Assembly: GCF_964204645.1 (NCBI RefSeq)
Contig: NC_134031.1
Coordinates: 11,534,088-11,598,087 of the forward strand
Reading direction: 5' to 3'
DNA from: Tubulanus polymorphus
Taxonomy: Eukaryota > Animalia > Nemertea
Length of the DNA stretch: 64,000 nt
Shown here: positions 1 to 64,000 of the stretch, piece by piece
Position numbering within the stretch: the stretch's first letter is position 1
How the letters are laid out: each line of letters starts with the position of its first letter
The notes under the pieces: generated by a model
Told to the model about the DNA's origin: nothing
What the model saw: only the letters and a program-made list of their open reading frames with translations
The model's database searches: none
Program-made: the position numbers and the translations under genes

Positions 1-1096
1 ATTTGGTCGGAACAATGGGTTGCATTAGTTATGCGGCTGGTGGAAATGCGGCTGAGTGAGTAAATCATTCCGCGTCATGACAGGAGGGTTTGAAGGAAAA
101 AGTTAGTTCAGCAAATCAGTTTTGAAAATAATTTTAGATCAGCGAATCATTAAGGCTAAAATCTATATGACCAAAACAGTCATGACAGTAAGGTTGCTGC
201 TCCTTGCCAAAAGTCGAGTGGGAGAGTCGGTATTTTAAGAATGCCGATTCCTTCTATAAAAGGGACCCGCATCTTGAGAGAGCAGACACTCGGTAGACAC
301 TCAAAAGACACTCGTAGATACTTGTTAAAAGCTGGTTTGGGACTTGATTCAGGACGGGTTACCAACAGGAGAGTGCAATAGGAATTTAGAGCTAGGATTT
401 GGATTGTGTTAAACTGGAGAGCTGTGTTTAAATATTAAGGTAAATAAATTCATCTTGTATTGTTATATCCATTCAAAATTTCCGGTATTCTAGTTTTACT
501 TGGGTTTGTGCGCGGACACGTTCTCTCGCCAGGGACCGATTATCGCTTATATTATTATACGACTAAGGAGAGGATTGTGACCGGCGTATCAATAGACTGA
601 ATTAGAGTTTAGGCTAGTCCTGACCAAATCCTATCCATGTTATAATTGCACCAGTTATAGTAACGTCACTGTAGGGCAGACGAGAGGGAAAAAGTTGTGT
701 TTGTAGTACATAGGCATGGTAGGCTTGTCGTACTTACTTAATACTTAAAACGGTGTTGTTACCTGTACGTGACTGTACGGTAATTTCTACAGGTTAGCCG
801 TATGTGAGTATGTTGACGCTCAGACTTGCAATATTGGGATTCGAAACCAAACGAAAAAAAATCCAGTTGTAGTCAAGCGATTTACCCACTGTGCCACAGA
901 ACGTAACTGCAGGGTGGATGAAATTTGATTTACGAATAGCCTAGCCTCACCTAACCCAAACTCTATTCTTTCACGCATGCGCGTTTGCAGATTATAGGAA
1001 CTCACGTACGGTTAACCTGTGGATATCACCGTACAGTCACATACGGGTAACAACTTCGTACTTAAAAAATGGTATTGGCTACTAAGAACTCACGTC

Positions 1097-1474
1097 AAAC
1101 GTCTTCGCTATTCTATGCTATTCTTGCTATTCTACTCTCCTAAAAGAACAAAGAATAGCATGCTTTTCTTGCTATTCTTGCTATTCTACAAAACCTTACG
1201 ATAGCATAGAATAGCAAACGTCTTCGCTATTCTATGCTATTCTTGCTATTCTATTCTCCTAAAAGAACAAAGAATAGCATGCTTTTCTTGCTATTCTTGC
1301 TATTCTACAAAACCCTTACGATAGCATAGGATAGCAAACGTCTTCGCTATTCTATGCTATTCTTGCTATTCTAATCTCCTAAAAGAACAAAGAATAGCAT
1401 GCTTTTCTTGCTATTGTTGCTATTCTACAAAACCTTAAGATAGCATAGGATAGCAAACGTCTTCGCTATTCTAT
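1097..1474. repeat. Tandem repeat, 119-120 bp unit, about 3.2 copies
   Basis: AAACGTCTTCGCTATTCTAT recurs at 1097, 1216, 1336 and 1455; the unit is built from GCTATTCT and its reverse complement AGAATAGC. Confidence 0.95.
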
Positions 1475-2690
1475 AGTTAGTGTCAGGGTATAAGGTTATA
1501 AGGTTAGGGTTTAGGTTAAGGGTTATAAGGTTAGGGTTTAGGCCTATAGGATTTATATTAGGGTTAGGGTTTAGGGGGTTTGGGTTAAGAGGGTTAAGGT
1601 TTAGAGGGATAAGGTTGAGGGGGTTAGGGTTAAGGGATTATGGTTTAGGGGGTTATGGTTCAGAGGGTTAGGGTTTAGGAGGGTTAGGGTTTAGGGGGTT
1701 AGGGTTTACAGGGTTAGGGTTAAGGGGGTTACGGTTTAGGGTGTTTAGATAGTAAGGATTTAGAGAGTTAAGTGTCTATTCAGTTAGGGTTTAGGGTTTC
1801 GGGGGTTAGGGTTTATAGTTATTTTCGTTCACTATTATTATTAGTGTCTAGAAGATTAGGGTTTATAGGGTTAGGGTTTAGGTGGTTAGGGTTTAGAGAG
1901 TTAGGGTTTAGAGACTTAAGTGTCTATTTAGTTAGGGGTTTCGAGGGTTAGTGTTTCGAGGGTTATGCTTTCAAGGGTTAGGGTTTATAGTGTTAAGGAT
2001 TACAAGGTTAGGGTTCATAGGGTTAGGGTTTAGATGGTTAAGGTTTAGGGGGTTAGGGTTAAGGGGGTTATGGTTTAGAGGGTTAGGGTTTAGAGAGGTA
2101 AGTGTCTATTGAGTTAGGGTTTAGGGGGTTAGGGTTATGAAAGTTAGGGTTTAGAGGGCTCAGTGTATATTGAGTTAGGGTTTAGGGTTAGGGGGTTAGG
2201 GTTAACAGTATAGGGTATAGAAAGTTAAGTGTCTATTGATTTAGGTTTAGGGTTTCGAGGGTTAGGGTTTAAAGAGTTAAGTGTCTATTGAATTAGGGTT
2301 TAGGGGGTTATGGCTTAGGGGGTTATGGTTTAGGGGGTTAGGGTTTAGAGGGTTAGGTTTTAGAGGGTTAGGGTTTCGAGGGTTAGGGTTTCGAAGGTTA
2401 GGGTTTATAGGGTTAGGATTTGGGGGGTTAGGGTCTATTATAAAGAATTAAGTGTCTATTGAATTAGGGTTTAGGGGGTTATGGTTTAGGGGTAAGGGTT
2501 TAGAGGGTTACGTGTTAGAGGGTTAGTGTTTCGAGGGTTAGGGTTTAGAAGGTTAGGGTTTATAGGGTTAGGATTTAGGGGTTAGGGTTTAGAGTGTTAA
2601 GGTTTACAAGGTTAGGGTTCATAGGGTAAGGGTTCATAGGGTTAGGTTTTGAGGGGTTTATTTCATAGGTTTTCAAAAGAGGTTTAGGTT
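1475..2690 (+). repeat. Degenerate telomere-like (TTAGGG/TTTAGGG) interstitial tract
   Basis: Dozens of GGGTTAGGGTTTA variants, G-rich on the + strand, with a recurring AAGTGTCTATT spacer. Confidence 0.9.
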
Positions 2691-3180
2691 TTAACACATA
2701 TATACAAAACACATTAAATCACAAATTATAATAATTTATTTATCTAATTATAAAAATACAACATCACGATTGAATTTTTTTACGTTCAACTTGTTTCACC
2801 ACATTCGGATAACTGATTATTTACTTTATTTTTCCTTTCATATGTTTCACTTTTCAAATTGTTCATCTTTCAAATTGTTCGTTTTCTTTGCCTGAAATAT
2901 TACAATTAAGAATTCTTAATGTAACATTTAAAGTAAATATTTATATCTACATTTCTAAGCAAAAAATAAAACTTACCACGTCCAAATTTACACAATTGGT
3001 CATCTATCTTCAATTTTTTCAATGTATCTCTCATTTCATCGGAAAGATCATTATACTTCCTTTTCTTGAAAGACTTCGATTTTACTTTATTTATAGGCTG
3101 TGTTGTTGTTAACACTTCTCCAAAGCCACATTTTTCCAGCTATTCGAAAATATAGTAACAACGTATCGAAAAATCTAATA

Positions 3181-6159
3181 TTAATCATTCATTAAAATAT
3201 GTCGACTTACATTTTCCATAAATCTTTCTGCTGCCATTATCGGGAAATTAGTTTTGCTTGTTTTCAAGTCTTTAGTTACAGCTGGGCACAATCTAAATTT
3301 ACACATATAGGTTGCCGACATCTCATTGTTTTCTCCACAATATTCCAATGCTTTCTTCACTTTGTCCGGATGACGCGCTACTTCATCATAAGTATCAACT
3401 AAAAATTTTTTTTTCTGAATTATACTTATTTCTGCATACAATTAATAACTTTTCAATTCATTTCATATACACATGCCTAAAGATTTCAATTCGCTATAAT
3501 TACCTTCCTTAAAGCTACAGTCAATTTCCTCTGATTCTTTAATTAACATAAATGTCACCTCAACAAAATATTTTGCCATCAAAATTGCTTTACCGACGTC
3601 TTCTGCAGTTAATATTTGTACGTTATTGTATACAATTTCCTTGTTTCCTATAAACATACATTTATTGTTTAATATATCAACTTAGGTAGATTATGCAATT
3701 GACCCATTAACTCATTTCATACCTGCTAAAAAATTCATAGCATCTTTCATAGCTCTCAAAATACCGGACAGCCTAACGACGTATCCAAGAACTTTGGATA
3801 ATACTCCACGCAGTTGTTGTCATTCGTCGCATATTTTTCGTTGACGTAATAGTCATCGTGGAATTCACCAAACATCGCAAAAGCGTCTTCTCCAAATTTA
3901 TATTCCACTTGTTGGGTGTGCATTTCTAACAGCGCTTTATAGTAGCTTTTTAAGAATCCTTGAAACTCTTCCGGCATGGGTATCTTATAGTCAGAGAATT
4001 TGAAGATCACTTCTCCCGGGCTGGATACAAGGTATCTGTAACAAACAATTATTATACACTTAAACCTTTACTTATTATTCATTCTAATTTACATTTCTTT
4101 ATATCCTCATTTACCTATCATAAAATCCGTCATAATCATCCCTGTCGAGAACAGCAACCAATAAATTTGGTTGCATACAACCTGTATGGTTAAAGGCCGT
4201 CTTTGTGATAAACTGATAGCCAGAATTTTTATAGTACCTTGCCCAGGCCCAACCTCCGTTTAGGTTCAGAAATTGAGTTCTGTCGACAGTGCTATTGCCT
4301 TGTTTGTATACATGTAGTATTTGTATTTCTTCGTAAACTCCAATAACCTACATTCAATGTTATCATATATACGTACACGTTACAGAAAATTATGTAAATT
4401 TCCATTCTCTAATTATCAGTCGGATCATTTAACAATACTATTTCATAAAATCACCTGGCCACCATTCCTCTTCAGTACTCCGTGTAACTCTTCCATTGAA
4501 AAGTTATCAATGATAACTTGTCGTTCTTGTGTCGAAGGCGTTTCACTTTCATATTCAAATTCTTTTTGTATTTCGAAAATTGGCCCGGTTAGTCTTCGTA
4601 AAGCCGGCGATTTCCTCTCTCCTTTTTAGCAGTTACTATAGTCCATAAAATACTCGGTTCTTCCCATTCTTCGTGTACTCGTATGCTTGCATTCACGCTC
4701 ATGAATCCTATAATAAATTGTTCAAATCTAACATAAGTGGTTCCGTCAAATGAATAAATGCGATTGAGAGATATGAATAATGTGTTTATGAATATAATAA
4801 CTCACAAATAAATACGATATAGGTTTTATATTTAAAAAAATAATGCGTTTGAGAGATATTGTGTTTATAAATGTAAAACCATACAAAGATATACCCTAGC
4901 CTCTCATCAGATTTTTTTAAAATAAATTAACGCGGAATGACGAATTTCATTAGGGTTTTCTGACTTTCGTCGAAAACCCTCTTGAAATTCTGTTGATTAT
5001 TATTATTATATATTTTCCGCCGATTTCGTCAAATAAAATTCATCTTCATTCAGATTCGGCAACTGACAGCTTCGAAACGAAATGTATAAATTGATACTGT
5101 AATAACGGTCTCTCTGAACCAACAGATTGTCTGAATGTACTTTCCATCCTATTTGAAACTTAAAATTACTTATTAGGTTACTGTAAATAAAGAATTGAAT
5201 TGAATTGTTAGACAACAAGCACCGGCGAAATAACAGTTTGTGACGTCATTTAGTAAGTAAATAAAGGAGGGCTCCGAGAATTTCCAAATCACGGGGGACT
5301 ATACTGGGGTTAGACCATTCAACCAAAAAGAGGTTTGCTCCGATAATATCCAAATCATCTCATTTTATTTTTTCCATTGAATACCCGGTAATTAATTTTT
5401 CCTTTCGATCACATGCATCCAGAAAATCCGTTATCGCTGCTTTGCAGCTATATTTTTTATTGCTTTTCTTAAAAAAATTAGTTAGAATAAAAAGCTTAAC
5501 CTGAGACTTTGTAACCTGAGTTTTTTACCATTACCAAACAAATACCAGTAATCAAAAAACTCCATTTAAAATTGAATAGCTCCCAAAAACCTATGTAATC
5601 AAACTAGATCGTCATATTTATTCAAAACTTAGACAATCATTTTCGTTAGATTCACGTTTTCTCGAAATTAAGTCAAAGTAAACGAATCTGGTGCTGTTTT
5701 TTTCACCGTATATGTGGATTACCAATGCGTCGAGGATGAATATATAAACGTAGAAAAAAAATATCATACATTACACAGACGATTGATGGGGCGATCGCAT
5801 TTGTCTTTTCAATTTTTATTAGGGACTATTTTCATGACGCGGGCGGCATTTGACTTTCTTGTGAAATTATGGTATTTCTTTATGTGGCCTAAGTAGAACT
5901 TCATTAAGCACCTCCAACTAGCCACTTGCTAGATATACATTAATCAAATTTAAAAGTAAAATCAATGAAATACATTGTAGTTTATCCATCATTACCTACC
6001 TGCGGTAATACTCAATAGAGGTACAAATATCAATTCTTTGGGACAACCAATGGCTTCAGAATGAGCATCGACGAGTTTTTTCGTAATGTCTCCTGCTACA
6101 TTTTCAATTTCTGGAAATTTGCACAATTGCGCCGATTTTATTCTTTTTTCGACGGACAT
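3181..6159 (-). pseudogene. Spliced DUF3987/YfjI-like P-loop NTPase, disrupted
   Basis: Exon 6159-6000 (AIGCPKELIFVPLLSITAG) splices in phase by GT-AG to the exon at 4707 (FMSVNASIRVHEEWEEPSILWTIVTAKKGERKSPAL, Walker A-like). Later exons give VIGVYEE (Walker B-like), FNHTGCMQP and DGFYDR|YLVSSP. Stops and frameshifts present; 3' end uncertain. Confidence 0.7.
4942..4990. repeat. Hairpin motif, related inverted copy at 8361-8406; possible end of a non-autonomous (Helentron/HINE-like) element
   Basis: GAATTTCATTAGGGTTTTC...GAAAACCCTCTTGAAATTC palindrome; reverse complement of 8361-8406 is very similar. Confidence 0.4.
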
Positions 6160-6529
6160 TTCTGTATCTAGTACTTTTCTACAGCCTCCAAATAATAAAA
6201 TCAACGATACGTATTGTAATCGAAGGTTCGTTGCTACTTTCGTCTGCTTTTAAATAAAGGCTTATCGTTCATTCCATGGTTTCAATGACCACCTATCAAC
6301 GGTTCGCTCCAATAATGTATGCTATCATTCAAATCTGGATACCACACACCATTCATTCGTCTGCGTCTAAAATGCACTTATATACAAGTTACGGCTAGGC
6401 TACATGTTTAGGTAAGTTTTATTTCACATTACTTCTTTTCATAATATTATCAGATTTTTAGTCTGCTTCATAAGTTAATGATAACATATATCCTGTACTA
6501 TCAACAATTCCTCCTTTCATTCTTTTCAG

Positions 6530-8296
6530 ACGTATAGGGCCTACATTCTTCGACATACAGTTCATTAGACATCAAGAGCGTTATGCCTTTTTTACTACAC
6601 ATGCGAGAAATCATATCGTTTATAGATGCAGTCAATCATTTGCCCAAAGAAATTCCAAAGAGATACGATCTAATTTTGGAGTTTTTGAAATCCACTTAAC
6701 ATGATAGGCCTATCTATGAAAAGCAACTTCAACTTGAAATTGTTCTAGGAAATGGTTACACTAAAAAGAAATTTGATGCTTCTCCAGATCATTGCAAACA
6801 AACATATCATATATTGAGTAACCAATACAGCGATTTACTGAATAAATCAGATAATTTTCAAACTTTGCTTGAAATAAGTAAAAGCAGTTCCACTATAAGG
6901 AATGTCATTTTAATACTTTAAACCCGATCATGTAGGTTTTGCGGTAGTGACAAGTTAACTACAAACACGAAGTTAAGTTATCCTATAGTCTTCAGTAAAA
7001 ACGGTCCGTTGGGCAATAATACACCTACACAGGTGTATTATTTTTCAAATACTGTCTCAAGTGTAACGCAAAATACACTTATTCATTTAGTTACAAAGCT
7101 AATAGTCCTGAAAAGAAATATCCTACCGACTTAAGCCTACATAACGATTATTACGTGGTTACTACGCAAACTGTATTTACAACTGAAATTTTGAAATCTA
7201 TGTCAGCTAAGATGAAAATCTTTGGAGCATCTTTTGAGTCATTAGCCGAAGAATACAACGCAGAATTCATTGAAAGAATCGATGAACTGAACAGAGTATT
7301 CGAAGATGGTGGAAGAAATAATGGCAAATGGAATTTATGTGAATAGCGCATAGAAGATGCATGGTATTTATGGATCGCTTCAAAAAATTGAATTGCGTAA
7401 CAATTCAATACACGTCTGGAAATCGCATAGATATGGAATTGATAGCCGAGGACATTTTGGAGGTATTTTTTTTTCTATACGCCTATTTTCTTATTTAAAA
7501 TATTTACAAATCATTGAAACTTCTATACAATGTATCATTAGGCATGCCGAGGATCCGACAAGCGTTGGATCGAGCATAAGTGCAATATCCCAGGTTTTAA
7601 AGAAGGCTATTACACGGTAGACGGCAATGAAAAATTGAGAAGATCAATATGTGCCCATTCAGTACAAAAATCGGATAAACCAGGCTGCTTAAACGATTTT
7701 TGTCCCAATGACCCAGTGATTGGTGGTCATCATAAAGTTCCTAACAAGTTAGTTCTGTCATAAAAAAACATTCCATACACTTCGCCTGAAAAATCAATGC
7801 AAAAGCTTATCTATGTATACATTCTATAATGTTGTTTCAGAATTTCGATAAAATGTATATACTCAGAGAAAACTACCGCCATATATCATCATTTAGTTAC
7901 ATAATTTATTTATTAATTTGTCATTCTTGCAGATTTTGTACCTACCACGTACCACAACATAGCGAAAAGCTAATACAAAATCAACCAAACAGAATACAAC
8001 GCAAGCGGAAACTGCCTGAATATCTTAAAGGTAAAATACATCCTCGTATTAGCTATATTCTTAATTCTAGTAGCCTTCCGCGACTCAACGACCTTGATTT
8101 AAACTTGATCAATTCAAAACCTGTTTATCGACGCTTTTGGTTATATGAACTGATCAGCAATATACTTGAATAAAATAACCGGAATAACAAGAAATTTCCG
8201 ATGTTTACGGCTCGACAGTGCCTTTATAACGTGGATTTATCAAAATTGCCAAGCGAGCTGAAGGATATCATACGGATTGTATCGGCGACAGCGGTA
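6530..8296 (+). pseudogene. CxC5-type cysteine-cluster protein of KDZ (Kyakuja-Dileera-Zisupton)-like transposase, 5' part, disrupted
   Basis: Hand translation: CRFCGS...PIVFSKNGPLG..FKYCLKCNAKYTYSF...YYVVTTQTVFTTEILKSM...GASFESLAEEYN...LCE*RIEDAWYLW, later PGC...VIGGHHK (degenerate VxDGH); GT-AG introns and stops. Confidence 0.55.
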
Positions 8297-8449
8297 AGGT
8301 AAGAAAGCCTTTACACTTTTAGCAAAAACTAGGTGGAAAAGGGAAAAAAAATAATCACGCGAATTTCAATAGGGGTTTCTGTGAAGAAACAGAAAACCCT
8401 AATAAGTTTTTCCACAATTTGTTACACCAGAAATTAAACAAGTTGCTAT

Positions 8450-8662
8450 TTGACAATTTTTTTATGTGTTGTGTATGTTGGTTGTTCTAACATAAATTCA
8501 TTTATATCTTTATATTTTTTGTGGGATTATCTTATCTAATTTATCTTGTTTTACTTGACGCCAGATATTTTTGTTAGAAGAATAAGCAACCGAACTCTCA
8601 GGGTTGTAATATAAATTTCTTAAATATTGTTCTTTAGTATTAGGAGTTTTTTTACCACCCAT
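8450..8662 (-). pseudogene. Polinton-type integrase, N-terminal fragment
   Basis: MGGKKTPNTKEQYLRNLYYNPESSVAYSS...FMLEQPTYTTHKK matches the YYxP...QxxYTLHK N-terminal signature of Polinton integrases; truncated before the DDE core. Confidence 0.75.
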
Positions 8663-8692
8663 TTATATATCCTTAATTTTAACTTTATATTT

Positions 8693-9957
8693 CTAATATT
8701 GAATACTATCTAATTGTGAATTTACAATATTTAATTGTGCGTCACATATAATATAAATGTGCATTCTGAAATTTTTGTCTCCTGTTTTCTTTGCCATGAA
8801 TAATTGTATTCCATCTTTAGTGTTCTGTAGTTTTTTCCCAGAACCATGTAATGAATTATCCTCTGTTGTTCTAAAATCTAACCATAACGCGTATTTATTA
8901 CCGGTATAATAATCACTTTGATTAATATTACAATTTTCAGATGATTTTACTTTTTCATTCATAAAATGTTTTCTAATTTCTGGCCATTGATCAATCATTC
9001 TCATTCCTTGACAAAATATTTTATTTGCTATTCCTTCGATAGTTATTTCTACTTTTGTTATTTTAGGATTATAATAATTATCTACCTTTATTGCGCCATT
9101 AGAATATGTTGCAATGGTAAAAAATATTAATATACCTTTAATAGATCTTCTTGAGAAGTTAATATTCTCATTAATTATTTCATCATTTGCATTAATAGTT
9201 ACAGTTTTATATTTATCAATATAATCATATAATAATGAAAATCCTTGATTGTATTGAGTTTGAATTGTGTTAGCAATATTTTCATTAGTTACTGTGTTAT
9301 ATTCTAAACATATATTCGATAATTTATAACCCATATCTTTAACAACGCTAGATAATACAATTTCATTTACAGGAGCAAATTTTATCTCAAATATAATATC
9401 TTCTTGAATTACATATTTATATAAAGGTGCATTATTATTTATCAATTCAAAGTCTAATGGAATTTTATATTTGCTTCCATAAATCTTTTTAATCAAATTA
9501 TCTACGTCATTAGTTACTACTGCATTATTGGCCTCAGATCTTAATTTATTTTGATTTTCTGATTGGATGCCTTGAAATATCATATTATTTCTATTTTCTT
9601 TAGTTAACCATAAATCTTTATAATGCATAAATAAATTATAATCATCTAATGAGAAAACTGTTTCTGGACCAATCTTGATAGTTAATTTTTTAATCAAATA
9701 TCTTCCAAGATTATCAACAACATAATTATTATTATTACCAGTTACTTTTATATCAGCTGATAAATAAATACTATTTGGAACATAAAAAGTATTTTGTGTT
9801 AATCTCGGGATTCTAACATATAAAGTTTCATCAGGATTAAAGTTTCATCAGGATTAATATTAGAAGGGTTATGAGTGATTATATGATGTGATCTTTCTGC
9901 TTTAATAGCATTAGATATTTTACGATTCTTAGAAGGATTGATATAACGCCCACTCAT
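8693..9957 (-). pseudogene. Putative major capsid protein (double jelly-roll), frameshifted
   Basis: 334-aa ORF plus upstream frame MSGRYINPSKNRK...HNPSNINPDETLYVRIP; joined (about 415 aa) if the 17-bp tandem duplication at 9821-9854 is removed. Size, beta-rich pattern and context fit an MCP; fold not verified. Confidence 0.65.
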
Positions 9958-10012
9958 TTATTTAACAAAAAAATTCATCATTAATTTTTTATCATGTTAA
10001 GTTGATATTTTT

Positions 10013-11442
10013 TTATATCATGTTTACTAACCCAAAAATAATTGCACTTACAACTGTAATTAAAAATATAATAATATGTTCAGCAGCAAAGTTAATAATG
10101 TTTCCTGCAGATTTCAATATAAAACCAACAATTGATGCAATAATTCCTGGTAAAGCTGCGGCAGATTTTTTAGATAGTTCCCATAAATAGTTTGCTAATT
10201 TTTTTAAACCATCTTTGACTTTATCTTGTATAGAATTATTATCATTCGGGGGATTATCCGGTTTATTGGGAGTAGGAGTAGATTTCAAAGAATTTGATAT
10301 TGCTAAACCAATTGTTGTAAATAACATAGTTACAGCTGTTAGAATTGAAAGAATTGTGATTCCTTCTAATTTAAATAATAATTTTATTCTATCTTTCAAT
10401 TATATTTCAGAATTATGTTTTATCAACAAATCTTTAAAAATAATTTTTAATCTATTAATATTATAATCATATGATTTTAATAATGATTTAATTTCTTCTT
10501 TTTGTAATTCTAAATTATCTTTTAAATTATTAATTTCTTTTTCTAAACGTAATTCTTTTTGCCTATATTCCATTTCATCAATTACTTGACGATCAAGATC
10601 AGACTTTAATTGTTCTATTTCTTTATTTTTATCAGTTAATTCTCTTTCTAAAGTTCTAATTTTAATATCTCTTATACTTTTATTATGCGCAATTTATCAG
10701 CTTCATTTCTTATACTAATAATTTCTCTAATTGCTTCATCAGAAAATATATTTAAATCTTCTAATTGTTGATCTGTTGCATCAATTAATCCATTCGGTAA
10801 AAGTTTTTCAATTGGAACTTTATTTGATTTAAGTTTACTAGTTTTGGAAGTTATATTCTGTTCAGAAGTTGTTTCTGTTTCTGATTTCTTTTTGATTATT
10901 TCAAATAATTCATTAATTCTTTGTTTAAATACGTCTATATCATTATCAGTTAATTCTTGTATTATAACATCAGTTATTATATTACTATTATTAATTCTTT
11001 TAATTCTATCTGGATCTAAATCACTCAAAGTTGATTTTGTTAATATTTTATTTTTATTGTTTTTATAAGTGATATCAATATAATAATCACCTTTCAAATG
11101 ATAATACCATTTACCATTATCTAAAAATTTTAATTGATCTGCTAAAGGTCCAACGTCTTCATCATTTATGTTAAGTTTAGAATTTTCAATTATACGTTCT
11201 AATTTAGGTATTTTTTTTAAGTTATCTAAATCTTGTTTTACTAAATCTGGGTCTAAATTTTCAGGATTTAATTGTGATTCTGCGTTTTTAATATAATCAG
11301 GTATATTTAAATTATTATTATGTCCTGGCTCATTACCGTCATTAAAACTTGTTTCACTAAAATCAGGTTGTTGTTCATCAGTTATGCCAGGTTCATCAAA
11401 ATTATCCATTCCAATATCTATTCCACCTCCTTCTACATCCAT
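10013..11442 (-). pseudogene. Viral coiled-coil protein with C-terminal hydrophobic/amphipathic helices, split by frameshifts
   Basis: ORFs 10672-11442 and 10013-10399 joined by coiled-coil-like sequence; GITILSILTAVTMLFTTIGLAI and AAALPGIIASIVGFIL segments; TAAATG start. Confidence 0.6.
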
Positions 11443-11459
11443 TTATATAATAAAGAAAT

Positions 11460-12784
11460 TAAAATTAAAAATATAATATTCCTCCTATAACAATTCCTAT
11501 ACAAGTTAAAGCTAATTTAGTATTTTCATGGAATTTATTATCATTATCAGTTTTAATTATTTCATGTTGAATATTATCAGTTTTAATATTTTCTGATGTA
11601 TTATAATCCGGTTTAGAATCATTATTTAATTCAATATTCTTAGTTTTAGTTTCTGTTGATTGAATGTGTTTTTTTAATTTTTTTCACCTTCCATTAATTT
11701 TGGAGCAGTAATAATCTTTTTATTCATATCATTTAATCCAAATGAATTATTTATTGTTGCAGTATTAATTAGATTATTGTAACCAATTATATTTCCCATC
11801 TTTAATACTAAATCATTAGAAATAATTAATAGATTAGGGCTTATACAATAATTTAGTCTTACATGAGATTTATCTAAATAATTTTGATATCTTACAATGT
11901 TTTCTGGAATCGATCTATTTTTATCATTATGAATTGAATCTTCAAATAATACTTTGAATTGTTTCTGCGCATCGAATGAAGTGTTATCATTTCCAATTAT
12001 TGTGGATCTTGTTTCAACTTGCGCACCTAAAATACATATCAAATAAGGTTCTAATAGATTGATTTATTCTTTGTATACCAGCTTTAGTAAAACCTTCACT
12101 ATTTTCTAAAATGAAATAAACCCAACCATTATTATTTTGTTGTTGTATATAATTATAATATTTTGGTAATTCATTCCAATTTAGTGTTCTTATATCAGAA
12201 TTTGTTATTATTTTTCCAAATTCTTTAGTACATAATATTCCTAATCCATCCATTGTACCAATTTTTGCTCTAAAATCTTTATTTGAATTAATATTAAATT
12301 CATTACATATTTTATAAAACTTAGAAAAATTAATATTATTATTCAATTCTTTAAAATATTTTGAACCTGGTAAAGGACATTCTAATTAATCTAATATTAA
12401 TTTTATTTGAAAATAAGTATGAAATCTAAAGAGTGATAACCTCAATGGTAAACTTGGTTTGTTTAAATGATCATTCCAACTAATTCCACATCCTGTTGTT
12501 GCGCAATAAACAGCAAAATTTAATTGGTTCTGCCAATACTTCATATTAGATTTTAATAACCATTGTTTTGCCTCATTTCAATTTTCAAAATTAATTGTAT
12601 ACACATGAAATATATTTTCCATCTTTACGTGAAAATGATTACTTTCAGTAACATAAATATATAAATTAATTAATGAATTTAAAACTTAATTTCTATATGA
12701 AATATCTTTATTAAAATCTATTGCTGGAATATTATATTTAATTGATTTATTATATTGGAAAGCTTTTGGAAAACTATCTACCAT
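11460..12784 (-). pseudogene. Conserved viral protein with C-terminal membrane anchor, disrupted
   Basis: MVDSFPKAF start, WQNQLNFAVYCATTGCG, GFTKAGIQRINQSIRT, ILGAQVETRS, terminal KLALTCIGIVIG; homologue at 53594-54983. Confidence 0.7.
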
Positions 12785-12800
12785 TTATATAATTTAAAAA

Positions 12801-13235
12801 CTAATAATTTATTAATTCTTTTAATAATTTATCTTGTTCTTCAACTGTTATATGACCATTTAAACTTATTATATAATCTAGTGTATTCTTTAATTTATTA
12901 ATTTCTTTTATATTAGTTTTAATTTTTTCTTTATTACTTTTTATATTTAATTTTGAACTTATACCAGTTAAAACACTTGAACTTAATCCTAGTACGCCAA
13001 TTGATATAGCTAAAGGTGTTAATGGACTGAATATTGCTAGAAATGTTATTACAGAACTAATTGTAACCGAACCACTAATAATAAAATAATATATAATTTT
13101 AGATTTTAAATATTTTTTCTTTTTAACTTTTAAATCATTTTCAAATTCTAATATTTGTTTTTCTAAATATGTTTTTAATTTAGTTTTATTTATATAATGA
13201 GGAATGATATCAATATTATCAACTTTATCTTCCAT
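12801..13235 (-). CDS. Viral two-TM membrane protein
   Basis: Intact 144-aa ORF, hydrophobic hairpin IIYYFIISGSVTISSVITFLAIFSPLTPLAISIGVLGLSS; TAAATG start; homologue at 53263-53576. Confidence 0.75.
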   Translation of the reverse strand: MEDKVDNIDIIPHYINKTKLKTYLEKQILEFENDLKVKKKKYLKSKIIYYFIISGSVTISSVITFLAIFSPLTPLAISIGVLGLSSSVLTGISSKLNIKSNKEKIKTNIKEINKLKNTLDYIISLNGHITVEEQDKLLKELINY

Positions 13236-13313
13236 TTATTTAGAAAAAAAATTACTAATTAGTAAACTTATAAGCAACAAATATAACAATAACAGTTCCA
13301 CCTAAAATCCATA

Positions 13314-13676
13314 TTATTTCATATTTCTGGTTTCTTTACTCGGGGTATAATAATCTGATAATTTAGGTTTGTATAGATGTAATTTTTCTTTAGTGGTTAC
13401 CGCGTTATATAAACTCATTGCATCATCAACTGATTGAAAATCTCTATGTGAAATCTTCTGATCATATAATTCCTTGTTAATATAATCCATATAGTTTTGC
13501 CTCTTTTCTCTGTATTCTTCTGCTGCTTTATTGTATTTTTCTAATGCTAAGTTATGTCTTTTTTGTTCTGTTAATGATCCATTTTCATCAATATGCTTAA
13601 ATAAATAACCACCACCAGTAAATGCTGAAGCGTTAACAATTGCAGATCCTATAATAGTTATAATTGCAGAAGCCAT
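13314..13676 (-). CDS. Viral small protein with N-terminal hydrophobic helix and coiled coil
   Basis: MASAIITIIGSAIVNASAFTGGGYLF...EQKRHNLALEK; TAAATG start; a hydrophobic tail in another frame (to about 13255) suggests a late frameshift. Confidence 0.75.
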   Translation of the reverse strand: MASAIITIIGSAIVNASAFTGGGYLFKHIDENGSLTEQKRHNLALEKYNKAAEEYREKRQNYMDYINKELYDQKISHRDFQSVDDAMSLYNAVTTKEKLHLYKPKLSDYYTPSKETRNMK

Positions 13677-13700
13677 TTATTTAGTCAAATAATTACGTAT

Positions 13701-13922
13701 TTATATGGGAGGAATATATTTTTGTTTTTCTAAATAATCAATTGTTAAATTAGATAAAGTAACTGCTAATGTTAATTTCAAGATATCATTTATATCAAAT
13801 CTATCAACATTAACACTTCCCATTTTAAATACGTTTTTTAATACCATTGAATAACCAACAGTTCCAACTGATAGTAAGGCTCCATTATATAAACCAGTTA
13901 TTATCCACTTATTATCACTCAT
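13701..13922 (-). CDS. Viral small hydrophobic protein
   Basis: 73-aa ORF, TAAATG start, two hydrophobic segments. Confidence 0.7.
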   Translation of the reverse strand: MSDNKWIITGLYNGALLSVGTVGYSMVLKNVFKMGSVNVDRFDINDILKLTLAVTLSNLTIDYLEKQKYIPPI

Positions 13923-13925
13923 TTA

Positions 13926-14279
13926 TTAATTAAAAAAATTACTATCTTCAAAATATTTAGTTAACTTATTTATGATTAAATCAACATTTATTTCATTACT
14001 AGTTTCATTTGTATATATTTCAATTATTATTTTTTTAATATCATCGATGATAAAATCTTCATCTAATTCATAAAATCTTAAAGATTCTCTAATTAAATTA
14101 GTAATCTTTTCTACATCTAGAGTTTCTTTATCTATTGTTGTTTCATACTCAAATGTTGTTTCATTAGAAAATGCAATATTTTTGATTTCTGTAATTACAT
14201 CATTAATGTTAAATTTCATTTCTTTCTCACGTTTAAAATCAAATCCAAAACATATACTCGGTCCAACAGTTATATTCAT
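13926..14279 (-). CDS. Viral hypothetical acidic protein
   Basis: 117-aa ORF, TAAATG start, packed between neighbours. Confidence 0.65.
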   Translation of the reverse strand: MNITVGPSICFGFDFKREKEMKFNINDVITEIKNIAFSNETTFEYETTIDKETLDVEKITNLIRESLRFYELDEDFIIDDIKKIIIEIYTNETSNEINVDLIINKLTKYFEDSNFFN

Positions 14280-14295
14280 TTATATAATGAAAAAA

Positions 14296-15117
14296 TTAAT
14301 CTCTACATCTTATAACTAATTCATAAATTACAGGGAAATTATTTAAATCAATTAAGTATCCATTGTGATTTCTTACTTCTAATTTGAAATTATTGAAATG
14401 TGGTATACAAGGTTTAAAATCACATTCAGCTAAATTATAATTTATTTGCCTTCCAAATTGTTTAACATTCTTCAATGGTAAAATATTTAATATACTAGAA
14501 TTACAAATTGTATCTTTATTTGCTTCAAATGTTTTTGTAGGATCAATTAAATTGCAATAAATATAAAAATGTGTAAAAGGTATTAAATTTGATATACCGT
14601 ATATGTTTCCTACAATAATTTTAACTGGATGAATTCCTAACAGTTTAGCAAAAGGTTTTTTTACCAAGTAAGCATGTTTTCTTGAAGGTAAAATAGTACC
14701 AATAAGATTTTCATCATCAAACTTTATTTTAATTTTATTAGAGCTCTCACTTTTTATGAATTTAATATTAAATTTAGAATCACTACCTAATATAATCCGA
14801 GCTTTTCTATTAATTTCTTGCTCTAATGTTTCTAAATTATAAAATCCTGGTGTAAGCATAAGATGAATCCAGTCATGTATAATTTTATCATAATTAAAAA
14901 AGGTTCTATGTTCATTAGTTTTATCTGATACATTATAAAAAGAGTAACATAAACTTATATTAACTAATTTTAAATCAAAACAATTCTTAAATTCTCTATC
15001 TAATTGTATTAGTAAATTATGTGATTTATAATTTGTAAGTTTTCTAGAATCAACAAATATTCTGTATTCTTTTAATTCTACCATTATTTGTAACATAAAA
15101 AAATTACCGCTCATCAC
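14296..15117 (-). CDS. Putative minor capsid protein (penton, single jelly-roll)
   Basis: IFVDSR N-terminus, PGFYN, AKLLGI, FYIYCNLID and C-terminal FKLEVRNHNGYLIDLNNFPVIYELVI, a pattern typical of Polinton/virophage pentons; likely true start at 15084. Confidence 0.7.
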   Translation of the reverse strand: MMSGNFFMLQIMVELKEYRIFVDSRKLTNYKSHNLLIQLDREFKNCFDLKLVNISLCYSFYNVSDKTNEHRTFFNYDKIIHDWIHLMLTPGFYNLETLEQEINRKARIILGSDSKFNIKFIKSESSNKIKIKFDDENLIGTILPSRKHAYLVKKPFAKLLGIHPVKIIVGNIYGISNLIPFTHFYIYCNLIDPTKTFEANKDTICNSSILNILPLKNVKQFGRQINYNLAECDFKPCIPHFNNFKLEVRNHNGYLIDLNNFPVIYELVIRCRD

Positions 15118-15153
15118 TAAAAATTAATTTTGATAAAAATTTTTCCTTAATAA

Positions 15154-16489
15154 ATGGATGAGAAGATACCATGCGAAATTTGTGGTGAACTTCTAAGAAA
15201 AAAGTAATATGGCTCGACATATGAAAAAACATGATGAAAATTATGAACCCCCTAAAATAAACTGCCCAAAATGTAATAAATTATTCTCAAGAAATTATGT
15301 TAAAAAATATTCAGAGAAGTGTAAAATTAATGGCGCAACGGCTAATGTTGATAGTAACGAAAGTAATTGTAATTCTGTTGAAGTTGAACCAGAAATTATT
15401 TGGAAAAGACCTTTCTTATTCTATGACAAGGATAATATAAAAGATCATATCTGCGAGCCTTGTCGAAAAAAATATAACCCTGAAAATATAGAAGATTGGG
15501 AGAATCATCAATTTCGTAAAGTACATATAGATAAAATTGCTAATAAATTTGAAGCAGAATTCAATGAAAGAAAAAATAGTTTATTAGAAAAAATAAAATA
15601 TGTGAAAACGTTACCAGATAATAAAGAAACAGTTGAAAAGTTAGAAAAACAATATAATGAATTAACAAGAAAAACATATTATTGTAAATATTGTAAATTG
15701 ATTATTACAACAAGTAATTCAAATCTACATAATAGAACAATAAAACATAAAGAAAACGTAAGAAAATACCAGGAGCTTAATGAAGATCTATTACCAATAA
15801 ATTATAAACAAAAATGACCACAATGTAATTATGCGACCTTAAGGCAAGAAGGTACTGTGTTATTTTGTAATGAATGTGGATGGCAAAAGAATTTATGGGG
15901 TGAAGAAAAAACTTTTTTGAGAGATTTTCTCATAGAACCAAAATTAAATTATCTAGATGAAATTTTTAAAATATTTTCTATAGAAGATCATACACCAGAA
16001 TATATGCAATGGCTTGAAAAAATGAAAATGATAGAAAATAAAAATGGTGAAATAACTAAAAAAGATATAATAAAAACAATTATTCCATCAACATTTAACA
16101 CAAAACAAAAGAAAATGTATTTATATTTATTATTTAATGATTATTATGAAAAACCTAAATTAACAGAAGAAGATATGGAAAATATAAAAAAAACATTCAA
16201 ACAAATATTAATGTATCATTTGGAAAATAGAATAACAGATTCAATTAATTATGAATTATTTTTAGATAAGATTGTAAATTATTTAAACATCGATATTATA
16301 ATTCTATTTGACGAATTAACAAACAAAAAGAAACAAAGAGAGCGATATGAAATGTGGTACAAGATAGAACTTTATTTAAATGAGAAAAATGAAATGGAAG
16401 AACCTAAACAAATTATACAAGAACAATTAAATGAAAATGAAGAAGCCAATAGTGATTTCGAGTATGATGATATTGATTTTATGTTTTAA
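15154..16489 (+). pseudogene. C2H2 zinc-finger / Zn-ribbon / VLTF3-like late transcription factor fusion
   Basis: ORFs 15209-15817 and 15857-16489 are in frame, split by one TGA that replaces the first Cys of CPQC...CNECG. C-terminus PKLTEE...FKQI...INYELFLDKI...LTNKKK...MWYKI follows the VLTF3 pattern; a 1-nt insertion near 15200 separates the TAAATG start. Confidence 0.6.
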
Positions 16490-19400
16490 TGGCCATAAGG
16501 TAATGTTTTTATACCATCATCAAAAATATGCCTTTTATCATCAAATGGATTCAAACTAGTTTTTTCAACTTCATTAATGTACATCTCGTGATTTTCTGAT
16601 CAATTCATTTTATGTTTCATTACAATTGAGTTATATTAACACTTTATATAATCTTGAAATTCTATATGTTTATCAACCACATGTTTTCTTATTCCTTTTA
16701 ACTTTTTAGCTTCATGATCTTTTGTTCTATAACTATACATTTTACTTCTTATCTCAACAAATTCAATCATTTCATCACCCCCTAATTCATCTTTAAATTT
16801 ACCAGGAATCTTTTTATTATCATTGCTAAATAGTTCATGATCTTTGGGATAATTGCTAAAATCAAAATGATGTTTTAATGTTTTTAAGTCTTTTGTTATG
16901 TCATTTGTCTTGATTTTTAGTATGTAACTGTCAGTATTTTTTGCAATTAATGGAAATCCACAGTTAAATGTACCATCTTCAGTTGATAAATCATAAACAT
17001 AATCTGATGGTTTATATATTTCAAATAAATCTTTAACTTCTTCTGTTAATTCTTTTTCTACATGCCTTAAATTAAAACAATTTGGTTTAGATTTAATTAA
17101 TTCTATATTCATATTAAATCCTAATGAACTGCATAATATATTTAATCCTGATATAGCAACTTTCCTTTCTGTGCGAAGGTTATCTTTTTATCCTTTGTAA
17201 ATTTTTTATTTTAGTGCCATCTGCGGCATAGAATCCAATGAAGAACCACTTTCTTAAATTATTTTTTGCATTTAATACATAATCTGGTACTATCTTTTCT
17301 TTTGTTGAAGTATTACTTTTCACTATTGCATGAATATAGAATTCATCATTATATTTTATAGCAAAATCTTTAGGATTATTTACAAGTATTCTATAAACTG
17401 CTGATGATTTCATAACATCTATGATTTTAAATATTTTATGAGAATAAACTTATTCACAGAATTTCTTAATTCTTTCTAATAATTTCAAATCTTGATTGCA
17501 TAAATACCAACAATATTTATTACCCCAAACATAATTATACACACCTGCTGAACCATCACCCATGAAAAATCCTTTGATAAAATATTCTTTTTCTTCTAAT
17601 GTTTCAGGTTCTATATTATAAATATTATCAATAATTTCATCAAATGATATATGATTCATTCTTTGGAAAAATCTTTTATGTAATAATTCATCTCCAATTT
17701 TTATATCAGTTGGTTTTATTTCATAGCCATTTCGTTTAATTAAACTATGATCTTCTGTAACATCTACAAACCCTAATTTAGTTCTAACTCTATAGATTTT
17801 CTTATTTGTTTTATGTCTAATAATATTCTTTAATTTTATCCATCCATTTCTTGTCCAAACATCCATTAATTCATTTATTTGTATTAATTCTTTTTCATCA
17901 TATGAAATATAACATTCATTTTGTTTTGGAATTATTTCTGAAATTCTTCTTATCAATATTTTATCATTACATTTTAATAATATTGGGGTGTCAGCTGTTA
18001 CAGAATCAAAATATAATATTTCAATATGCTTTTCCCCAAAAAGTGGTTGTAAAACATTATAATAAAAATCAAACATTGATAATTTTGATACTTCTAAAAC
18101 AGTTGAACCAATGAATATAGGTTTATTAAATTTCATTGACGTTCTTTTTAATTTAACTGCTGTTAAATAATCTTCAAATCTTTCCTAAATGTCTAGGACT
18201 TGATTGTAAATGTCTTAATCGTTCAGAATTATTTACTAATTCAATATCATTTCTATTTCTAATATTTTCGCATGTTTTACCATAAAAACTATTATTCATT
18301 AATTTGAAGAAATCTTTTTCAAAATCTGGTTTTGATATGGTTCTCTGTTGAGTATTGAAATCTATATATTTTTCTAACCACTTCGATTGATTAAATTCAA
18401 TATATCTATGTACTTTCTTTAATTTCATTCCTTGTTTTAGATAAAATTTATATTCTATAATAAACAATATAATTGTATTTATTATTTTGAGTAAGTATTA
18501 ATTTTTCTGTAAAAACATGATCTTTCGGTTTTATTTTCTTCTGGTATTCACTTAAATAACTATCATCTACAGTTAAATGTTCTGGGCATTAAGGTAAGTT
18601 TCTTGTTTTAAACTTTATATTTTCAGGATATTCTAAATCAACTACAAAGAAATAACCAATTGGTGCTTCATCTTCTAAACTCATAATTGCGCTTTCCCAA
18701 TTAGTTTTATCATCATTTTCAACTTCTGTTAATATAAAATTTCTATATGGTTGGGGTTGCATCATTGCCCAGCCATATAAATTATTGGCGTCAATATATA
18801 ATAATTTATATTCATCATTTGCTTTAAAATATCTATCTCCCATAACACCACTAATTCCACCTCTAATTGATTTTTCAAATAATAAAACCATATCTGGTTC
18901 TTTTAATAAATCTAATTCTACATTTGTATATTTTAAACCACATTGCCAGGTTAAACCAGGACTAGAGTAGCAATAACAACGATCAACATTAAAATGATTC
19001 AAATTAACTTCTCTAAATTTTTCAAATATGTCAGCCAATATCATAACATCTGATTTTAAATATAAATCAACTAATTCACCATGATTTTTCATCTTAAAAT
19101 GGTTCCAAATATTTAATGTTCTATTAAACACTTCATCTTTCACATACTCCTCTTTTAATTGATCATAAAATTGATCTTTTAATAATTCTGTTACATTAAA
19201 ATCATTGTGTGTTTTATAAAATGAATAAGGAATTGCGCCTTTATATCTCAATAATTTAAAATCTTGTTCATTGGATAATAATATCGAGTTATAACAAAAT
19301 CATTATCAACTAAACTTTTTGATAAATTATCTAATGAACTTGCTAGAAATCTATAAGAATCTAAAAATCTAATGCAACCAAATTGAAATGAAATATAATT

Positions 19401-21511
19401 TTCAGATGTTTTAGGTAATAGTTTAAAATCATATTTTCTTACATTTACGTCATTCATAGCATTATATTCTTCTATTTCTTGATTAATTGCGCCCAATTTT
19501 CCCGATAATTGTTTTGTAAATAGATGGGTATCATAGCCTGATAAATTATGAAATAATATTGGTACGAAATTAACTTTCTTAGCTTGTAAATTGCAATCTT
19601 CTTGAGCAGCTCCACGATATTTTGAATTTAAATGATCATGATCTCTAACTTTTTTATCAAATGAATAAAAACGTTTTTCACAATAACAACAATGAGTTGC
19701 ATAATTAAAATCAATTTCATCTTTTGTCATAACTATTCTTTTATTTTTTGTTTAATAATTTTGCAAAATCACTTTCTAATTCAATCATTTTGTCACAAAA
19801 ATCATTAACTACATTTTCACCTCTAAAAGAAATATATTAACTTTCATATAATTCGGGATAATTTGATTTGATGTAAATTCCATAAGCAGCAGCTCTTTGA
19901 TGAACTTAATTGTATTTATAATTGGTGGGTCTTGAATTATATCTTCATTTAGTTCATTTCCTTTATCCATTGATTTTAATAATTGCTGTTTGTTATATAT
20001 TTCTTTTCTCTCTTGATCAGTTGGAGTTACAAATGGAACAATATTTTTAAATTTATGATTAGTAAATTTCAATTTATAATCTTTTTCTGTTGGCATTATT
20101 AATTTACAAAAATCTTTATTATCACATAATTCTTTATGTTTCAGTAAAGCATTCTCACATCTAAATTTAGATAAATATTTTCTACATAGATAAATTTTAT
20201 TATGGTGATCACTTTCTGTTCTAATGAATAAATCAATTTGTTTTAACCACATATAATGTTCATTTTCATCTTTTTTGTAATATAACAAATCTATAGCATT
20301 TTCATCATCATAATATTCTGTTAAATATAAAGCTTCCAGTGTATAATCTTTAATATTTTCACCTTTTGTCTTTGGTAATTGCATTAATTCGAATACATTT
20401 ATTTTTAAATTATTAATTTTTTCTATTTTGGGTATCATTTTTATAGTTACTGGATATTGATCAATTTTATATAATGTTTCATATTTCCGGTATTTTGTTA
20501 TTCTAAAACTATGTGTTATATCTTCTGTTGGGTGTAAGCAACTAATAATTGACCGTAGAAAACATTTATTATCTTCATTTTGAATATTTATTACTGCTTT
20601 TGTTGTAAATGGTAATTTAATATAAGATGATGCTTTAATATCCTCCTTTTCTGTTGTAAAGTTTGAATCATTTTTAAACATTTTATTACTTTTTGATGTT
20701 TTATTTCTTTTTGTATTATAAACATTTAAATCTAAAAATATAATTTCATTCAATGTTAAGCCAGAACCCTCAAAATATCTTTCTTCAATATGACGTTTAA
20801 ATTCATTAAATATTTTTTCTAATTTCTCTTTTATTTGTGTTTTTGAAATTATTTCTTCAGAGAGTGTTTGAATATTATAATCCATTTTATCTTCTGACTT
20901 TAAAAAACTTACTTTCCCAGAGATACTAATTTTTGGATATTCAACATTGTTATCAAATCTAGTATTTTTTCTATTATTTCATTAAATTTACTATAATCTT
21001 CTATTGTTGTACCTTTAAAAAATCTAAATATAATAGCTGCAGGACCAATTTAACTACGTAATGTTTCTAATATTTCAATTGTATCTTTTATTTCTAGTGA
21101 ATCAATATAATTTCTAACATTTTCCATGTAAGGTTTATTTGAAATGGATTTAGTTTTGGAAGTTGGTTTTTTTACTTTTTGAGGTTTATCATCGAAATAA
21201 TCTTTTCCTAAAACATTATTACTCAAATTTTGATGGTGTTTTTGTGATTCGAGATGTCTATTATAATTCCTTTTTGTTATAAATTCATCACAAACTTCAC
21301 ATTTTATTTCATCCACATTCATATCATCTAATCGTTCTTTTCTTTCATTTGTATTATCTAGTGTTTCAAAATCTATTACATTTTTTATATGATTTGCAGT
21401 TTTTTCATGTCGTGATTTTTGGGATTTATCGATGTATTTTTTACAATATTGGCAATAATATTGATTTTTATTAACATTATTATTTTCTGGCTGGTGTTCA
21501 TTCTCCCCCAT
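16486..21511 (-). pseudogene. polB: Protein-primed family B DNA polymerase with intein, multiply disrupted
   Basis: FHNLSGYD and YLKSDV (exonuclease), YIDANNLYGWAM (A), KLMNNSFYGK (B), YFD/TDS (C), PGKFKDE, RSKMYS, C-terminal FDDKR...TLPYGH*; N-terminal Zn fingers, OTU-like NEDNKCF...HY and EndoVII-like VRDHDH. Confidence 0.95.
16936..18004 (-). mobile_element. Intein with LAGLIDADG homing endonuclease in PolB motif C (about 357 aa reconstructed)
   Basis: Block A SVTADTPILL, block B VDVTEDHSL, endonuclease blocks IKGFFMGDGS and FIGFYAADGT, blocks F/G YVYDLSTEDGTF...LIAKN, then TDS; removal restores YFDTDS. One stop and apparently two 1-nt frameshifts. Confidence 0.95.
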
Positions 21512-21595
21512 TTATTAGGAAAAAAAATTACTTGTGGTGATGAGTGGTGTCTCGACCTTCGACCTCTGGTATGAAACAACACATTTCCTATTACT

Positions 21596-21980
21596 GTTGT
21601 ATATGTTGGTTGTTCTAACATAAAATCATTTATATCTTTATATTTAACTACATTTTGTGGGATTATCTTATCTAATTTATCTTGTTTTACTTGACGCTAT
21701 ATATTTTTGGTAGAAGAATAAGCAACCGAACTCTCAGGGTTATAATATAAATTTCTTAAATATTGTTCTTTAGCATTTCTAGTTTTTTATCCCCCATTTA
21801 TATATCGTTAATTTTAACTTTATATTTTTAATATTGAACACTATGTAATTGATAATTTATGATATTTAATTGCGCATCAGATATAAGATAAATGTGCATT
21901 TTGAAATTTAAACTTTCTTTTTCCTTTTTCATGAATAATTGTATTCCATCTTTTGTATTTTGTAGTTTTTCCCCAGAACC
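21596..21980 (-). mobile_element. Virus copy B fragment: MCP C-terminus plus integrase N-terminus
   Basis: Diverged direct duplicate of 8468-8846. Confidence 0.85.
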
Positions 21981-22059
21981 AATATATTAAAAAATTTCTT
22001 TAACTGTTTTTGGATCTAATACAATAAATTTATTATTTCTATCATAATAGAAATATTAC

Positions 22060-22485
22060 TAGAAATAATAAATTTATTGTATTAGATCCTGAAACAGTTA
22101 AAGAAAATTTAGATAATTGTATAAAAATAGCAATTGATATTTATAAAGGATCAAATACATTATTTGTAATAGAAGATTGTGCACATTTACATGATTCAAA
22201 AATTAGAAAGAGTGAAGTATGTTATTTAGCTTTCTCTGGAAGACATTTGGGATAACGTGGGTTTTAAATCAAAAATATAATTCAATTGTTAAAGATTTTA
22301 GAGAAAACATTTGATTTTTAGTATTATTCTACAAGAAAGATAGAAAATCGATGAAAAATGCGCTTGAGGAAAATGATATTATTCCACATGATTTACATAA
22401 TGAATATATGGATAAATTGAAAAATAACAAAAGATCAAAATTACTATTTCGATTACAACACCCATTTGAATATGAATTCATTTAA
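22060..22485 (+). pseudogene. A32-like (FtsK/HerA) DNA packaging ATPase, C-terminal half
   Basis: Hand translation: TLFVIEDCA (Walker B), LAFSGRHLGI, WVLNQKY, DFRENI; Walker A half missing; frameshift and stop. Confidence 0.8.
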
Positions 22486-22688
22486 ACTCAACTAGCTGGT
22501 TAATCTAGTATATTTTAGTCACATTCTAGTCAAATCTTAGTTATTCGTAGTTGAAACAAAAATCAAATAAATTTCAACAAGAAATAAATAAAAACAATAA
22601 TATTTCGACTAGCATGTTAATCTAGTATATTTTTAGTTACATTCTAGTTAAATTCTAGTTGCAACAACACAATTTTTTTGTTTTATAA

Positions 22689-23238
22689 ATGGGAGGTGAA
22701 AAGAAAGGAAAATCTAAAAATAGTGATGTTCCAATTGAAAAAACTTTGGATGATTAATATAGGTATAACAGAAACAAAATTAACACCAGATAATAATGGT
22801 GCTTTAAATGATATTACTACAAACAATAATTATGAATATTATCTTTATTGTAAACATCAATTAGAAATATTTATAGCATCTGGGAAATGTAAAAGTTTTA
22901 TTAGCAAAAATTTAACTTATAATGAATAAGATGCAATGAAATCAGATGAAATTATTAAATTATTTAAGATTTATGAAACTGCGAGAATAGCTAGAATTAA
23001 TGATGCGATATCAGAAAATGTATTAAAAGGTTATAGTAAATTATGTAAATACATGCTACCAATTCAAGATGAAAATAGATTATATTCCGATTTAGAAAAT
23101 GATTATTTAGTTATGACTGAATTTAATGAATGGATTGGATATTCATCATTTCAATTAGGTGGATTTATGACATTATCAACTGGAGTTATGACATTTTCAA
23201 ATATTGAAAGTAAAATTTTTTCTATAATAAATGAGTGA
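22689..23238 (+). pseudogene. Viral hypothetical protein, disrupted
   Basis: TAAATG start at 22689; ORFs 22678-22929 and 22936-23238 are in frame across one stop. Confidence 0.55.
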
Positions 23239-23599
23239 AGTGGAAGAGGTGAAAGGATTAACTGTAAAGAAAAAACCGAGATCACAGAAACATATTGAAT
23301 GGTCTCGGCAATTAGGAATTAAATCGAGAGAATTTAAAAAAGCTATAAAAGAAAAAATAAATAATGAAAATGTTAATAATAATGGTGAAAATATTTTTAT
23401 TTCTACTCCTTCTGATAATAGAATATATGATAAATATTTATATTTTACAACTGGATTTGTAATTGTATTCATTTTGATTGGGTGTAGTTGGTATAAAAAA
23501 TCAAATAATATTTATGTTATTAATAATTCTGAAACAACTACTATCAAAAATGAAAATACTTCTGAAATTCCAAAATCCACAATAAAAGAAATGGATTAA
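23231..23599 (+). CDS. Viral single-TM protein
   Basis: 122-aa ORF, TAAATG start, TM segment YLYFTTGFVIVFILIGCSWY. Confidence 0.7.
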   Translation: MSEVEEVKGLTVKKKPRSQKHIEWSRQLGIKSREFKKAIKEKINNENVNNNGENIFISTPSDNRIYDKYLYFTTGFVIVFILIGCSWYKKSNNIYVINNSETTTIKNENTSEIPKSTIKEMD

Positions 23600-23747
23600 T
23601 ATTTTAGAAAAACAGCAAAAAAATAATTTCATTGATTCTAATTGAATATCTCACTACTTTTGTCTGTCTATGCGGAGCAATTAAATTGTCCAGATAAGTC
23701 ATTTCGGATTCTCAATATTTAATCAATTTTATTATCAATTTATTTTT

Positions 23748-24073
23748 TTAACCAACAACTTCTAAATCATGATGCCCGTCTTCATTTTTCCCATGGTAAA
23801 TTATTTTAAATCCTTTAAATCTTTTAATTCCTCTGTACTCAATGAAACCTATTTATCAGGTAAAAATACTTTAAATTCCCGCGTTGTACTAACATTACAG
23901 TAAGTTAAATTTGCTGATACTTTCTCTCCATGTTTAGTTTTTATCTTTTCTAATTTTGATATTTTGTGTTCAATTTCATTTGTAACATCGACTAACTTTT
24001 TTATTTCAAATTGTTTTTTTGCTGGTTTTATTCTGTTATTTACTGTTGCTAAGAATGCTTTTCTATTTCCCAT
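23748..24073 (-). pseudogene. Small viral protein, possibly OB-fold ssDNA-binding, next to a terminus ending about 24160
   Basis: TAAATG start; TKHGEKVSANL...FKVFLPDK, continues past one stop; upstream 24070-24160 resembles 21508-21595. Confidence 0.4.
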
Positions 24074-24163
24074 TTATTATGGGAAAAAATTACTTGTGGT
24101 GATGAGTGGTGTGTCGTTCTCTCGTTCTCTGATCTGAACCCAAAATTTCCTAATTACTACGCT

Positions 24164-24482
24164 TGTGAATGACGATTTGATGAATGGGTAACTCTGGATA
24201 GGATTACAGTCCTCTCTCTCGCATTATCGCTCGCTGTGTGCTCAGAGTTTGTGAGCTGAACCTGTTTGTATTGTATTTTGCATTTCTAAACTCTATGAAC
24301 TTGTACAGTCTTTATTCTGAATCTCTCTTCTAGCACTATTTCTGTGCACCCCGCTATCCCCTCCGATTTGTATCTAAACCATGTACTTGTAAATACATTT
24401 ATTCCGAATAAAACCACGGTAAAAGGCAGATAGTCGTTGTCTTCATATTCTGGGACCTATTGTTGGCCGTCTTTACCCAACA
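24164..24482 (+). repeat. 5' LTR (319 bp)
   Basis: TGTGAATGACGATTTGATGAATGGGTAA repeated at 31240; contains AATAAA; ends in CA before the PBS. Confidence 0.9.
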
Positions 24483-24485
24483 TTT

Positions 24486-24503
24486 TGGTCCCTCGAGCCG
24501 GAT
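24486..24503 (+). promoter_or_regulatory. Primer-binding site, tRNA-Tyr type
   Basis: TGGTCCCTCGAGCCGGAT, one mismatch from the complement of the tRNA-Tyr 3' end. Confidence 0.75.
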
Positions 24504-24521
24504 GCTAGATGACGGACAACG

Positions 24522-27500
24522 ATGTCTGATGATAACGCGAAACAGATACAGCCGTCTTCGAGCCTGTCGTCAAAGTTAGAGCACCTACGTCGAGCTTGCG
24601 GGCTAAAAAAGGAGCTCTGACTCGTCTTTGTACTCAGGCTACAACATTGATCGCTGCCCGTGGAAGCCGGAGTCAATTGAAAAAACTGCTTTCGGCAGTT
24701 AGTACAGCATATAACGACGTCGTTTTTACCGTGAATGACGAATATACAAGTTTACTGCACACAGATGCCGAAACTCAAGAAGCAGCTGCCTATGTCACTG
24801 AGGTAGAGAAAAGGCACAGTGACACGTCGAACGCGATATTAGGCTACTTGCAGTGTCGAATTAATGATTCTGCGTCTCAAGCGTCATCTGCATCATCGAC
24901 TGCATCTCTAGCCGCAGAGGTCAACGCCAAGGTCAAGCTACTGAAGGTCACGCAACTGCAAAGACGCTTAGAAATTGAACATAGGAAAGAAGCAGCGTTG
25001 AAACACCAACGGATCCTACAGGAAGCGTAAGACGAAGCCGATGTTGCGGTCCTGAAAGCAAAGTTGATGAGCGAAGCTGACGAACTCGAGCGAGAACGAA
25101 AACACGATTTTGATGATGAATTGGTTCCTGACCTGCAAGAGTTTACACAGCCTCAACCGACACTCCCAGATCCGCCAGTGAATCGGCAGCCTCCACCACT
25201 GCTGCCAGACGACTATTGATACCGATTACCACAACCTCAGTCACCAAGACGTCCGCCGAGATCTTCGTTTACGAAGTCGCTACCGAAAATTAAGTTACCG
25301 ATTTTTAATGGTGATGCTGCAGAATGGCCACGATGGGAATCACTCTTTGAAGCATTGGTCCATAGTCAACCGGACCTGAATAACGTTGAGAAGATGACAC
25401 ACTTGCAGTCAGCAGTCACTGGTCCGCCTCAACAGTTGATTTCCGGTATGATGTTTGATGGAAGCCAGTATGATGATGCTTTGAATTCATTAAGAAATCG
25501 TTATGGAAAGGAAGACGACATCGTACGTGCTTGCCTAAAAAAGGTGTTTAGTCATCCGTCACCTAGAATACATGACGTCTCGTCACTCGAAGATTTCCAA
25601 GGTGTGGTAAATTCTACAGTCGTCACGCTGAAGAGCCTAAATTTCATGGAAGATTTTCGCAGCTCAGAGAATCTGCATCGAGTTATAATGAAGCTGCCCT
25701 TAGAGATCAGACGTGAATGGGGAAAACAAGCCGTAGAAATCGAATCCAAGAAGGAACGACCGACTTTACTCCACTTGAATGAATGGTTGGTGTTGCAACT
25801 CCGAGTATCCTTAAACTACTGTGAAGCAACGAAGTCTGTAGATGATCGTCAATCCAGAGATAGCAAGCAACATAGCAAGCCGAGTACATCCAAACCGAGA
25901 TCTGTCTTCTCTACTAACGTCAAGGCTGATGATGAGTGTATCCGCTGTAAAAGTAAACATCCCCTAGCAGAGTGTGACGATTTCAAGAAAAACCTTCCAG
26001 ACGTTAGAGCGCAGCTGGTTGCAGATAATGGACATTGTTTCTCATACCTCTCCAGGGGACACAGATCGCACCACTGCTTGTCAAAGAAATCATGTGGCAT
26101 AGACAACTGTCAGATGTAGCATCACAAGTTACTACATGGAAGCAAGAGAATATACCCTAAGACCACAGTTAAAGCGAAGACTACAGATTATTCGTCACAA
26201 GAGCGCACCGTCACCTTAACTAGAAGACCTACGGCCAATGATGAAGTGTTGTTGCAGGTGGTACCGATTCGAGTGTATGGTAATGGTGAACGATTCTTCG
26301 ATACTTTCGCTATATTAGATCCAGGGTCCCAAACGTCGCTGTGCTGTCGGGAGATAACAGATCGATTAGATGTTTCTGGCGAAGAAAGGACGCTGACGCT
26401 CAATACGATTAATGGTCCAAGTTCGCCGAAAACTGGAATGCTTGTTCAACTCGATGTCGTCCCGCTCTCAGCTAGTTCCGTTCGAAAGAAGATCAAGGTC
26501 GACGAAGCATGGTCCGTGGATGGATTGAAGATTCCACTCAGCCTTACCCGATTGAAATCCAGATTGAATTGGTGTCACGTAGAAGATATAGACATATCTG
26601 TTCCTGGTCATGGTGATGTTCAAGTCCTGTTAGGTGCTAACGTCATTGAAGCGGTTATTCAACATGAAACTAGGATTGGTAGACCTAACCAGCCCATAGC
26701 CGTTCGGACAGATTTTGGTTGGTCACCGACCGGGAGAGCTGGTAATTTCTCTTCATTGGAAGATACGATTCCACGTGTCTACTTTTCCTGGGATGCCACA
26801 CACGAAAATCAACAACTGTCTTCATTGGTTAAAGATTGGTGGCAAACTGAGTCGTTTGGTGTCAAGAACCTGGTACGTGAAAGTCAATCTACCGAAGATG
26901 TCCGAGCAGTTCAGATGTTAGAAGCTAATACTCGATTGGTCAATGGTCACTACGAGACTGGTTTGCTCTGGAAAGATGATGATATTCAACTGCCATGCAA
27001 CCGTTTAAGTGCGATGAAGCGTCTGAAGAATACAGAATGTACCTTAAAGAAGGATCCTGTCAGGGCTGCCGCCTATGCCAAAACGTTCGACGATTACGTT
27101 GAGAAAGGATATTCTCGAAAACTGAGTGAGACTGAAGCTAATCAGCCGAGTCCGAAGAAATGGTACCTTCCACACCATGCCGTTTTTAATCCAAACAAGA
27201 AGAAGATACGAGTGGTCTTTGACGCTGCCGCCTGCTACTCAGGAGTATCACTCAACAACCAGCTGATTTCAGGCCCCAATCTACTTCAAAGCCTGCCTGG
27301 GGTTCTTCTGCGTTTCGGTCAAGAACAAGTAGCTGTGATTGCTGACGTAGAAGCTATGTATCATCAAGTGCGGATAGCAGAAATGGATCAACCAGCATTA
27401 CGTTACTTCTGGAGGAATCTAGAAGACCGTCCACCAGACATCTACCAGATGCTGGTCAACATTTTCGCCGCCCGATGTTCCGCGTCTATCGCTAATTATG

Positions 27501-30500
27501 CATTGAAGATGACTGCACGCGATGCTAAAGATGTTCCGCAAGCCGTCCATGACGCCGTTCTTCGCGATTTCTATATGGACGACTTCCTCAAATCAGTCAA
27601 GACAGTTCTCAAAGCCATTGAGATGTTGTCACAGGTCTCTTATACAGTTGCCGTTGGCGGTTTTCGGCTTACGAAGTATTTCAGCAATAGCCGTGAAGTC
27701 CTCGCTGCAATGCCTCCGTCCGATGTTGCCGTTGACGTCCAGAAGTTACCCGACAGTCAACTACCTAAAGAACGAGCGCTCGGCGTATTATGGGACGCTG
27801 AAAACGATGTTATTGGTATACGAGTTCGTGTGTTCGATGCTGCGTTGACGCGACGAAGTCTACTGCGATTGGTATCTTCGATTTTCGATCCATTTGGTAT
27901 CGCCGCACCGTTTCTTCTCCAAGCCATGATACTCGTTCAACTATCTTCGACTCGAAAGCTTGATTGGGATGCTGACTTACCTGAAGAAGATGTCCGTGAT
28001 TGGAAGTTATGGTTAAATGCTTTAAAGTCGTTACCAGATGTTCACATTGTCCGTTGCTACAAGCCGTATGAAGATGAACCCAGTCGCCGCGAACTTCACC
28101 TGTTTTGCGATGCGTCCACAAAGGCCTTTCCCAGCTAGCACACAACGTTCATACAACATTCGGAAACGTTCGTGAAAGTTGTGTGATAGTTTATAATGTA
28201 ACGTTCAGGCGATAACGTTTTCTGAAGGTTTTCTAAACGTTTTCATCCAAGAGCCTGCAGCTAATTATTAGTTAAATCAGATATGATCAATATAGCCCGT
28301 TTTAAGCAAATCCCGATGTGGATTCCTACGTTTTAATACCATTGGAAAGCAAGATTCAAACTTTCGGGAGTAATGAAAAATATGGGATTCGAAACCGATG
28401 GATATCGTGATATATCAAAACAGGAAGTGTTCGCCATTGTTCAGCAATCAGCTTTAGTGGCGTGTTTAAGGGATTTAAAAATCGTTTATTTACTAAGGTA
28501 CGTTATTCAATCCACAAATTTTGATACTTTCAATGTATGGAAAAATACCGATAGAATGTTTTTGAAACAATCTCTTATGTAGAAACCCACGTTAGAGACC
28601 TTTTCGTCGGGTTTTATATCAATGAAATGACCTAACTGTTGTTCTCCAATAACAAGCATAAAAATCCCTGTATGTATGGATGAAATGAACTTCAAGGCTT
28701 AACACAACTATGAAAATAAAAGTTTCTATATTATTTCCTTTTTATTTTAGGAATCACAAAGGCTGCCAGCTACGCTGTAACGACGACGAATGGTGTACTG
28801 GAGAACTAACTTACGAGTGAATGATTTCGATATTATACATGTATATATACGTAGTTACAAAATAAAAGTTAGGTAAAATAATTCAAATATTAGTTAGTTG
28901 AAAGGGATTTATTCGAGCTCATGAAAGAGGACATCATGGTTATAATGTAACGTCATACGAACGTTATTGGAACGATTTTATCAAGCTCAATGGTTGCAGA
29001 GAGGTTGTGAAGTAACGTCCAGTCAACGTTATCAAAAACGTTCTGTGAACCTTAAAATACATTTACAAAAAAACGTTCTACAAACGTTGCACGAACGTTC
29101 AACATTAACGTTAAAACGTTAGTGAAAAACTTTTAGAAAACGTTCTTTGAACGTTTTTTGTTAGCTGGGTTGGTGCAGTCGCATACTTCCGTTTAGTAAT
29201 GCCCGACGGTGATCTACATTGCAGTTTCGTGATGAGTAAAACCCGTGTAGCTCCATTAAAGATGATGTCAATTGTCCGACTCGAACTTCAAGCTGCTGTC
29301 CTCGCTGTTCGTTTGGCTGAAGCTATCAAGAAAGAAGTTACATGTCGAATCGACGAAACTGTCTACTGGTCCGATAGCAAGGTTGTCTTAGGCTACATTA
29401 TGAACGGGAGCAGGCGTTTTCATGTCTTTGTCGCGGTGAGAATATCCGAGATCCACGACTCAACTACACCTTATCAATGGCGCCACGTACCGGGCTGCGA
29501 GAACCCTGCAGATGATTGCTCAAGAGGTGTTTCGGCTGCTAAGTTATCACCGGATTGTAGATGGCTGACTGGTCCAAGTTTTCTATGGAACTCCGTCGAA
29601 TCGTGGCCTGAAGATATTCCCACTGAAGAGTTCGTCAGCACCGATGACCCCGAAGTAAAGAAGAATGTTTGCCTTATATCCGTTAGACGTGCTGTACTGC
29701 CAGATCCATCCAAGAAGTCATCCTGGGTCGAGTATATACGAATTACAGCATGGATGCTGCGCTTTATCAACAACTTCGTTTCTACGCACCGAAAGGTTAA
29801 GTTGGAAGTTCGTCGTGATGGTCCGTTATCTGTTGCAGAATTCAAAAGGGCTGAAACGTTGATCTTAAGTACTGCTCAGCGACAGAAGTTTCCTATGGAG
29901 TATGCTGCCTTGAGGTCTGCTAAAAGACTGCCATCGTCAAGCAAGCTGCTGCAACTGGATCAAGAATTGGATGCGTCAGGTTTGATGAGAGCTCGTGGCA
30001 GACTGATGAACGCAAATATACCGACGGCTGCCAGGTTTCCAGTTATACTGCCCAATGCCCATGACGTCACTAGAATGGTAATCATGCATACTCATATAGT
30101 GTGTTTGCATGCTGGTATTGACCACACGCTGAATCAGATTCGTCAGAGATACTGCATCCTGAAATCGAGATCGACCGTCAGAAAGCTATTGTTTCATTGT
30201 CCAAATTGCAAGAAGAGGCGCGTCCAGCCTAAAGTACCGAAGATGGCAGATCTACCCGAAGCCCGCTTTGATGACTCGCATCCGTTCAACAGTGTTGGTA
30301 TTGATTATTTCGGGCCTTATGAAGTTCACAGATTTAGAAAGACAGAGAAGCGTTATGGTCTATTGGTTACCTGCATGTCAACCCGGGCAATCCATCTGGA
30401 AATGAGTAACTCGCTCGATACCGACAGCTTCCTGATGGCTTTTCGACGTTTTGTTGCACGCAGAGGACGTCCGGCAGTCGTATACTCCGACAATGGCACC

Positions 30501-31188
30501 AATTTGAAGTCCGGAGAAAACGAGCTGCGCCAAGCTTTACGCAAATTTAACCATCAACATATCGAAGATGACATGTCTCAAAAGATGATCCAGTAGTACT
30601 TCAACCCTCCCGCCGCCAGCCACATGGCCGGCGTTTGGGAGCGTCTCGTCTCTTCAATCAAAAGATGCTTGAAGATCGTTATCGGTAAACAGATACTTGC
30701 TGATGAAGTCCGCCATACACTATTCGTTGAAGTTGAAGCTGTTTTAAACTCAAGACCGATTACTCATGTCAGCAGTGACAGTGGTGTTCCGTCAGCACTT
30801 ACACCCGCTCACTTCTTACTGGGAAGAGCAATACCAAACCTATCTACAGGAGTCTACACTGATGTCGACGTGTCGTACCAGCGCAGATGGAAGCAGACTC
30901 AAACGCTAGCAAACCACTTTTGGAGCCGTTGGAGAAAGGAATACGTCCCAACCCTCATTGCCAGACCAAAATGGGATCGCGAAGGTAGAAACATTTGACG
31001 ATGTAGTGTTAATAGTTGATCAAGATGTACCGCGTGGTATGTGGAAGATAGGCCAAGTTATTCGTGCGTTTCCTGGCCGTGATGATGTCGTCAGATCCGC
31101 AGAAATCAAAACTGGTTCGGGAACTTACGTGTGCCCAGTAGCCAAACTATGTGTGCTGGAAGAAGCCAAAACGCTTAAAATGAACTGA
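24522..31188 (+). pseudogene. BEL/Pao gag-pol polyprotein (gag, protease, RT, RNase H, integrase)
   Basis: DUF1759-like gag, Cys/His knuckles, FAILDPGS, YMDD, HLFCDAS, GIDYFGP, YSDNGTN, GVWERLV; several stops plus an insertion at 28130-29169. Confidence 0.95.
28130..29169. mobile_element. Non-autonomous DNA transposon, EnSpm/CMC-like
   Basis: TIR CCCAGCTA...TAGCTGGG, subterminal AACGTT repeats, 2-bp TT TSD; removal restores CDASTKAFGAVAY. Confidence 0.85.
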
Positions 31189-31267
31189 CTTAAACTGTTT
31201 CGTGTAACTTATTTCCTTCCGTCATTTCGGGCGGGAGGATGTGAATGACGATTTGATGAATGGGTAA

Positions 31268-34200
31268 GGCCAAAAAAAAAGATGTCTTGTTTCTCATGAT
31301 TTTGAAATCCCGCCCGCATCGGAAAAATCATCGGCAAATCAGCGATAAAAATAAAGTCCGCCCTCCCGCATCATAGCTCGAAAATAAATTTGTTTTTTAT
31401 AAAAATTAAAATCCGCCCGCCCGCATCGATATATTACGCATATCGTCATCTTTTTATCATTTTATATCTCTATGAACGTATCGAGAAAAGTTGATATATA
31501 AATATAAATATCACATAAATATCATCGGCACCACACTGGTGACTCGAACCCATATCAACGGAGTCGGTTACCGTAGGCCTAAATGTCAAATGCCAAGGTC
31601 GCTGTGGAGCTTGATTTCTGGCGTGATTCTTATTCGAAGCGATTTCTCTTGGTAAAATGTGGTGGTAATAGCGTCCAAGATGTTGCTATCTGTTCAAATA
31701 ATATTCCAAAAGAAGCCAATACTACGTTGGCCAATTCTACAAGTATCTCCAGAGTCAACAGTGATGGAACTTTTCGAAAATGCGTTGGCCGGTTCTTACT
31801 CAAACTTGACAGTTAGTGAAGAAATGCGTGACGTTCACGAGAAGTATATAGAGTGTCCAGATTTACTGAAAGCCGATATTTCTAGGACCTTAGAAGGTCA
31901 CTTCCAGTCAATACCTGTGACATCTGTAATCAGTGATTTAAAAGACTTTGGTATATATGTAAAATATACTTTGGAGACAAAAAAGGCCAGTAGCAGTACA
32001 GCAGAGCGGAATGCATTCCAGACATTAATGGCTGCAGCTGCAAGAAAATCCTGGCCCCCGATGATTGATCCAATAAGAAACAAAAAAGATGAACTGTTTA
32101 ATCATGTGTTGCTAGTCTTTAAAACCATGGGTGGACCAGGCTGGCCAGCATCATCATTGACGATTGGGAATAACTTCGTCACATTATTGACCGATGTCAT
32201 GTGGATGTTAGACGGCAATCATGTAAGTAGCTGACTTATACCTGTCTGTTTTTCCTTAAAACTTGCTGATTTTTATTTAAGGCCAAAACAAAATGTATGT
32301 GTGGTTACGGTCTCCCCACCGATTCAAATGAATTACGCCGAGTCATTTTATTTTATTGGCCTAATTTTCGTCATCTAAAATTTTGGAGTAACCATTTTTC
32401 ATTGTTCATGTTCAAACATCCGGAAAATGCACAACACATATAAAAGTCATCGATAAAACTTTTTCAAAATCGACCGGGATTGCAATCTTTATGTCTTGAA
32501 ATTTAGGGATTATTACCGGAATGTGACTGCCATGTGAGCTCACATATTTTGACAGCTGAGCTACTACTAGCGCCATCTATCGAACATAAATTGAACCTGT
32601 TGCCCAATTTCACTCCAAATGCTATCATAAATCATTGGACAGTCTGTTATGTCTAGTCTCTGTTGAATTGTAATAAGGCTTATATTTTTTACAGTGTCGT
32701 AGTCTCTGATTCAACAGGCCATAAATAGTCCTATTGATAACTAAGAGATATTTTTTTTGTTAACGTTTGGAGACCTAGGTACAATACAACGTAGTTTTAC
32801 ACATGTCTTCAGCTTCAAAATTTTGATACTGATGAAAGGTAAACAAGGGTGATGATGATTTATAATTACCAAGTAACACATCAAAAAATTCTTGAATTAA
32901 TATGTATGTTGTTTATTTGTTGGTAAAGGTTCTTAGGTTTTTAAGCGTTGCTTATTTTGTGACTGAAAATAATGAATAAGCAATGAAAAAAACCCTTCGC
33001 ATTCTTTGACTTTTGAGGTGATGGTATTACTGATACATTACTTCCATAGGCCATATACTTGGAAGTTAGTCATAGTGGTACTTGCAAGTTAATTTTCTTG
33101 CTATAGTATGTCGTAAGCATAAAATGTCCACTAACTTTTCGCACAAGACTTTGAATGGAAGCTATATGCACGTTTAAAATGTTTTATATCTATTTTCAGG
33201 ATAAATTAGCTTCTCGGAGCTGCGAAATCCCAACAGCACTCAAGCCACTAAATGGGTATAATCGCCCGGAGCTCCACAAACATAAACGTACGCAACTATC
33301 TGAAACGGAGATGTCATCATTTAGAGATATGTTATTTACTGTTTTACAACAGGTAAACCCCCTTGAATTTTCATACTTTAAAATTATGTTTGAAAACCGA
33401 GTTAGAGAAAATTAATTATACTTTAGCGAATATATTCACAAACAAGATTGTAAATGTAGAATATTTCCTACACAAGAACACGTCATGGGCATTATTTCAA
33501 GGATGTCTGTATTGCATTTTTATTTTCTTTAACTGACTATGAACTATATCAATAGTTAAAATTCAATGGTGGACAGCAGACTTTATATTTCTATGTATTA
33601 CTTTGACGGACTTATCCACTTCCTGTTTATTACATACAAGCCTTTATTTCAGCTTGCTCAGTGATGCTTCAGGCTTATGTCATTGCATTTCAAACTGCTC
33701 TGTTTTTAGGGCCATGGTATTAAATGTAAAAATCTGTGGGCAAGTCATGTATTCCACAAACAAAATTTTGACAAGGGATTATCAAAATTCAAATATTTTT
33801 GTATTCTAGAAATGGATTTCTACAGATGACCAATGGAAGCACATGAAGGAGATGGTAGAGAGCCTAGCTATGGCATTAGACAAGTATATCGATTATCTGA
33901 ATAAGAGAACAGCAGAAATGAATCGGATACACAGTTTACAGGAACCAGTACGGAGTGTTGATGACGCTTATAGTACTATAGACTTGCCATATGGTATGCC
34001 ATTTCCCAAAATTCATGCTGAATATATGACAGACATTTATGAAGCTTTAACTGTATTGGGTGACAATGAACCTCTTTTTCTGAACCAATACCTACCTGAA
34101 AATCCTCAAGAAAGGTACAAAGTTATAAAAAGCATAAAAATGTATGGTGTTGGATTTAGGTCTGTCTTGTACACTTACAGTACTGGAAACAATCTTGGTT

Positions 34201-35645
34201 CCTTGCATTTTGTATGGAAATGCTCAGAAAATGAAGATACAATAGATTCAAATAGCCATGTTATCCTTAAACTGTCGGCCGACATGCCAAAATTCCATAC
34301 ACGTGAAATGCGCAAAGTTGTTGAAAAAATGGTCGGGTCTGTAGTAAAATTAAAACCTCTGGTATTCAGAAATATCTAAAAACTTATTTCGGGTGATATG
34401 TCTGTTGGAGAAACTGCAGAGCAGGCCATAATTGATTCACGTGTCAGGCTTATTATGGAATCTGGGGACGTAGATCTGGTGGCAGATATGAGAACCTTAA
34501 ATCAAGGCCGGGAAGCCAAGTTTGAGCCGTTTTGGGTTGAGGTGGAGAAGTATATAAATGAAATTTGTGGCGAGGTTACAGCTGATCGTCGCCATGATGC
34601 TGTGTGCCATATTGCCACAGCAATGTCCATCCACCACCTACACAAAGAAGTCTCCAGCCGTTGTCCAGAAGGTACACCTATACCTTCTGAACAATGGCTT
34701 AGACTTCAATTTTGGCCGAAGGACCCATATTCAAAATCTGCCTACCAATACACGGGTAGGTTAAAATTGAAGTATATGGTGCAGAAAAGGCAGGTGAGGC
34801 ACTCACACATTGATTCTCACTATGCATCAGCATTGTACAAATACGAACGTGAGATGGCCATTAGGTTTAGAGATAAATGTGTCTTTATTTCAATAGATGA
34901 TAAACATAAAATCAAATTAGGTGAACCGGGATATCATGTGGCAGCGTGTGATCGTGGTAAGCAGGTAATTGTAGACAAGGATAAGCTATTTTCAGTTGGT
35001 GATCATGATTTCACAAAGTTTGGGTTGACTCCAAGTGTGACATTGCTGATTGATGTGCCAGACTCAATCACTGGGAGTTTCTATTCTGGGCAAGTCTTTG
35101 TGAATCTCAAAGATAGTATATTAGAACCGTCTAGCCCAATTCGACATGCCACTGAAATTATCAAGATGTTGGATACTCAGGTTAGAAAGCCAATTCTGTT
35201 TATTTATTCCGATGGTGGCCCTGACCACAGGCTTAATTTTATAACTGTACAGTTGTCGTATCTGTGTATTTTCTTGAGATTTCAGCTTGATCTCTTGGTT
35301 GCTGTAAGAACACCACCATATAATAGCTGGTTAAACCCAGTTGAGCGCATAATGTCAATTATCAATATTGCCCTACAATGTGTTGGTCTTATGCGGCAGG
35401 AGTCTACTGACAGTTTCGAAAACATTCTCTCTGGGTGTAGTAATATGAAAGAGATAAGAGCTGCTGTTGAGAAAAATGATGGGATGGGCCCTGCTCTCTT
35501 AGATTCAACCCGCCCTGCAAAGCAGTTACTGAATTCCCTCATTGAAAAATTAGAACTTAAAGGTGAGAGTTTCACATGCATGGAATCAGCTACGGAAGAA
35601 GAAATCAGAGAATTTTTCGAAACTGTAAGTGACTTAGATGAACAT
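31268..35645 (+). mobile_element. Zator-type DNA transposon with spliced DDE transposase, 3' truncated
   Basis: Starts GGCCAAAAA after TAA inside the 3' LTR. Exons about 31659-32223, 33201-33352 and 33810-35645; motifs SIDDKHKI, GDHDF, YSDGGPDHR, SWLNPVER; one nonsense codon at 34377. Confidence 0.8.
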
Positions 35646-37764
35646 GCCTATTGTTTTATCGATTATACGAGAATAAATTTTTCTGTAGTTCAACATCCAG
35701 ATTTCTACATTAAATCTCATGGCTTCAATAGTTGTATATGTTTTACACTAAAAATTTGTTCCTAAGTAGTACAACAGGTTGCATTGGAACGGAATTAATG
35801 GAACAACGGTATTTTATATACGGCCGGATAATAGCGTTAGGCCTATACGAATTTTACTCGACACAGAGAAAGGAATAAAACGGGAGCAAAAAAATTAAAA
35901 AGATAAGATATGTTTGAAAACGCACGGCATTTTACTCCAGGGATTGGCAAAATTTAAAGTTAATTACTCTTCAGTACTTGTATGCAGCGGGACGGTCATT
36001 TTGTAACACGCGGACCGCGCGCGCGCATTATTCTCCGGGACTCGGGAGCGATGCTGTGAAACCGGCGCGCTTGTTATTCTAAAAATTCGACACGTTGCTA
36101 AGGTGGACTGTGCTTTTTGTGGGATTCGAATCCAGTCTTCCAATCGGTTTCTACGGAGAAAAACGAACTAAAAATAAAATTTTTTGACAATATATTGTGA
36201 ATATTCTTTGTAAAATTACACAAAATTTTTTTGTAATCCATCAAACTACCCGTGCGACGCGGCCCGCATGTTTCGACGAAAGTCCGCCCGTGACCGTCTT
36301 TTTCGTTGCCGCGATTTAGCCAATGCCCATGTGTCCCGGATGTAAACTACACTTTTTGAGAAGGACAGTATGGAGAAATATAGGAAATTTGAATTTGCCT
36401 CATACGCGCGATTAACTTAAGGAGCTTCCATATGTCAAAGTCGAAACTTGGTGAAGCGCACAGCCAGTCATAAGTTTTAATGAATAAATAGAGCCCCAAC
36501 TCGTATAGAATTCTACATAGTAAAAAACATAGGTTTTGCGGGGGCACAGTGTTCGGCGAGGTCCGTGGTCAAAGAAAATCACCCACAATATCGAAGATCT
36601 ATTCTAGCGAAGATTCGCCGTGATCAAATACATGTAAAGAAAAGGAATTCATTTTTTTGCGAAAAATACCGTAAGCTTTGAGAGTGTTGATTACAAATTA
36701 AAAACCTTGTTTGTTTCATCTTTCCTACGACAATAAATCTTATATGATATTAATGCAATTATCTGATATGTTTTACGAACGGCTTTAATAGTTATATATG
36801 TTTTATGCTAAAGGAAGGCACCCGGTGGCGTGACCATAGAAAATCACCCAAAGTATGATAGATTTTCGAGCGAATTAAGGGACCCGTGATTAAAAAAGAA
36901 GAAAAATCATTTCTGCGAAAAACAACGTGGTTGTTTTGGAAATGTTGATTACAAATTGAAAGCCTATTGTTTTATCGATTACACGAGAATAAATTTTTCT
37001 GTAGTTAAAAACGTCAGATTTCTACATTAAATCTCATGTCCAATAGTTTTATATGTTTTACACCAAAGATTTGTTCCTAAGTATTACAACGGGTTGCATG
37101 GGTATGGAATTAATGGAACAACGGTATTTTTATATACGGATTATACTTTTATAGCGAGGGATTTTACTCGAAACGGAAAAGGGGAATAACGTTTGAAAAA
37201 CGAAAGTAAAAAAAAAGATACGATATGTTAAAAAACGAACGGCATTTTACTCCCAGGGATTGGCAAAATTTTAATTATTCAGTACTTGTGTGTAGCGGGA
37301 CGGTCATTTTGTCATACGCGGACCGCGCGCGCGTGCGTTATTCTCCCGGACTCGACCCTTAGTGATGCTGTGAAACCGGCGCGCTTGTTATTCTAAAAAA
37401 TTCGACCCGTTGCTAAGGGACTGTGCTTTTTGTGGGATTCGAATCCAGCCTTCCAATCGGTTTCTACGGAGGAATACGAACTAAAAATAACATTTTTTTG
37501 ACAATATATTTTGTACATTCTTTGTAAATATTCGGAAAATTACACAAAATCATTTTGTTATCCTTCATTCGCGTATTCAAACTAACCGCGCGACGCGGCC
37601 CGCTAGTTTCGACGAAAGTCCGTCCCTGACCGTCATTTTCGTCGCCGCGATTTAGCCAATGCCCATGTGTCCCGGATGTAAACTACACTTTTTGAGAAGG
37701 ACGGTATGGAGAAATATAGAAAATTTGAATTTGCCTCATACGCGCGATTAACTTAATGAGCTTC
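35646..37764. repeat. Tandem duplication, period about 1.3 kb (35646-36428 vs 36962-37764)
   Basis: Long colinear matches, e.g. GCCTATTGTTTTATCGATT, GGACCGCGCGCGCG, GGGATTCGAATCCAG, CATACGCGCGATTAACTTAA. Confidence 0.9.
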
Positions 37765-37774
37765 AAGTGTGTGA

Positions 37775-38197
37775 AACTGTTTGAAAAATGTACCGATTCT
37801 TATTTTTAGACTACTACTGTATCTATAAAAGGAGGAGTCATTGACAAAGTTGATTTGCTTAGCTGGACACACCTCTTGTCAAGTACATCATCTAACTGGG
37901 TGTTTTGTAAGTTTAATTTCAGTATTTATTTACAAAGTGCTGTTCCCTCGTACCTCGATGGTTTCAAACTAGGCCCACCCCATAGGCTATATAGTCCAGG
38001 GTGTATTAGCCACTATTCTTTTATTTCCTGCTTAAATGCACCTTTTTCTATTTTTAGACTCGGGCTAAGAATGTGCAAATTTTATGAGATACTGAGAAAT
38101 CAGATGGCAAATAAAATAAAATGGCTATTCGAATGCTATTTCAGTAATAACTTGATTCAACCAGAGAGTAATAAGTCAATAGCGGATGTACAGTACA
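37775..38197. repeat. Dispersed repeat split by the hAT element (continues at 53164-53262); uninterrupted copy at 39716-40288
   Basis: Direct sequence match on both sides of the hAT junctions. Confidence 0.85.
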
Positions 38198-38955
38198 CAG
38201 GGTTCATAGCCTCCAGGCCAGTCTTCATTTCAGGCTATTCCAGGCCATTTGAAATGCAAATTCCCGGCCATTTTGAGAATAAAAAACACCGCAATTGACA
38301 AAATAAGGAGTTGGTATACAATACACGTTACTTTTTATTAAAGTTTTATCAGAAAAATATAACTACAAACTTAAAAAACCTAACTCTAAAAACTCAATTC
38401 TTGAGAATAAAAATTCTTGTAGAAATAATTTTCAATACTGCAATACATCTATAATTTTGCATACAACTTCAAATCTCTTTTATTTTCATTGCCTGTTTCT
38501 CGATATCCTTCTCGAGATCTTTCAATTCTGCTTCTTTTCTTTGAGCAGATTCTCTCATTCCCACTGACTTTTTGATGAGACTGTGCATATAGACTGCTTT
38601 GTTTGTTTCAATAGATTTCGAAGCATATTCGTCAGCTGAACTCTGCAAACTTATTTTGTCACACTCTAGTAATTTTCTCTTCTTTCTCATTTCATGCAAA
38701 ATCTCCTCCTCATGTGCACGCTTTAGGTCTCTTTCAGAGGATTTTTTCTGCTCAGCTTTTCTACTCAAAACTAATTTATACCTACTGTGAGCAGAACTGA
38801 CATTTTGTAGTAACTGGGGAGTTAAAGAGGACATGCCATCATCCTGACTTCCCATAGTTTCTTTATCAATGTTAGGTATATGTTCAATATTCATGAAAAT
38901 ATAAATTTTACATGTCAAAAATAAGTTTGTCAGTAAAGAAAATGGTTTTAAACTC

Positions 38956-41325
38956 CGGTTCCTGAACTTCGCTGAAAAAGCTGAATCACTGAAACGCTGA
39001 AACGCTGAAATAAAAACGCTGAAATTTCAGGGAATTTCCGAAAAACGCCGAAATTTCAGGGAATTCCCGAAAAACGCTGAAATCGTGCTAGGTACCAACA
39101 ATACACGTTTTGAAATATTTTCCGGGCCGGTGTCCGCTGCCGAGTCCTGAACCGTGTTTTAGTCTCTACCTTCGGTTACAGAGACACGCATGGACAGTAT
39201 GTGTGGAGTATACTTCTAGAGGGCCACTTGTTGGACAAATTAATTCGCTTGAAATCCGGATTTTCAATGCATACAGGCAGCATAATGAGGAAAACCCATT
39301 CACAAACCGTGCAAGCCAACTTAAACACTATGCTCAATATTCCCTGCAAGACGCAAAATATCTTATTTGAACGTTCATGTATAAAACATGGAGCAACTTT
39401 TCTTTTGTCAACACGTTGATGGGCGACGGACTATGTCACTATGGTATTCTCTGAAGGAGGTAAATTAAATTTGACAGCTAGTTATATAAATGATGCAGCT
39501 TTTGGACAAAAGGGATCTAACTAAATTTCTTTTTAATTCACTGTGGAATGGAATGGAATGGATTGACGCCAATGGCATGCAGTAGGCCCCTACGTATGGG
39601 TCATACTGATTAGCGTCAACCAATTAATCTAAATCGGGCTAACCATTCAACAACTGTGAATAATTTATTTGCTGTGGCGTGATAATAATTAGTTTTTTTG
39701 AAGAAATGACATACCAACTGTTAGAAAAATGTACCGATTCTTATTTTTAGACTACTACTGAATCTATAAAAGGAGAGGTCATAGACAAAGTTGATTTGCT
39801 TAGCTGGTGACACTTCTTGTCAAGTACATCATCTCAAGTACTGGGTGTTTTGTAAGTTTAATTTCAGTATTTATTTACTAAGTGCTGTTCTCTCGGACCT
39901 CAGTGCTTTCAAACTAGGCCCACCCCATAGGCTATATAGTCCAGGGTGTATTAGCCACTATTCTTTTATATCCGACTAAAATGCACCTTTTTCTATTTTT
40001 AGATTCAGGCTTAGAATGTGCAAATTTTTTGAGATACTGAGAAATCAGATGGCACCAGTAAACTTCAACTGCGAAATTTGCAGCAGGATAGCTGAACGAC
40101 ACAATTTTTAAAAATAAAATGGCTATTCGAATGCTATTTCAATAATAACTTGATTCAACCAGAGAGAAATAAGTCAATTGCGGATGTACAGTACACCCAC
40201 TTTTCTTCCCTGTTTCCTGGTACCAAATTTTTAGTCTTAAGCTAAGCGATATTCTAAGGTATACTAGTGGATTTCATTAGAATATGAAGCAATGGAACCA
40301 GAATTCTAGTTAAGCGAACTATTGATTCTGATATAATGTAAGAACTGATTTCCTTTGTATACTCTTGCAGAATGTGTTATGTATTATTTCAAGCTGTTAA
40401 ATAATATAGTTAGACAAATGTCCAATTATTGGATCTTTCTTGTTGACTCGTTTAATTTTGTGAGTTAAGAGTTCCAGTCAATCCACAATGTGCAGTGCCT
40501 AGCCTTCATCTACACTAAAGCCATGCCTGTGTATGGGAAAAAATATCGTTCGACTCCTATAGGCCAGACACATCAAAGCATGCAATACATTGCAGATAGT
40601 AGTCTCCGGCAAGTCGAAAGAGAAAGTAAACCAGGTTTTACCCCGTACCCTACCCGGGAACAAAGACACTTAAAGATTCCTTCCTCCTTGTAGAAATTGT
40701 AGAAATATGGCACCCAATTGTAGCAATGCTAAGTACAGTATACTATGACGGTTGAACCTTTATTAACGAATTTCAATGACACCGAAAATAGAATCAAAAT
40801 AATCATTAGTTCCATGCTAGCACTTAATTTGGGTTATCAGGTTCAGCCTAACTGTACTTTCATTCAGCTACTACTTGTATGAGACTTGGCAATGATAAGT
40901 TGCAAGAAATCACCAAACATAAGAAAAAATATTGTGAATTAATATTACTGTGATTAAGAATTTATTCAAATGAAGTGATAACTTCATTGTTAGATCGTAC
41001 CGGTATATGCACATAAAACTATGGCAAAAAACACATCTAACAATCCACGCAATCCGCAATCGATCAAGTCGATCATGACGACGACCTTAGGGCATGTCTC
41101 TGTAACCGAAGGTAGAGCATAAAACACGGTTCAGGACTCGTCAGCGGACACCGGCCCGGAAAACATTTCAAAACGTGTATTGTCGGTACCTAGCACGATT
41201 TCAGCGTTTTTCGGGAATTCCCTGAAATTTCGGCGTTTTTCGGAAATTCCCTGAAATTACAGCGTTTTTATTTCAGCGTTTCAGCTTTTCAGTGTTTCAG
41301 CTTTTTCAGCGAAGTTCAGGAACCG
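38956..41325. mobile_element. Non-autonomous MULE/Mutator-like element
   Basis: About 230-bp TIRs (38956-39186 / 41095-41325) with internal GCTGAAA repeats; perfect 9-bp TSD TTTAAACTC. Confidence 0.85.
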
Positions 41326-41503
41326 TTTAAACTCGTCTTCAAGCCTCCGATTTTCTGCTAAAAATAGCTGTGTTAGTTCCTAACTTCTACCGGAAGATGG
41401 CGTGGATTATGACGTGTTGGTGCTAAACAACATAGAGTGCCATTCATTGTATCTTAGTCATTGTCGTTGTTCTTAACAAAAGCTTCTTAACAAAAGACCT
41501 CAA

Positions 41504-42778
41504 ATGTCGGACGATGGGTTCAGTGATTTGGAATTCACTGATAATAATATTCAACCATACATGTTTGAACCAGTCAAAAGACATAATTCTGACGACAAAG
41601 CCGACCGTGAATCAAGTTCATCTGATGACAATAGTAGTAGTGACGACGACGACGGCGGCGTAGAAGAATTTGAACAAAGGGCAGACAATACGAATTGGTA
41701 AGTAGTTCGAATGAACAAAATCAACACAACTCAATAGCAAATATAGTAAGATGAATAATATTAATACTTCGACGACCATTTCTGGGTTCATTGGTTTATG
41801 TTTATTATTATTAGTTTCTAATTAGTTTCTAAGTTTCTAATTCGCTAAATCTGTGAGGCCTACCTACACAACACCGAAAAGAAGGGCACCGGTTCAGTAG
41901 TTTTAATTCGTGGTGAAATTAGATATCATGAAATGTAAATTGACAAGATAAGGAAAATACAATTTTCCATTAAGAATTGTTACTGCACCGCTTTTGTTGG
42001 TAAATTTCGCGTAACTAATATTCAATTCAATGCAAATTAAATTTATTAAGTACCGGTAAAAAGCCACTAGTTTTTGCCAGACAAACCTCTCATAATGTTC
42101 CAGCCAGTCTAAAGAAATTACTTTCAATTTTTTTTAAATTTTAGGTGCTCATGTAGAAACAGCACTGGCATGTATGTTTGCTCCCCAATGCAAACTCCCC
42201 GCGAATGTGTATGTTGCAAAGAGTTCCACAAACTCTCAGAAATAATGGCAACTGCAGACAAAACTTGCATTACCGAAGTACACGGATTTATAGTTAACTG
42301 CCTGGATCCCGATGTGCTCAAAGTGTCTTTTTATGATTATGCATTTGACTCAGGTCCAGTTGGTGATGAAGAACCTGTGCACGAGTAAGTCCAAATGAAA
42401 AGCGAATGAAGAAATAGGAATAAACTTAAATTTTGTATTTAAAATCAGGATATAAACTTCTTTATTTCAATCATGAATACAACTTGCAGTATTATTAATG
42501 AATTCTCTGTACAAAAAAAAAATCAACATACCCAACCCCGAATGGCAGGCACTTGCGAGATCGCAGAAAATACAAGGCTTATGTGTGTAATGTATATCCA
42601 TTCTATTTTCAGACTTTTCCGTTATATTGCATACAGACGTTTTGTAAGATGGGTTTGGGGCAGATTCGGCAAAAAAAAACGCAAAATTCTACCATCATGC
42701 GTCGTTTCAATGATCCGATTAACCTGGCCAGCTGTAGATCAGTTATATTGTGGATTCAAATACCCAGAGATACCATAA
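41504..42778 (+). CDS. KolX accessory protein (P2X7 C-terminal-like Cys-rich domain), 3 exons
   Basis: IQPYMFEP...NW|CSC...RECVCCKE...CIT...|LFRYIAYRRFVRWVWG...KILPSCVV...YCGFK; GT-AG introns. Confidence 0.85.
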
Positions 42779-45700
42779 GATTTTTACGAGGATAATCCCA
42801 TACAATGTTTTGATAATTTCATAATCAGTATTAAAAATAAGTCAAGATTTTCAGTATTAAAATAAATCAAGAATGGGAAAAGTATTTGATGAAGTAATTT
42901 TTCAATTAAAGTAATTGCATTTGTTTTTTCAAAGCATTGGTTTTAGTTCAGTTCATTCCTTTGGGCATGGACGCTTTGGTGTATAAGGCGATTCAACTAT
43001 TGTAGCATTCCGTTTTTTTCCATTTTCACTAGGTGATTTCACTGGCGATTGCAATCTACTGATGTGAGTCAGAATTACTTCTTCTTTTGTGATATCAGAC
43101 CGGTCGTATTGATCTGCTAAATGTTCCATCTTTGGGGTAATCTTCGTCCACACATCAGATGCCTCTGAAATTGTGTATTGTTTTCGCACATGCCAAACCT
43201 CACTGTAGCACTGAGAGACATAGTCTGAAATGAGAAATCTTAGAATTGAATTTTGGTATACCGTAATATGTACGTACCTAACGGCTACCCTGAGATTCCA
43301 CTTTGTTAACAGATTATTTCAGAAAAACAATGCTTTTTACACATTTGAAGATATTTTGGAACCGAAGAATTGATTGAACTTACTAAATGTCATAGGAACT
43401 TTAACTTGTTTAGCCACTGGTGCACCATCTTTAAGTTTCGAGAAATAAAGCTGAAACTGCTCACTTCCATTTGTGGTGACTGCCTGTTCACGATTGCTAT
43501 TTTCATTGAAGTGTAAAGCTGATAGTTGAAGCCTACAAATGAAAAGGAACAGTTAAAAAACCTGTAATTCAATCATAGACCTGTCTCCCACCAAAAATAA
43601 GAATATCATCAGTGATTAGAATTACTAGAATTCAAATATTTTTGAAATATATGTATTTATCATCAATTACCTTGCATTCATTGAATCAAAGAAATAATGT
43701 TGATCCTTTGGCGCAAAGTGTACAACCAGGCGATGATACGACTCGATACTGGAAGTTTGCGCAGCTGGTGATATCTTCCCGATATCTATAAGAAGACCTT
43801 TCGCCAGGACTATACTTTTTAATACTTTATGGGCAGCAGAACCTGAAATAAAATATGACATGTATGAGGGAGGATTTAAAAAAAAAGAAAATAATTTGAA
43901 ATATCACTATCTCAACCTGTATTTTGATCTCATCTTTCTTAATCCAGTTTCTTGACTCTAAATCTCCATGCGCGCTAGTTTCGAACTTCGCACTGTCATG
44001 TTCGTGTATGTCAGTAACTAGATTAATTATTGACTTCCATTTGTCAACAACCAACTCTGCATCACCTCCACTGCTTCCACCGACCCAATACATGTGGTTA
44101 CTCAATGCTTTCGACCAATCCTTCAGGATAGAAAACTTTTTGGTTTTAGCCTTTTTTCCACTTTCTTGAAAACTCCTGAAAAAAATATGAAATTTTGATC
44201 TTCGACATATGTCACCTAAAACCGGAACCTAATTCATAAAAGCTGACGACAAAACAACAGAATATTACCTTTTGCCAAGTGCCAGCCATCAAACCACTGT
44301 TGTATAGTGGGGTGGTTTTGCCTTAAATACTTCTTTAACTGTTGATGTCTGTCTGTTGTTATTTGATCAACATTGAGTTTACTCGAGTTTACTAAAAAGT
44401 CTAAGGATCGTTTGAAACCTACCAACTCCATTACGTTCGAACTAGTAACTTCGTTGCTCTGAAAAAATGCACTGATTTTCTTTACAACACGCATATGAAA
44501 GCGCTGATTCAACACATCTAGTGAAGTCACATGGAATATTACCAATGATCTATGAATTACCTGTACTAGCAGGAAGTCAAGAATCTTTGAGTCAACCATA
44601 TCCATTAACGAATAAGAACCATATTTGGCTGTGTGTCCTCTCGAGTCACACCTTCCATCTCCACCTAGAATCAATTTCTTCTCGACAGTTTTTCTCTCCT
44701 CTATCAATTGTTTTTGACACGATTTACAAACGTTATCAACTGCCATACAGAGTTAACTCGACTGCAACTTGAAATAATGGCGAACACCAAACATAGATAG
44801 TCCTAGGTTCTTGCAGAAATTAACGAATTTGGTAGGGCTCAATGCCCCAAAAAATACACCGGCTGCAATCAACAAGTTTCCAATGGGCATTTTCTGATGT
44901 CTTGGCTGGGAGGACCAGACCCGAAAATGAGCTTGTTCACCCAAACAAATAGTTTCGTACGTCACCGAAGATCCTGTCGTATAACGTTTCGTTATCTTGC
45001 ATGGTGAAAGGCACTCGTGGCATACCGACAGTAACGAAACAATAGCAGATTCAAAACAAATGAATTTTTTTTCATTTTGCGGATCGTCAAATTAGCACCG
45101 TGCTGACATCAGGGAATTCACCAGCATCGACGTCTTCACAGCTGCAAGAAATAAGAATAAACTTCAAACCATAAGATTAACTACGTAGGGTTTCACGCTA
45201 AAGAAAACTGAAAAATATACTTGATCTCTCCAGGGTTTCCATGTGACAATATGTTATTCATTGATAATCAAAACACAGAAATGCTTATAAAAAATGCCAT
45301 TTTTAATTTTGCAATAAAATAATATTTTTAGACTAACTCTGAATCTTAATCATTGGGATCCCACGTAGGGTCGTAATATTCATCATCAGGTTCATCATCA
45401 CTTTCAATTTCACTGTCATGGAAATCATCATTTGCCGTTTCAGATTCCAGGAGTTCACATTGAACACTCTTATCCGATTGAAAATTTATTCGATCCGTCT
45501 GACTACGTTTTGATGATGATGTAGGCTTGATGTTGCACTGTATTAACCGATTATGATGTTCCTGAAAATTGATTTATACAAACACTTAGTTAAAAAAACA
45601 TTCATGCTAAAAATAGGGTGGTGGGGCAATTAAAATTAGATGGGCTAAGTATAGGAATACACAATCACTTACAACCATGCCAGTATTTGTCCCGATACTT

Positions 45701-46561
45701 CTAAATGGTAGAGCAAAGTCATCAATGTTATCCAATGAAGGGGTTGGTACTGAAGGTTCTTCGATGAGACTACTATCTACAACAGGCACAACTTTTTCTT
45801 TTCTTGGACTTGAGATTAGATCTTTCACTATCTAAAAACAGACATAAAACGAGTTAAAAATTGAAATAGCACTGTCACTGAAAGAAAATAGGATTCAATT
45901 TGGCATTGCATTGCTTTGGGCAGTGCAAACCGAGAATTACGTAAATTTAATTGTTTATCAACCTACCTTTACATGATCTCTCTTCTCCATGGCTTTGCTT
46001 GGTCTACCACTGGACGTACTAGCTATTGGTGTCTGTGGTGAATGTGATGAAGTACCATTATGATGTTTGTCAAAATTAAAAATCGTAGGGACGGCATCAC
46101 CATTCAAACAAAAACGTTCGGGTTTGTAACCAATTGACAAAGTGATGGACGGTGGAATCTTAAAAGCGTTATCCGAAAAATGGTCACTACGCAACCGGGA
46201 ATGAACAGTCGGAGTGAAGTTCTTCAGCTTCAATGCGGCAGTCCATTTCAAAAGTAGGGATTTCAGGTCACGTGATCAAAATGTGTCATAATTAGCGTTT
46301 TCCACGCTTCAAATTTTCAATCGCTTATAAAAAAACGTATTCTATATCCGATTGAAGCCAAAACTTGCTCATTATAGTCAATTTACCGGTTATTTGTTGT
46401 GTAAATTTCATAAGTGTATCTTGCATAGTTACGGAGCAATAAGTTGTAGTTCAGCGCGCGTCGGCTCATTTCTAGGAAACAAGATGGCGGCCATGTTTGT
46501 TCATGCATTTTTCAAACACGTGAAAAACGCATATAATTCAATGTAATTATATTTTCTATTA

Positions 46562-46875
46562 GGCCAAATAAAAAAAATTAGTTGTTTATCGTCCTTTTTT
46601 CAAAAAGCTTGGGTCGGCCGGGAGGTTTTTTTTTAAATTTTTTATTTTAGATCGAGTGTTGTAAATATACGATCGATAAAATAAAGCATGTTTTCCATCG
46701 ACTGGAAGTGTGGCGCCACAAGCAATACAAATACAATTCAATGAAACGGTAGCTATGGCAAATATTTTCGATTGGAACCAAAATAGAACACAATAAAAAA
46801 AAAAGAAGATTGGGTCGGGTATTTTTCGTAGGGTCGGGCGGGGACGATAAACAACTAATTTTTTTTTATTTGGCC
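46562..46875. mobile_element. MITE, Zator-type (314 bp)
   Basis: TIR GGCCAAATAAAAAAAATTAGTTGTTTATCGTCC; TTA TSD on both sides. Confidence 0.9.
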
Positions 46876-48117
46876 TTAATTCAGTGTATCTAATTTTACA
46901 GCAATCATAGAATTCTAACAACTGTTTTATACTATAAATTGAAAAAGAAAATAAACCTGTAAGCATAATAATTGATTTAATATTCTGTTGATTTTTATAT
47001 ATAAGATGTAATAAGTTTAATATATTTTCACTCATTTTTATAGTCAAAATATATGAAATTAAAAGATGCTGTTTTAATCCTCTAAATCATTTCTGAATTA
47101 ACTTTTTTATTCTTTTTATTTCTGTGATTGTTTCCATTAAACTTCATTAATTTTTTACTCAATTTATTATTTTCATTCATCAAATCTTTTGAAATATTCT
47201 CATAGTAAAAATATAATGCCGGCAATATTAATCCTCCTGCTACAAGATAAAGCTTCAAATCACTTTTCCCAGTTGGAATGAAACCATCCATTTATTTTAG
47301 AAAAAAATTATTAAATTGATAAATATTTAATATTTTAGAAATATTTAACTTTTATATGTTTCAAATCAAATAACAATTAAACTTACTACCTAACAGTTAT
47401 TCATTAAACTAATTTCTCGATGCTTTAACTACTTTGAAACATACAGTTTACTCTTATTTCAATATATATTTATTATTCTTTTCATAATCGATATGTTTAA
47501 CTGTTCGATAATGCTTTGATTTATGTGATCTTAAATATTTGCCGCCGCAATAACAATACACTTTTTCAATAGGATTGAATTTTCTAAATTCATCATCTAA
47601 ATTACATTGAACTGCAATATCTTTAAATGATTTTTCATTATCTAATTCACATTGAATACCAATATTTGATCAATTTTCATTATAGATAATTTGTTTATTA
47701 TCAAAATTGAAATAATATAATTGTCTTTTTTCAATTCTTAAGTTAATCAAATCATTGTAATCTTTAGAAAGTATCAAATCACTATCTCTTTTATTAAAAG
47801 GAGTTTTAAGAATATTTATTATGTTTTCATCTAAAGTTCCTTTAAAATTTAAAACTGTATTGAACAATTTAGGATTTTTAACGCCATTATCAAAAGTATG
47901 TACTAGTTCAGTAATTAAATAAGTTTCATTTGATTATATTTGATTAATCATAGTAATTTTATCGATTTTATAATGTCTGGCGGACACTAAATTTTTTGCT
48001 GAAATAAAATTTCTAATGTTAAACTGAGAAAATGATTTATTGGTTTCATTGATTTCGATTTTAAAGTTGGGTTCTCCTTTCTTCATTTTTATAACAAAAT
48101 TTTTATTAAAACTCATT

Positions 48118-48640
48118 CAAATATAAATATTCAATGATTCAAATATGAGTTATTTCAATCACACTTTACTGACACTTTTAATGTTTAAAAATCAAGAATT
48201 TAACACATATAAATATAAATATTCAATGATTCCAATATGAATTATTTCAATCACACTTTACTCACACTTCTAATGTTTAAAAATCAAGGATCTAACACAT
48301 ATAAATATAAATATTAACTGTTTTAAATATGAATTATTTCACTCACACTTTACTCACACTTTTAATGTTTAAAAATCAAGAATTTAACACATATAAATAT
48401 AAATATTAACTGTTTTAAATATGAATTATTTCACTCACACTTTACGCACACTTTTAATGTTTAAAAATCAAGAATTTAACACATATAAATATAAATATTC
48501 ACTGTTTTAATATGAATTATTTCAATCACACTTTACTAAAACTTTTAATGTTTAAAAATCTAACTCATACAAATATAAATATTGAAATAATGTTTAAAAT
48601 ATATCTATTCTATAAGAGCTCACACTTTACTCACACTTTT
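48118..48640. repeat. Tandem repeat, 92-bp unit, about 5.5 copies
   Basis: AACACATATAAATATAAATATT at 48202, 48294, 48386 and 48478. Confidence 0.95.
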
Positions 48641-48708
48641 ATATTGAATAATCTATTAATTTATATGTTATTCATATATATTTTATTCATGTATATAAAT
48701 ATTTTAAG

Positions 48709-49116
48709 AGTAATAGGGGTTTAGTTGTTCTAGGTTAAAGGTTGAATGGTCGAGCTCATTAAAAACAAATATTAAAAGTAATTTAAAACTATAATATATT
48801 TTCATAGCCGTGTGTATTTTAGTTAAATAATAGAATAATTATTATTATTTGAATATATTTGATTATATGAATTTGTGTATTGTAAATAAATCAATTGGTC
48901 GCGGAGCGGAGCGGTAGCGAAGCGGAGCGACCAATTGATTTATTACAATATGCTATTAAAATTTAAATTATTAATATCTTAGAATAAATATTTAGTTATA
49001 ATATAAAATACGCACGGCTATGAAAATATATTATAGTTTTCAATTACTTTTAATATTTGTTTTTAATGAACTCGACCGTTCGACCTTTGGCCTAAAACAA
49101 CTAAACCCCTATTACT
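48709..49116. repeat. 408-bp imperfect palindrome bounded by AGTAATAGG/CCTATTACT
   Basis: Outer arms 48709-48820 / 49005-49116, inner arms 48877-48902 / 48927-48951, central GCGGAGC repeats. Confidence 0.9.
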
Positions 49117-52100
49117 AACATGACATACTTTTTTAAAATTGACTTTCCGATGAAATATCGACGCAAAACAAGATGGCCGCCATTCCTCGAGCCTCAATTT
49201 GAGATATCACGATATAGATATTTCATGGGTAAATCTCTTAGGGCCTAGGGATCTCAAAGAAAAACAAAGGCTTTTCCATTCATTTCAATTTGATTTAATT
49301 TCGGAAAACCATGTAGTAGGCGTAGATCTCTTCAACGCTTTATCCTATTCTTCTGCGGCAAGTGAGTATCTGAAATATAACGATATTATTAGTATCTTTT
49401 ATTTCAGAAGGCTTTAAAACATTGAACTTATCCATTAAGATTAGTTATTTCAAATAATAAAGGTCTATAAGGCCATATCGAATCAACTAAATACATTAAA
49501 GATGTAGTTAATTAGATTCAAGATGGCCGCCTTGATACTTACCTTGTGGTTACCGTGGTAATCGGTATCACCCTGATGCACGATATCTCCGGTATATTAT
49601 CTCAAAATTGATATTCCATGTCTAACGTATCATTTATCTTGAGAAATAAACGATAGTATTGTGTGTTAATGGTTATAGTAGTGGGTATTAATTAGATAAT
49701 TAGTATGCAAATTAGCCTAATTTACATATTTGTGCAATTACTTACGTGAATCTAAACAAACTTTGTATAGACAACATACTGACCAAGTTTGGTTTTGAAC
49801 GGATAAAAATTCTCGGAGTTATATTGGTTTTAATGTTGAATTTAATTCCTTTATCTGGCTAAAAAGCATCAAAACCTAGACACTTCCTGTCTGATAGCTT
49901 CATTGGAAATGAACTAAAGTGTATTGCGCAATCGAATGACAAAAATACCACAAATTTCCTTTTCCTTCAAAGGAAATCGATGAAAACTTACTCGATCCAG
50001 CCCTGATTCTGAACTGTTTGTGCAGTTGAATGCCACACGGTACACCATACTAATACAAATATTGAGAAGACAGCTTTCTGTAGTAGAAGCAGATAAGAAT
50101 TTTGGTGAACTAATCAACAAACGACACAAAACTCGCGATGAAAAGACCGCTGCCGAATGGAAGCAAGTCGTACTAATCAAACTCAAATTCAAATTTTTTT
50201 ATTATTTCTTGTAGTAACAATCAAGATTATTAGGTTATATTAAAATAAATTATTTCTAAAACAGGCCATAGAAAAAATTATAAAGAAGAAAAATATTACC
50301 AAAAATAAAGTAAAATATGTTTTGACAATTAAAATGTAATTGAATTGAATTGATGGTGTATGTTCAGCACCTATCACGTCACAGATTCTGCGCTGCCATC
50401 TGTCGGAGAAAGCTAGCATTGAAAATAATGATAGCAACATAAAATAGCCTACAAATTACATAAAACTGTAAAAAAAAATTCAAATATTGCCCAGTTACTG
50501 TTCATTGATAGAGTTCTTTCAATCAATGCGGTTTAAATAAACGGGTCATGGATGATGGCATGTGCTCTTTAAAGGATATTTCAGAATATCACCATCAGCT
50601 TCAGCTAAAATGGAATCATTTATTGCTCTCAGTGCAATGAAAGAACTTTCGTCTGAATTCCAAACTTCAATTTGCCTATTAACTGAGAAACCGCGTTCAA
50701 CGCTTGCCTGACCGTGTGACAACATGAGTAATTTCTGAAATATTGGCCATAGTTTTGAATACTTGGCTTGACAAAAACTGCACTGCAAAAGAGATGATCT
50801 AATCGATCTTTGTGTTTGTCAAAGCTTCTGAAATCTGAGCTCGTTTTAATTTCTTCTACAAACCCATCAACCTGGTCCCGAATTTCATCACAGTATTTTT
50901 CTTGCACTTTTTTTGAGTGCCACATCGCAGATAAAACCCTACGGAAAGCGGACCTTGAATAATCACATTCATTCAGCATTACACTAGGCTTCATACATTT
51001 CAAATTCCTCACAAGAGTATAATTAACAGGGGATTTATGTAGTATCTTGCTGACAACAGCAATGAGAAATTTCTTTGTACACATTCTATAATCCATAACT
51101 TGTCTTTCACTTACTTTTTTCTGAACTAATAATTCATTCAGTTTCATGTCAGCCGAAAAACCAACATCAATTTTAGCATGGGCAAGATGATTTTCCATTT
51201 TATCATATTCAACCTTTATCAGAAAAATAAGCGATAAATCAGACGACAAGATTTCACTTTTTACAAACCGTTTCACAAGTGACTTAAGCAGGCATTTAAG
51301 ATCATCGGCCATAAATGGTAACAATGGTTTATCTGATTGATAAAATGTTAAGAATGGTGAAAGAAGTTTAGCAATGGAAATGAAAGTATACAGTCTTGGT
51401 ACAACAAGTACATCACAAGCAAAGTCTCGAACAACCACGTATGATTTACAGGATGGAATCTTTGCTCGTGGTCCTTTCTCTACATTCTCTACATATTTGA
51501 CACAGTTTTCCCAAACTTCCAGAGCTCTCTCAGCGCAAAGGATATTTCCAATCCACCTAAAATTTAGAAAAATCTGATCAGATTATGATGATGGTTATAC
51601 ATGTACTGTGTTCTCTTTCAGCAACAACAAGCAGTTTACCTATGAGCACAAAATTTCTTCGGGAACACATCTGATTCAGTTATTTCTACATAGTCTTCTC
51701 GCCTGGCAGGAGCTTCATTAAAAACGTAATATAGACGAGGCCTACTTAATAACGATTCAACATCCCAGGATGAGGCAACAACACCATGACGGAATGCATT
51801 ATGTAAAACATGAAGTCCGCAACCTCCAACGTTCAACATGGTAGAATTGTTATTCAGTTCCGACGATATATCCTCCTCCAAGATTTCATAAAAGCGCCAA
51901 TTAACATTAGGGCCATCCATAGATAGATGCACACAATTGGCCACGTTAAAGTCCGTTTCCTCTTTAAACTTGGTGAGCATGTCCACTGCAGTTGCATGGC
52001 CCATAAATGCGGACGTATAGAAACGACTCCGAACTACATCTGCATCCCACATTCTTATGTGAATGTCCAATTGCTTCTTCTGATTAATTTTGTTCAGAGA

Positions 52101-53262
52101 TTCATCAAACAAAAGGACATAAGGTTCTTCGCCTATCTTAGACCTCAACTGTGTTTTGATGTACGGATACAAGCCATAATAAGCAATATATGAACACTTC
52201 CTCTCACTCATTGAAAATGCCTGTGCAATTGGTGAGACAAAAAACATACTTTTGAACAGTTCTTTAATGTTTTCGAGGACTTAAATAAGTAATGGGATCT
52301 ACATGTCTTTAGAACCCGCAAGACATCTGCCTTTGTTACGCTGGTTGGACTCGCTATGATTGCTGAGGCTGCAGTGGGTTGCACGACTTTACTCTGTAGC
52401 TCATCCGTGGAAACTGTCTATTTACTTGTGCTGAATATGAATGAGATTTTTGTTATTTATTTCAGTCAGGTTTACAATAAACATAATTCAATTGAAAACT
52501 ATTTATATCGTTTTTATTTTTTGTATTCTTCCTCTGCTGGTTGTTTCCTTAGGCAATAAAATCTGTGAGTCGTTTCGTTTGGGAAATCACAGCTCCATCG
52601 TTTGCATGTTGTAATGACTTTGCATGACTTGACACAGCGCTTTGTCCACCCCATGAAACGCTGAATAGCTTCATGCAAATTTTACAGTATGCTTTGCTAC
52701 TGTCCGAAGCACACCTCTGAATCCAATCTTTATATTCATCATGGACTAGCCACGCTTCTTTGAAGTGGCTCTTCCCCATAAGGCCTATGGAATTGGCAAC
52801 GATGTCAATACTAAATTGCACTAATGGACAAAGCTCCACAACAGACACAAAAATCAAATGACAAACAATTTCATGAAAAAAATCAATTCAATTAATCTTT
52901 ATTGCGCAAAAAACTTCAATAAAGATTAAGTTGAATTGGATTGAGAAAATTGAGAACGCAGACGAAATGGCTACAGAAGATCGTCAATATCAGCGATTTT
53001 ACAGAATTATTGTGTAAAATGTCCAAAAATTGATGGAATATGAAATTTCAGGCTTTTTCTGGATTTACTTCAGATACACTTCAAATTTCAGAATTTTCCT
53101 GGCCAGAAATTACAAAATATAAATTTCAGGCTTTTTCAGGCTTTTCCAGATCGCTACGAACCCACTTTACTTCCCCGTCTTCCTGGTACCAAATTTTTAG
53201 TCTTAAGCTAAGCGATATTCTAAGGTATGCTTAAGGTATGGTGGATTTCATTAGAATATGAA

Positions 53263-56040
53263 AAAATATTTAAAATCTAAAATTATATATTATTTTATTA
53301 TTAGTGGTTCACTTACAATAAGTTCTGTAATAACATTTCTAGCAATATTCAGTCCATTAACACATTAAGCCATGGCAATTGGTGTTTTAGGATTAAGTTC
53401 AAGTGTTTTAACCGGAATAAGTTCAAAATTAAATATAAAAAGTAATAAAGAAAAAATTAAATCTAATATAAAAGAAATTGTTAAATTATAAAATACATTA
53501 GATTATATAATAAGTTTAAATGGTAACATAACAATTGAAGAACAAGATAAATTATTAAAAGAATTAATAAATTAATAATTTTTTATTATATAAATGGTAG
53601 ATAGTTTTCCAAAAGCTTTTCAATATAATAAATTAATTAAATATAATATTCCTGCAATAGATTTTAATAAAGATATATCATATAGAAATGAAGTTTTAAA
53701 TTCATTAATTAATTTAGATATCTATGTTACTGAAACTAATAATTTTAATGCAAAGATGGAAAATATATTTCATGTATATTTAATTAAGTTTAGAAAATTG
53801 AAAGACGAAAAACAATGGTTAGTAAAGTCTAATATGATATATTGGCAGAACCAATTAAATTTTGCAGTTATTGTGCAACAACAGGATGTGGAATTAGTTG
53901 GATTGATCATTTGAATAATTCAAAATATAAATTAATTCAAAGTTTATTTAGATTCCATACTTATTTTCAAATAAGATTAATATTAAATGAATTAGAGACA
54001 GACCCATTTGCCAGGATCTAAATATTTTAAAGAATTAGATAATTATATTAATTTATCAAAGTTTTATAAAATTCGTAATGAATTTAATATAGATATAAAT
54101 AATTCTGATTTTTGAACAAAAATTGGAACAATACGATGACTTCCTTGCCCTAAAAAGATTGCAGAATATTGTGCACTTCCCATACCATCTAATAGTTTTT
54201 ATAATATCTATAATAATAAATTAGGTTATTGTAAAATAGAAACTAAGGATTTAGAAACATAAAATTTCAATAAATTACCGAAATTCTATGATAATTTAAA
54301 ACATGAAAACAATAATGGTTGGGTTTATTTTATTTTAGAAAATAGTGAAGGTTTTACTAAATCAGGTGTACAAAGAATAAATCAATCAATTAGAACTTAT
54401 TTCATATGTATTCTAGGTGCACAAGTTGAAACGAGATCCCCGATAATTGGAAATTTAAATACATCATTTGATACACAAAAACAATTTAAAGTATTATTTG
54501 AAGATTCTATTCATAATGATGAAAATAGATCGATTCCAGAAAATATAGTCAGGTACCAAAATTATCTAGATAAATCTCATGTAAGACTAAATTATTGTAT
54601 TGGACCTAATTTATTAATTATTTCTGATGATTTAATATTAAAAATGGGAAATATAATTGGTTATAATAATCTAATTAAAACTGCAACAATAAATAATAAG
54701 TTTGGATTAAATGATATAAATAAAAAGATTATTACTGCTCCAAAACTAATGGAAGGTGAAAAAATTAGAAAACATTCAATCAACTGAAACTAAAACTAAA
54801 AATATTAAATTGGATAATGATTCTAAATTAAAAGATTACAATACTACAGAAAATATAAAAACTGATATTATCCAACATGATATAATCAAAACTAATAATG
54901 ATAATAAATCACATGAAAATACTAAATTAGCTATAACTTGTATAGGAATTGTAATTGGAGGAATATCATATTTTAAATTTTAATTTTTTATTATATAAAT
55001 GGATGAAGATATTCCATTGGATGACATGGATCTTTAGATGAACCAGGTATAAGTGATGAACCACAACCTGAATTTAATGAAACTGATATTGATAATGATG
55101 ATGGATCAGCATATAATACTAATTTAGGTGCAGATGATTCTAGTGGGCCCGTATTATATGATTGTGATGACTTTACGGATGATACTGAAACAAATGAAAA
55201 ATTAATAGATTATTTAGAATCCCTCGATGAGATAATAATTAAAACTAGACCAGAAAGAAAAGAGTTAATTAATAGATTAGAAAGAACAAAACACCCTGAA
55301 TTGAAAAACCAATTAATAATCATAAAACATAGTGTAACAAATACAGTTATTGAAGAATTATTACCAAAAAATGTAACAGATAACATTGAACCAGAAGATA
55401 TTTCAGAACAAATTAGAAAAGATGACATACATTTCATGAATAATTTAGAATTTAAAAATGATTCATGGTATTATAATGTTGAATTAAATAACAAAACTGT
55501 ATCAATTCAATTATCTAAAATGGGACAAGAAGATCTATACCATCCTGAAATGCGAGCAGGATCTTCAATTGAACGTTCAAAAGGTGGTACAGAATTTCTC
55601 AGAATTATATGGAATGCACTCGATAGAATAAATGAAGAAGAACCAAATGTTGGTATTGATATTAACAAATATTCACCATTTAAAAATCCAAATTTAAATC
55701 CTACTTATGTTGATCCAGAAATGGAAGAGTATGGAGATCGATTAGATAAATTAAGATCTTCAACACCAGAAACATCGAGAAGAGATATTCAACAAATTGA
55801 TAATGATTCAAGTCAATTACAATTAGTAAACATTTTGATAGCTGTTAGATACAGTTCATTCATTTGAAGAAGAGATGAATAGTGTTTTAGATACACCTGG
55901 TACTGAAAGTGGAACAAACCAAATACAACATTTATTAGAAAAAGGATTACTTGATTTAAATGAAGAACAATTAAAAACACATTATTATTCGAAAATGGAA
56001 TTATTAAATTCATGGAATCAATTGTAAAGCTGAAAAAAGA
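53263..56040 (+). mobile_element. Virus copy C fragment (three membrane-gene homologues, pseudogenised)
   Basis: Inverted homologue of about 13120-11300: 53263-53576, 53594-54983 (MVDSFPKAF...) and 54999 onward; TAAATG starts. Confidence 0.9.
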
Positions 56041-56128
56041 AAAACGGTTATGCTTCGGTCAAAGGAATGATAGAGAAATTGTTACCTAACAGTGCGGGTT
56101 TCCGTAGAACGTGTGATTCAGCTGTTAG

Positions 56129-56234
56129 CACTGACCGAGGCTACAATATTGTAACCTAGGTCGGTTCACTGCACAACTTTTTTTGTAAACACTGACCGAG
56201 GCTACAATATTGTAGCCTAGGTCGGTTCACTGCA
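56129..56234. repeat. Two tandem copies of a palindromic unit (period 61 bp), probably inside a small MITE (about 56030-56285)
   Basis: CACTGACCGAGGCTACAATATTGTARCCTAGGTCGGTTCACTGCA twice. Confidence 0.6.
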
Positions 56235-59200
56235 TGACCTTTGCTTGCGATTACTGGCCCAACCCCAGTCGGTTGTTTTTACAGTATTTGAAGTACTGGC
56301 TAATTGGATGTTACCATAAATAAACAGTATTTTGAAGATGGACAGCGAGAATCTATTTTTTATTTCGTCTTGAGAAGGTCCTACTGTTCAAAATATGAAT
56401 TGAAATATAAAGGATGGAGTTAGTTTCCTTTCCCAATACTGTATTTATGCTTTTAATCACGAAGGATAATTGTGTTATAGCAATTATAGTGATAACCTAC
56501 GACAGTTTCAAATTCACGTATTAGAAAACGACAATTATCTTTAAATTCCAAATTTCATTTGGAAAGCGGCGTTTATCCGCACAATTCCTAATATGTCAGA
56601 ATTCCGAAAACTAGGGATTCATACAGTTAGAATGTTAACTAAATAAGTTTCGTCCGAGCAACGGCGAAACTTCACGGGTTGGTGCGGTCTGTGCGCTGTA
56701 TGAACAGGACTTGGTATCAAATGTAGAATAGCGGCCGTGTTCATGTTCGGATTTGTACCGATACATTGAGTTTAGTTCAATTTTTGGATCATTATAGTTT
56801 AGGAGCTCTGTGTGACGTCACTGAGCGCGCTGATCAAAAATAGTCTGCACACTGAGCATCACATGTTGCTTGGTTTTATAGGACAGTGTGCTAATTGACT
56901 ATACATGAAAATGGGCTTGACCAAAATTTTCTTCCTGACAGAGGAATGTATAATCGCACTGATATAGCTGTCTTGCTAGGTTGAAGGGTGTTTGAACTTC
57001 GCCGAATTCAGTTAAAATTCAATTAAACACAATAATTAATAAAATCTTATTGACGGAAATTGACCGCTATATTTAGGTTATTTTTCAGTACGTTTTAAAA
57101 TTACATTGATTTCATCGTTCGAGAGGTCACTGATGGGCGCAAAAGAATTTAAATTGAGTCCAGTTGGGAGAATATTCCCTTGCTTTAGGGTGATTTAGTA
57201 TTTTATGAATCAAGAAATTATTTACAATGGACTAATTTCCGCTAGCAGCAAAACAACACACTGTTATCTGAACTGTCAATCATTACGTCGTGTCTAAATA
57301 AATATGCGTGATTTCCACGCGAGAATCAAACAAGACGGTTGTTAGTAGACGTACTCAAGTTGGATGGTCAGGAGGAGTCAACGACGGTTTAATTAATTTA
57401 TAAAAATAGATGTAAGCACTTGTAAACTTGTGAACAGAGGAAATATCAACATATATACATAATGGTGTCTAACTTTCTCCTGTCTGGTTTAATGTTAAAT
57501 ATATCCCGAACAAAGATTTTGTTTGAATAAATATTCAAATATCGATCCGGAAGAGCAATGCGGCCAACAACATTTTATTTTGAGTTTAAATAATGACCTG
57601 TTGACTCGGTAAGACAGCTGTTCGATTTACCGCGTGCGCACTACTATGTTTTAAATGGCTATGAAAACGGAGTCGAACCAAGAACAGCAATTAAGCTTGA
57701 TGTCTCGTTTCCCTCACAGTTGACATATCAGAATCAGTTTTCTCAAAATCTGTTTCTTACCGAAGTCCTTGATTCGTGCTTGAATATGTACATAAGATTT
57801 TACAAATGAACACAAAGATATAACAAGAATTGAGGTCTTGGTTATTCGGTGACAAGTCGAATCGTTTGGAACTAAGAAAAATCCTCAGACTTAGAAAAGT
57901 CTGGCTTAAGTTGAATTTCCGAAAAGTACGACTACTAATTGTTTCTGTTATCGGAAATTAAATCAACATCTACATCTAATGTATCTATTGATACGAAACG
58001 GTTTTAGGAACGTAGATTGATTGAAAGTTACGGAGAGGGAGGGGTAGCTAGCTCTATCGCATTAAAACATTATTGCTCAGTTATACAGATGGCATTCATC
58101 CATTTAGCTCAAACAACATACACATTTCTGCGCAGAAAAATATATGCTTAATTATGTATTTTATTGAAACAGACAATAAAATCGCTGTCCGCGTTTTGTC
58201 CCCTTGCTTAAGTCACTTACGTTTGTTGTCCAATACAAATTAATACAGGTCAGCAGAATTTAAGGGCTTTCACCATTGAGTAGTAGCCTGTATCAGTAGT
58301 ATCTGTCATGAGGCCTGATCAGGCACATGTGTTATATTAGAAATACAATATGACTTTTCAATTTTTTAGGCGAAACGTTGCCTTAAATATATTCCCCGCG
58401 TCTTGATTTTCTTGAGGGATTTCTCTTGATTGTTAAAACAATATCAAATCATCCTGTCTCAAAAAGTATGAAATCTAGGCTGAAATATGTAGCCCATTTG
58501 GAATTGGATGAAATGTTCAAAATAAGCCATTCGACCCTGTTATCAAACATATCATTGTTCTTTAAAACACTTGTTAAATATCGGAGGATTTTTAAGCCGA
58601 GCTTCAAACATTTCGATTCCTGAACTAAAATAATTATGTGGCAGGTAATTATCCAAGACTATATGACTATGAATATGTTTTTTTAGGTGACTGTTTAAGG
58701 TGTTCCTTTTATCCGGGAAGGATTTGTTTCAATCTCACTTTTAAGATATCAACTATGAAAAGTAACGGTATCGAGTGATCGCTGGCAGATTTAGCAGTTA
58801 AAATCGTCACATTTTTTTAATGTTTGCGTTGATGAAGGCGATAAGAGGGACACATGGCATCCACTGCTTATAAAACAGTAGATAGATTTCTGGAGATTTT
58901 GTTTGGATGCTCTGATGAACTCTATCAGCTGTTGGTTGGTTAAAGCATAGCAGTGCTAAATTTCTATGGTTATAGTACATTGCAGGTGACCCAAATGATT
59001 CGCCTGCTGCCTGGATACTATAAACCTGGTACCTACGAGCATGGACTCGTTTAGATGGATGTCTGGACGTTATAGTACAGTGTTCATGACTATAGACCCG
59101 GGTGACCCGAATTCCCCACCTGCCTGAAAATCTCGTAGCGGAGGTAACGCGTATATCTTTGCTGCACACCGATCTCCTTGAAAGGTCAAAATGCCATTTT

Positions 59201-59359
59201 TGTGAAGAAGTACACGGGCCTCTCCATACTCTGATACTTTTAACGCAGGATACATAAATATTTAACTAATACTTTCAAACAAGATTTCTTCACAATAAAA
59301 ACTACGTCCAAATATCTGGCTAAAGTACTTCCTGGCTCTGGGTACTTTTTCTGATTCTC

Positions 59360-60790
59360 ACATTCGGCACAATATGGATCTTTTAGACAAACTCAAAAAT
59401 CTCAAACCTGATGGCCAAGAATTTATATCTTTCGACGCTATATCCTTGTTTACAAATATACCATTGGAACCAACTCTCAATTTATTAAGGAGAAAACTCC
59501 CGGACTCCAATCTTGATTCCTGTAGATTGCTTACTTGAACTTTTAGAGCTCTGTACAACCAATCTATACTTCCAATTCAAAGACAAATTCTATGAACAAA
59601 TTTTCGGTTTCGCTATGGGTATACCCATAATCCCCCCATTTTGGCTAATCTTTTCCTTGAACATTTTGAATCCGAAATTCTTCCCAATTACGCTGGCTCT
59701 AAACCTAACATTTAGATGTGTTGATGACATTCTGTGTTTAGTTTCTGATGATTTTGATCTTAACTCTTTTATCGACTTCATCAACTCTCAATATCCATCT
59801 TTGAAATTCACATTTGAATGGGAACAAAATGACCAAATTCCGTTTTTAGATGTTCTCATCCACAATAAATACACTCATTTGTTTTTTTTTTCAGTCTACC
59901 GTAAACCGATCAACGCTGAGGCATCTCCATTTCTTTTCGTTTACTGCTAAATCAATCAAAATTCGTCTCGCTCAAGGCCTCTTTCTCCGTGCACTACGGA
60001 TCTGCGATGAAACCTTCCTTTCGGCTGAATTTGACTATATATCCAACTCTCTTAAAAAATTGGCTTACCCTGATCACATTTTGAAAATCACTATTTCTAA
60101 GGCTAAACGTACTTTCTTTAACTCTAAACCTCCAGAAAATAAAAAACACATTTCAGAATTCATTGTAGTTCCGTATGTACCTGTTTTGGAAAAGTTTCGT
60201 CACTCTCTCCCTTAAATGGATAAACAAATCATTTTCACGTATGAAAACAAAATTAGCAAGACTTTGGTTAAAAAAATATCAATCTAAACCTTTGGACTGC
60301 GGAGTTTACGAAATTCCATGTTTTGGCTGTGATAAAATGTACTTTGGAGAAACTGGTCGTGATTTAAAAACTCGAATTTCGGAACACAAAAAGGATATAA
60401 TAAATCAAAAACCGGCTAGTGGCGTAGCCAATCACGTTTGGAACACTGATCATCGTTTTAATTTTGAAAGCCGAAATTATTTATACTTCCAGCAATTACA
60501 CTAAACGCCACACAGTTGAGTCTGCCCTAATTACTCGTCACTCAGATATTAGTACCAATTTAAATAATGGCTTTTCTCCCAACAATTCCATTACTCCATG
60601 CCTTGCCAAACACTAATTAGTTACTCACTCACCAATTTACTCAATTAACATGTTCTCCTCTTTATATATACCCCTGTTTTTAGTCAATATCTCACACCTG
60701 ACGATGATCTCTAGTGTGAGATTGAAACGTCGTGTTCTTAAATTTTAGAATGTTTCAATAAATAATTCTCGATTTTAGATTTCTTTTAGT
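59360..60790 (+). mobile_element. Penelope-like retroelement (RT plus GIY-YIG), 5' truncated and frameshifted
   Basis: SFDAISLFTNIP, YEQIFGFAMG, FRCVDD, IPFLDV, VYRKP, then GVYEIPC..CDKMYFGETGR...RISEH. Confidence 0.92.
60693..60735 (+). ncRNA. Minimal type I hammerhead ribozyme of the Penelope pLTR
   Basis: ACAC-CTGACGA-T-GATCTC(loop)GAGATT-GAAAC-GTC-GTGT: both core motifs, stems I and II, GUC triplet. Confidence 0.8.
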
Positions 60791-62703
60791 TTTTAAATAG
60801 TGGGTTTTTATCTTACGTCTGATAATATCATCCTTTTTTATGCATGTTGCTTGCTAAAAGTCACGAATTATGTCATCTTATATGAACGCAGCTTAGTAAA
60901 AGTCACAGATTATTCAAGATGAATGTTGGGAAAAACAACACCGAAAATTTGAAATTTTTGAAACGATTTAAGCTTTTCAAAATCAGAATATTGAAGTATT
61001 TTATTAAATTCATTTAGGAGGGACATTTGCCTAGAGGAGATTTTTACCGGGGGGGGGAGGGGTATTTACTGGGGGATTTTTCCCAATATAAACCATTTTA
61101 ATGGCAAAAATAATCAAAAATAATGTTGACCTACACTTGAAAAAGCTGCATTTCTTCCAATTAAATTTTCATTAAATTATTGCCATGAAATAAAGGCAAT
61201 TTCGATTAATCTTAAAACTTCAAAACTTATCACATCATACAAACAGATTTAGCTCGATGGTTATCGGTTAGAGTTTTATCGCTCATATATTTCACATCCT
61301 CAAAGAGCATATTATTCAGAATCTTTAGATTTTAACTGCCCTGAAAACTATATAGCGTTTGCATACAGTTTTGCACTACTGTTTATACGCTGTTTATATT
61401 GTCACGTATCACTGCAAATCTGAAGCACATGTCGCTATTTATAACAGGGAATCTGGCAAGCGAATCCAAACTGAAAAGAAGATGCTTATGGAGAATGGTA
61501 TGATCGCGGGGGGGGGGGCAGACTTGAAATAAATGCCATTGAGTAATTAAGATAAATTTTCGAGAATCTAGCTTTTGGAGAAGGGCCACAGGTGCGTAAG
61601 GCACAAAAGGGTATGGTCTTTGAAGAATGAGATGCGTTTAGGTGCTTTCTGAGCACTTTCTTAGTTAAAATTAGGAATGGTATATGCTCACGATTTCAGG
61701 CATGTTTTATGTAAAAAGGATAATAATTACAATAGATTCAAGGAGGCTAAGAATATCTAATGTATAAAATGAAGGTTAAAATCTATCTAAGCCCACGAAC
61801 TGTTGAAGAATTTCAGAATGTAACGCTATGCAGAAATACGACGATAACGGTTTTACACTGGTATCCTTTAACAGCAGGCGATGAAAAAAATTGTCAGAAA
61901 AGTGGATGAGGGCCTGGCCCCATGTCTATGTATTGTTCTCTGAATCCAAGAACATGTCTATCGCACATTTGAGCCTAAACGTCTACTTTTATTTAGTAGC
62001 CACTTAAGATTTGCGGTGATATGTGACAACATGAACACACTGAGAAACTAGTGGAAAATTCTATTCTCACGCTATAGTTTGGGGTATAGTTGTATTTTGA
62101 GTGACTCAGTTAAGCTCTGAAGATAGTCTAACCACTAAAAATCGAGATTGGAAAAATCGAAATTAGTTTACAAATTGTCATTGGTTATGGAGTTTTACGA
62201 TGAATCGAAATTTCCTTCTTTTTATGGCGATATTAGTTAAATGAAGAATTCGATTTCAACAAATGCAGCTATTTTCAAGCATGTCAGCATTCATATTTTG
62301 ATTTAATTTTTAGATTAGAAGCGTAATCATAAATTCAGGCTAACCTCTCATTATTGAAATGGTGGTTTATTTTCAACGGGGGTCTGGATGTCTTTGCATC
62401 ATAAATTAAGATGTGCATTTTGGAGTCTTCGAACCTCCCATGATTTTATATTAATTTCGCTGAATCGTTGATTTAAAAAAATAAAATATGCTGTATCTAT
62501 AATGGATTTATGTGGATCTATCAATGCATTCTAAAGACATCTTCCGAACTGAGGCCGAATTTGATAGAAATAAGAAATTTCGTATAGTATTCAAGATTTC
62601 ATTTGGATAACGGTAACGGCCTTTGGTGATCTTCACCGTGGGGTCATGAAGGAAGAAATACCGTAATAGAACTCCTAATATGATAACATGTGTTGAGATG
62701 AAA

Positions 62704-62745
62704 CCGCAACGTTTTGACTGTTGACTAACAGCCATCATCAGGTGG
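62704..62745 (-). ncRNA. Degenerate hammerhead ribozyme (orphan Penelope pLTR remnant)
   Basis: CCAC-CTGATGA-T-GGCTGTT(AGTC)AACAGTC-AAAAC-GTT-GCGG; GAAA mutated to AAAA. Confidence 0.5.
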
Positions 62746-64000
62746 AATGTAGACATTCCAGTGATTTGAGCTTTAAGTCAGATGGCAGTCACTGAAAATC
62801 CGAACGTTGTTGTGGTTTAATTTTGATAATTAAATGTCATCGTATAAAATTTTATTGCGGAATTTCTTCATTTATCGGATTAGTGTTCTATTCGACTACT
62901 TCGGGTCATGTAGTCGTTTAGATTATTTACTTGTCGCCACGGAAGGTATATGCAACCGTGTCAGTCGCTACGGGAGAGATTCTCTGTATATCGGCATCTT
63001 AAATCGGCACCTTTGTTAGTCCTAGCCTGCATTCACTTCCAATTTAACGTATTGGTAACGTTATTCTTACTATGAATGCACTTCTGTCGTAGAATATGGT
63101 GCCACTGATATAAAAGTAGTTTTTATTTTACGATAATTTGAGAAAATGAGTTATATTGGAAAAAAACTGATAAAGTACCTTAAAATTCAGCGATTCATTG
63201 GCATTTTATTTCATTGGCATCTTCAAATAGAGTTTTGAGGTGCTAAGTTAAATACTATTATAAGGTTATTATTTTTGGTGGTCAGTGCAGTTTGTTTATT
63301 CGTTCATCAATCACTGTCTAGTTAGCCAGTGTAATTCACCTGTTGACTGATAGCTGCTGCTGGGCTTTTGATAACCTATACAAACAATTTACTCAACAAA
63401 GTGGGAAAGCATGTGAAACTGAAATTTCAGCCTTGCATTCTTTTACTTAGACCAGAAGAGTTATTTTTTATCAAATTGGAATTATAATAACTGATTTCAA
63501 AACTACGTGAACACTCAACTGAATTCATTTCAGTATTTATTCAATCAATAATGATAATTGTTAGGCTCATTCTCACTAGCATACGCTCAGTAAGTAATGG
63601 GTATTAGATTATAATATAATGCACTATTATTTTGATCTTATATTAGAAGTTGTAATATCATTTCAACCAAACTGTATAACTATGAAATGAAATTTCGGTT
63701 AAGGTATATCAATTCTAACAAGCGATAAAAAGGTTCAATATTCATAAACGAACAAGCAGAGAACAGCGTGACAAAGTGAACATCACATGGATTACTTAAA
63801 ATTGATTGTATCGAAATAAACAATAATTGTAGGTTAATTGTAGGTTAATTCTAAGTATTTTAGATACATTTTTTGGGAAAATTTGTTGTAGTCTTTCATC
63901 CAAGTAAAGAGATCTAAAGACATAATCCATTTCATGAACATATGATTTTATTTGTATTTTCGTCTCTCATATATCCTTGAGGACAAATTCATTTCTACAG

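What the first reader, a model, noticed from the sequence alone, without database searches (positions are those of the whole stretch)
8450..24160. Candidate virophage-like satellite of a pox/NCLDV-type virus endogenised in an animal genome
Seen: a Polinton-like gene set (integrase, MCP, penton, ATPase, pPolB) with three independent large-DNA-virus signatures, namely T-tract/TAAATG gene starts, a VLTF3-like factor and a PolB motif-C intein of the giant-virus type. No RNA polymerase or capping genes are visible. Known: TAAAT(G) is the poxvirus post-replicative initiator, and virophages such as mavirus use their helper's late promoters and integrate in the host genome. Inference: this element was transcribed by a helper virus RNA polymerase in a cytoplasmic factory, picked up its intein during co-infection, and may act as an inducible antiviral provirophage in an invertebrate. 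Parts of the element are deleted, so gene absence is weak evidence.
Basis: partly seen in the sequence, partly recalled or inferred. Interest (0 to 1): 0.92.

Follow-up and report, generated by a model that had tools for sequence, protein, structure and literature searches.

The report
Endogenous Polinton with poxvirus-type promoters
This is a decayed, multi-copy small DNA virus (Polinton-like) in what is likely an invertebrate genome; it and its close relatives start almost every gene with a match to the poxvirus late-promoter motif, so it likely relied on the transcription machinery of a larger helper virus that has not been identified.

Summary
The observations hold. 8449-24160 is a broken, rearranged Polinton-like element (pPolB, capsid, penton, ATPase and integrase fragments, ~90-bp terminal repeats) at 40-200 times flank read depth. 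14 of 15 retained gene starts read TAAATG behind a fixed-distance T-tract (background 5%). New here: the motif is clade-wide (48 of 60 genes in 14 related loci; 3 of 38 in distant relatives; 53 of 429 in large-virus loci). The VLTF3 homology is real but remote. The intein sits in polymerase motif C and belongs to a small pPolB clade nested among inteins of RNA-primed PolBs. One late-type promoter on all genes, no RNA polymerase seen, and no avoidance of AATAAA favour transcription by a helper Nucleocytoviricota virus (~60%). The three signatures do not name one helper: the promoter is pox-like, the intein is closest to giant-virus bins, and VLTF3 is known in other Polinton-like viruses. No helper was found, no transcript was seen, and nothing supports an antiviral role for this dead copy. 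New variant of a known kind.

The parts
8449..8662 (-). integrase, N-terminal ~60 codons only, broken; TAAATG start
   Evidence: tblastn of L006/L009 integrases; those hit rve + chromo
8693..9957 (-). major capsid protein, one frame break near 9840; TAAATG start
   Evidence: 271 homologues, best 75%; weak Capsid_N in 8 of 33
10010..11442 (-). coiled-coil protein with C-terminal hydrophobic segments (485 aa in L005), broken; TAAATG start
11465..12784 (-). conserved unknown protein (442 aa in L005) with C-terminal hydrophobic helix, broken several times; TAAATG start
   Evidence: fold unresolved
12801..13235 (-). SLATT-like two-membrane-helix protein, open; TAAATG start
   Evidence: weak SLATT hits below cut-off
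13261..13676 (-). small conserved hydrophobic protein (139 aa in L005), one break; TAAATG start
13701..13922 (-). 73-aa conserved hydrophobic protein, open; TAAATG start
13926..14279 (-). 117-aa unknown protein, open; TAAATG start
14296..15084 (-). penton / minor capsid protein candidate, open; T-tract present but start is not TAAATG
15154..15817 (+). zinc-finger protein, broken near its start; TAAATG start
   Evidence: zf-U1 E 3.6e-7; L005 homologue
15818..16489 (+). VLTF3-like late transcription factor (zinc ribbon + helical domain); no start of its own in this copy
16486..21511 (-). protein-primed DNA polymerase B in many pieces, with an endonuclease-VII-like insert; the zinc-finger ORF 21050-21511 (TAAATG start inside the terminal repeat) is inferred to be its N-terminus
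   Evidence: PF03175, PF02945 weak
16936..18004 (-). intein with two LAGLIDADG-type motifs in polymerase motif C, broken by stops/frame shifts
21507..21595 (.). terminal repeat, ~90 bp, carries an inward-facing T-tract/TAAATG promoter
21595..21986 (-). second fragment of integrase start and capsid C-terminus, 88% identical to 8467-8846; TAAATG start at 21797
21991..22110 (.). fold-back (51-nt arms) at the point where gene orientation flips
   Evidence: (I12)
22040..22485 (+). A32-like packaging ATPase, start missing, broken
22689..23238 (+). conserved unknown gene A (206 aa in L005), broken; TAAATG start
23231..23599 (+). conserved unknown gene B with hydrophobic segment, open; TAAATG start
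23754..24073 (-). terminal unknown gene (114 aa in L005), broken; TAAATG start inside the terminal repeat
24069..24160 (.). terminal repeat of the other arm; abuts the BEL/Pao LTR at 24164

Best explanation
The region is a decayed, rearranged germline copy of a Polinton-like virus whose genes share one promoter matching the poxvirus late type, and the virus was likely transcribed by the RNA polymerase of a co-infecting large DNA virus (Nucleocytoviricota), as virophages are. Shown: gene set, terminal repeats, high copy number, the spaced AA/T-tract/A-TAAATG motif on capsid, polymerase and integrase genes alike, its conservation in the capsid clade, the VLTF3 homologue and the motif-C intein. 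[quoted passage not shown] The helper is more likely pox-like than not (about 55:45 within this reading) and is unidentified. This copy is predicted to be non-functional.
For: 14 of 15 retained starts are TAAATG vs 5.2% background; T at -9 in 94% of 54 motif-bearing starts in relatives and no such profile at 109 non-start TAAATG sites. Vaccinia late promoters are TAAAT(G) overlapping the ATG with a conserved T about 10 nt upstream (PMC11980589; PMC5294985). Gaps between genes vary from -80 to 325 nt, so it is not stop-start coupling, and T at -3 is the opposite of a Kozak purine (own knowledge). 48 of 60 in close loci vs 3 of 38 distant and 53 of 429 in large-virus loci; all 12 TAAATG-MCP loci fall in one 55-row clade, SH-aLRT 95, quick tree. 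One promoter class with no early class parallels endogenous mavirus-like elements (10.1101/2025.10.09.676808). AATAAA is not avoided in coding strands (157 vs 164 expected in 64 CDS; 3.4 per kb) while TTTTTNT is (11 vs 40). The closest long relative adds a deoxynucleoside kinase under the same promoter. 31 of 38 scanned intein hits are RNA-primed PolBs.
Against: No helper sequence found (no host genome held). No transcript start was seen. The intein points to giant-virus bins, whose flanking genes use TAAATG at only 12%, not to poxviruses; its donor is unresolved. VLTF3's pox affinity rests on weak Foldseek ranks from a poor model (E 0.009 and 0.1). VLTF3 occurs in Tetraselmis PLVs, a group with a member described as a nuclear lytic virus. 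TTTTTNT does not regularly follow stop codons, A-runs are also depleted (0.78), and the depletion is weak in this copy (11 vs 13.5). Several ORFs, including the 442-aa one, have no assigned fold, and no relative covering the whole element was obtained, so a private polymerase is not formally excluded.
Confidence: 0.6

Rival explanations
1. Autonomous nuclear virus: the element's own VLTF3 steers host RNA polymerase II to a virus-specific promoter; no helper is needed.
For: VLTF3 is encoded by the element itself and by PLVs of a group with a member described as nuclear and lytic. Some Nucleocytoviricota without RNA polymerase keep VLTF3 (own knowledge). 40-200-fold read depth shows the family multiplied in the nuclear genome.
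Against: The VLTF3 region, polymerase and integrase carry the same promoter as the capsid genes, so no early class exists to start the cascade. Coding strands hold about 3.4 AATAAA per kb with no avoidance. T at -3 and a start inside the motif would suit host cap-scanning poorly (inference).
Confidence: 0.2
2. Vestigial satellite: the promoters and intein are inherited from a helper-dependent ancestor, but the copies in this host spread as a nuclear transposon family through read-through or rare host transcription.
For: Reads of other copies are mostly 85-99% alike (30972 at 90-95%, 18483 at 95-99%, 15841 under 90%, 1447 at 99%+ of 66743); three decayed pieces lie in this 64-kb window.
Against: The promoter is near-perfectly kept even in a copy whose ORFs are broken, and is fixed in intact-ORF relatives, so selection on it lasted until close to insertion.
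Confidence: 0.12
3. The transcribing partner is not a large virus but a cytoplasmic linear element with a pox-derived RNA polymerase, as pGKL2 is for pGKL1 in yeast.
For: Yeast virus-like elements are ~74% AT, have pPolB, terminal repeats, a TAAAN initiator and slippage poly(A) leaders (PMC6211774).
Against: Their promoters resemble poxvirus early promoters, they have no capsid or VLTF3, and none is known in animals (own knowledge); the upstream element here is a T-tract of late type.
Confidence: 0.08

Closest known systems
Endogenous mavirus-like virophages (EMALEs) of Cafeteria and giant-virus-dependent Tetraselmis PLVs
   Same: pPolB/rve-type integrating small dsDNA virus carrying a helper-type late promoter; Tetraselmis PLV gene maps list VLTF3 and SLATT genes (passages)
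   Different: Host here is likely an animal; promoter is T-tract/TAAATG, not the CroV TCTA motif; no virophage-type capsid or protease detected; dependence and protection untested
Entomopoxvirus-associated PLVs (Barth et al. 2024, PMC11296320)
   Same: Small Polinton-like viruses tied to a poxvirus in an animal
   Different: Other capsid lineages, with cysteine protease, mu-like protein and (in the lepidopteran elements) phospholipase; the main text has no promoter, VLTF or intein analysis
Coral and other invertebrate polintoviruses outside the two Maverick-Polinton groups (Stephens 2024 PMC11131425; Bellas and Sommaruga 2026 preprint; Polinton-3_NV clade as described in PMC11296320)
   Same: VLTF3 reported in coral elements; animal elements grouping with Aquintoviruses noted; distant relatives L001-L003 share capsid (33-35%), ATPase, integrase and the small genes
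   Different: Those distant relatives lack fixed TAAATG starts (3 of 38); placement against the published references was not tested
Vaccinia virus late promoter
   Same: TAAATG overlapping the start codon, followed by G or A, with a T-rich tract peaking 9-11 nt upstream
   Different: Sits on all gene classes of a ~16-kb element, with an added near-invariant AA at -15/-14; start site and poly(A) leader unobserved
Motif-C inteins of giant-virus family B DNA polymerases
   Same: Same insertion point (Y-x-D | T-D-S), 37-50% identity, LAGLIDADG-type nuclease
   Different: Host protein is a protein-primed PolB; penultimate residue is Lys, not His; broken in this copy

Membership tests
Maverick-Polinton (Polintoviricetes) | protein-primed PolB | tested here: met
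   PF03175 on three pieces, best E 1.2e-11
Maverick-Polinton (Polintoviricetes) | retroviral-type (rve) integrase | tested here: met
   N-terminal fragments only in the window; orthologues in L005, L006 hit rve + chromo
Maverick-Polinton (Polintoviricetes) | A32-like ATPase and penton | tested here: met
   PF04665 in L005 orthologue; penton profile hits 8h2i P1v1, E 0.0036 (that P1 is a penton is recalled)
Maverick-Polinton (Polintoviricetes) | double jelly-roll major capsid protein | tested here: inconclusive
   Capsid_N below cut-off in 8 of 33; hhalign to two giant-virus MCPs probability 3%; no PDB hit; not folded
Maverick-Polinton (Polintoviricetes) | adenain-type cysteine protease (core in group 1) | tested here: not met
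   none recognised in the window or in L005; both are incomplete
Maverick-Polinton (Polintoviricetes) | terminal inverted repeats | tested here: met
   two ~90-bp terminal repeats, 82% identical, on different arms; one arm is flipped so they now lie in direct orientation
Maverick-Polinton (Polintoviricetes) | 6-bp target-site duplication | not testable with these tools
   the original outer junctions are lost in this copy
Maverick-Polinton (Polintoviricetes) | capsid falls in Maverick-Polinton group 1 or 2 | not tested
   no reference capsids were held; the tree holds only relatives found here
Virophages (Virophaviricetes) | virophage-type capsid and cysteine protease | tested here: not met
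   no virophage capsid family or solved-structure hit; no protease
Virophages (Virophaviricetes) | replication depends on a co-infecting giant virus | not testable with these tools
   only sequence proxies
Aquintoviricetes-like PLVs | MCP/mCP/ATPase module without protease, accessory SLATT and VLTF3 | tested here: met
   (SLATT below cut-off); literature
Aquintoviricetes-like PLVs | placement by MCP or ATPase phylogeny against references | not tested
   reference profiles are in preprint supplements that could not be read
Poxvirus late promoter | TAAAT(G) overlapping the ATG | tested here: met
   14 of 15; 48 of 60 in relatives
Poxvirus late promoter | T-rich tract about 10 nt upstream | tested here: met
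   T at -11..-9 in 86-93% (window) and 67-94% (relatives) vs 30-38% in controls
Poxvirus late promoter | start site in the AAA with non-templated poly(A) leader | not testable with these tools
   no raw RNA reads available
VLTF3 (PF04947) | zinc ribbon plus C-terminal helical domain, profile similarity | tested here: met
   hhalign probability 88%, score 45.9 vs at most 20.4 in 40 shuffles; best of 829 sequences; atlas 0.96 with low recognition value; Pfam itself negative
PolB motif-C intein | allelic insertion site, Ser at 1, terminal Asn, Thr at +1 | tested here: met
   TIGR01445 above cut-off
PolB motif-C intein | penultimate His | tested here: not met
   Lys in this copy; some homologues have Ser
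PolB motif-C intein | protein splicing activity | not testable with these tools
   needs an assay on a naturally intact allele

The most novel reading that the evidence does not exclude
A whole clade of animal Polinton-like viruses are satellites of a still undiscovered poxvirus-like lineage of invertebrates: every gene is wired to the helper's late polymerase, the viruses integrate in the germline, and intact copies wake on infection and act as the first provirophage defence in animals.
Probability: 0.17. Interest if true: 0.93.

Novelty: new variant of a known kind. Interest (0 to 1): 0.72.

Why it matters
How animal Polintons are transcribed, and whether any are virophage-like, is open. A fixed, clade-wide promoter matching the poxvirus late type gives a sequence handle on that question: it predicts a start site, a poly(A) leader, silence in uninfected tissue and the promoter class of an unknown helper virus that can be searched for. 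It also separates sublineages by promoter, as in Cafeteria virophages. A canonical motif-C intein in a protein-primed PolB records DNA exchange between small Polinton-like viruses and large DNA viruses. I found no report of either feature in ten library searches; subscription journals, Repbase and preprint supplements were not searchable.

Tried and rejected
IMG/VR scans found no relative of the capsid, VLTF3 (116) or pPolB (117). VLTF3 word-seeded searches gave nothing; Pfam, PHROGs, NCBIfam and PDB sequence searches missed it; its single-sequence model was poor (pLDDT 51) and PDB Foldseek uninformative (136). The 442-aa protein stayed unresolved (pLDDT 36). A strict promoter pattern scan of IMG/VR gave 14 isolated matches and no helper candidate. 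The kinase of L005 found one uninformative relative. No RNA holder was listed, which is no evidence on expression. Rejected: stop-start coupling; ORF-calling artefact (starts were fixed by homology); a general hairpin rule at gene ends (8 of 57); TTTTTNT as a regular terminator after stops; the weakly supported sister group of the pPolB inteins as a pox-like donor (the two examined are tailed jumbo phages). Earlier scan findings: none. The entomopoxvirus-associated PLV genomes, a natural positive control, are not in the held collections.
Full report
OBSERVATION. The stretch 8449-24160 is a 21-25% GC island in a 33-46% GC background. It holds the pieces of about 16 genes. Using relatives with open reading frames as guides, they are: integrase start, major capsid protein (MCP), four conserved unknown or hydrophobic proteins, a SLATT-like protein, a 117-aa unknown, a penton candidate, a zinc-finger protein, a VLTF3-like ORF and a long protein-primed PolB, followed by a ~90-bp terminal repeat; then a second short piece of integrase and MCP, a fold-back, an ATPase fragment, genes A and B, a terminal gene and a second terminal repeat (82% identical to the first). 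So both arms of an element are represented, one flipped; the integrase core and ATPase start are missing, and most genes carry stops or frame shifts. Five ORFs are open (12801, 13701, 13926, 14296, 23231). A BEL/Pao retrotransposon abuts the right end; with THAP and P2RX7-type ORFs and a TTAGGG-like array this makes an invertebrate host likely (that BEL/Pao is animal-restricted is recalled). Raw DNA reads of the same species label (run X6, about 12% read) cover the element at about 180-1040 against 4-5 in the left flank, 40-200-fold, mostly 90-99% alike. The family is thus abundant and this copy is old.

PROMOTER. 14 of 15 retained starts (13 of 14 distinct genes) read TAAATG, against 32 of 612 other ATGs (P about 1e-17); the penton is the exception. 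The motif is rigidly spaced: A at -15 (14 of 14) and -14 (13 of 14), T at -13 to -8 (71-93%), A at -1 (14 of 14). 109 non-start TAAATG sites show no such profile. A spaced pattern matches 13 times in the window against 0.83 expected. In 14 metagenome loci with MCP 52-74% identical (L007 left out as a near-duplicate of L006; L004, L019, L020, L022-L027 treated as distant or decayed), 54 of 66 ORFs of 70 aa or more start with TAAATG, with T at -9 in 94% of them. At 100 aa or more the counts are 48 of 60 (close), 3 of 38 (distant L002, L003, L019, L020, L022) and 53 of 429 (37 virus loci bearing related inteins). L018, inside the clade, has 0 of 2. All 12 loci whose MCP starts with TAAATG lie in one 55-row clade (SH-aLRT 95; quick tree, midpoint root, long-branch warnings), spanning 20-44% GC. 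The vaccinia late promoter is TAAAT followed by G overlapping the start codon, with a conserved T at the 10th base upstream among further Ts (PMC11980589, passages; PMC5294985, passages, which lists different late motifs for mimivirus, CroV and ASFV). Intergenic gaps from -80 to 325 nt exclude stop-start coupling. In 64 coding sequences of the close loci AATAAA is not avoided (157 vs 164 expected under synonymous shuffles) whereas TTTTTNT is (11 vs 40; TTTTTVT 0.31 vs TTTTTVV 0.74); A-runs are also reduced (0.78), the signal is weak in this copy (11 vs 13.5), and TTTTTNT does not regularly follow stops, so this line is suggestive only.

VLTF3. Pfam, PHROGs, NCBIfam and word-seeded searches miss the ORF 15818-16489. 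The ESM atlas ranks Pox_VLTF3 clusters first (0.96, 219 shared features, recognition value below threshold). A profile of three giant-virus VLTF3 proteins ranks it first among 829 sequences (E 0.0047), and hhalign gives probability 88%, score 45.9 against at most 20.4 for 40 shuffles. Foldseek with a poor model puts an entomopoxvirus late factor first and cowpox VLTF3 third, at E 0.009 and 0.1. The homology is accepted; its pox affinity is a lead. VLTF3 is already reported in coral polintoviruses (PMC11131425, passages), MELD viruses (PMC8502044, passages) and Tetraselmis PLVs (10.1101/2025.10.09.676808, passages), so it does not by itself show helper dependence.

INTEIN. The intein-free pPolB of L011 aligns up to and resumes after a 1069-nt insert (16936-18004) at motif C. 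The insert starts with Ser, ends Lys-Asn before Thr, holds two LAGLIDADG-type motifs, hits TIGR01445 above cut-off and aligns along its length with PolB inteins. Of the best 150 hits I scanned 38: 31 are RNA-primed PolBs, 7 are fragments without a family; nearly all share the same site. Many related loci are giant-virus bins by name. In a 196-row quick tree the window's intein groups with five others (SH-aLRT 98); two show pPolB exteins (P0181, P0208), three are fragments. The clade is nested among RNA-primed PolB inteins, its weak sister group includes jumbo phages, and the donor is unresolved. The gain likely predates this element.

MECHANISM. One promoter class on capsid, polymerase and integrase genes, no recognised RNA polymerase or capping enzyme, very low GC, no avoidance of the nuclear poly(A) signal and an intein from the large-virus pool best fit a satellite transcribed by a helper's late machinery (0.6), the logic shown for endogenous mavirus-like elements. 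The main rival is an autonomous nuclear virus using its VLTF3 with host polymerase II (0.2); a vestigial state (0.12) and a pGKL2-like partner (0.08; PMC6211774, passages) follow. The helper's identity is open: promoter and weak VLTF3 ranks point to poxviruses, the intein to other large viruses. No helper was found. The 442-aa protein and other unknowns have no fold. The antiviral role has no evidence here; this copy is predicted dead, and whether intact copies exist is unknown (1447 of 66743 reads are 99% or more alike to this copy, which does not answer it).

KNOWN AND NEW. It works like an integrating virophage but is not a member of the virophages (no virophage capsid or protease), and membership of canonical Maverick-Polintons is unproven (no protease seen, capsid not placed). 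It likely belongs to the loosely described animal PLVs outside the two Maverick groups (10.64898/2026.06.19.733378: part 1, passages and section 7; its supplements, with the reference profiles, could not be read and bear on placement). Entomopoxvirus-associated PLVs are the nearest precedent (PMC11296320: passages, parts 2-3 of 8, supplement part 1 of 72) but are other lineages and their promoters were not analysed in the main text. PMC11161782 (passages) proposes intein invasions behind nuclease inserts in pPolBs without describing a canonical intein in what I saw. Other papers opened gave nothing bearing on this: 10.1101/2024.03.23.586382 (42), 10.64898/2026.10.13.758929 (49), PMC5499653, PMC3671162, PMC12220804, PMC4542343, all passages only. 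None of the 40 listed of 373 papers, nor the 25 of 118, contained TAAATG; searches gave no report of this promoter or intein in Polintons.

VERDICT. Observation confirmed; interpretation partly supported. New variant of a known kind, interest 0.72. The most novel reading, a pox-satellite clade acting as provirophage in animals, has probability about 0.17.

Noticed in passing
window 47000-49116: A second 21%-GC island with one gene under the same spaced promoter (start 47291, minus strand), five to six 92-bp tandem repeats and a ~400-bp fold-back whose outer ends carry the same 9-bp terminus as the repeat at 21587-21595; likely the end of another subfamily.
   Followed up: partly
window 53260-55870: A further decayed family fragment, 83% identical to 11308-13119, in opposite orientation, with TAAATG starts at 53594 and 54999.
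   Followed up: partly
window 24164-31267: BEL/Pao LTR retrotransposon inserted at the element's terminus; its 3' LTR is cut after 28 bp.
   Followed up: yes
window 8062-8405: A different high-copy repeat (read depth jumps at 8062, many loose ends, ~51-bp internal repeats) directly left of the element; no similarity to the terminal repeats.
   Followed up: no
window 1485-2620: Degenerate TTAGGG-like array with a 15-bp period, suggesting a subtelomeric or telomere-derived region.
   Followed up: no
L005 10340-10981: Deoxynucleoside kinase (PF01712, E 1.7e-31) under the same promoter in the longest close relative, whose ORFs are open.
   Followed up: partly
L001-L003 gene starts: Distant relatives show a T-tract followed by an ATA-type word 0-3 nt before the ATG instead of TAAATG; by eye a looser bipartite promoter that might match another helper class. 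Not tested.
   Followed up: no
L005, L006, L009 after the ATPase stop: Stem-loops follow the ATPase gene in three relatives (strong in L006); not general across genes (8 of 57).
   Followed up: partly
L001-L003; protein cluster of P0036: Polinton-like loci sit in a bacterial genome bin and capsid homologues are filed under Bartonella names; both look like eukaryotic contamination of prokaryotic assemblies.
   Followed up: no
L051, L059: Tailed jumbo-phage contigs carry a short intein at the same PolB motif-C site.
   Followed up: partly
L001 11430-20644: A ~4.75-kb block of the distant element (gene A to PolB fragment) is tandemly repeated.
   Followed up: no

Follow-up and report, generated by a model that had tools for sequence, protein, structure and literature searches.

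A poxvirus late promoter-like motif at the gene starts of a decayed polinton-like provirus in an animal genome

The promoters of virophages and polinton-like viruses imitate the late promoter of the giant virus on which they depend, as in Sputnik with mimivirus and mavirus with CroV; in protists, this kind of dependence is established. The late motif of CroV is given as TCTA in the available sections of PMC5294985, which for poxviruses describe a late promoter with a spacer of 5-7 bp followed by TAAAT(G/A). For vaccinia, the available part of PMC11980589 places a T at the 10th base upstream of TAAAT, weaker Ts around it and TAAAT plus G on the start codon, and reports that intermediate promoters favour A upstream of TAAA and late promoters favour T; slippage of the polymerase at the initiator is described in the available part of PMC12722222. 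For animals, the only published lead that we found is a set of polinton-like viruses (PLVs) physically associated with entomopoxvirus occlusion bodies. According to the available text of PMC11296320, AHEV_PLV1/2, CBEV_PLV1 and Ca_PLV1 are ~12-14 kb in size, some encode PolB, they occur in poxvirus occlusion bodies, one of them is integrated in an animal genome, and they are proposed to be hyperparasites of poxviruses; the PolB-bearing members have no detectable integrase. Neither promoter nor TAAAT appears as a word in the main text of that paper or its preprint, promoter is likewise absent as a word from the coral polintovirus paper and the 2026 PLV framework preprint, and a full-text literature search found no link of TAAAT(G) to polintons or virophages.

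Here we analyse a 64-kb stretch of an animal genome (the window), in which an AT-rich block is a rearranged, pseudogenised, multi-copy polinton-like provirus. The genes of the block encode a double-jelly-roll capsid protein, a putative penton, a protein-primed DNA polymerase, integrase fragments and an A32-type ATPase fragment; they are densely packed on one strand, and the GC content is extremely low compared with the host flank. BEL/Pao retrotransposon genes lie in the flank of the block. The main copy, element A (8100..21600, minus strand, 23% GC), was delineated by its GC profile, gene content and colinearity with L001, an intact metagenomic relative of 11.5 kb and 20% GC; its left edge is approximate (8062-8474), and read depth rises in the bin 7802-8452. 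Fragment B (21600..24175, no strand assigned) is a rearranged partial copy that shares direct repeats D9 and D11 with element A (85-89%), is recognised by tblastn with L001 proteins and contains an integrase N-fragment, a C-fragment of the major capsid protein, an ATPase fragment and three small genes; read depth drops past ~24.1 kb. Fragment C (53255..55867, plus strand) is an inverted partial copy of genes 13235, 12784 and 11442, identified by inverted repeats I1-I12 (82-92%) and tblastn. A further AT-rich fragment (46586..48700, minus strand), with tandem repeats of 92 bp at 48018-48685, looks related and carries the motif at its gene 47291. Read depth indicates tens to hundreds of chromosomal copies of the element. 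Terminal inverted repeats were not found; a 23-base stretch resembling an end is present in two copies, both in one orientation and neither matched by an inverted counterpart, which in elements so rearranged is weak evidence; long inverted ends are also absent from L001. Pfam searches gave no match to an adenovirus-type cysteine protease among the ORFs of the window or of L001, several of which match no family at all; nor did any ORF of the window element or L001 match an RNA polymerase subunit or a VLTF family.

Almost every gene of the element starts on a repeated 22-base sequence, TAATTTTTT-N6-ATAAATGG, that overlies the start codon. The major capsid protein gene (8693-9957, with a frameshift near 9830) carries it at 9954..9975 on the minus strand; the protein, of ~415 aa, belongs to a family without named members, and its structural model (mean pLDDT 70.7) produced top Foldseek matches that are all double-jelly-roll capsids (E 1e-8 to 1e-11). 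On the same strand follow two genes with no function assigned, namely the broken gene 11442-10013, which has a membrane-span-like C-terminus and an interrupted T-run in its motif (11439..11460), and gene 12784-11465, with in-frame stops and a frameshift (motif at 12781..12802), and then four small genes: 13235-12801 (144 aa; 13232..13253), 13676-13314 (120 aa; 13673..13694, with the weak T-run TAATTATTTG), 13922-13701 (73 aa; 13919..13940) and 14279-13926 (117 aa; 14276..14297). The putative penton gene (15084-14296), so named from position and size only, is 43% identical to L001:565-1329 with the starts aligned and shows a near-match (15081..15102, minus strand) in which the T-run is present and is followed by AAATAATGG. 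The broken zinc-finger gene 15154-16489 has its motif at 15136..15157 on the plus strand. The protein-primed family B DNA polymerase gene (16636..20885, minus strand) is split into several broken pieces, three of which match Pfam DNA_pol_B_2 (best E 1.2e-11); at its start, 20885, a T-run is combined with TAAAATG in place of the exact motif, and the gene likely contains an intein at ~17450-18184 (Intein_splicing, E 9e-5, under the curated cut-off). The zf-U1 gene 21511-21050 bears the motif at 21508..21529 (minus strand), with the shared 23-base stretch just upstream. In fragment B, the A32-type packaging ATPase fragment (22043..22482, plus strand), 69-77% identical to L001:8470-9084 (Pfam Pox_A32), lacks its start, and the motif precedes the broken gene 22689-23238 (22671..22692) and gene 23231-23599 (122 aa; 23213..23234) on the plus strand and gene 24073-23849 (24070..24091) on the minus strand. 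Outside these copies, it is found at gene 47291-47082 (47288..47309, minus strand) and, in fragment C, at the copies of gene 12784 (start 53594; 53576..53597) and gene 11442 (start 54999; 54981..55002), both on the plus strand. Two integrase N-terminal gene fragments of ~50 aa each, at 8510-8662 and with its start at 21797, have an A-tract variant (8659..8680 and 21794..21815, minus strand) in which GTTAAAATTAA stands in place of the T-run, at the former as GTTAAAATTAA-N-TATAAATGG.

A previous reading made from the sequence only had placed TAAATG at these 17 starts, on both strands, and the window bears this out in a stricter form, with the full string ATAAATG at all 17; the two T-runs that it quoted as examples are present as well, at 15154 and 24073, and the deviating integrase copies and the near match at the penton, the start of which is homologous with that in L001, were correctly singled out. 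Its loose spacing of five to eight bases, by contrast, has to be replaced by a fixed register: AA at -18/-17 (15 and 16 of the 17 sites, respectively), T from -16 to -11 (16/17 at -14 and again at -13), six variable bases from -10 to -5 that carry little information, and then ATAAATG(G), the base at +4 being G at 13 sites and A at four. The position -3 is T in 17/17, and the invariant part takes in the T and G of the ATG itself. TATAAA lies within the conserved core at 8/17 sites and AATAAA at 9/17, and AG is found between -10 and -1 at none of the 17. The TAA does not terminate a real upstream ORF at any site (0/17; no open run ahead of it exceeds 21 codons), in line with the sequence-only reading, which had said so of the sites in general, and at 15154, 21511 and 24073, the first genes of divergent pairs or the element end, the motif occurs without any upstream gene.

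The motif is restricted to gene starts. ATAAATG is found at 17 of 19 gene starts, curated by hand after the motif was already known, and at 8 of 419 internal coding-strand ATGs, the latter number rising to 21 for TAAATG (Fisher p ~3e-18), so that the enrichment over internal ATGs, proposed along with the motif as its test, is found. Without curation, TAAATG precedes 12 of the 35 first-ATG ORFs of at least 50 aa on both strands, compared with 46 of 628 ATGs overall. When the pattern is defined as at least five Ts followed by ATAAATG within 4-12 bases, it occurs 13 times in the 64-kb window, each time at one of the 17 starts, and within 8341-24175 it was observed 10 times against an expected mean of 0.73 and a maximum of 4 in 500 second-order Markov simulations. 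The ATG is the true start: in the capsid protein, conservation sets in with the very first residue of the N-terminus (MASGKY..P).

The motif is also found in metagenomic relatives of the element. TAAATG is present at 13 of the 15 ORFs of at least 80 aa in L001 and, across clade A, it starts 47 of 65 ORFs of at least 70 aa, compared with 124 of 1996 ATGs. In three relatives of 36-44% GC, L006, L008 and L010, it is found at 3/5, 2/4 and 2/3 ORF starts but makes up only 4/179, 6/121 and 7/83 of all ATGs, respectively, which indicates that the motif is not an effect of composition. Between orthologous genes, TAAATG and the T block are retained where the remaining upstream sequence diverges; T is found at -13 in 28/38 sites of low-GC relatives and 8/9 of those at 36-44% GC, and at -12 in 36/38 and 8/9. 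Variants with an A-run recur at the same genes, those for the ATPase and penton. Integrase homologs with rve and Chromo domains are full-length in L002 and L004 and split in L001. TAAATG is present in at least three separate capsid clades, with the T-run weak or absent in the more distant of them, and is absent altogether from other clades of the same capsid family. The names AHEV_PLV, CBEV_PLV and Ca_PLV1 appear on none of the 271 capsid homologs.

The comparison supports the likeness to a poxvirus late promoter noted in the sequence-only reading: it extends to the initiator, the following G, the spacer and the key T, and every sequence feature of that promoter that could be compared has its counterpart in the element motif. 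The contrast between A-tracts and T-tracts, which had been likened to the intermediate and late classes, fits the available description in PMC11980589. On balance, we lean towards the interpretation that the motif combines a late promoter with an initiator and that, as in virophages, a putative poxvirus-like helper supplies the RNA polymerase that reads it. If vaccinia biology is a guide, late transcription factors would bind to the T-rich core, in which the T 10 bases ahead of TAAAT is the key position. The polymerase would start within the AAA of TAAAT and slip, and the non-templated 5' poly(A) leader added in this way would permit translation from the overlapping ATG even though the template encodes no leader. 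An earlier, intermediate-like class may be formed by the A-tract variants, found at the integrase in this element and at the ATPase and penton in its relatives, and the element would be virophage-like, silent in the chromosome and expressed once the helper infects. Eukaryotic scanning favours a purine at -3 (the Kozak rule), and the T found there at every site, being the opposite, counts for such a helper, as does the lack of any RNA polymerase family among the ORFs of the element and L001, although a transcription protein might be hidden among the many ORFs without a family match. The PLVs from entomopoxvirus occlusion bodies, as described in the available text of PMC11296320, provide a precedent. 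Against a poxvirus-like helper, no poxvirus-like gene was seen in the window, other capsid clades lack TAAATG and distant ones have a weak T-run or none, and a cytoplasmic polymerase reaching a nuclear provirus would be an extra, unexplained step.

The element's own DNA polymerase, the chromodomain integrase of the relatives and the many chromosomal copies also fit an autonomous germline-invading Maverick, and TATAAA and AATAAA in the core are host Pol II signals too. The motif could be a nuclear promoter belonging to the element itself, which host RNA polymerase II would read to give very short leaders, with the poxvirus likeness due to convergence or shared ancestry. A TATA box at the ATG would, however, put the start of transcription ~25-30 bases into the ORF, whereas conservation of the capsid protein begins with residue 1; a T at -3 with a zero-length leader is poor for scanning ribosomes, and a single short motif ahead of all genes, whether structural or replicative, is the pattern of virophages. 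We regard this explanation as quite unlikely. Also unlikely, in our estimate, is that a helper does read the promoter but the poxvirus label is wrong, the helper being another large DNA virus, iridovirus-like or of a novel nucleocytoplasmic lineage, that shares TAAAT. Promoters with an AT-rich core and an initiator are common to several giant-virus families, TAAATG spans separate capsid clades, and a TAAAT motif occurs in ranavirus DNA polymerase promoters (PMC5294985, available sections). However, the same sections give different late motifs for asfarvirus, mimivirus, CroV and chlorovirus, and the fusion of TAAAT with the ATG, the G at +4, the 6-base spacer and the 10th-base T are, in combination, described only for poxviruses in the available parts of the literature compared.

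It is very improbable that the motif is an RNA-processing or termination signal of the upstream gene (an AATAAA poly(A) signal, a T5NT-type terminator or a splice acceptor) adjoining the next start: AATAAA overlaps more than half of the sites, TTTTTNT occurs inside the T-runs and the genes are tightly packed on one strand, but AATAAA is missing at 8/17 sites, none of the 17 offers an AG for splicing between -10 and -1, the T and G of the ATG belong to the invariant part, and three motifs have no gene upstream. Chance, or a mere translation context in very AT-rich DNA, has next to nothing left to commend it; at 24% GC, TAAATG already precedes 7% of ATGs, but the Fisher test, the Markov simulations and conservation in relatives of 36-44% GC refute it.

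With a promoter that follows the poxvirus late consensus at each position, polinton-like elements of this kind would for the first time be tied at the sequence level to the transcription machinery of poxviruses; here the motif marks almost all genes of another polinton-like family, and it is conserved across relatives that differ widely in base composition. That this animal genome contains tens to hundreds of provirophage copies with all genes under poxvirus-type late (some intermediate-like) promoters is a more tentative and rather doubtful proposition. If it holds, a poxvirus-like virus still to be discovered would infect this animal lineage, with an entire family of polinton-like viruses as its parasites. 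The copies in the chromosomes could then serve as an antiviral reserve that can be induced, comparable to mavirus in Cafeteria, and the range of the TAAAT initiator system would extend well past the known Poxviridae. The 22-base motif would then be a direct handle in the search for the missing helper.

Among known systems, the Maverick/Polinton elements of animals share with this one pPolB, the rve-type integrase (in relatives, with N-fragments here), the double-jelly-roll capsid, a putative penton, the A32-type ATPase and many germline copies; unlike them, it showed no terminal inverted repeats and no protease detectable by Pfam, and it has a ~415 aa capsid protein of a family without named members and a GC content far below that of the host flank. 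The entomopoxvirus-associated PLVs (Barth et al. 2024), compared by description only and from the available text, are similar in size, in PolB and in the poxvirus link, a predicted one in the case of the element, but those with PolB lack an integrase, in contrast to the rve-chromodomain integrase of the element's relatives. Like virophages, the element is small, integrates, encodes a double-jelly-roll capsid, a putative penton and a packaging ATPase (a fragment here, complete with its Pox_A32 match in L001), carries one short motif directly before nearly all genes and has no RNA polymerase gene that was found; virophages differ in having motifs of the mimivirus-family types rather than the poxvirus type and protist rather than animal hosts. 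With the late promoter of poxviruses (vaccinia, mpox, entomopoxviruses and salmon gill poxvirus), the element motif shares TAAAT fused to the ATG, the G directly after TAAAT (17/17 sites, as part of the ATG), a variable spacer of ~6 bases between core and TAAAT, and a T-rich core in which the best-conserved T, at -13 (16/17), corresponds to the conserved T at the 10th base before TAAAT, and its A-preferring variants resemble the intermediate class. The near-invariant A before TAAAT and the AA at -18/-17 are additions to the poxvirus descriptions compared, as far as the available parts of these go. In contrast to the poxvirus case, the motif resides not in a poxvirus genome but on a polinton-like provirus of 13-16 kb whose capsid is of the double-jelly-roll type.

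The motif lies in an AT-rich block that extends from ~8.1-8.4 kb to ~24.15 kb of the window, stands out in the GC profile with 22-27% GC against 33-47% GC in the flanks, and carries almost all of its genes on the minus strand. These include the gene for the major capsid protein (8693-9957), a homolog of the gene that occupies the penton position in L001, an intact 11.5-kb metagenomic relative (14296-15084), a gene split into several pieces (16636-20885) that matches Pfam DNA_pol_B_2 and encodes a protein-primed family B DNA polymerase, a pair of zinc-finger genes, a number of small genes with no assigned function, two N-terminal integrase fragments of ~50 aa each and a fragment of an A32-type ATPase. 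In-frame stops and frameshifts disrupt many of the genes. Alternative genetic codes were rejected, given that reassigned stops either add little or open every frame, with the standard code yielding a dense one-strand map; because a change of code repairs no broken genes, the short ORFs are attributed to decay. The block is colinear with L001, yet rearranged into a long element (~8100-21600) and a partial fragment (21600-24175), and a third partial copy, inverted, is present at 53.3-55.9 kb (identity 82-92%). In a Foldseek search with the structure predicted for the capsid family (mean pLDDT 70.7), the top PDB matches were all double-jelly-roll capsid proteins (E 1e-8 to 1e-11), namely those of EhV-201, PBCV-1, an iridovirus, faustovirus, vaccinia (D13) and mavirus. 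On the strength of this modelled fold, the block is best described as a polinton-like virus that became endogenous and decayed.

Raw DNA reads under the same species label cover the element at a depth of 70-400 per strand, as against 1-11 over the flanks (window positions 6500-26000), and are mostly 90-95% alike (30,988 of the 50,913 aligned reads), so that this family exists in tens to hundreds of diverged copies. The window copy carries many private differences, and at many of these sites nearly all reads share the alternative. The polymerase gene probably contains an intein (17450-18184, minus strand) with a homing-endonuclease-like part; the Pfam Intein_splicing match has an E value of 9e-5, below the curated cut-off, and a PDB sequence search with this piece gave one weak match (E 0.003), to a DNA polymerase. 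At two different end genes the motif is directly preceded by an identical 23-base stretch in the same orientation (21527-21549 and 24089-24111), which may belong to the terminus of the element.

Directly beside the provirus, positions 25394-30596 hold genes of a BEL/Pao LTR retrotransposon (DUF1759, Pao-type peptidase A17 and an H2C2 integrase zinc-binding domain), a group not known from outside animals, which makes a metazoan the most likely host. Long arrays of degenerate GGGTTAGGGTTTAG-type repeats (TTAGGG/TTTAGGG-like) with a 15-base period at 1480-2700 suggest that this part of the window is either subtelomeric or an interstitial telomere-like region. At 48018-48685, a 92-base unit is repeated in tandem five to six times within an AT-rich stretch adjoining the motif-bearing gene at 47291; this array may represent the end region of another provirus copy. 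Between two provirus fragments, on the minus strand at 50546-52887, lie long ORFs of 317, 214 and 112 aa (35% GC); two pieces tested had no Pfam match at E 0.01, and these ORFs may belong to a host transposon.

The sequence-only reading had proposed that TAAATG supplies the start codon of 17 genes (at 8662, 9957, 11442, 12784, 13235, 13676, 13922, 14279, 15154, 21511, 21797, 22689, 23231, 24073, 47291, 53594 and 54999), mostly behind a T-run. All 17 ATGs are indeed preceded by TAA and, more precisely, all are part of ATAAATG; the 64 kb contain 13 cases of a T-run followed by ATAAATG, each of them at one of the listed starts. In the block, 10 occurrences compare with 0.73 expected (at most 4 in 500 simulations). 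Aligned on the ATG (A as +1), the sites fall into one common register: AA at -18 and -17 (15/17 and 16/17), Ts from -16 to -11 (16/17 at both -14 and -13), a variable segment of low information from -10 to -5, the invariant ATAAATG from -4 to +3, and G at +4 in 13 of the 17. The expected enrichment over internal ATGs was borne out, with TAAATG at 17 of 19 curated gene starts versus 21 of 419 internal coding-strand ATGs; these starts were curated after the motif had been seen, hence the uncurated counts are also relevant, which for the window are 12 of the 35 first-ATG ORFs of at least 50 aa on both strands versus 46 of 628 ATGs. The exceptions described for individual genes also stand: the penton gene, whose start (15084) was placed by alignment to L001, has a near match that keeps the T-run but has AAATAATGG, and in both integrase fragments GTTAAAATTAA replaces the T-run. 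A further near-miss is found at 20885, where the polymerase gene starts (T-run and TAAAATG).

Searches with the capsid protein produced 271 homologs of ~415 aa, none informatively named, and no relatives among IMG/VR viral contigs; 80 metagenome loci with capsid relatives were taken for comparison. Several homologs that are ~54% identical (P0036, P0124-P0131) come from assemblies of several Bartonella isolates, where they are annotated as partial hypothetical proteins on short contigs (0.5-1.6 kb); they look like contamination by DNA of a eukaryotic virus. In the capsid tree, the window falls within a well-supported clade of 14 rows, 13 of which have TAAATG at the capsid-gene start and the 14th a close variant. 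Outside this clade, two more small clades have TAAATG and 20 other rows lack it, a distribution that implies at least three changes of state. Across the window's clade, not counting L003, a near-copy of L002, TAAATG is found at 47 of 65 ORFs of at least 70 aa versus 124 of 1996 ATGs, and in the intact L001 at 13 of 15 ORFs of at least 80 aa versus 37 of 404 ATGs. The enrichment persists in relatives with 36-44% GC (L006, L008 and L010) and is thus no by-product of AT-richness. Orthologous genes keep TAAATG and the T block, the remaining upstream sequence having changed, as illustrated by a group of 75-aa genes with ...GGGTTTTCTACTAAATAAATG in one member (40% GC) and ...GTAATTTTTTTTCTAAATAAATG in another (20% GC). 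The upstream positions kept everywhere are -13 and -12. In the higher-GC relatives, T occupies each of the two at 8 of 9 sites; in the low-GC ones, it does so at 28/38 and 36/38 sites, respectively. An A-run replaces the T-run in 12 of the 47 clade sites, and does so in the same genes (ATPase and penton) in L001, L002 and L004.

Other features of these relatives deserve mention. TAAATG is absent from a further clade of this capsid family (L021, L024, L028, L029, L025, L072, L073 and L079), in which a conserved CATTTAAAG precedes the capsid ATG at a distance of ~30 bases; this sequence may be a different type of promoter, perhaps for a different helper. L001 encodes a deoxynucleoside kinase (10340-10981, minus strand; Pfam dNK, E 2e-31) that is also motif-bearing; it has no counterpart in the provirus copies of the window, and a homolog search retrieved no named close relatives that would point to a host or helper. 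The integrase of the family has a C-terminal chromodomain (L001 7588-8469; L002 4460-5548; L004 3902-4981), suggestive of chromatin-targeted integration.

Several simpler readings of the motif fail. The TAA could be the stop codon of the upstream gene, but, as the sequence-only reading had held for the sites in general, it ends a real upstream ORF in none of the 17; a splice acceptor would call for an AG just upstream, which is likewise found in 0/17. The polyadenylation signal AATAAA is present in only 9 of the 17 sites, and TAAG, the late motif of the baculovirus type, is not present. The ATG of the motif is a true start codon because the capsid N-terminus is conserved from residue one. The motif, directly observed together with its position, register and conservation, would serve as core promoter and initiator for the RNA polymerase of a poxvirus-like helper virus, an interpretation of the sequence pattern to which we give slightly better than even chances. 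Use by a helper rather than by the host is favored because one signal precedes nearly all genes, because a TATA box could not coincide with the start codon of the gene it serves, because no gene for such a transcribing polymerase was found with Pfam among the ORFs of the window element or L001, and because polinton-like viruses occur in entomopoxvirus occlusion bodies, according to excerpts of PMC11296320. Against it, the element encodes a DNA polymerase of its own, its relatives have an integrase, the germline copy number is very high, and the core overlaps TATAAA or AATAAA, sequences that host Pol II also uses as signals. A scan of viral contigs for AATTTTTT-N5-8-ATAAATGG matched at least 80 contigs, with one occurrence per contig among the matches listed, a pattern that carries no information on a helper.

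If a poxvirus-like helper is indeed involved, its polymerase would, by analogy with vaccinia, initiate within the AAA of TAAAT, and slippage at this site would generate a 5' poly(A) leader of the kind described for vaccinia in excerpts of PMC12722222. Thanks to such a leader, an mRNA that lacks a templated leader and has T at -3 would still be translatable. The A-run and T-run variants might represent separate temporal classes, and the life cycle of the provirus could be virophage-like.

That small capsid-bearing parasites copy the late promoter of their helper is an established idea in protist systems. Polinton-like viruses associated with poxviruses were reported in 2023-24 (excerpts of PMC11296320); the terms 'promoter' and 'TAAAT' do not occur in the main text of that paper or the preprint, promoter information is absent from the egovirus preprint and the 2026 PLV framework preprint, and full-text literature searches turned up nothing that links TAAAT(G) to polintons or virophages. 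What we rate as new here is another polinton-like family, with a likely animal host, whose entire gene set appears to bear a poxvirus late signature.

The vaccinia late promoter, as outlined in excerpts of PMC5294985, consists of a core that contains T, then a spacer of 5-7 bp, and finally TAAAT with G or A as the next base; TAAAT lies at the transcription start, and there is no templated leader. Excerpts of PMC11980589 add that the G typically following TAAAT overlaps the start codon, that the 10th nucleotide upstream is a conserved T surrounded by less conserved Ts, and that intermediate promoters have TAAA with A preferred upstream. TAAATG similarly marks late genes of an entomopoxvirus (PMC3061580) and of salmon gill poxvirus (PMC4542343). 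In the provirus, TAAAT begins at -3, which places the 10th base before it at -13, the best-kept upstream position of the motif; with this match, all four sequence features of the late promoter are present, and the proposed resemblance holds at the level of sequence, with promoter function as its prediction.

Follow-up and report, generated by a model that had tools for sequence, protein, structure and literature searches.

A window of 64,000 nucleotides from the genome of the nemertean Tubulanus polymorphus (the whole stretch of contig NC_134031.1 that was analyzed) contains two adjacent open reading frames called as separate hypothetical proteins. The locus raises the questions of (i) whether these frames are pieces of a single gene; (ii) whether that gene encodes, as a first-pass annotation made from the sequence alone had proposed, a hidden homolog of the poxvirus late transcription factor VLTF3 fused to C2H2-type zinc fingers; and (iii) what such a protein would have done for the element that carries it. 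VLTF-3 is a core gene of the Nucleocytoviricota and a signature of giant viruses.

Two open reading frames form one pseudogene

The two frames (15209–15817 and 15857–16489, both table 11 calls) share one reading frame, as had been supposed, and the sole separator between them is a TGA codon (Table 1). Residues 186–546 of a relative, P0002, align with positions 15386–16477 as one tblastn segment that spans this codon (E 2.8e-76). The two frames are one gene, and the two 'hypothetical proteins' one pseudogene. The TGA falls where the first-pass annotation had placed a zinc-ribbon cysteine: it aligns with the first cysteine of the CxxC...CxxC motif in P0002, P0003 and P0004, intact relatives that have Cys at this position and an uninterrupted frame, and the ribbon spacing of the window copy (X-x2-C-x13-C-x2-C) is that of the poxvirus A2L protein.

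Positions 15154–16489 had also been taken as a single frame, yielding a protein of 445 residues once the TGA was repaired. It is not a single frame, because the interval is 1336 bases long, and a second frame break at about 15199–15208 had been overlooked. The frame that starts at the ATG carries the CxxC half of the first C2H2 finger and ends after 17 codons, and the His pair of this finger lies in the next frame, past 15209; since the Cys and His halves are in different frames, the gene must be broken a second time, within an A-run or adjacent to it. The first-pass annotation had also missed the replacement of a His ligand of finger 2 by Tyr. With the frame break, the TGA at the ribbon cysteine and this lost ligand, the window gene carries three lesions; this copy is a pseudogene, unable to make the protein. 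Further first-pass observations were confirmed: the stop codon of the gene shares two bases with the TAA of the converging DNA polymerase gene (complement 16486–16488), the gene is the sole long plus-strand frame outside the minus-strand genes between 8.7 and 21.5 kb, and the helical motifs P.L..E, NY...L.K....L and W.KI are found in the protein.

Table 1. Features of the pseudogene and of the element around it (window coordinates)
Feature	Position	Strand	Remarks
Promoter-like motif of the gene	15135–15156	+	A5 15135–15139, T5 15140–15144, 6-base spacer, TAAATG 15151–15156 over the start codon
First reading frame	15154–15207	+	ATG, 17 codons, TAA (15205–15207); P0002 residues 10–25 match 15157–15204 in frame 1
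Finger 1, CxxC half	Cys codons 15172–15174, 15181–15183	+	In the first reading frame
Frame break, in or beside A-run	15199–15209	+	tblastn frame 1 to frame 2; splits finger 1
Second frame, to TGA	15209–15817	+	Finger 1 His half, fingers 2–4
Finger 1, His half	15218–15232	+	
Finger 2	15263–15322	+	His ligand replaced by Tyr (15308–15310)
Finger 3, JAZ/zf-met type	15452–15526	+	
Finger 4, U1 type	15683–15748	+	
In-frame TGA at first ribbon Cys	15815–15817	+	Alignment to relatives; reads
A2L-type zinc ribbon, (stop)-x2-C-x13-C-x2-C	15815–15877	+	
Helical VLTF3-like domain (predicted)	15893–16385	+	NYELFLDKI 16247–16273; conserved Trp at 16349–16366
Acidic C-terminal tail and TAA stop (16487–16489)	16386–16489	+	Model confidence low; unconserved
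Converging protein-primed family B DNA polymerase (PolB), decayed	16486–21511	−	Six frame segments
Likely double-jelly-roll major capsid protein gene	8693–9957	−	One frame change near 9838–9844
T-run + TAAATG starts of other element genes	9958–21540	−	ATGs 9957, 11442, 12784, 13235, 13676, 13922, 14279, 21511

Intact relatives and other genomic copies

Other copies of the gene were examined in raw reads from the genome of this organism. A Cys codon replaces the stop in 128 of 194 reads; therefore the stop is not conserved in all copies, in line with the first-pass proposal. The TGA is retained in the other 66 (about a third), and is thus common to several copies. At the frame break (15198), a different length keeps the frame open in 150 of 182 reads, and at the Tyr codon of finger 2, 223 of 224 reads differ. 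Marine-metagenome reads matched the gene by short, poorly matching pieces only, and three further sequencing runs (one guessed to be RNA) contained no reads matching it.

Among 1.84 billion representative proteins there were only three matches: P0002 (697 residues, E 2.7e-39), P0003 (446 residues, E 1.1e-16) and P0004 (281 residues, E 8.5e-6). P0002 and P0003 have the same fingers and ribbon within one open reading frame, while P0004 keeps the VLTF3-like module without fingers; the ribbon reads CxxC-x13-CxxC in P0003 and P0004 and CxxC-x12-CxxxxC in P0002. In L001, the intact gene for the 697-residue protein (44–2137, plus strand) abuts an intact PolB of 1336 residues (2138–6148, minus strand), and intact fused orthologs have the same tail-to-tail arrangement with PolB as the window copy. 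A word-indexed homolog search with the C-terminal frame as query gave no match, and with a family profile it returned P0004 only; IMG/VR yielded no relative via the C-terminal domain, a neighboring 273-residue protein, the family profile or the L001 PolB; and sequence searches of the PDB gave chance-level rows only.

That the TGA is no lesion at all, being decoded as Sec, Trp or Cys or leaving two halves that act as separate proteins, is very improbable. The retention of the stop in several copies would fit such a reading, as would P0004, an example of a stand-alone VLTF3-like protein. However, the two intact L001 genes (2033 codons in total) contain no in-frame TGA and write Trp as TGG and Cys as TGT or TGC, the Rfam search gave no SECIS or other match, and translation with table 4 leaves PolB broken; on these grounds we rejected the TGA as a sense or Sec codon. 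Furthermore, the same copy has the frame break, the lost ligand and a PolB in six frame pieces, and the downstream half has no start codon ahead of the ribbon.

A VLTF3-like C-terminal module

The proposed kinship with VLTF3 did not emerge from Pfam, by which the C-terminal 223 residues go unrecognized: at E values up to 10, neither Pox_VLTF3 (PF04947, gathering score 25 bits) nor A2L_zn_ribbon (PF08792) gave a row for the window protein. PF04947 also gave none for P0001, nor for P0002–P0004 at E up to 1, the cut-off at which PF08792 did not match the relatives either; poxvirus A2L controls scored 148–161 bits with PF04947. Three other approaches (a language-model look-up, Foldseek and hhalign) support the kinship. 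With ESM-Atlas features of the same 223 residues, the PF04947 set accounts for 27 of the 30 matches listed, with a top score of 0.96. The AlphaFold model is of medium confidence (pLDDT 67.9, pTM 0.59, about 80 in the core; a single-sequence model, pLDDT 50.6, was too poor for use), and its best Foldseek matches in BFVD are the VLTF3 proteins of an entomopoxvirus (E 7.2e-5) and of cowpox virus (E 1.0e-4, TM 0.57/0.58). VLTF3 or a late transcription factor is named in 17 of the best 30 rows, and three of the five matches with E ≤ 1e-3 are poxviral VLTF3 (poxviral TM 0.48–0.58), in superpositions that are loose (rmsd about 10 Å). Poxviral proteins lead the VLTF3 of other giant viruses by small factors only, and equal length favors them.

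Alignment of profiles by hhalign against 15 poxvirus A2L orthologs, all Pfam-confirmed as PF04947 plus PF08792, gave a probability of 96.5% and an E value of 7.3e-10 over 193 columns. As these orthologs were retrieved with a motif taken from the window gene, which biases the comparison, we deleted the nine columns of that motif, and 80.8% (E 1.3e-5) remained. Reversed alignments scored 17–18 and none of 30 column shuffles exceeded 18.4, whereas the real pair scored 67.2. By these sequence and model comparisons, the C-terminal module is a distant homolog of poxvirus VLTF3. Like vaccinia A2L, it places a CxxC-x13-CxxC ribbon ahead of a helical domain some 170 residues long, with the NY..FLDKI and W motifs common to both and a matching predicted fold; unlike A2L, to which its identity is about 19%, it lies below Pfam detection and is preceded by some 230–330 extra N-terminal residues with four zinc fingers.

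A TFIIB-like or cyclin-like fold, suggested together with the VLTF3 kinship, gained weak support only, from a wide VIA search of the predicted structure. This search was headed by TFIIB, Orc6, cyclins and the Rb pocket at Z 5–6.8, below the level trustworthy for helical proteins (TFIIB chains 6.8, 6.4, 5.8 and 5.5; cyclins 5–6.2), with chain I of the vaccinia polymerase complex at 4.7; chain identities in large complexes were read from entry titles. Foldseek against the PDB found nothing at E ≤ 0.001, with TFIIB chains at E 2–4. The modeled helical part weakly resembles TFIIB and cyclin folds. The order of ribbon, linker and all-helical cyclin-like domain recalls TFIIB, Brf, archaeal TFB and the TFIIB-like part of vaccinia Rap94; unlike TFIIB, however, there is no sequence similarity, Z values below 8 are common for helical folds, and only about one cyclin-sized domain (82–115 residues) is aligned.

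The surrounding endogenous virus

The gene sits in a decayed, multi-copy endogenous virus with a GC content of 24%, adjoining a BEL/Pao retrotransposon. Its PolB is collinear with the intact L001 polymerase (54–92% identity), and one fragment matches PF03175 (E 6.1e-11); the YxDTDS motif is interrupted by the remnant of an intein, about 1 kb long (16938–17963), and the N-terminus bears U1-type zinc fingers. The capsid candidate belongs to a family of 415-residue proteins with 273 matches, whose ESM-Atlas neighbors are viral clusters, some with Capsid_N or Capsid_NCLDV in 10–24% of members; PF16903 gave weak matches to 10 of 15 family members (best E 0.002), and the PDB contains no sequence match. 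Among the traits of a polinton-like virus or Preplasmiviricota-type element, the protein-primed PolB is present and a double-jelly-roll capsid protein is likely. An A32-type packaging ATPase, penton, integrase and protease had no match among the island frames scanned (18 with Pfam, 12 with PHROGs), the other frames carry no annotation, and neither VLTF-1 nor VLTF-2 was detected in the element. Unlike a poxvirus, this is a virus of 13–17 kb with a protein-primed PolB, and Pfam and PHROGs scans of the island frames detected no RNA polymerase.

The zinc fingers

The proposed fusion of a hidden VLTF3-like factor to C2H2-type fingers is supported. Finger 4 passes Pfam zf-U1 (PF06220; 30.3 bits, cut-off 22), and in P0003 the third finger passes zf-C2H2_jaz (26.6 bits, cut-off 22.6). 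For fingers 1 and 2, the C2H2/C2HC assignment comes from ligand spacing and inspection of the relatives only. Pfam and PHROGs scans of the gene gave zinc-finger matches only. The finger region was also tried as a relative of poxvirus A1L (VLTF-2), to which it proved unrelated: hhalign gave a probability of 0.2% (E 0.27) against 12 of 15 poxvirus orthologs, three having been dropped for want of an open reading frame of 130–180 residues; Pfam identity was confirmed for one.

RNA and double-stranded RNA are the better-known targets of U1- and JAZ-type fingers. The protein might have been no transcription factor, its fingers binding RNA or genome ends while it acted with PolB in replication, packaging or the handling of RNA. 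The zf-U1 and zf-C2H2_jaz assignments, weak similarity to ZFa, a dsRNA-binding protein (E 0.015), a similar finger at the PolB N-terminus (36% identity over 42 residues; zf-U1 E 2.4e-7) and the tail-to-tail arrangement with PolB in two genomes all point this way. We nevertheless consider such a role improbable, given a conserved C-terminal module homologous to a vaccinia late-transcription protein and the occurrence of this module without fingers in P0004.

A start-codon motif with the layout of poxvirus late promoters

The A-run, T-run and TAAATG that precede the window gene also precede the orthologous genes of L001 and L002. Within the element, a T-run (about −6 to −13) plus TAAATG occurs at eight of nine gene starts, which were defined without use of the motif; the exception is a long minus-strand gene starting at 15114. 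By comparison, TAAATG is found at 46 of 630 background ATGs (7%; binomial 7e-9), and the pattern T5-N3-10-TAAATG occurs 13 times in the island versus 1.9 ± 1.3 times in 300 dinucleotide shuffles (maximum 6). The motif is present at all three gene starts in L001 and L002, and is kept in the partial copy B. TAA-ATG junctions are common in a compact genome of 24% GC.

Poxvirus late promoters, as described in the part of PMC11980589 drawn on here, consist of TAAAT and then G overlapping the start codon, with a T-rich stretch around −10. The motif of the element matches this layout, which is a new result, and so resembles the promoters that VLTF-3 serves in poxviruses; its own role as a promoter is putative. 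A motif that overlaps the ATG suits a poxvirus-type polymerase better than Pol II.

A predicted virus-encoded initiation factor

We predict, with a probability of roughly 55%, that the intact protein served as the virus's own transcription initiation factor, acting at the T-run/TAAATG promoters. The four fingers would supply specificity for DNA (or nucleic acid), while the zinc ribbon and cyclin-like helical domain would act like TFIIB, docking RNA polymerase, with transcription starting at TAAAT. The gene's own putative promoter is a variant, with an A-run and then a T-run, and may permit first expression; the factor, made early, would then switch on the GTAATTTTTTT-type promoters of PolB, the capsid and the small genes. 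For the polymerase, our best guess is nuclear Pol II of the host, which has been suggested for mriyaviruses, viruses that have VLTF3 but lack a polymerase; that of a poxvirus-like helper is the main alternative. PMC11980589 lists A2L among the late transcription factors and describes vaccinia A2L as required for late-promoter transcription, and mriyaviruses retain VLTF3 without any RNA polymerase (PMC11253617).

The helper's polymerase is central to a second reading, the inference drawn in the first-pass annotation, in which a virophage-like element parasitizes a cytoplasmic poxvirus-like virus and its finger-bearing VLTF3 competes with that of the helper, diverting the helper's polymerase to the genes of the element. 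Mavirus-type virophages occur as many integrated copies, and the genes of virophages such as mavirus carry the late promoter of their giant-virus helper. Similarly, the element is a small virus with a likely double-jelly-roll capsid, has many integrated copies, and shows a giant-virus-type late motif near the start of nearly every gene. This motif has the poxvirus late layout, and because it overlaps the start codon, a Pol II-type leader would not fit; poxviral VLTF3 gives the best fold matches, and the element itself encodes no RNA polymerase. On the other hand, no helper is known or seen in the data, the poxviral lead over other giant-virus proteins is small and length-favored, and the mriyaviruses are a precedent for VLTF3 in a virus that has no polymerase of its own. 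Unlike virophages, which to our knowledge normally carry no VLTF3, the element has a VLTF3-like factor of its own, along with an animal host and a poxvirus-type motif. We regard diversion of a helper as possible, but less probable than a factor serving the virus itself; the TAAATG promoters make it plausible and do not decide the matter.

Comparison with other small viruses and significance

VLTF3 is treated as undetectable outside the giant-virus phylum in the portion of PMC11253617 cited here, which places it in small double-jelly-roll viruses without RNA polymerase, the mriyaviruses (35–45 kb). It is also reported, in the material available from two further sources, in some polinton-like viruses, e.g., the Zephyrvirus clusters VC123/VC126 (10.64898/2026.06.19.733378; PMC8502044). 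The window gene differs from these VLTF3 genes, which were found with standard profiles and for which the excerpts concerned mention no finger fusion. Mriyaviruses replicate with an HUH endonuclease, whereas the window element has a protein-primed PolB (pPolB), and Zephyrviruses had no endogenous examples and no known host, whereas the window element is endogenous. Its genome is smaller than those of mriyaviruses and polinton-like viruses, and it is multi-copy in an animal. Our literature search, which left subscription journals and preprint supplements outside its scope, found no report joining VLTF3, a zinc finger and pPolB or linking VLTF-3 with TFIIB-like, and nothing relevant on TAAATG in combination with polinton.

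The locus presents a VLTF3 homolog, too divergent for Pfam and fused to nucleic-acid-binding fingers, beside a pPolB in a genome that ranks among the smallest known with VLTF3. For annotation, this means that standard profiles miss this VLTF3-like family. One factor and one short motif would make a minimal system for testing the role of VLTF3, and their pairing bears on the origin of the poxvirus late transcription system. It is a tentative prospect that pPolB capsid viruses of 13–17 kb, at some tens to hundreds of copies per animal genome, may run all their genes on a miniature poxvirus late system (T-run/TAAATG plus a finger-armed, TFIIB-like VLTF3); they would then represent either the first virophage-like satellites of a poxvirus-like virus in animals, or evidence that the VLTF3/TAAAT system is older than giant viruses and able to drive a polymerase of the host.

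Structure and lesions of the finger-VLTF3 gene

A single TGA (15815-15817) parts the two open reading frames (ORFs; see the table) of the finger-VLTF3 gene (ATG 15154 to TAA 16489, plus strand), so called because it combines zinc fingers with a relative of the poxvirus late transcription factor VLTF3 (vaccinia A2L). Within the island, an endogenous small DNA virus with a protein-primed PolB, these are the only plus-strand ORFs located outside minus-strand genes. As the first-pass annotation had proposed, the ORFs share one frame and the TGA replaces a zinc ribbon cysteine: one tblastn segment of the related protein P0002 spans the TGA, and in P0002 and two further relatives, P0003 and P0004, the first Cys of the four-Cys ribbon lies at this site. 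Moreover, in P0002 and P0003 the zinc fingers of the upstream ORF and the ribbon and helical domain of the downstream ORF occupy one open frame. The predicted stop codon overlap with the converging PolB was also found, the TAA at 16487-16489 and the PolB stop (complement 16486-16488) sharing 2 bases.

Although the assignment to one gene was thus upheld, two defects had been overlooked. ATG 15154 opens a 17-codon frame that includes the CxxC of finger 1, and the two His of this finger follow after 15209 in the next frame; this change of frame between the Cys and His halves places a break within or next to the A-run. In finger 2, a His ligand is changed to Tyr (codon 15308-15310).

The alternative that the TGA is read as a sense codon or as selenocysteine was rejected: no in-frame TGA occurs in 2033 codons of intact relatives, an RNA family search revealed neither a SECIS nor any other RNA family, and PolB is not restored under genetic code table 4. 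It follows that the TGA is a nonsense mutation; the window copy is an ordinary pseudogene.

Coordinates of features of the island and its surroundings
Feature	Position	Strand	Remarks
Upstream ORF, finger-VLTF3 gene	15209-15817	+	same frame as downstream ORF
Downstream ORF, finger-VLTF3 gene	15857-16489	+	same frame as upstream ORF
PolB	21511 down to 16486	-	six frame segments
PolB intein remnant	16938-18136	-	~1 kb, within YxDTDS motif
PolB N-terminus, U1-type zinc fingers	21050-21511; contig L001, 6148 downward	-	E 2.4e-7
Putative capsid ORF	8693-9957	-	415-aa family, 273 matches, no Pfam name
Partial second copy of element	53260-55138	inverted	83% identity to 11308-13119
BEL/Pao LTR retrotransposon	25355-30596	+	DUF1759, Peptidase_A17 twice, Integrase_H2C2
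TAAATG start	9957	-	putative capsid gene
TAAATG start	11442	-	
TAAATG start	13235	-	
TAAATG start	13676	-	T-run interrupted
TAAATG start	13922	-	
TAAATG start	14279	-	
TAAATG start	21511	-	PolB
TAAATG start	15154	+	finger-VLTF3 gene

Relatives and other genomic copies

With the residues downstream of the TGA as query, an exhaustive phmmer search matched only three clusters among 1.84 billion representatives: P0002 (697 aa, E 2.7e-39), P0003 (446 aa, E 1.1e-16) and P0004 (281 aa, E 8.5e-6). P0004 has the VLTF3 module but no fingers, so that two of the three clusters show the fusion.

In X6, a run of raw genomic reads from the same species (1.9 Gb), read depth across the gene (15100-16600) is about 190-330-fold. 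The majority of these reads are only 90-99% alike, which indicates many diverged copies in the genome, and a variant private to the window copy occurs in one of 224 reads; together, depth, identity and private variant suggest that the diverged copies number in the tens to hundreds. Contrary to the outcome that would have counted against the first-pass annotation, the stop is not conserved in all of them: a Cys codon stands at its position in 128 of 194 reads, and roughly one-third share the TGA. At the frame break, the length differs in 150 of 182 reads, leaving the frame open, while about one-fifth have the break. These unequal fractions mean that the lesions arose at different times. In 223 of 224 reads, the codon that reads Tyr in the window copy is a different one.

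Kinship with VLTF3

The proposed likeness to VLTF3 held in feature, structure and profile comparisons, although not in Pfam, where neither the window protein nor its relatives gave a row for PF04947 (Pox_VLTF3) or PF08792 (A2L_zn_ribbon). By ESM Atlas features, the PF04947 set accounts for 27 of the 30 nearest clusters (top score 0.96, with 219 of 256 features in common). The domain from L001, a metagenome contig with an orthologous gene, was modelled by AlphaFold from a five-sequence alignment (pLDDT 67.9, pTM 0.59). In a viral structure library, Foldseek placed entomopoxvirus VLTF3 (E 7.2e-5) and cowpox VLTF3 (1.0e-4) first, with TM of at most 0.58; among the top 30 rows, 17 were named VLTF3 or late transcription factor, six were nameless and seven had other names.

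For profile comparison, poxvirus proteins were retrieved from IMG/VR using a DNA pattern for the window motif NYxLFLDKI. This yielded proteins of 224-232 aa, and Pfam recognized Pox_VLTF3 and A2L_zn_ribbon in all three tested. Aligned by hhalign to 15 poxvirus proteins, the finger-VLTF3 family scored 67.2 (probability 96.5%, E 7.3e-10) across 193 columns that begin at the ribbon and end at the C-terminal Trp; reversed controls scored 17-18 and 30 column shuffles no more than 18.4. Because the motif had served for retrieval, its nine columns were deleted on both sides, which left a probability of 80.8%, E 1.3e-5 and a score of 41.6. The ribbon is spaced as in A2L, CxxC-x13-CxxC. The protein is thus a distant VLTF3 homologue that fails Pfam membership.

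Among solved structures, Foldseek found no match for the helical domain model. A structure search independent of Foldseek was headed by TFIIB chains (Z 6.8, 6.4, 5.8, 5.5), followed by Orc6, cyclins C/F/H/A/K, the Rb pocket and chain I of the vaccinia polymerase complex, all of them cyclin folds. These Z values lie in the range that, according to the tool, helical proteins reach by chance, so that a TFIIB-like shape of the modelled domain is a lead only.

That the fused fingers are of the C2H2 kind was borne out: finger 4 passes zf-U1 and finger 3 of P0003 passes zf-C2H2_jaz (both Pfam), and the spacing of fingers 1 and 2 is the classical one. Kinship of the finger region with poxvirus A1L (VLTF-2), whose identity was checked, was rejected on the basis of hhalign.

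A promoter-like motif at gene starts

Inspection of upstream sequences revealed that TAAATG overlaps start codons, with a T-run ahead of it (from about -6 to -13). Of nine starts established by homology or by the length of the ORF, eight have this motif (see the table); the sole exception, 15114, begins a long minus-strand gene (273 aa). Since 46 of 630 island ATGs follow TAA, the binomial probability of eight in nine is 7e-9. The motif also precedes 12784, 23231 and 24073, and occurs at both L001 genes and at the gene of L002, another contig with an ortholog. The composite T5-N3-10-TAAATG appears 13 times in the island, versus 1.9 +/- 1.3 (maximum 6) in 300 dinucleotide-preserving shuffles, and 18 times in the whole window, 15 of these in the two element copies. 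The three finger-VLTF3 genes have in common a variant in which an A-run is followed by a T-run, whereas PolB and the structural genes carry GTAATTTTTTT; this difference in sequence suggests two promoter classes.

A review on gene expression in poxviruses (PMC11980589) gives TAAAT plus a following G, overlapping the start codon, as the layout of late promoters; ten bases upstream these have a conserved T with further T residues around it. A2L is among the late transcription factors listed there.

The element and its surroundings

The island (~8.3-24.2 kb) has 24% GC, versus 33-47% in its flanks, and nearly all its genes are on the minus strand. The tail-to-tail arrangement of finger-VLTF3 gene and PolB is common to the window and L001 (21% GC), in which an intact 697-aa finger-VLTF3 gene adjoins an intact 1336-aa PolB. 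The latter has no insert at the site of the window's intein remnant, which was identified by Intein_splicing (E 7.9e-5) and a LAGLIDADG-like stretch. The N-terminal PolB fingers are similar to finger 4 of the finger-VLTF3 protein (36% identity, 42 aa); the replication protein and the predicted transcription protein of the element therefore share one kind of finger.

The ORF at 8693-9957 may encode a double-jelly-roll capsid protein: the clusters neighbouring it in the Atlas are viral, and a minority of the members of some of them have NCLDV-type capsid domains. Capsid_N matches weakly in 10 of 15 family members. Relatives of this gene (P0064-P0126; 37-39% identity) lie on 0.2-8 Mb contigs in ENA assemblies, so that more distant kin are probably endogenous in other eukaryotic genomes. 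In the island ORFs that were scanned, Pfam and PHROGs recognized neither an ATPase nor an integrase nor an RNA polymerase. The 273-aa gene (14296-15117, minus strand), which has no family match, diverges from the finger-VLTF3 gene, with which it shares a 38-bp A5T5 palindromic intergenic region. A small protein (12801-13235, minus strand) has two predicted membrane spans and a weak SLATT_fungal match (E 0.0026); SLATT genes appear in maps of polinton-like and MELD viruses (10.64898/2026.06.19.733378, PMC8502044).

Two sequences 13.1 kb apart (8467-8846 and 21595-21981) form a 380-bp direct repeat with 88% identity. Upstream of PolB, a further putative capsid-gene 3' fragment (21831-22043) lies beside a 120-bp palindrome (21991-22110), and the right edge of the island has a duplicate of the PolB promoter and start (24069-24158). 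These features suggest that the stretch 21.6-24.2 kb represents either part of a second unit, rearranged, or the junction of a tandem or circular form. No VLTF3-like gene is present in the inverted partial copy, but two T-run/TAAATG starts persist there (53594, 54999). One composite motif each also occurs in further AT-rich patches, at 46-50 kb (47294) and at 55.9 kb (55934), both on the minus strand. On the right, the island adjoins a BEL/Pao retrotransposon; such elements are not known outside animals, and on this ground the host was taken to be an animal.

Proposed function and significance

The intact protein is predicted to be the element's initiation factor at T-run/TAAATG promoters, in which the ribbon and cyclin-like domain would work as TFIIB does and the fingers would provide specificity. 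As a first guess, the polymerase would be host Pol II, because mriyaviruses, thought to be nuclear, keep VLTF3 without any viral polymerase (PMC11253617). A promoter overlapping the ATG suits a poxvirus-type polymerase better, so that supply by a poxvirus-like helper virus, though less likely than not, keeps some weight.

VLTF3 in small viruses is already in print, as PMC11253617, PMC8502044 and 10.64898/2026.06.19.733378 attest. In the main texts of open-access papers and preprints, we found neither the finger-VLTF3 fusion, nor its occurrence in a 13-17 kb protein-primed PolB element endogenous in a likely animal, nor the TAAATG promoters. The interest thus lies in the finger-VLTF3 family rather than in the window copy.

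Follow-up and report, generated by a model that had tools for sequence, protein, structure and literature searches.

A decayed LAGLIDADG intein within a protein-primed DNA polymerase pseudogene carried by a probable endogenous Polinton-like virus

Results

The carrier element and its surroundings

In the window, i.e., the whole 64-kb stretch of DNA that was analysed, a copy of a putative Polinton-like virus of ~13.1 kb is located on the minus strand at 8467..21554. The copy stands out in the composition profile by its low GC content (0.21-0.25, overall ~23%), and its end sequences are common to a neighbouring fragment. It carries a polymerase pseudogene, the one PolB copy within the window, and a capsid-like ORF (8693..9844, minus strand) with a weak match to Pfam Capsid_N (E 0.004). 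At 37% identity, the capsid-like ORF matches an ORF of the metagenome contig L073 whose neighbours are a Pox_A32 ATPase and a protein-primed PolB. The neighbouring fragment (21595..24116, no strand assigned) is a second, rearranged piece of a like element; besides the end sequence that it has in common with the main copy, it contains the 3' end of the capsid gene, an inverted repeat of 51 nt and fragments of a packaging ATPase. The packaging ATPase was seen only in fragments, which are homologous at 31-35% to the Pox_A32 gene of L073 (7e-13). The element genes start in a poxvirus-late-like TAAATG motif.

With Polintons/Mavericks the element shares the protein-primed PolB with a fused N-terminal region, the capsid-like gene, the A32-type packaging ATPase fragments and the integration of several copies in a eukaryotic genome. 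In contrast to classical Polintons, no Pfam match to an RVE integrase or a Ulp1 protease was obtained for the 33 ORFs scanned in the AT-rich patches of the window, no terminal inverted repeats were found at the element, and the element is smaller (~13 kb) and very AT-rich. This small size and strong AT-richness bring it closer to the Polinton-like viruses than to classical Polintons. A comparison of 14 element ORFs with PHROGs gave no match.

The right end of the element is adjoined by the genes of a BEL/Pao LTR retrotransposon (25220..30596, plus strand), identified by Pfam matches to DUF1759 (6e-23), Peptidase_A17 (3e-19 and 7e-18) and Integrase_H2C2. The Atlas clusters nearest to it are mostly arthropod, which is taken as a lead only. 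The adjoining retrotransposon points to an animal host, and the surrounding DNA is likely an animal chromosome, in agreement with a previous reading of this DNA from its letters alone (hereafter the sequence-only reading).

The polymerase pseudogene spans 16489..21511 on the minus strand and is interrupted by five frame changes, one in the intein described below and four in the extein, and by in-frame stops including that at 18589-18591. In tblastn, the pieces of two related polymerases, the intein-free P0004 and the intein-bearing P0012, follow each other in frames -1, -3, -2, -3, -1 and -2. As a TGA joins the ORFs 15197-15817 and 15818-16489, an alternative genetic code with TGA or TAA read as sense was considered, but it was rejected as the cause of the polymerase breaks, five of which are frame changes. 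The N-terminal region of the polymerase combines a U1-type zinc finger with an Endonuclease-VII-like CxxC..DHDH region (Pfam zf-U1 and Endonuclease_7). On the extein, Pfam DNA_pol_B_2 matched one piece with 1.2e-11 (44.6 bits, cut-off 25.8) and two more with 24.8 and 23.9 bits, which bears out the previous assignment of the host gene to the protein-primed PolBs. This gene copy is dead, and neither splicing nor homing would proceed from this locus.

Boundaries and motifs of the intein

The pseudogene is split by a decayed intein at 16936..18004 (minus strand; 1069 bases, i.e., 356 codons and one base), in which a LAGLIDADG endonuclease domain interrupts a Hint splicing domain. All features named in the following lie on the minus strand as well. 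The first intein codon is 18002-18004, where the translation reads ...GEKHIEILYFD|SVTADTPILL..., and the last is 16936-16938, where the ORF 16636-17187 reads ...YVYDLSTEDGTFNCGFPLIAKN|TDSYILKIK.... The N-extein ends with YFD (18005..18013) and the C-extein starts with TDS (16927..16935), the two halves of PolB motif C, with the Thr of the latter as the putative +1 nucleophile. Both junctions between intein and extein are also spanned by contigs from two other runs.

Block A (SVTADTPILL, 17975..18004) provides Ser1 as the candidate N-terminal nucleophile, and block B (VDVTEDHSL, 17741..17767) holds the TxxH motif in the form VTEDH. In an alignment of the window intein with 12 giant-virus inteins, S1, V2 and P7 are invariant (S1 in 13/13), as are V80, V82, T83, E84, D85, H86, S87 and L88 in all 13 sequences; D81 is nearly so. 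The two LAGLIDADG motifs are found at 17549..17584 (YFIKGFFMGDGS, with the LAGLIDADG-like block KGFFMGDGS) and at 17210..17248 (WFFIGFYAADGTK, with IGFYAADGT). Blocks F and G (DYVYDLSTEDGTFNCGFPLIAKN, 16936..17004) end with a penultimate Lys and the terminal Asn, so that the C-terminal junction reads ...PLIAKN|TDS. At the level of translation and alignment, 16936..18004 was confirmed as a full-size LAGLIDADG intein in motif C of a protein-primed PolB, and both boundary codons, the Ser start (SVTADTP), the Lys-Asn end before Thr and the two LAGLIDADG-like blocks agree with what had been noted before.

The penultimate residue of the intein is Lys and not His. A penultimate His is common in class-1 inteins, though not universal. 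Related inteins end with VHN, VKN or ISN, each directly before TDS: KN is also found in mimivirus and P0299, SN in P0012, and HN in P0023, P0293 and P0294. The lack of a penultimate His is thus nothing out of the ordinary within this intein family.

Two lesions are found in the intein itself. An in-frame TAA stop (17450..17452) lies inside the endonuclease domain, and a single frame change falls within the zone 17164..17191, where the tblastn pieces of P0012 switch from frame -1 (ending at 17192) to frame -2 (starting at 17163). Of the damage listed by the sequence-only reading, the stop at 17450 was recovered, and the several frameshifts proposed near 17160-17210 reduce to one net shift.

Homology and predicted structure

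When the 274-residue N-terminal part of the intein was searched with phmmer against 1.84 billion representatives, 1923 matches with E<=1e-3 were obtained, 1082 of them with E<=1e-10, and the best match reached E 1.2e-62. Judged by these matches, the homology to inteins is far beyond chance. From the matching proteins, 256 were classed by BLAST, giving 232 RNA-primed PolBs, 6 protein-primed PolBs and 18 that stayed unclassed. Profile searches for the Hint domain, which had been proposed as a check, gave a divided result. The window piece matches Pfam Intein_splicing with 22.7 bits, below the curated cut-off of 35.8, whereas its intact relatives lie above, as seen for P0023 with Intein_splicing (37.7 bits, cut-off 35.8), Hom_end (31.1, cut-off 21.1) and LAGLIDADG_3 (24.8, cut-off 22.5).

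An AlphaFold model of the first 274 residues showed pLDDT values of 85-95 over residues 131-220. Its top fold matches were inteins bearing a homing endonuclease (7qsu, PI-PkoII 2cw7 and PI-PfuI 1dq3), followed by I-DmoI. In Foldseek, I-DmoI was matched at TMt 0.41-0.49, and PI-SceI and PI-PfuI were matched too. With two acidic LAGLIDADG motifs and the modelled alpha-beta-beta-alpha-beta-beta-alpha fold, the inserted domain has the predicted features of a homing endonuclease. In sequence, the match to PI-PkoII has an E value of 0.0033.

Relationship to other inteins

The intact intein of P0012 shares 61% identity with the window intein, and four other protein-primed PolB inteins share 41-47%, compared with 36-37.5% for the nearest RNA-primed PolB inteins tested and mimivirus (37.5% over the whole intein). 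In the trees, which were quick searches with SH-aLRT support only, the six protein-primed PolB inteins form one clan (SH-aLRT 100 with 96 rows and 99 with 68 rows) on a long stem of 0.5-0.6 changes per column. Intein and extein trees pair the relatives roughly alike: the window goes with P0012, then with P0023, then with P0293/P0294.

Outside the protein-primed PolBs, the window intein is most closely related to those that giant-virus PolBs carry at YGD|TDS (36-45% identity). Identity reaches 45% over at least 268 residues for giant-virus inteins and 43% among IMG/VR loci. In the 37 IMG/VR loci with a related intein, the junction reads ..GD|S.. in 30 and ..YGD|S.. in 27, and the best 150 representatives show mostly ..YGD|SV.. 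at this position. These data support the previously proposed kinship with the Ser-initiated motif-C inteins in RNA-primed PolBs of giant viruses, and by its site (YxD|TDS of motif C) and its best similarity to other inteins at that site the window intein belongs to the pol-c family. The mimivirus intein (Ogata, Raoult and Claverie, 2005, PMC549080) likewise splits motif C after the D (YGD|TDS in mimivirus, YFD|TDS in the window) and shares Ser1, the terminal Lys-Asn, Thr+1 and the full-size LAGLIDADG type. However, its host is an RNA-primed PolB (DNA_pol_B plus exo1), whereas the window host is protein-primed (DNA_pol_B_2), and unlike the giant-virus pol-c inteins the window intein falls into a separate clan restricted to protein-primed PolBs and sits in a pseudogene. 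The archaeal pol-c inteins (PI-PkoII 2cw7; PolBs of Methanocaldococcus and Thermococcus) agree with it in the site, ..Y[GA]D|S...HN|TD[SG], and in the fold, but the classical ones are far more distant (24-29% identity) and served as outgroup.

When the intein tree was rooted on the archaeal inteins, the protein-primed clade was nested inside the giant-virus inteins. In the AU test, holding this clade with the archaeal outgroup was not rejected (lnL difference -0.44, p 0.5). As the un-nested alternative is left standing, the direction of transfer suggested by the rooted quick tree was dropped as a claim. The sequence-only reading had let the intein jump between the polymerase subfamilies, and had named grouping with a widespread, vertically inherited Polinton intein clade rather than with giant-virus inteins as the outcome that speaks against a transfer. 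Half of that outcome was found, in that the window intein groups first with the protein-primed PolB clade. A transfer between the subfamilies is supported by the sequence comparisons, but not as a property of this locus: since the intein groups with the protein-primed clade, with the closest member at 61%, the jump is old and predates the window copy.

Intein-free relatives and distribution

Intein-free relatives with 70-82% extein identity read ...IEIMYFD TDSYILK... without a gap. The polymerases P0001-P0004 are 69-79% identical to the query piece, and for P0135 identity amounts to 82% over those extein columns that were kept; all have YFD-TDS and no insert. In L064, the closest intein-free relative, the site is flanked by 36 bases of which 31 agree with the flanks in the window. 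By comparison with these relatives, the insertion is precise, and its removal restores a contiguous, conserved host protein.

Intein presence is patchy. In an extein tree of 41 rows it needs at least four changes, and the sister of the window copy is intein-free. A scan of IMG/VR with a single extein piece gave no pattern match, and with an extein alignment it gave 22 loci of 27-39% identity; for the metagenomes, a scan with P0012 gave 597 pattern matches with none confirmed, and with the alignment 80 loci were obtained. Related protein-primed PolBs were found at 102 loci from metagenomes and IMG/VR, and only one of these loci holds the intein. In the 90%-identity cluster of P0023, members of 1537 residues carry the intein and members of 1191 residues lack it.

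Discussion

We consider it likely, with a probability of about three in four, that the window holds a decayed Hint and LAGLIDADG intein in the PolB pseudogene of an endogenous Polinton-like virus, and that this intein came down through the virus lineage and was not a later gain in the chromosome. From the clade membership and the sporadic distribution in free metagenome contigs we infer that the intein was gained before integration.

Alternatively, the intein might have entered the window copy after endogenisation, by homing between chromosomal copies in the host nucleus. The family has multiple copies in the species: 50,721 reads of run X7 reached a likeness of at least 90%, and only 1,311 of them reached 99% or more. 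Read depth in the intein bins (143 and 221) was 59-94% of that in the adjoining PolB bins (243 and 235), so that many copies carry the intein, perhaps not all. The intein-bearing and intein-free members of the P0023 cluster, with 97-98% identical exteins, differing flanking residues and contigs up to 1 Mb, also fit homing after integration. However, the window itself holds a single PolB copy, the relatives pair roughly alike in intein and extein as vertical descent in a virus lineage predicts, and intein-bearing relatives also occur on short free contigs of the metagenome type (P0012, 12,969 bases). We therefore regard homing in the host nucleus as unlikely. Among the 15 of 171 joints listed, none skips 16936-18004, which proves nothing either way.

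It is quite improbable that the AT-rich block is contaminant virus or symbiont DNA that was misassembled onto animal DNA. Short metagenome contigs do hold relatives that are 64-100% identical to P0004, likewise with 21-23% GC. Against this stand the three AT-rich patches of one element family that lie between DNA of 35-45% GC in the 64-kb window, the BEL/Pao retrotransposon abutting the right end, the frameshifts and stops of the window copy, as found in fossils, and an independent whole-genome run with the same species label that covers every bin.

The identical insertion site, the identity of up to 45% and the stretches IRHKTNKKIY and V.VTEDHSL, which are invariant across the window and giant-virus inteins, could also be explained, as in a literal form of the sequence-only reading, if a co-infecting giant virus had recently passed its intein straight to the window element, but the higher identity to P0012 and the four other protein-primed inteins and the strongly supported clan with its long stem make this very improbable. 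A nuclease domain that does not splice would fit the endonuclease domains on record for Polinton protein-primed PolBs and the Hint match of the window, which stays below its cut-off. This reading is hardly credible given that the insert has blocks A, B, F and G as well as the three nucleophile positions, that intact relatives attain the curated Intein_splicing score, and that a polymerase keeping an unspliced insert in its catalytic DTD motif would be inactive.

The endonuclease domains in question are the HNH and VSR domains that Jeong et al. (2023, PMC10748475) described within Polinton pPolB2 and that one sentence of Koonin et al. (2024, PMC11161782) called likely relics of intein invasions. 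They resemble the window insert as mobile-nuclease-type insertions in protein-primed PolBs of Polinton-like elements, animals included. However, they occupy other positions, no Hint splicing domain is described for them, and the text of PMC10748475 does not use the word intein, whereas the window insert has both the Hint lobes and the LAGLIDADG domain and sits at the catalytic motif. The absence of classical inteins from animal nuclear genes, on which the sequence-only reading had relied, is in line with a survey of eukaryotes from 2018, which recorded 0 inteins in Metazoa. Our literature searches brought up no report of a protein-primed PolB with a Hint-LAGLIDADG intein. Kapitonov and Jurka reportedly mentioned, in 2006, an intein in one protist Polinton polymerase.

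For the intact relatives of the window intein, a working cycle can be proposed, with splicing chemistry and endonuclease target modelled on the established behaviour of class-1 inteins. The intein would be translated within the polymerase precursor, Ser1 would undergo an N-O acyl shift, and the N-extein would then be handed to Thr+1. Cyclisation of the terminal Asn would free the intein and restore the catalytic YFDTDS motif. In a cell shared by two virus genomes, the predicted role of the LAGLIDADG domain is to cleave polymerase genes that lack the intein, at the stretch coding for YFD|TDS, and repair after the cut would copy the intein into the intein-free gene. In this pol-c line, one old move between the polymerase subfamilies was probably followed by repeated spread and loss among protein-primed PolBs.

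The hosts recorded for pol-c inteins were archaeal and giant-virus PolBs of the RNA-primed kind, and here one is found in the homologous catalytic motif of a protein-primed PolB. As the same intein family occurs in both subfamilies, one homing site has served in polymerases whose divergence is very ancient, and the crossing would be a mark that small Polinton-like viruses once resided physically together with giant viruses or with relatives of these. Endogenous viruses have carried intein DNA into animal genome assemblies, which qualifies the textbook statement that there is none in metazoan genomes. The pairs of intein-bearing and intein-free polymerases with nearly identical exteins are directly suited to studies of how the homing cycle runs in mobile elements of eukaryotes.

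A more far-reaching and doubtful idea is that intact clade members are working inteins in animal chromosomes, carried there by multi-copy endogenous Polinton-like viruses and still splicing and homing from copy to copy in the germ line, and that the carrier is a virophage-like satellite of a giant virus. The satellite of a cytoplasmic giant virus is suggested by the poxvirus-late-like starts of the element genes. If true, these would be the first working inteins of a metazoan nuclear genome, and a shared virus factory would be the site at which the intein crossed from RNA-primed to protein-primed polymerases. As a promoter motif shared with the donor, TAAATG was rejected: it is found at 26 of 171 ORF starts in the giant-virus loci with related inteins, against a background of ~5%, and is only mildly raised there, which gives no link to those particular giant viruses.

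In practical terms, intein DNA in endogenous viruses can confuse gene calling for these polymerases.

Identification of the intein

Translation of the minus strand of 16636-18184 gives ...FGEKHIEILYFD|SVTADTPILLKCND... at the junction of N-extein and intein and, past a stop and a frame change, ...DYVYDLSTEDGTFNCGFPLIAKN|TDSYILKIKTNDITKDL... at the C-terminal junction. The boundaries 16936-18004 (minus strand) proposed by a sequence-only reading are therefore exact at both ends, and the intein comprises 1069 bases, i.e., 356 codons and one base. That reading had also described a Ser start, a Lys-Asn end before Thr and two LAGLIDADG-like blocks, all of which were found by translation and alignment: Ser1 is the first intein residue, the LAGLIDADG motifs read KGFFMGDGS and IGFYAADGT, and Lys-Asn closes the intein in front of Thr, the first residue of the C-extein. 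A block-B motif (VTEDH) is also present within the intein on the same strand. The stop noted at 17450 is an in-frame TAA (17450-17452). Using two full-length relatives, tblastn places a frame change between 17192 and 17163, so the frame is indeed broken in this zone, but by one net change and not by the several that had been noted.

A phmmer search with the first 274 intein residues (stop as X) against 1.84 billion representatives returned 1923 matches with E<=1e-3; of these, 1082 lay at or below 1e-10 and 129 at or below 1e-30, and the top match reached 1.2e-62. The expected Hint and LAGLIDADG domains were recovered by Pfam only in part, as the window's own Hint match stays below threshold (Intein_splicing 22.7 bits, cut-off 35.8), whereas the intact intein of P0023, a relative from the searches, passes for both (Intein_splicing 37.7, cut-off 35.8; Hom_end 31.1, cut-off 21.1; LAGLIDADG_3 24.8, cut-off 22.5). 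The relatives P0012 and P0294 also pass the LAGLIDADG_3 cut-off. Of the PDB sequences, PI-PkoII matched best (E 0.0033), next to a polymerase mini-intein of 173 residues (E 0.0035). The AlphaFold2 model, for which a 13-row alignment was used, had a mean pLDDT of 70, with 85-95 for residues 131-220. Its first structural matches were the endonuclease-bearing inteins TliVMA (7qsu), PI-PkoII (2cw7) and PI-PfuI (1dq3), followed by I-DmoI and PI-SceI. Global TM-scores were low (0.3-0.37 on the query), as expected for a truncated two-domain model, and the fold is thus counted as supporting evidence only. By homology, with support from the profile matches of intact relatives and from the fold, the insert 16936-18004 is an intein.

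The insert is a fossil intein of the pol-c type, and its host protein is the protein-primed polymerase of a probable endogenous Polinton-like virus. An intein in a gene of the animal itself would be more surprising, since the gene here is of viral origin and no longer functional; the tables of a 2018 survey of eukaryotic inteins give '--' and 0 for Metazoa. In the openly accessible full-text literature searched, we found no account of a protein-primed PolB with a Hint-LAGLIDADG intein. A statement in Koonin et al. 2024 (PMC11161782) takes homing-endonuclease domains in protein-primed PolBs of Polintons to suggest intein invasions and cites Jeong et al. 2023 (PMC10748475), where the relevant passages describe HNH and VSR domains without using the word intein. 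The finding is relevant to the study of inteins and of small DNA viruses of eukaryotes.

Relatives of the intein

When IMG/VR was scanned with the window intein, 37 loci were found, many on contigs labelled as giant-virus MAGs, with a best match of 43% identity over 268 residues (E 3e-56). In 30 of them the match starts directly after ..GD (..YGD|S.. in 27, ..VGD|S.. in 3), and in the other 7 it begins inside the intein. The suggested kinship with Ser-initiated motif-C inteins of giant viruses is thereby borne out. Similar junctions were seen in the top 150 representatives. BLAST assigned 232 of 256 fetched exteins to RNA-primed and 6 to protein-primed PolBs; 18, mostly fragments, remained unclassed, among them P0299, which matches Pfam DNA_pol_B_2 at 9e-32. 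The PolB intein of mimivirus shares 37.5% identity with the window intein and, like it, ends in Lys-Asn; a passage in Ogata et al. 2005 (PMC549080) describes it as a 'pol-c allele' with Ser1/Asn/Thr+1 at YGD/TDS. Two GTDB MAG contigs labelled Promethearchaeota and 'uncultured archaeon' (L140, L141) carry PolB pol-c inteins reading ..VLYGD|SVTGDTPLLL..HN|TDS. These are 38-40% identical to the window intein, against 24-29% for classical archaeal inteins, and group with eukaryotic-virus inteins in the tree.

The intein-bearing protein-primed PolBs found in the searches comprise P0012 (1693 residues; contig of 12,969 bases), P0023 (1537 residues; its cluster has 136 members, on contigs reaching ~1 Mb), P0293, P0294 and P0299, together with P0300/L079, P0106 and P0083, which are partial or broken. 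One of these searches used intein residues 1-307 preceded by 46 extein residues. With the window intein read through and X at its two breaks, identity was 61% to the intein of P0012, 47% to P0023, 46% to P0299 and 41% to P0293 and P0294, compared with 36-37.5% for mimivirus and for the closest inteins of RNA-primed PolBs in the comparison. Of 102 loci with related protein-primed PolBs in IMG/VR and metagenome data, some of which stop short of motif C, one (contig L079) has an intein. It lies full-length at 3070-4089, is 48% identical to that of P0012 and has two in-frame stops; it is a second decayed copy, from unrelated data.

Origin of the intein lineage

The intein tree of 96 rows (89 RNA-primed PolBs, 6 protein-primed PolBs including the window and 1 topoisomerase II; quick IQ-TREE search, LG+C20 PMSF) unites the six protein-primed PolB inteins in one clan (SH-aLRT 100, stem 0.61). 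In a 68-row tree rooted on six archaeal pol-c inteins from GTDB genomes this clan has a support of 99 and is nested in eukaryotic-virus inteins behind four starred branches. A tree in which the clan was held with the archaeal outgroup was kept by the AU test, being 0.44 log-likelihood units better (p 0.5). Two points are thus solid, namely that the inteins of protein-primed PolBs form one lineage and that this lineage is homologous to pol-c inteins at the homologous site. The direction of the transfer, from RNA-primed to protein-primed PolBs, is only favoured, by the number of inteins (more than 1000 versus a handful) and by the free tree.

In the extein tree of 41 protein-primed PolBs, 12 of them intein-bearing, the presence of the intein needs at least 4 changes; P0135, the sister of the window, and the nearest neighbours of P0012 are intein-free. 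The order of the intein tree (window and P0012, then P0023, then P0293/P0294) broadly matches that of the exteins. The exception is the extremely divergent P0299, with an extein end branch of 7.9 and an intein near those of the window and P0012; we regard its placement as a long-branch case and do not lean on it. In this comparison, which the sequence-only reading had suggested, the window intein groups first with the inteins of protein-primed PolBs. The jump between polymerase subfamilies claimed there survives as an old event, but it did not happen at the window locus: as the intein belongs to a small protein-primed PolB lineage, the jump is placed at the root of that lineage.

Empty sites and possible homing

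An extein search limited to longer proteins (query piece 18589-19299) had 6926 candidates, of which 6236 were relatives at E<=0.001, the closest being P0001 (79% identity) and P0002-P0004 (69-72%). In the columns kept for the extein tree, identity to P0135 is 82%. All five read ...GEKHIEIMYFDTDSYILK..., with D joined directly to T and no insert. On the closest intein-free contig, L064, 31 of 36 site-flanking bases and 17 of the central 18 are identical to the window. These 18 central bases share 11-17 positions with six intein-free protein-primed PolB sites and 9-14 with ten giant-virus sites, so that direct cross-recognition is not obvious; a passage in Ogata et al. 2005 (PMC549080) makes a similar remark for mimivirus and archaea.

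Among 15 listed of the 136 members of the P0023 cluster (90% identity), 7 carry the intein (1537-1539 residues, ...HCHYMD|S...VHN|TDSFVLSV...) and 3 are intein-free (1191-1193 residues, ...QCQYFDTDAMVLSI...), and their exteins are 97-98% identical over 1191 residues. This pattern, with changed flanks at the empty sites, would fit a homing cycle. The Atlas assigns the contigs of the cluster to Arthropoda or Mollusca with scores of 0.83-0.84, which are weak leads. In the intein-free P0130, P0131, P0133 and P0136/L062, ..D-TDA.. replaces ..D-TDS.. at the empty site, and the adjoining residues are unlike those of their intein-bearing near-twins. Such changes may reflect co-conversion or sites escaping the endonuclease.

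The carrier element and its host

The PolB gene runs from ~21511 to 16489 (minus strand). Alignment pieces of P0004 and P0012 (tblastn) fall in frames -1, -3, -2, -3, -1 and -2, so that the frame changes five times, once within the intein; in-frame stops lie at 17450-17452 and 18589-18591. Gene and carrier element are fossils. The extein is a protein-primed PolB, with DNA_pol_B_2 at 1.2e-11 on one piece and two other pieces near threshold; a region resembling Endonuclease_7 and a zinc finger of the U1 type are present as well.

The PolB block (~8.5-24.1 kb) has a GC content of 21-25%, compared with 30-48% in the surrounding DNA. By composition and shared end sequences it looks like one ~13.1-kb copy (8467-21554) followed by a rearranged fragment of the same kind (21595-24116), which shares both end sequences with the copy at 85-96%. 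The end 8467-8846 has its counterpart 13.1 kb away (21595-21981) and the end 21507-21554 has its counterpart 2.6 kb away (24069-24116), which places copy and fragment head to tail, 40 bases apart. At both ends the GT-rich strand is the same one, and the two do not form an inverted repeat. A 51-nt inverted repeat (21991-22041/22060-22110, 94% complementary) sits exactly at the junction of a capsid-gene fragment with opposite-strand packaging-ATPase fragments and looks like a rearrangement joint.

The element holds a capsid-like ORF at 8693-9844 (weak Capsid_N, 0.004) and fragments with homology to a packaging ATPase; on L073, a related metagenome contig, this capsid-like gene has as neighbours a protein-primed PolB and an ATPase matching Pox_A32 (7e-13). 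Pfam searches of 33 ORFs across three AT-rich patches found no integrase or protease, and the element ends showed no terminal inverted repeats; the element is therefore called Polinton-like and not a classical Polinton. Further AT-rich fragments of the family lie at 47082-48116 (minus) and 53594-55867 (plus), with, e.g., homologues of the ORFs at 10672-12577; PolB was found in neither, and the DNA around them has 35-39% GC and long ORFs without Pfam match.

Directly to the right of the element lies a BEL/Pao retrotransposon (DUF1759 6e-23, Peptidase_A17 3e-19 and 7e-18, Integrase_H2C2). BEL/Pao elements are not known outside Metazoa; as a lead, the Atlas clusters closest to the polymerase of this retrotransposon carry the label 'Eukaryota, commonest Arthropoda' (0.90-0.96). 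The independent whole-genome Illumina run X7, with the same species label, covers 30 of 30 bins of 8000-24600. This agrees with the animal location noted before: the DNA around the element is most likely an animal's, and its probable integration in the host chromosome rests on the assembly, the several interspersed fragments and the decay of the window copy.

Of 50,721 X7 reads at >=90% likeness, 1,311 were >=99%, 18,454 were 95-99% and 30,956 were 90-95% alike, so the species has many diverged copies of the element family. Summed depth was 143 and 221 in the intein bins, 243 and 235 in the adjoining PolB bins and 291-312 deeper in the gene; many copies thus carry the intein, though perhaps not all. 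Contig pieces cross 18004|18005 (records 5 and 6 of run X1, record 14 of run X2) and 16935|16936 (X1 record 3), and no intein-skipping joint was among 15 listed of 171 joints. Two extein frame changes fall where most X7 reads differ from the window in length, so at least some breaks are private to this copy. Run X6, with a second organism label, has a 201-base piece within the intein (8 differences) and pieces of other element genes; its pieces of the family in 8000-24600, partly intein, are 92-96% alike.

The zinc-finger gene at 15197-16489 (plus; zf-U1 3.6e-07) consists of two ORFs joined by a single in-frame TGA (15815-17), and homologues of both halves adjoin each other on L064. Intact-looking element genes start with a conserved motif, GTAATTTTT-N4-14-TAAATG, with 4 matches against 0.04 expected (13233-13255, 13920-13942, 21509-21531 and 24071-24093, all minus); other ORF starts concerned lie within 8467-24116, 47082-47291 and 53594-53914. 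In having a run of T and then TAAATG across the start codon, the motif is similar to poxvirus late promoters, and it hints at dependence on a cytoplasmic giant virus. Of 31 first-ATG ORF starts, 10 have TAAATG (background 7%); in L060-L064, which are close metagenome relatives, the count is 11 of 13 ORF starts.
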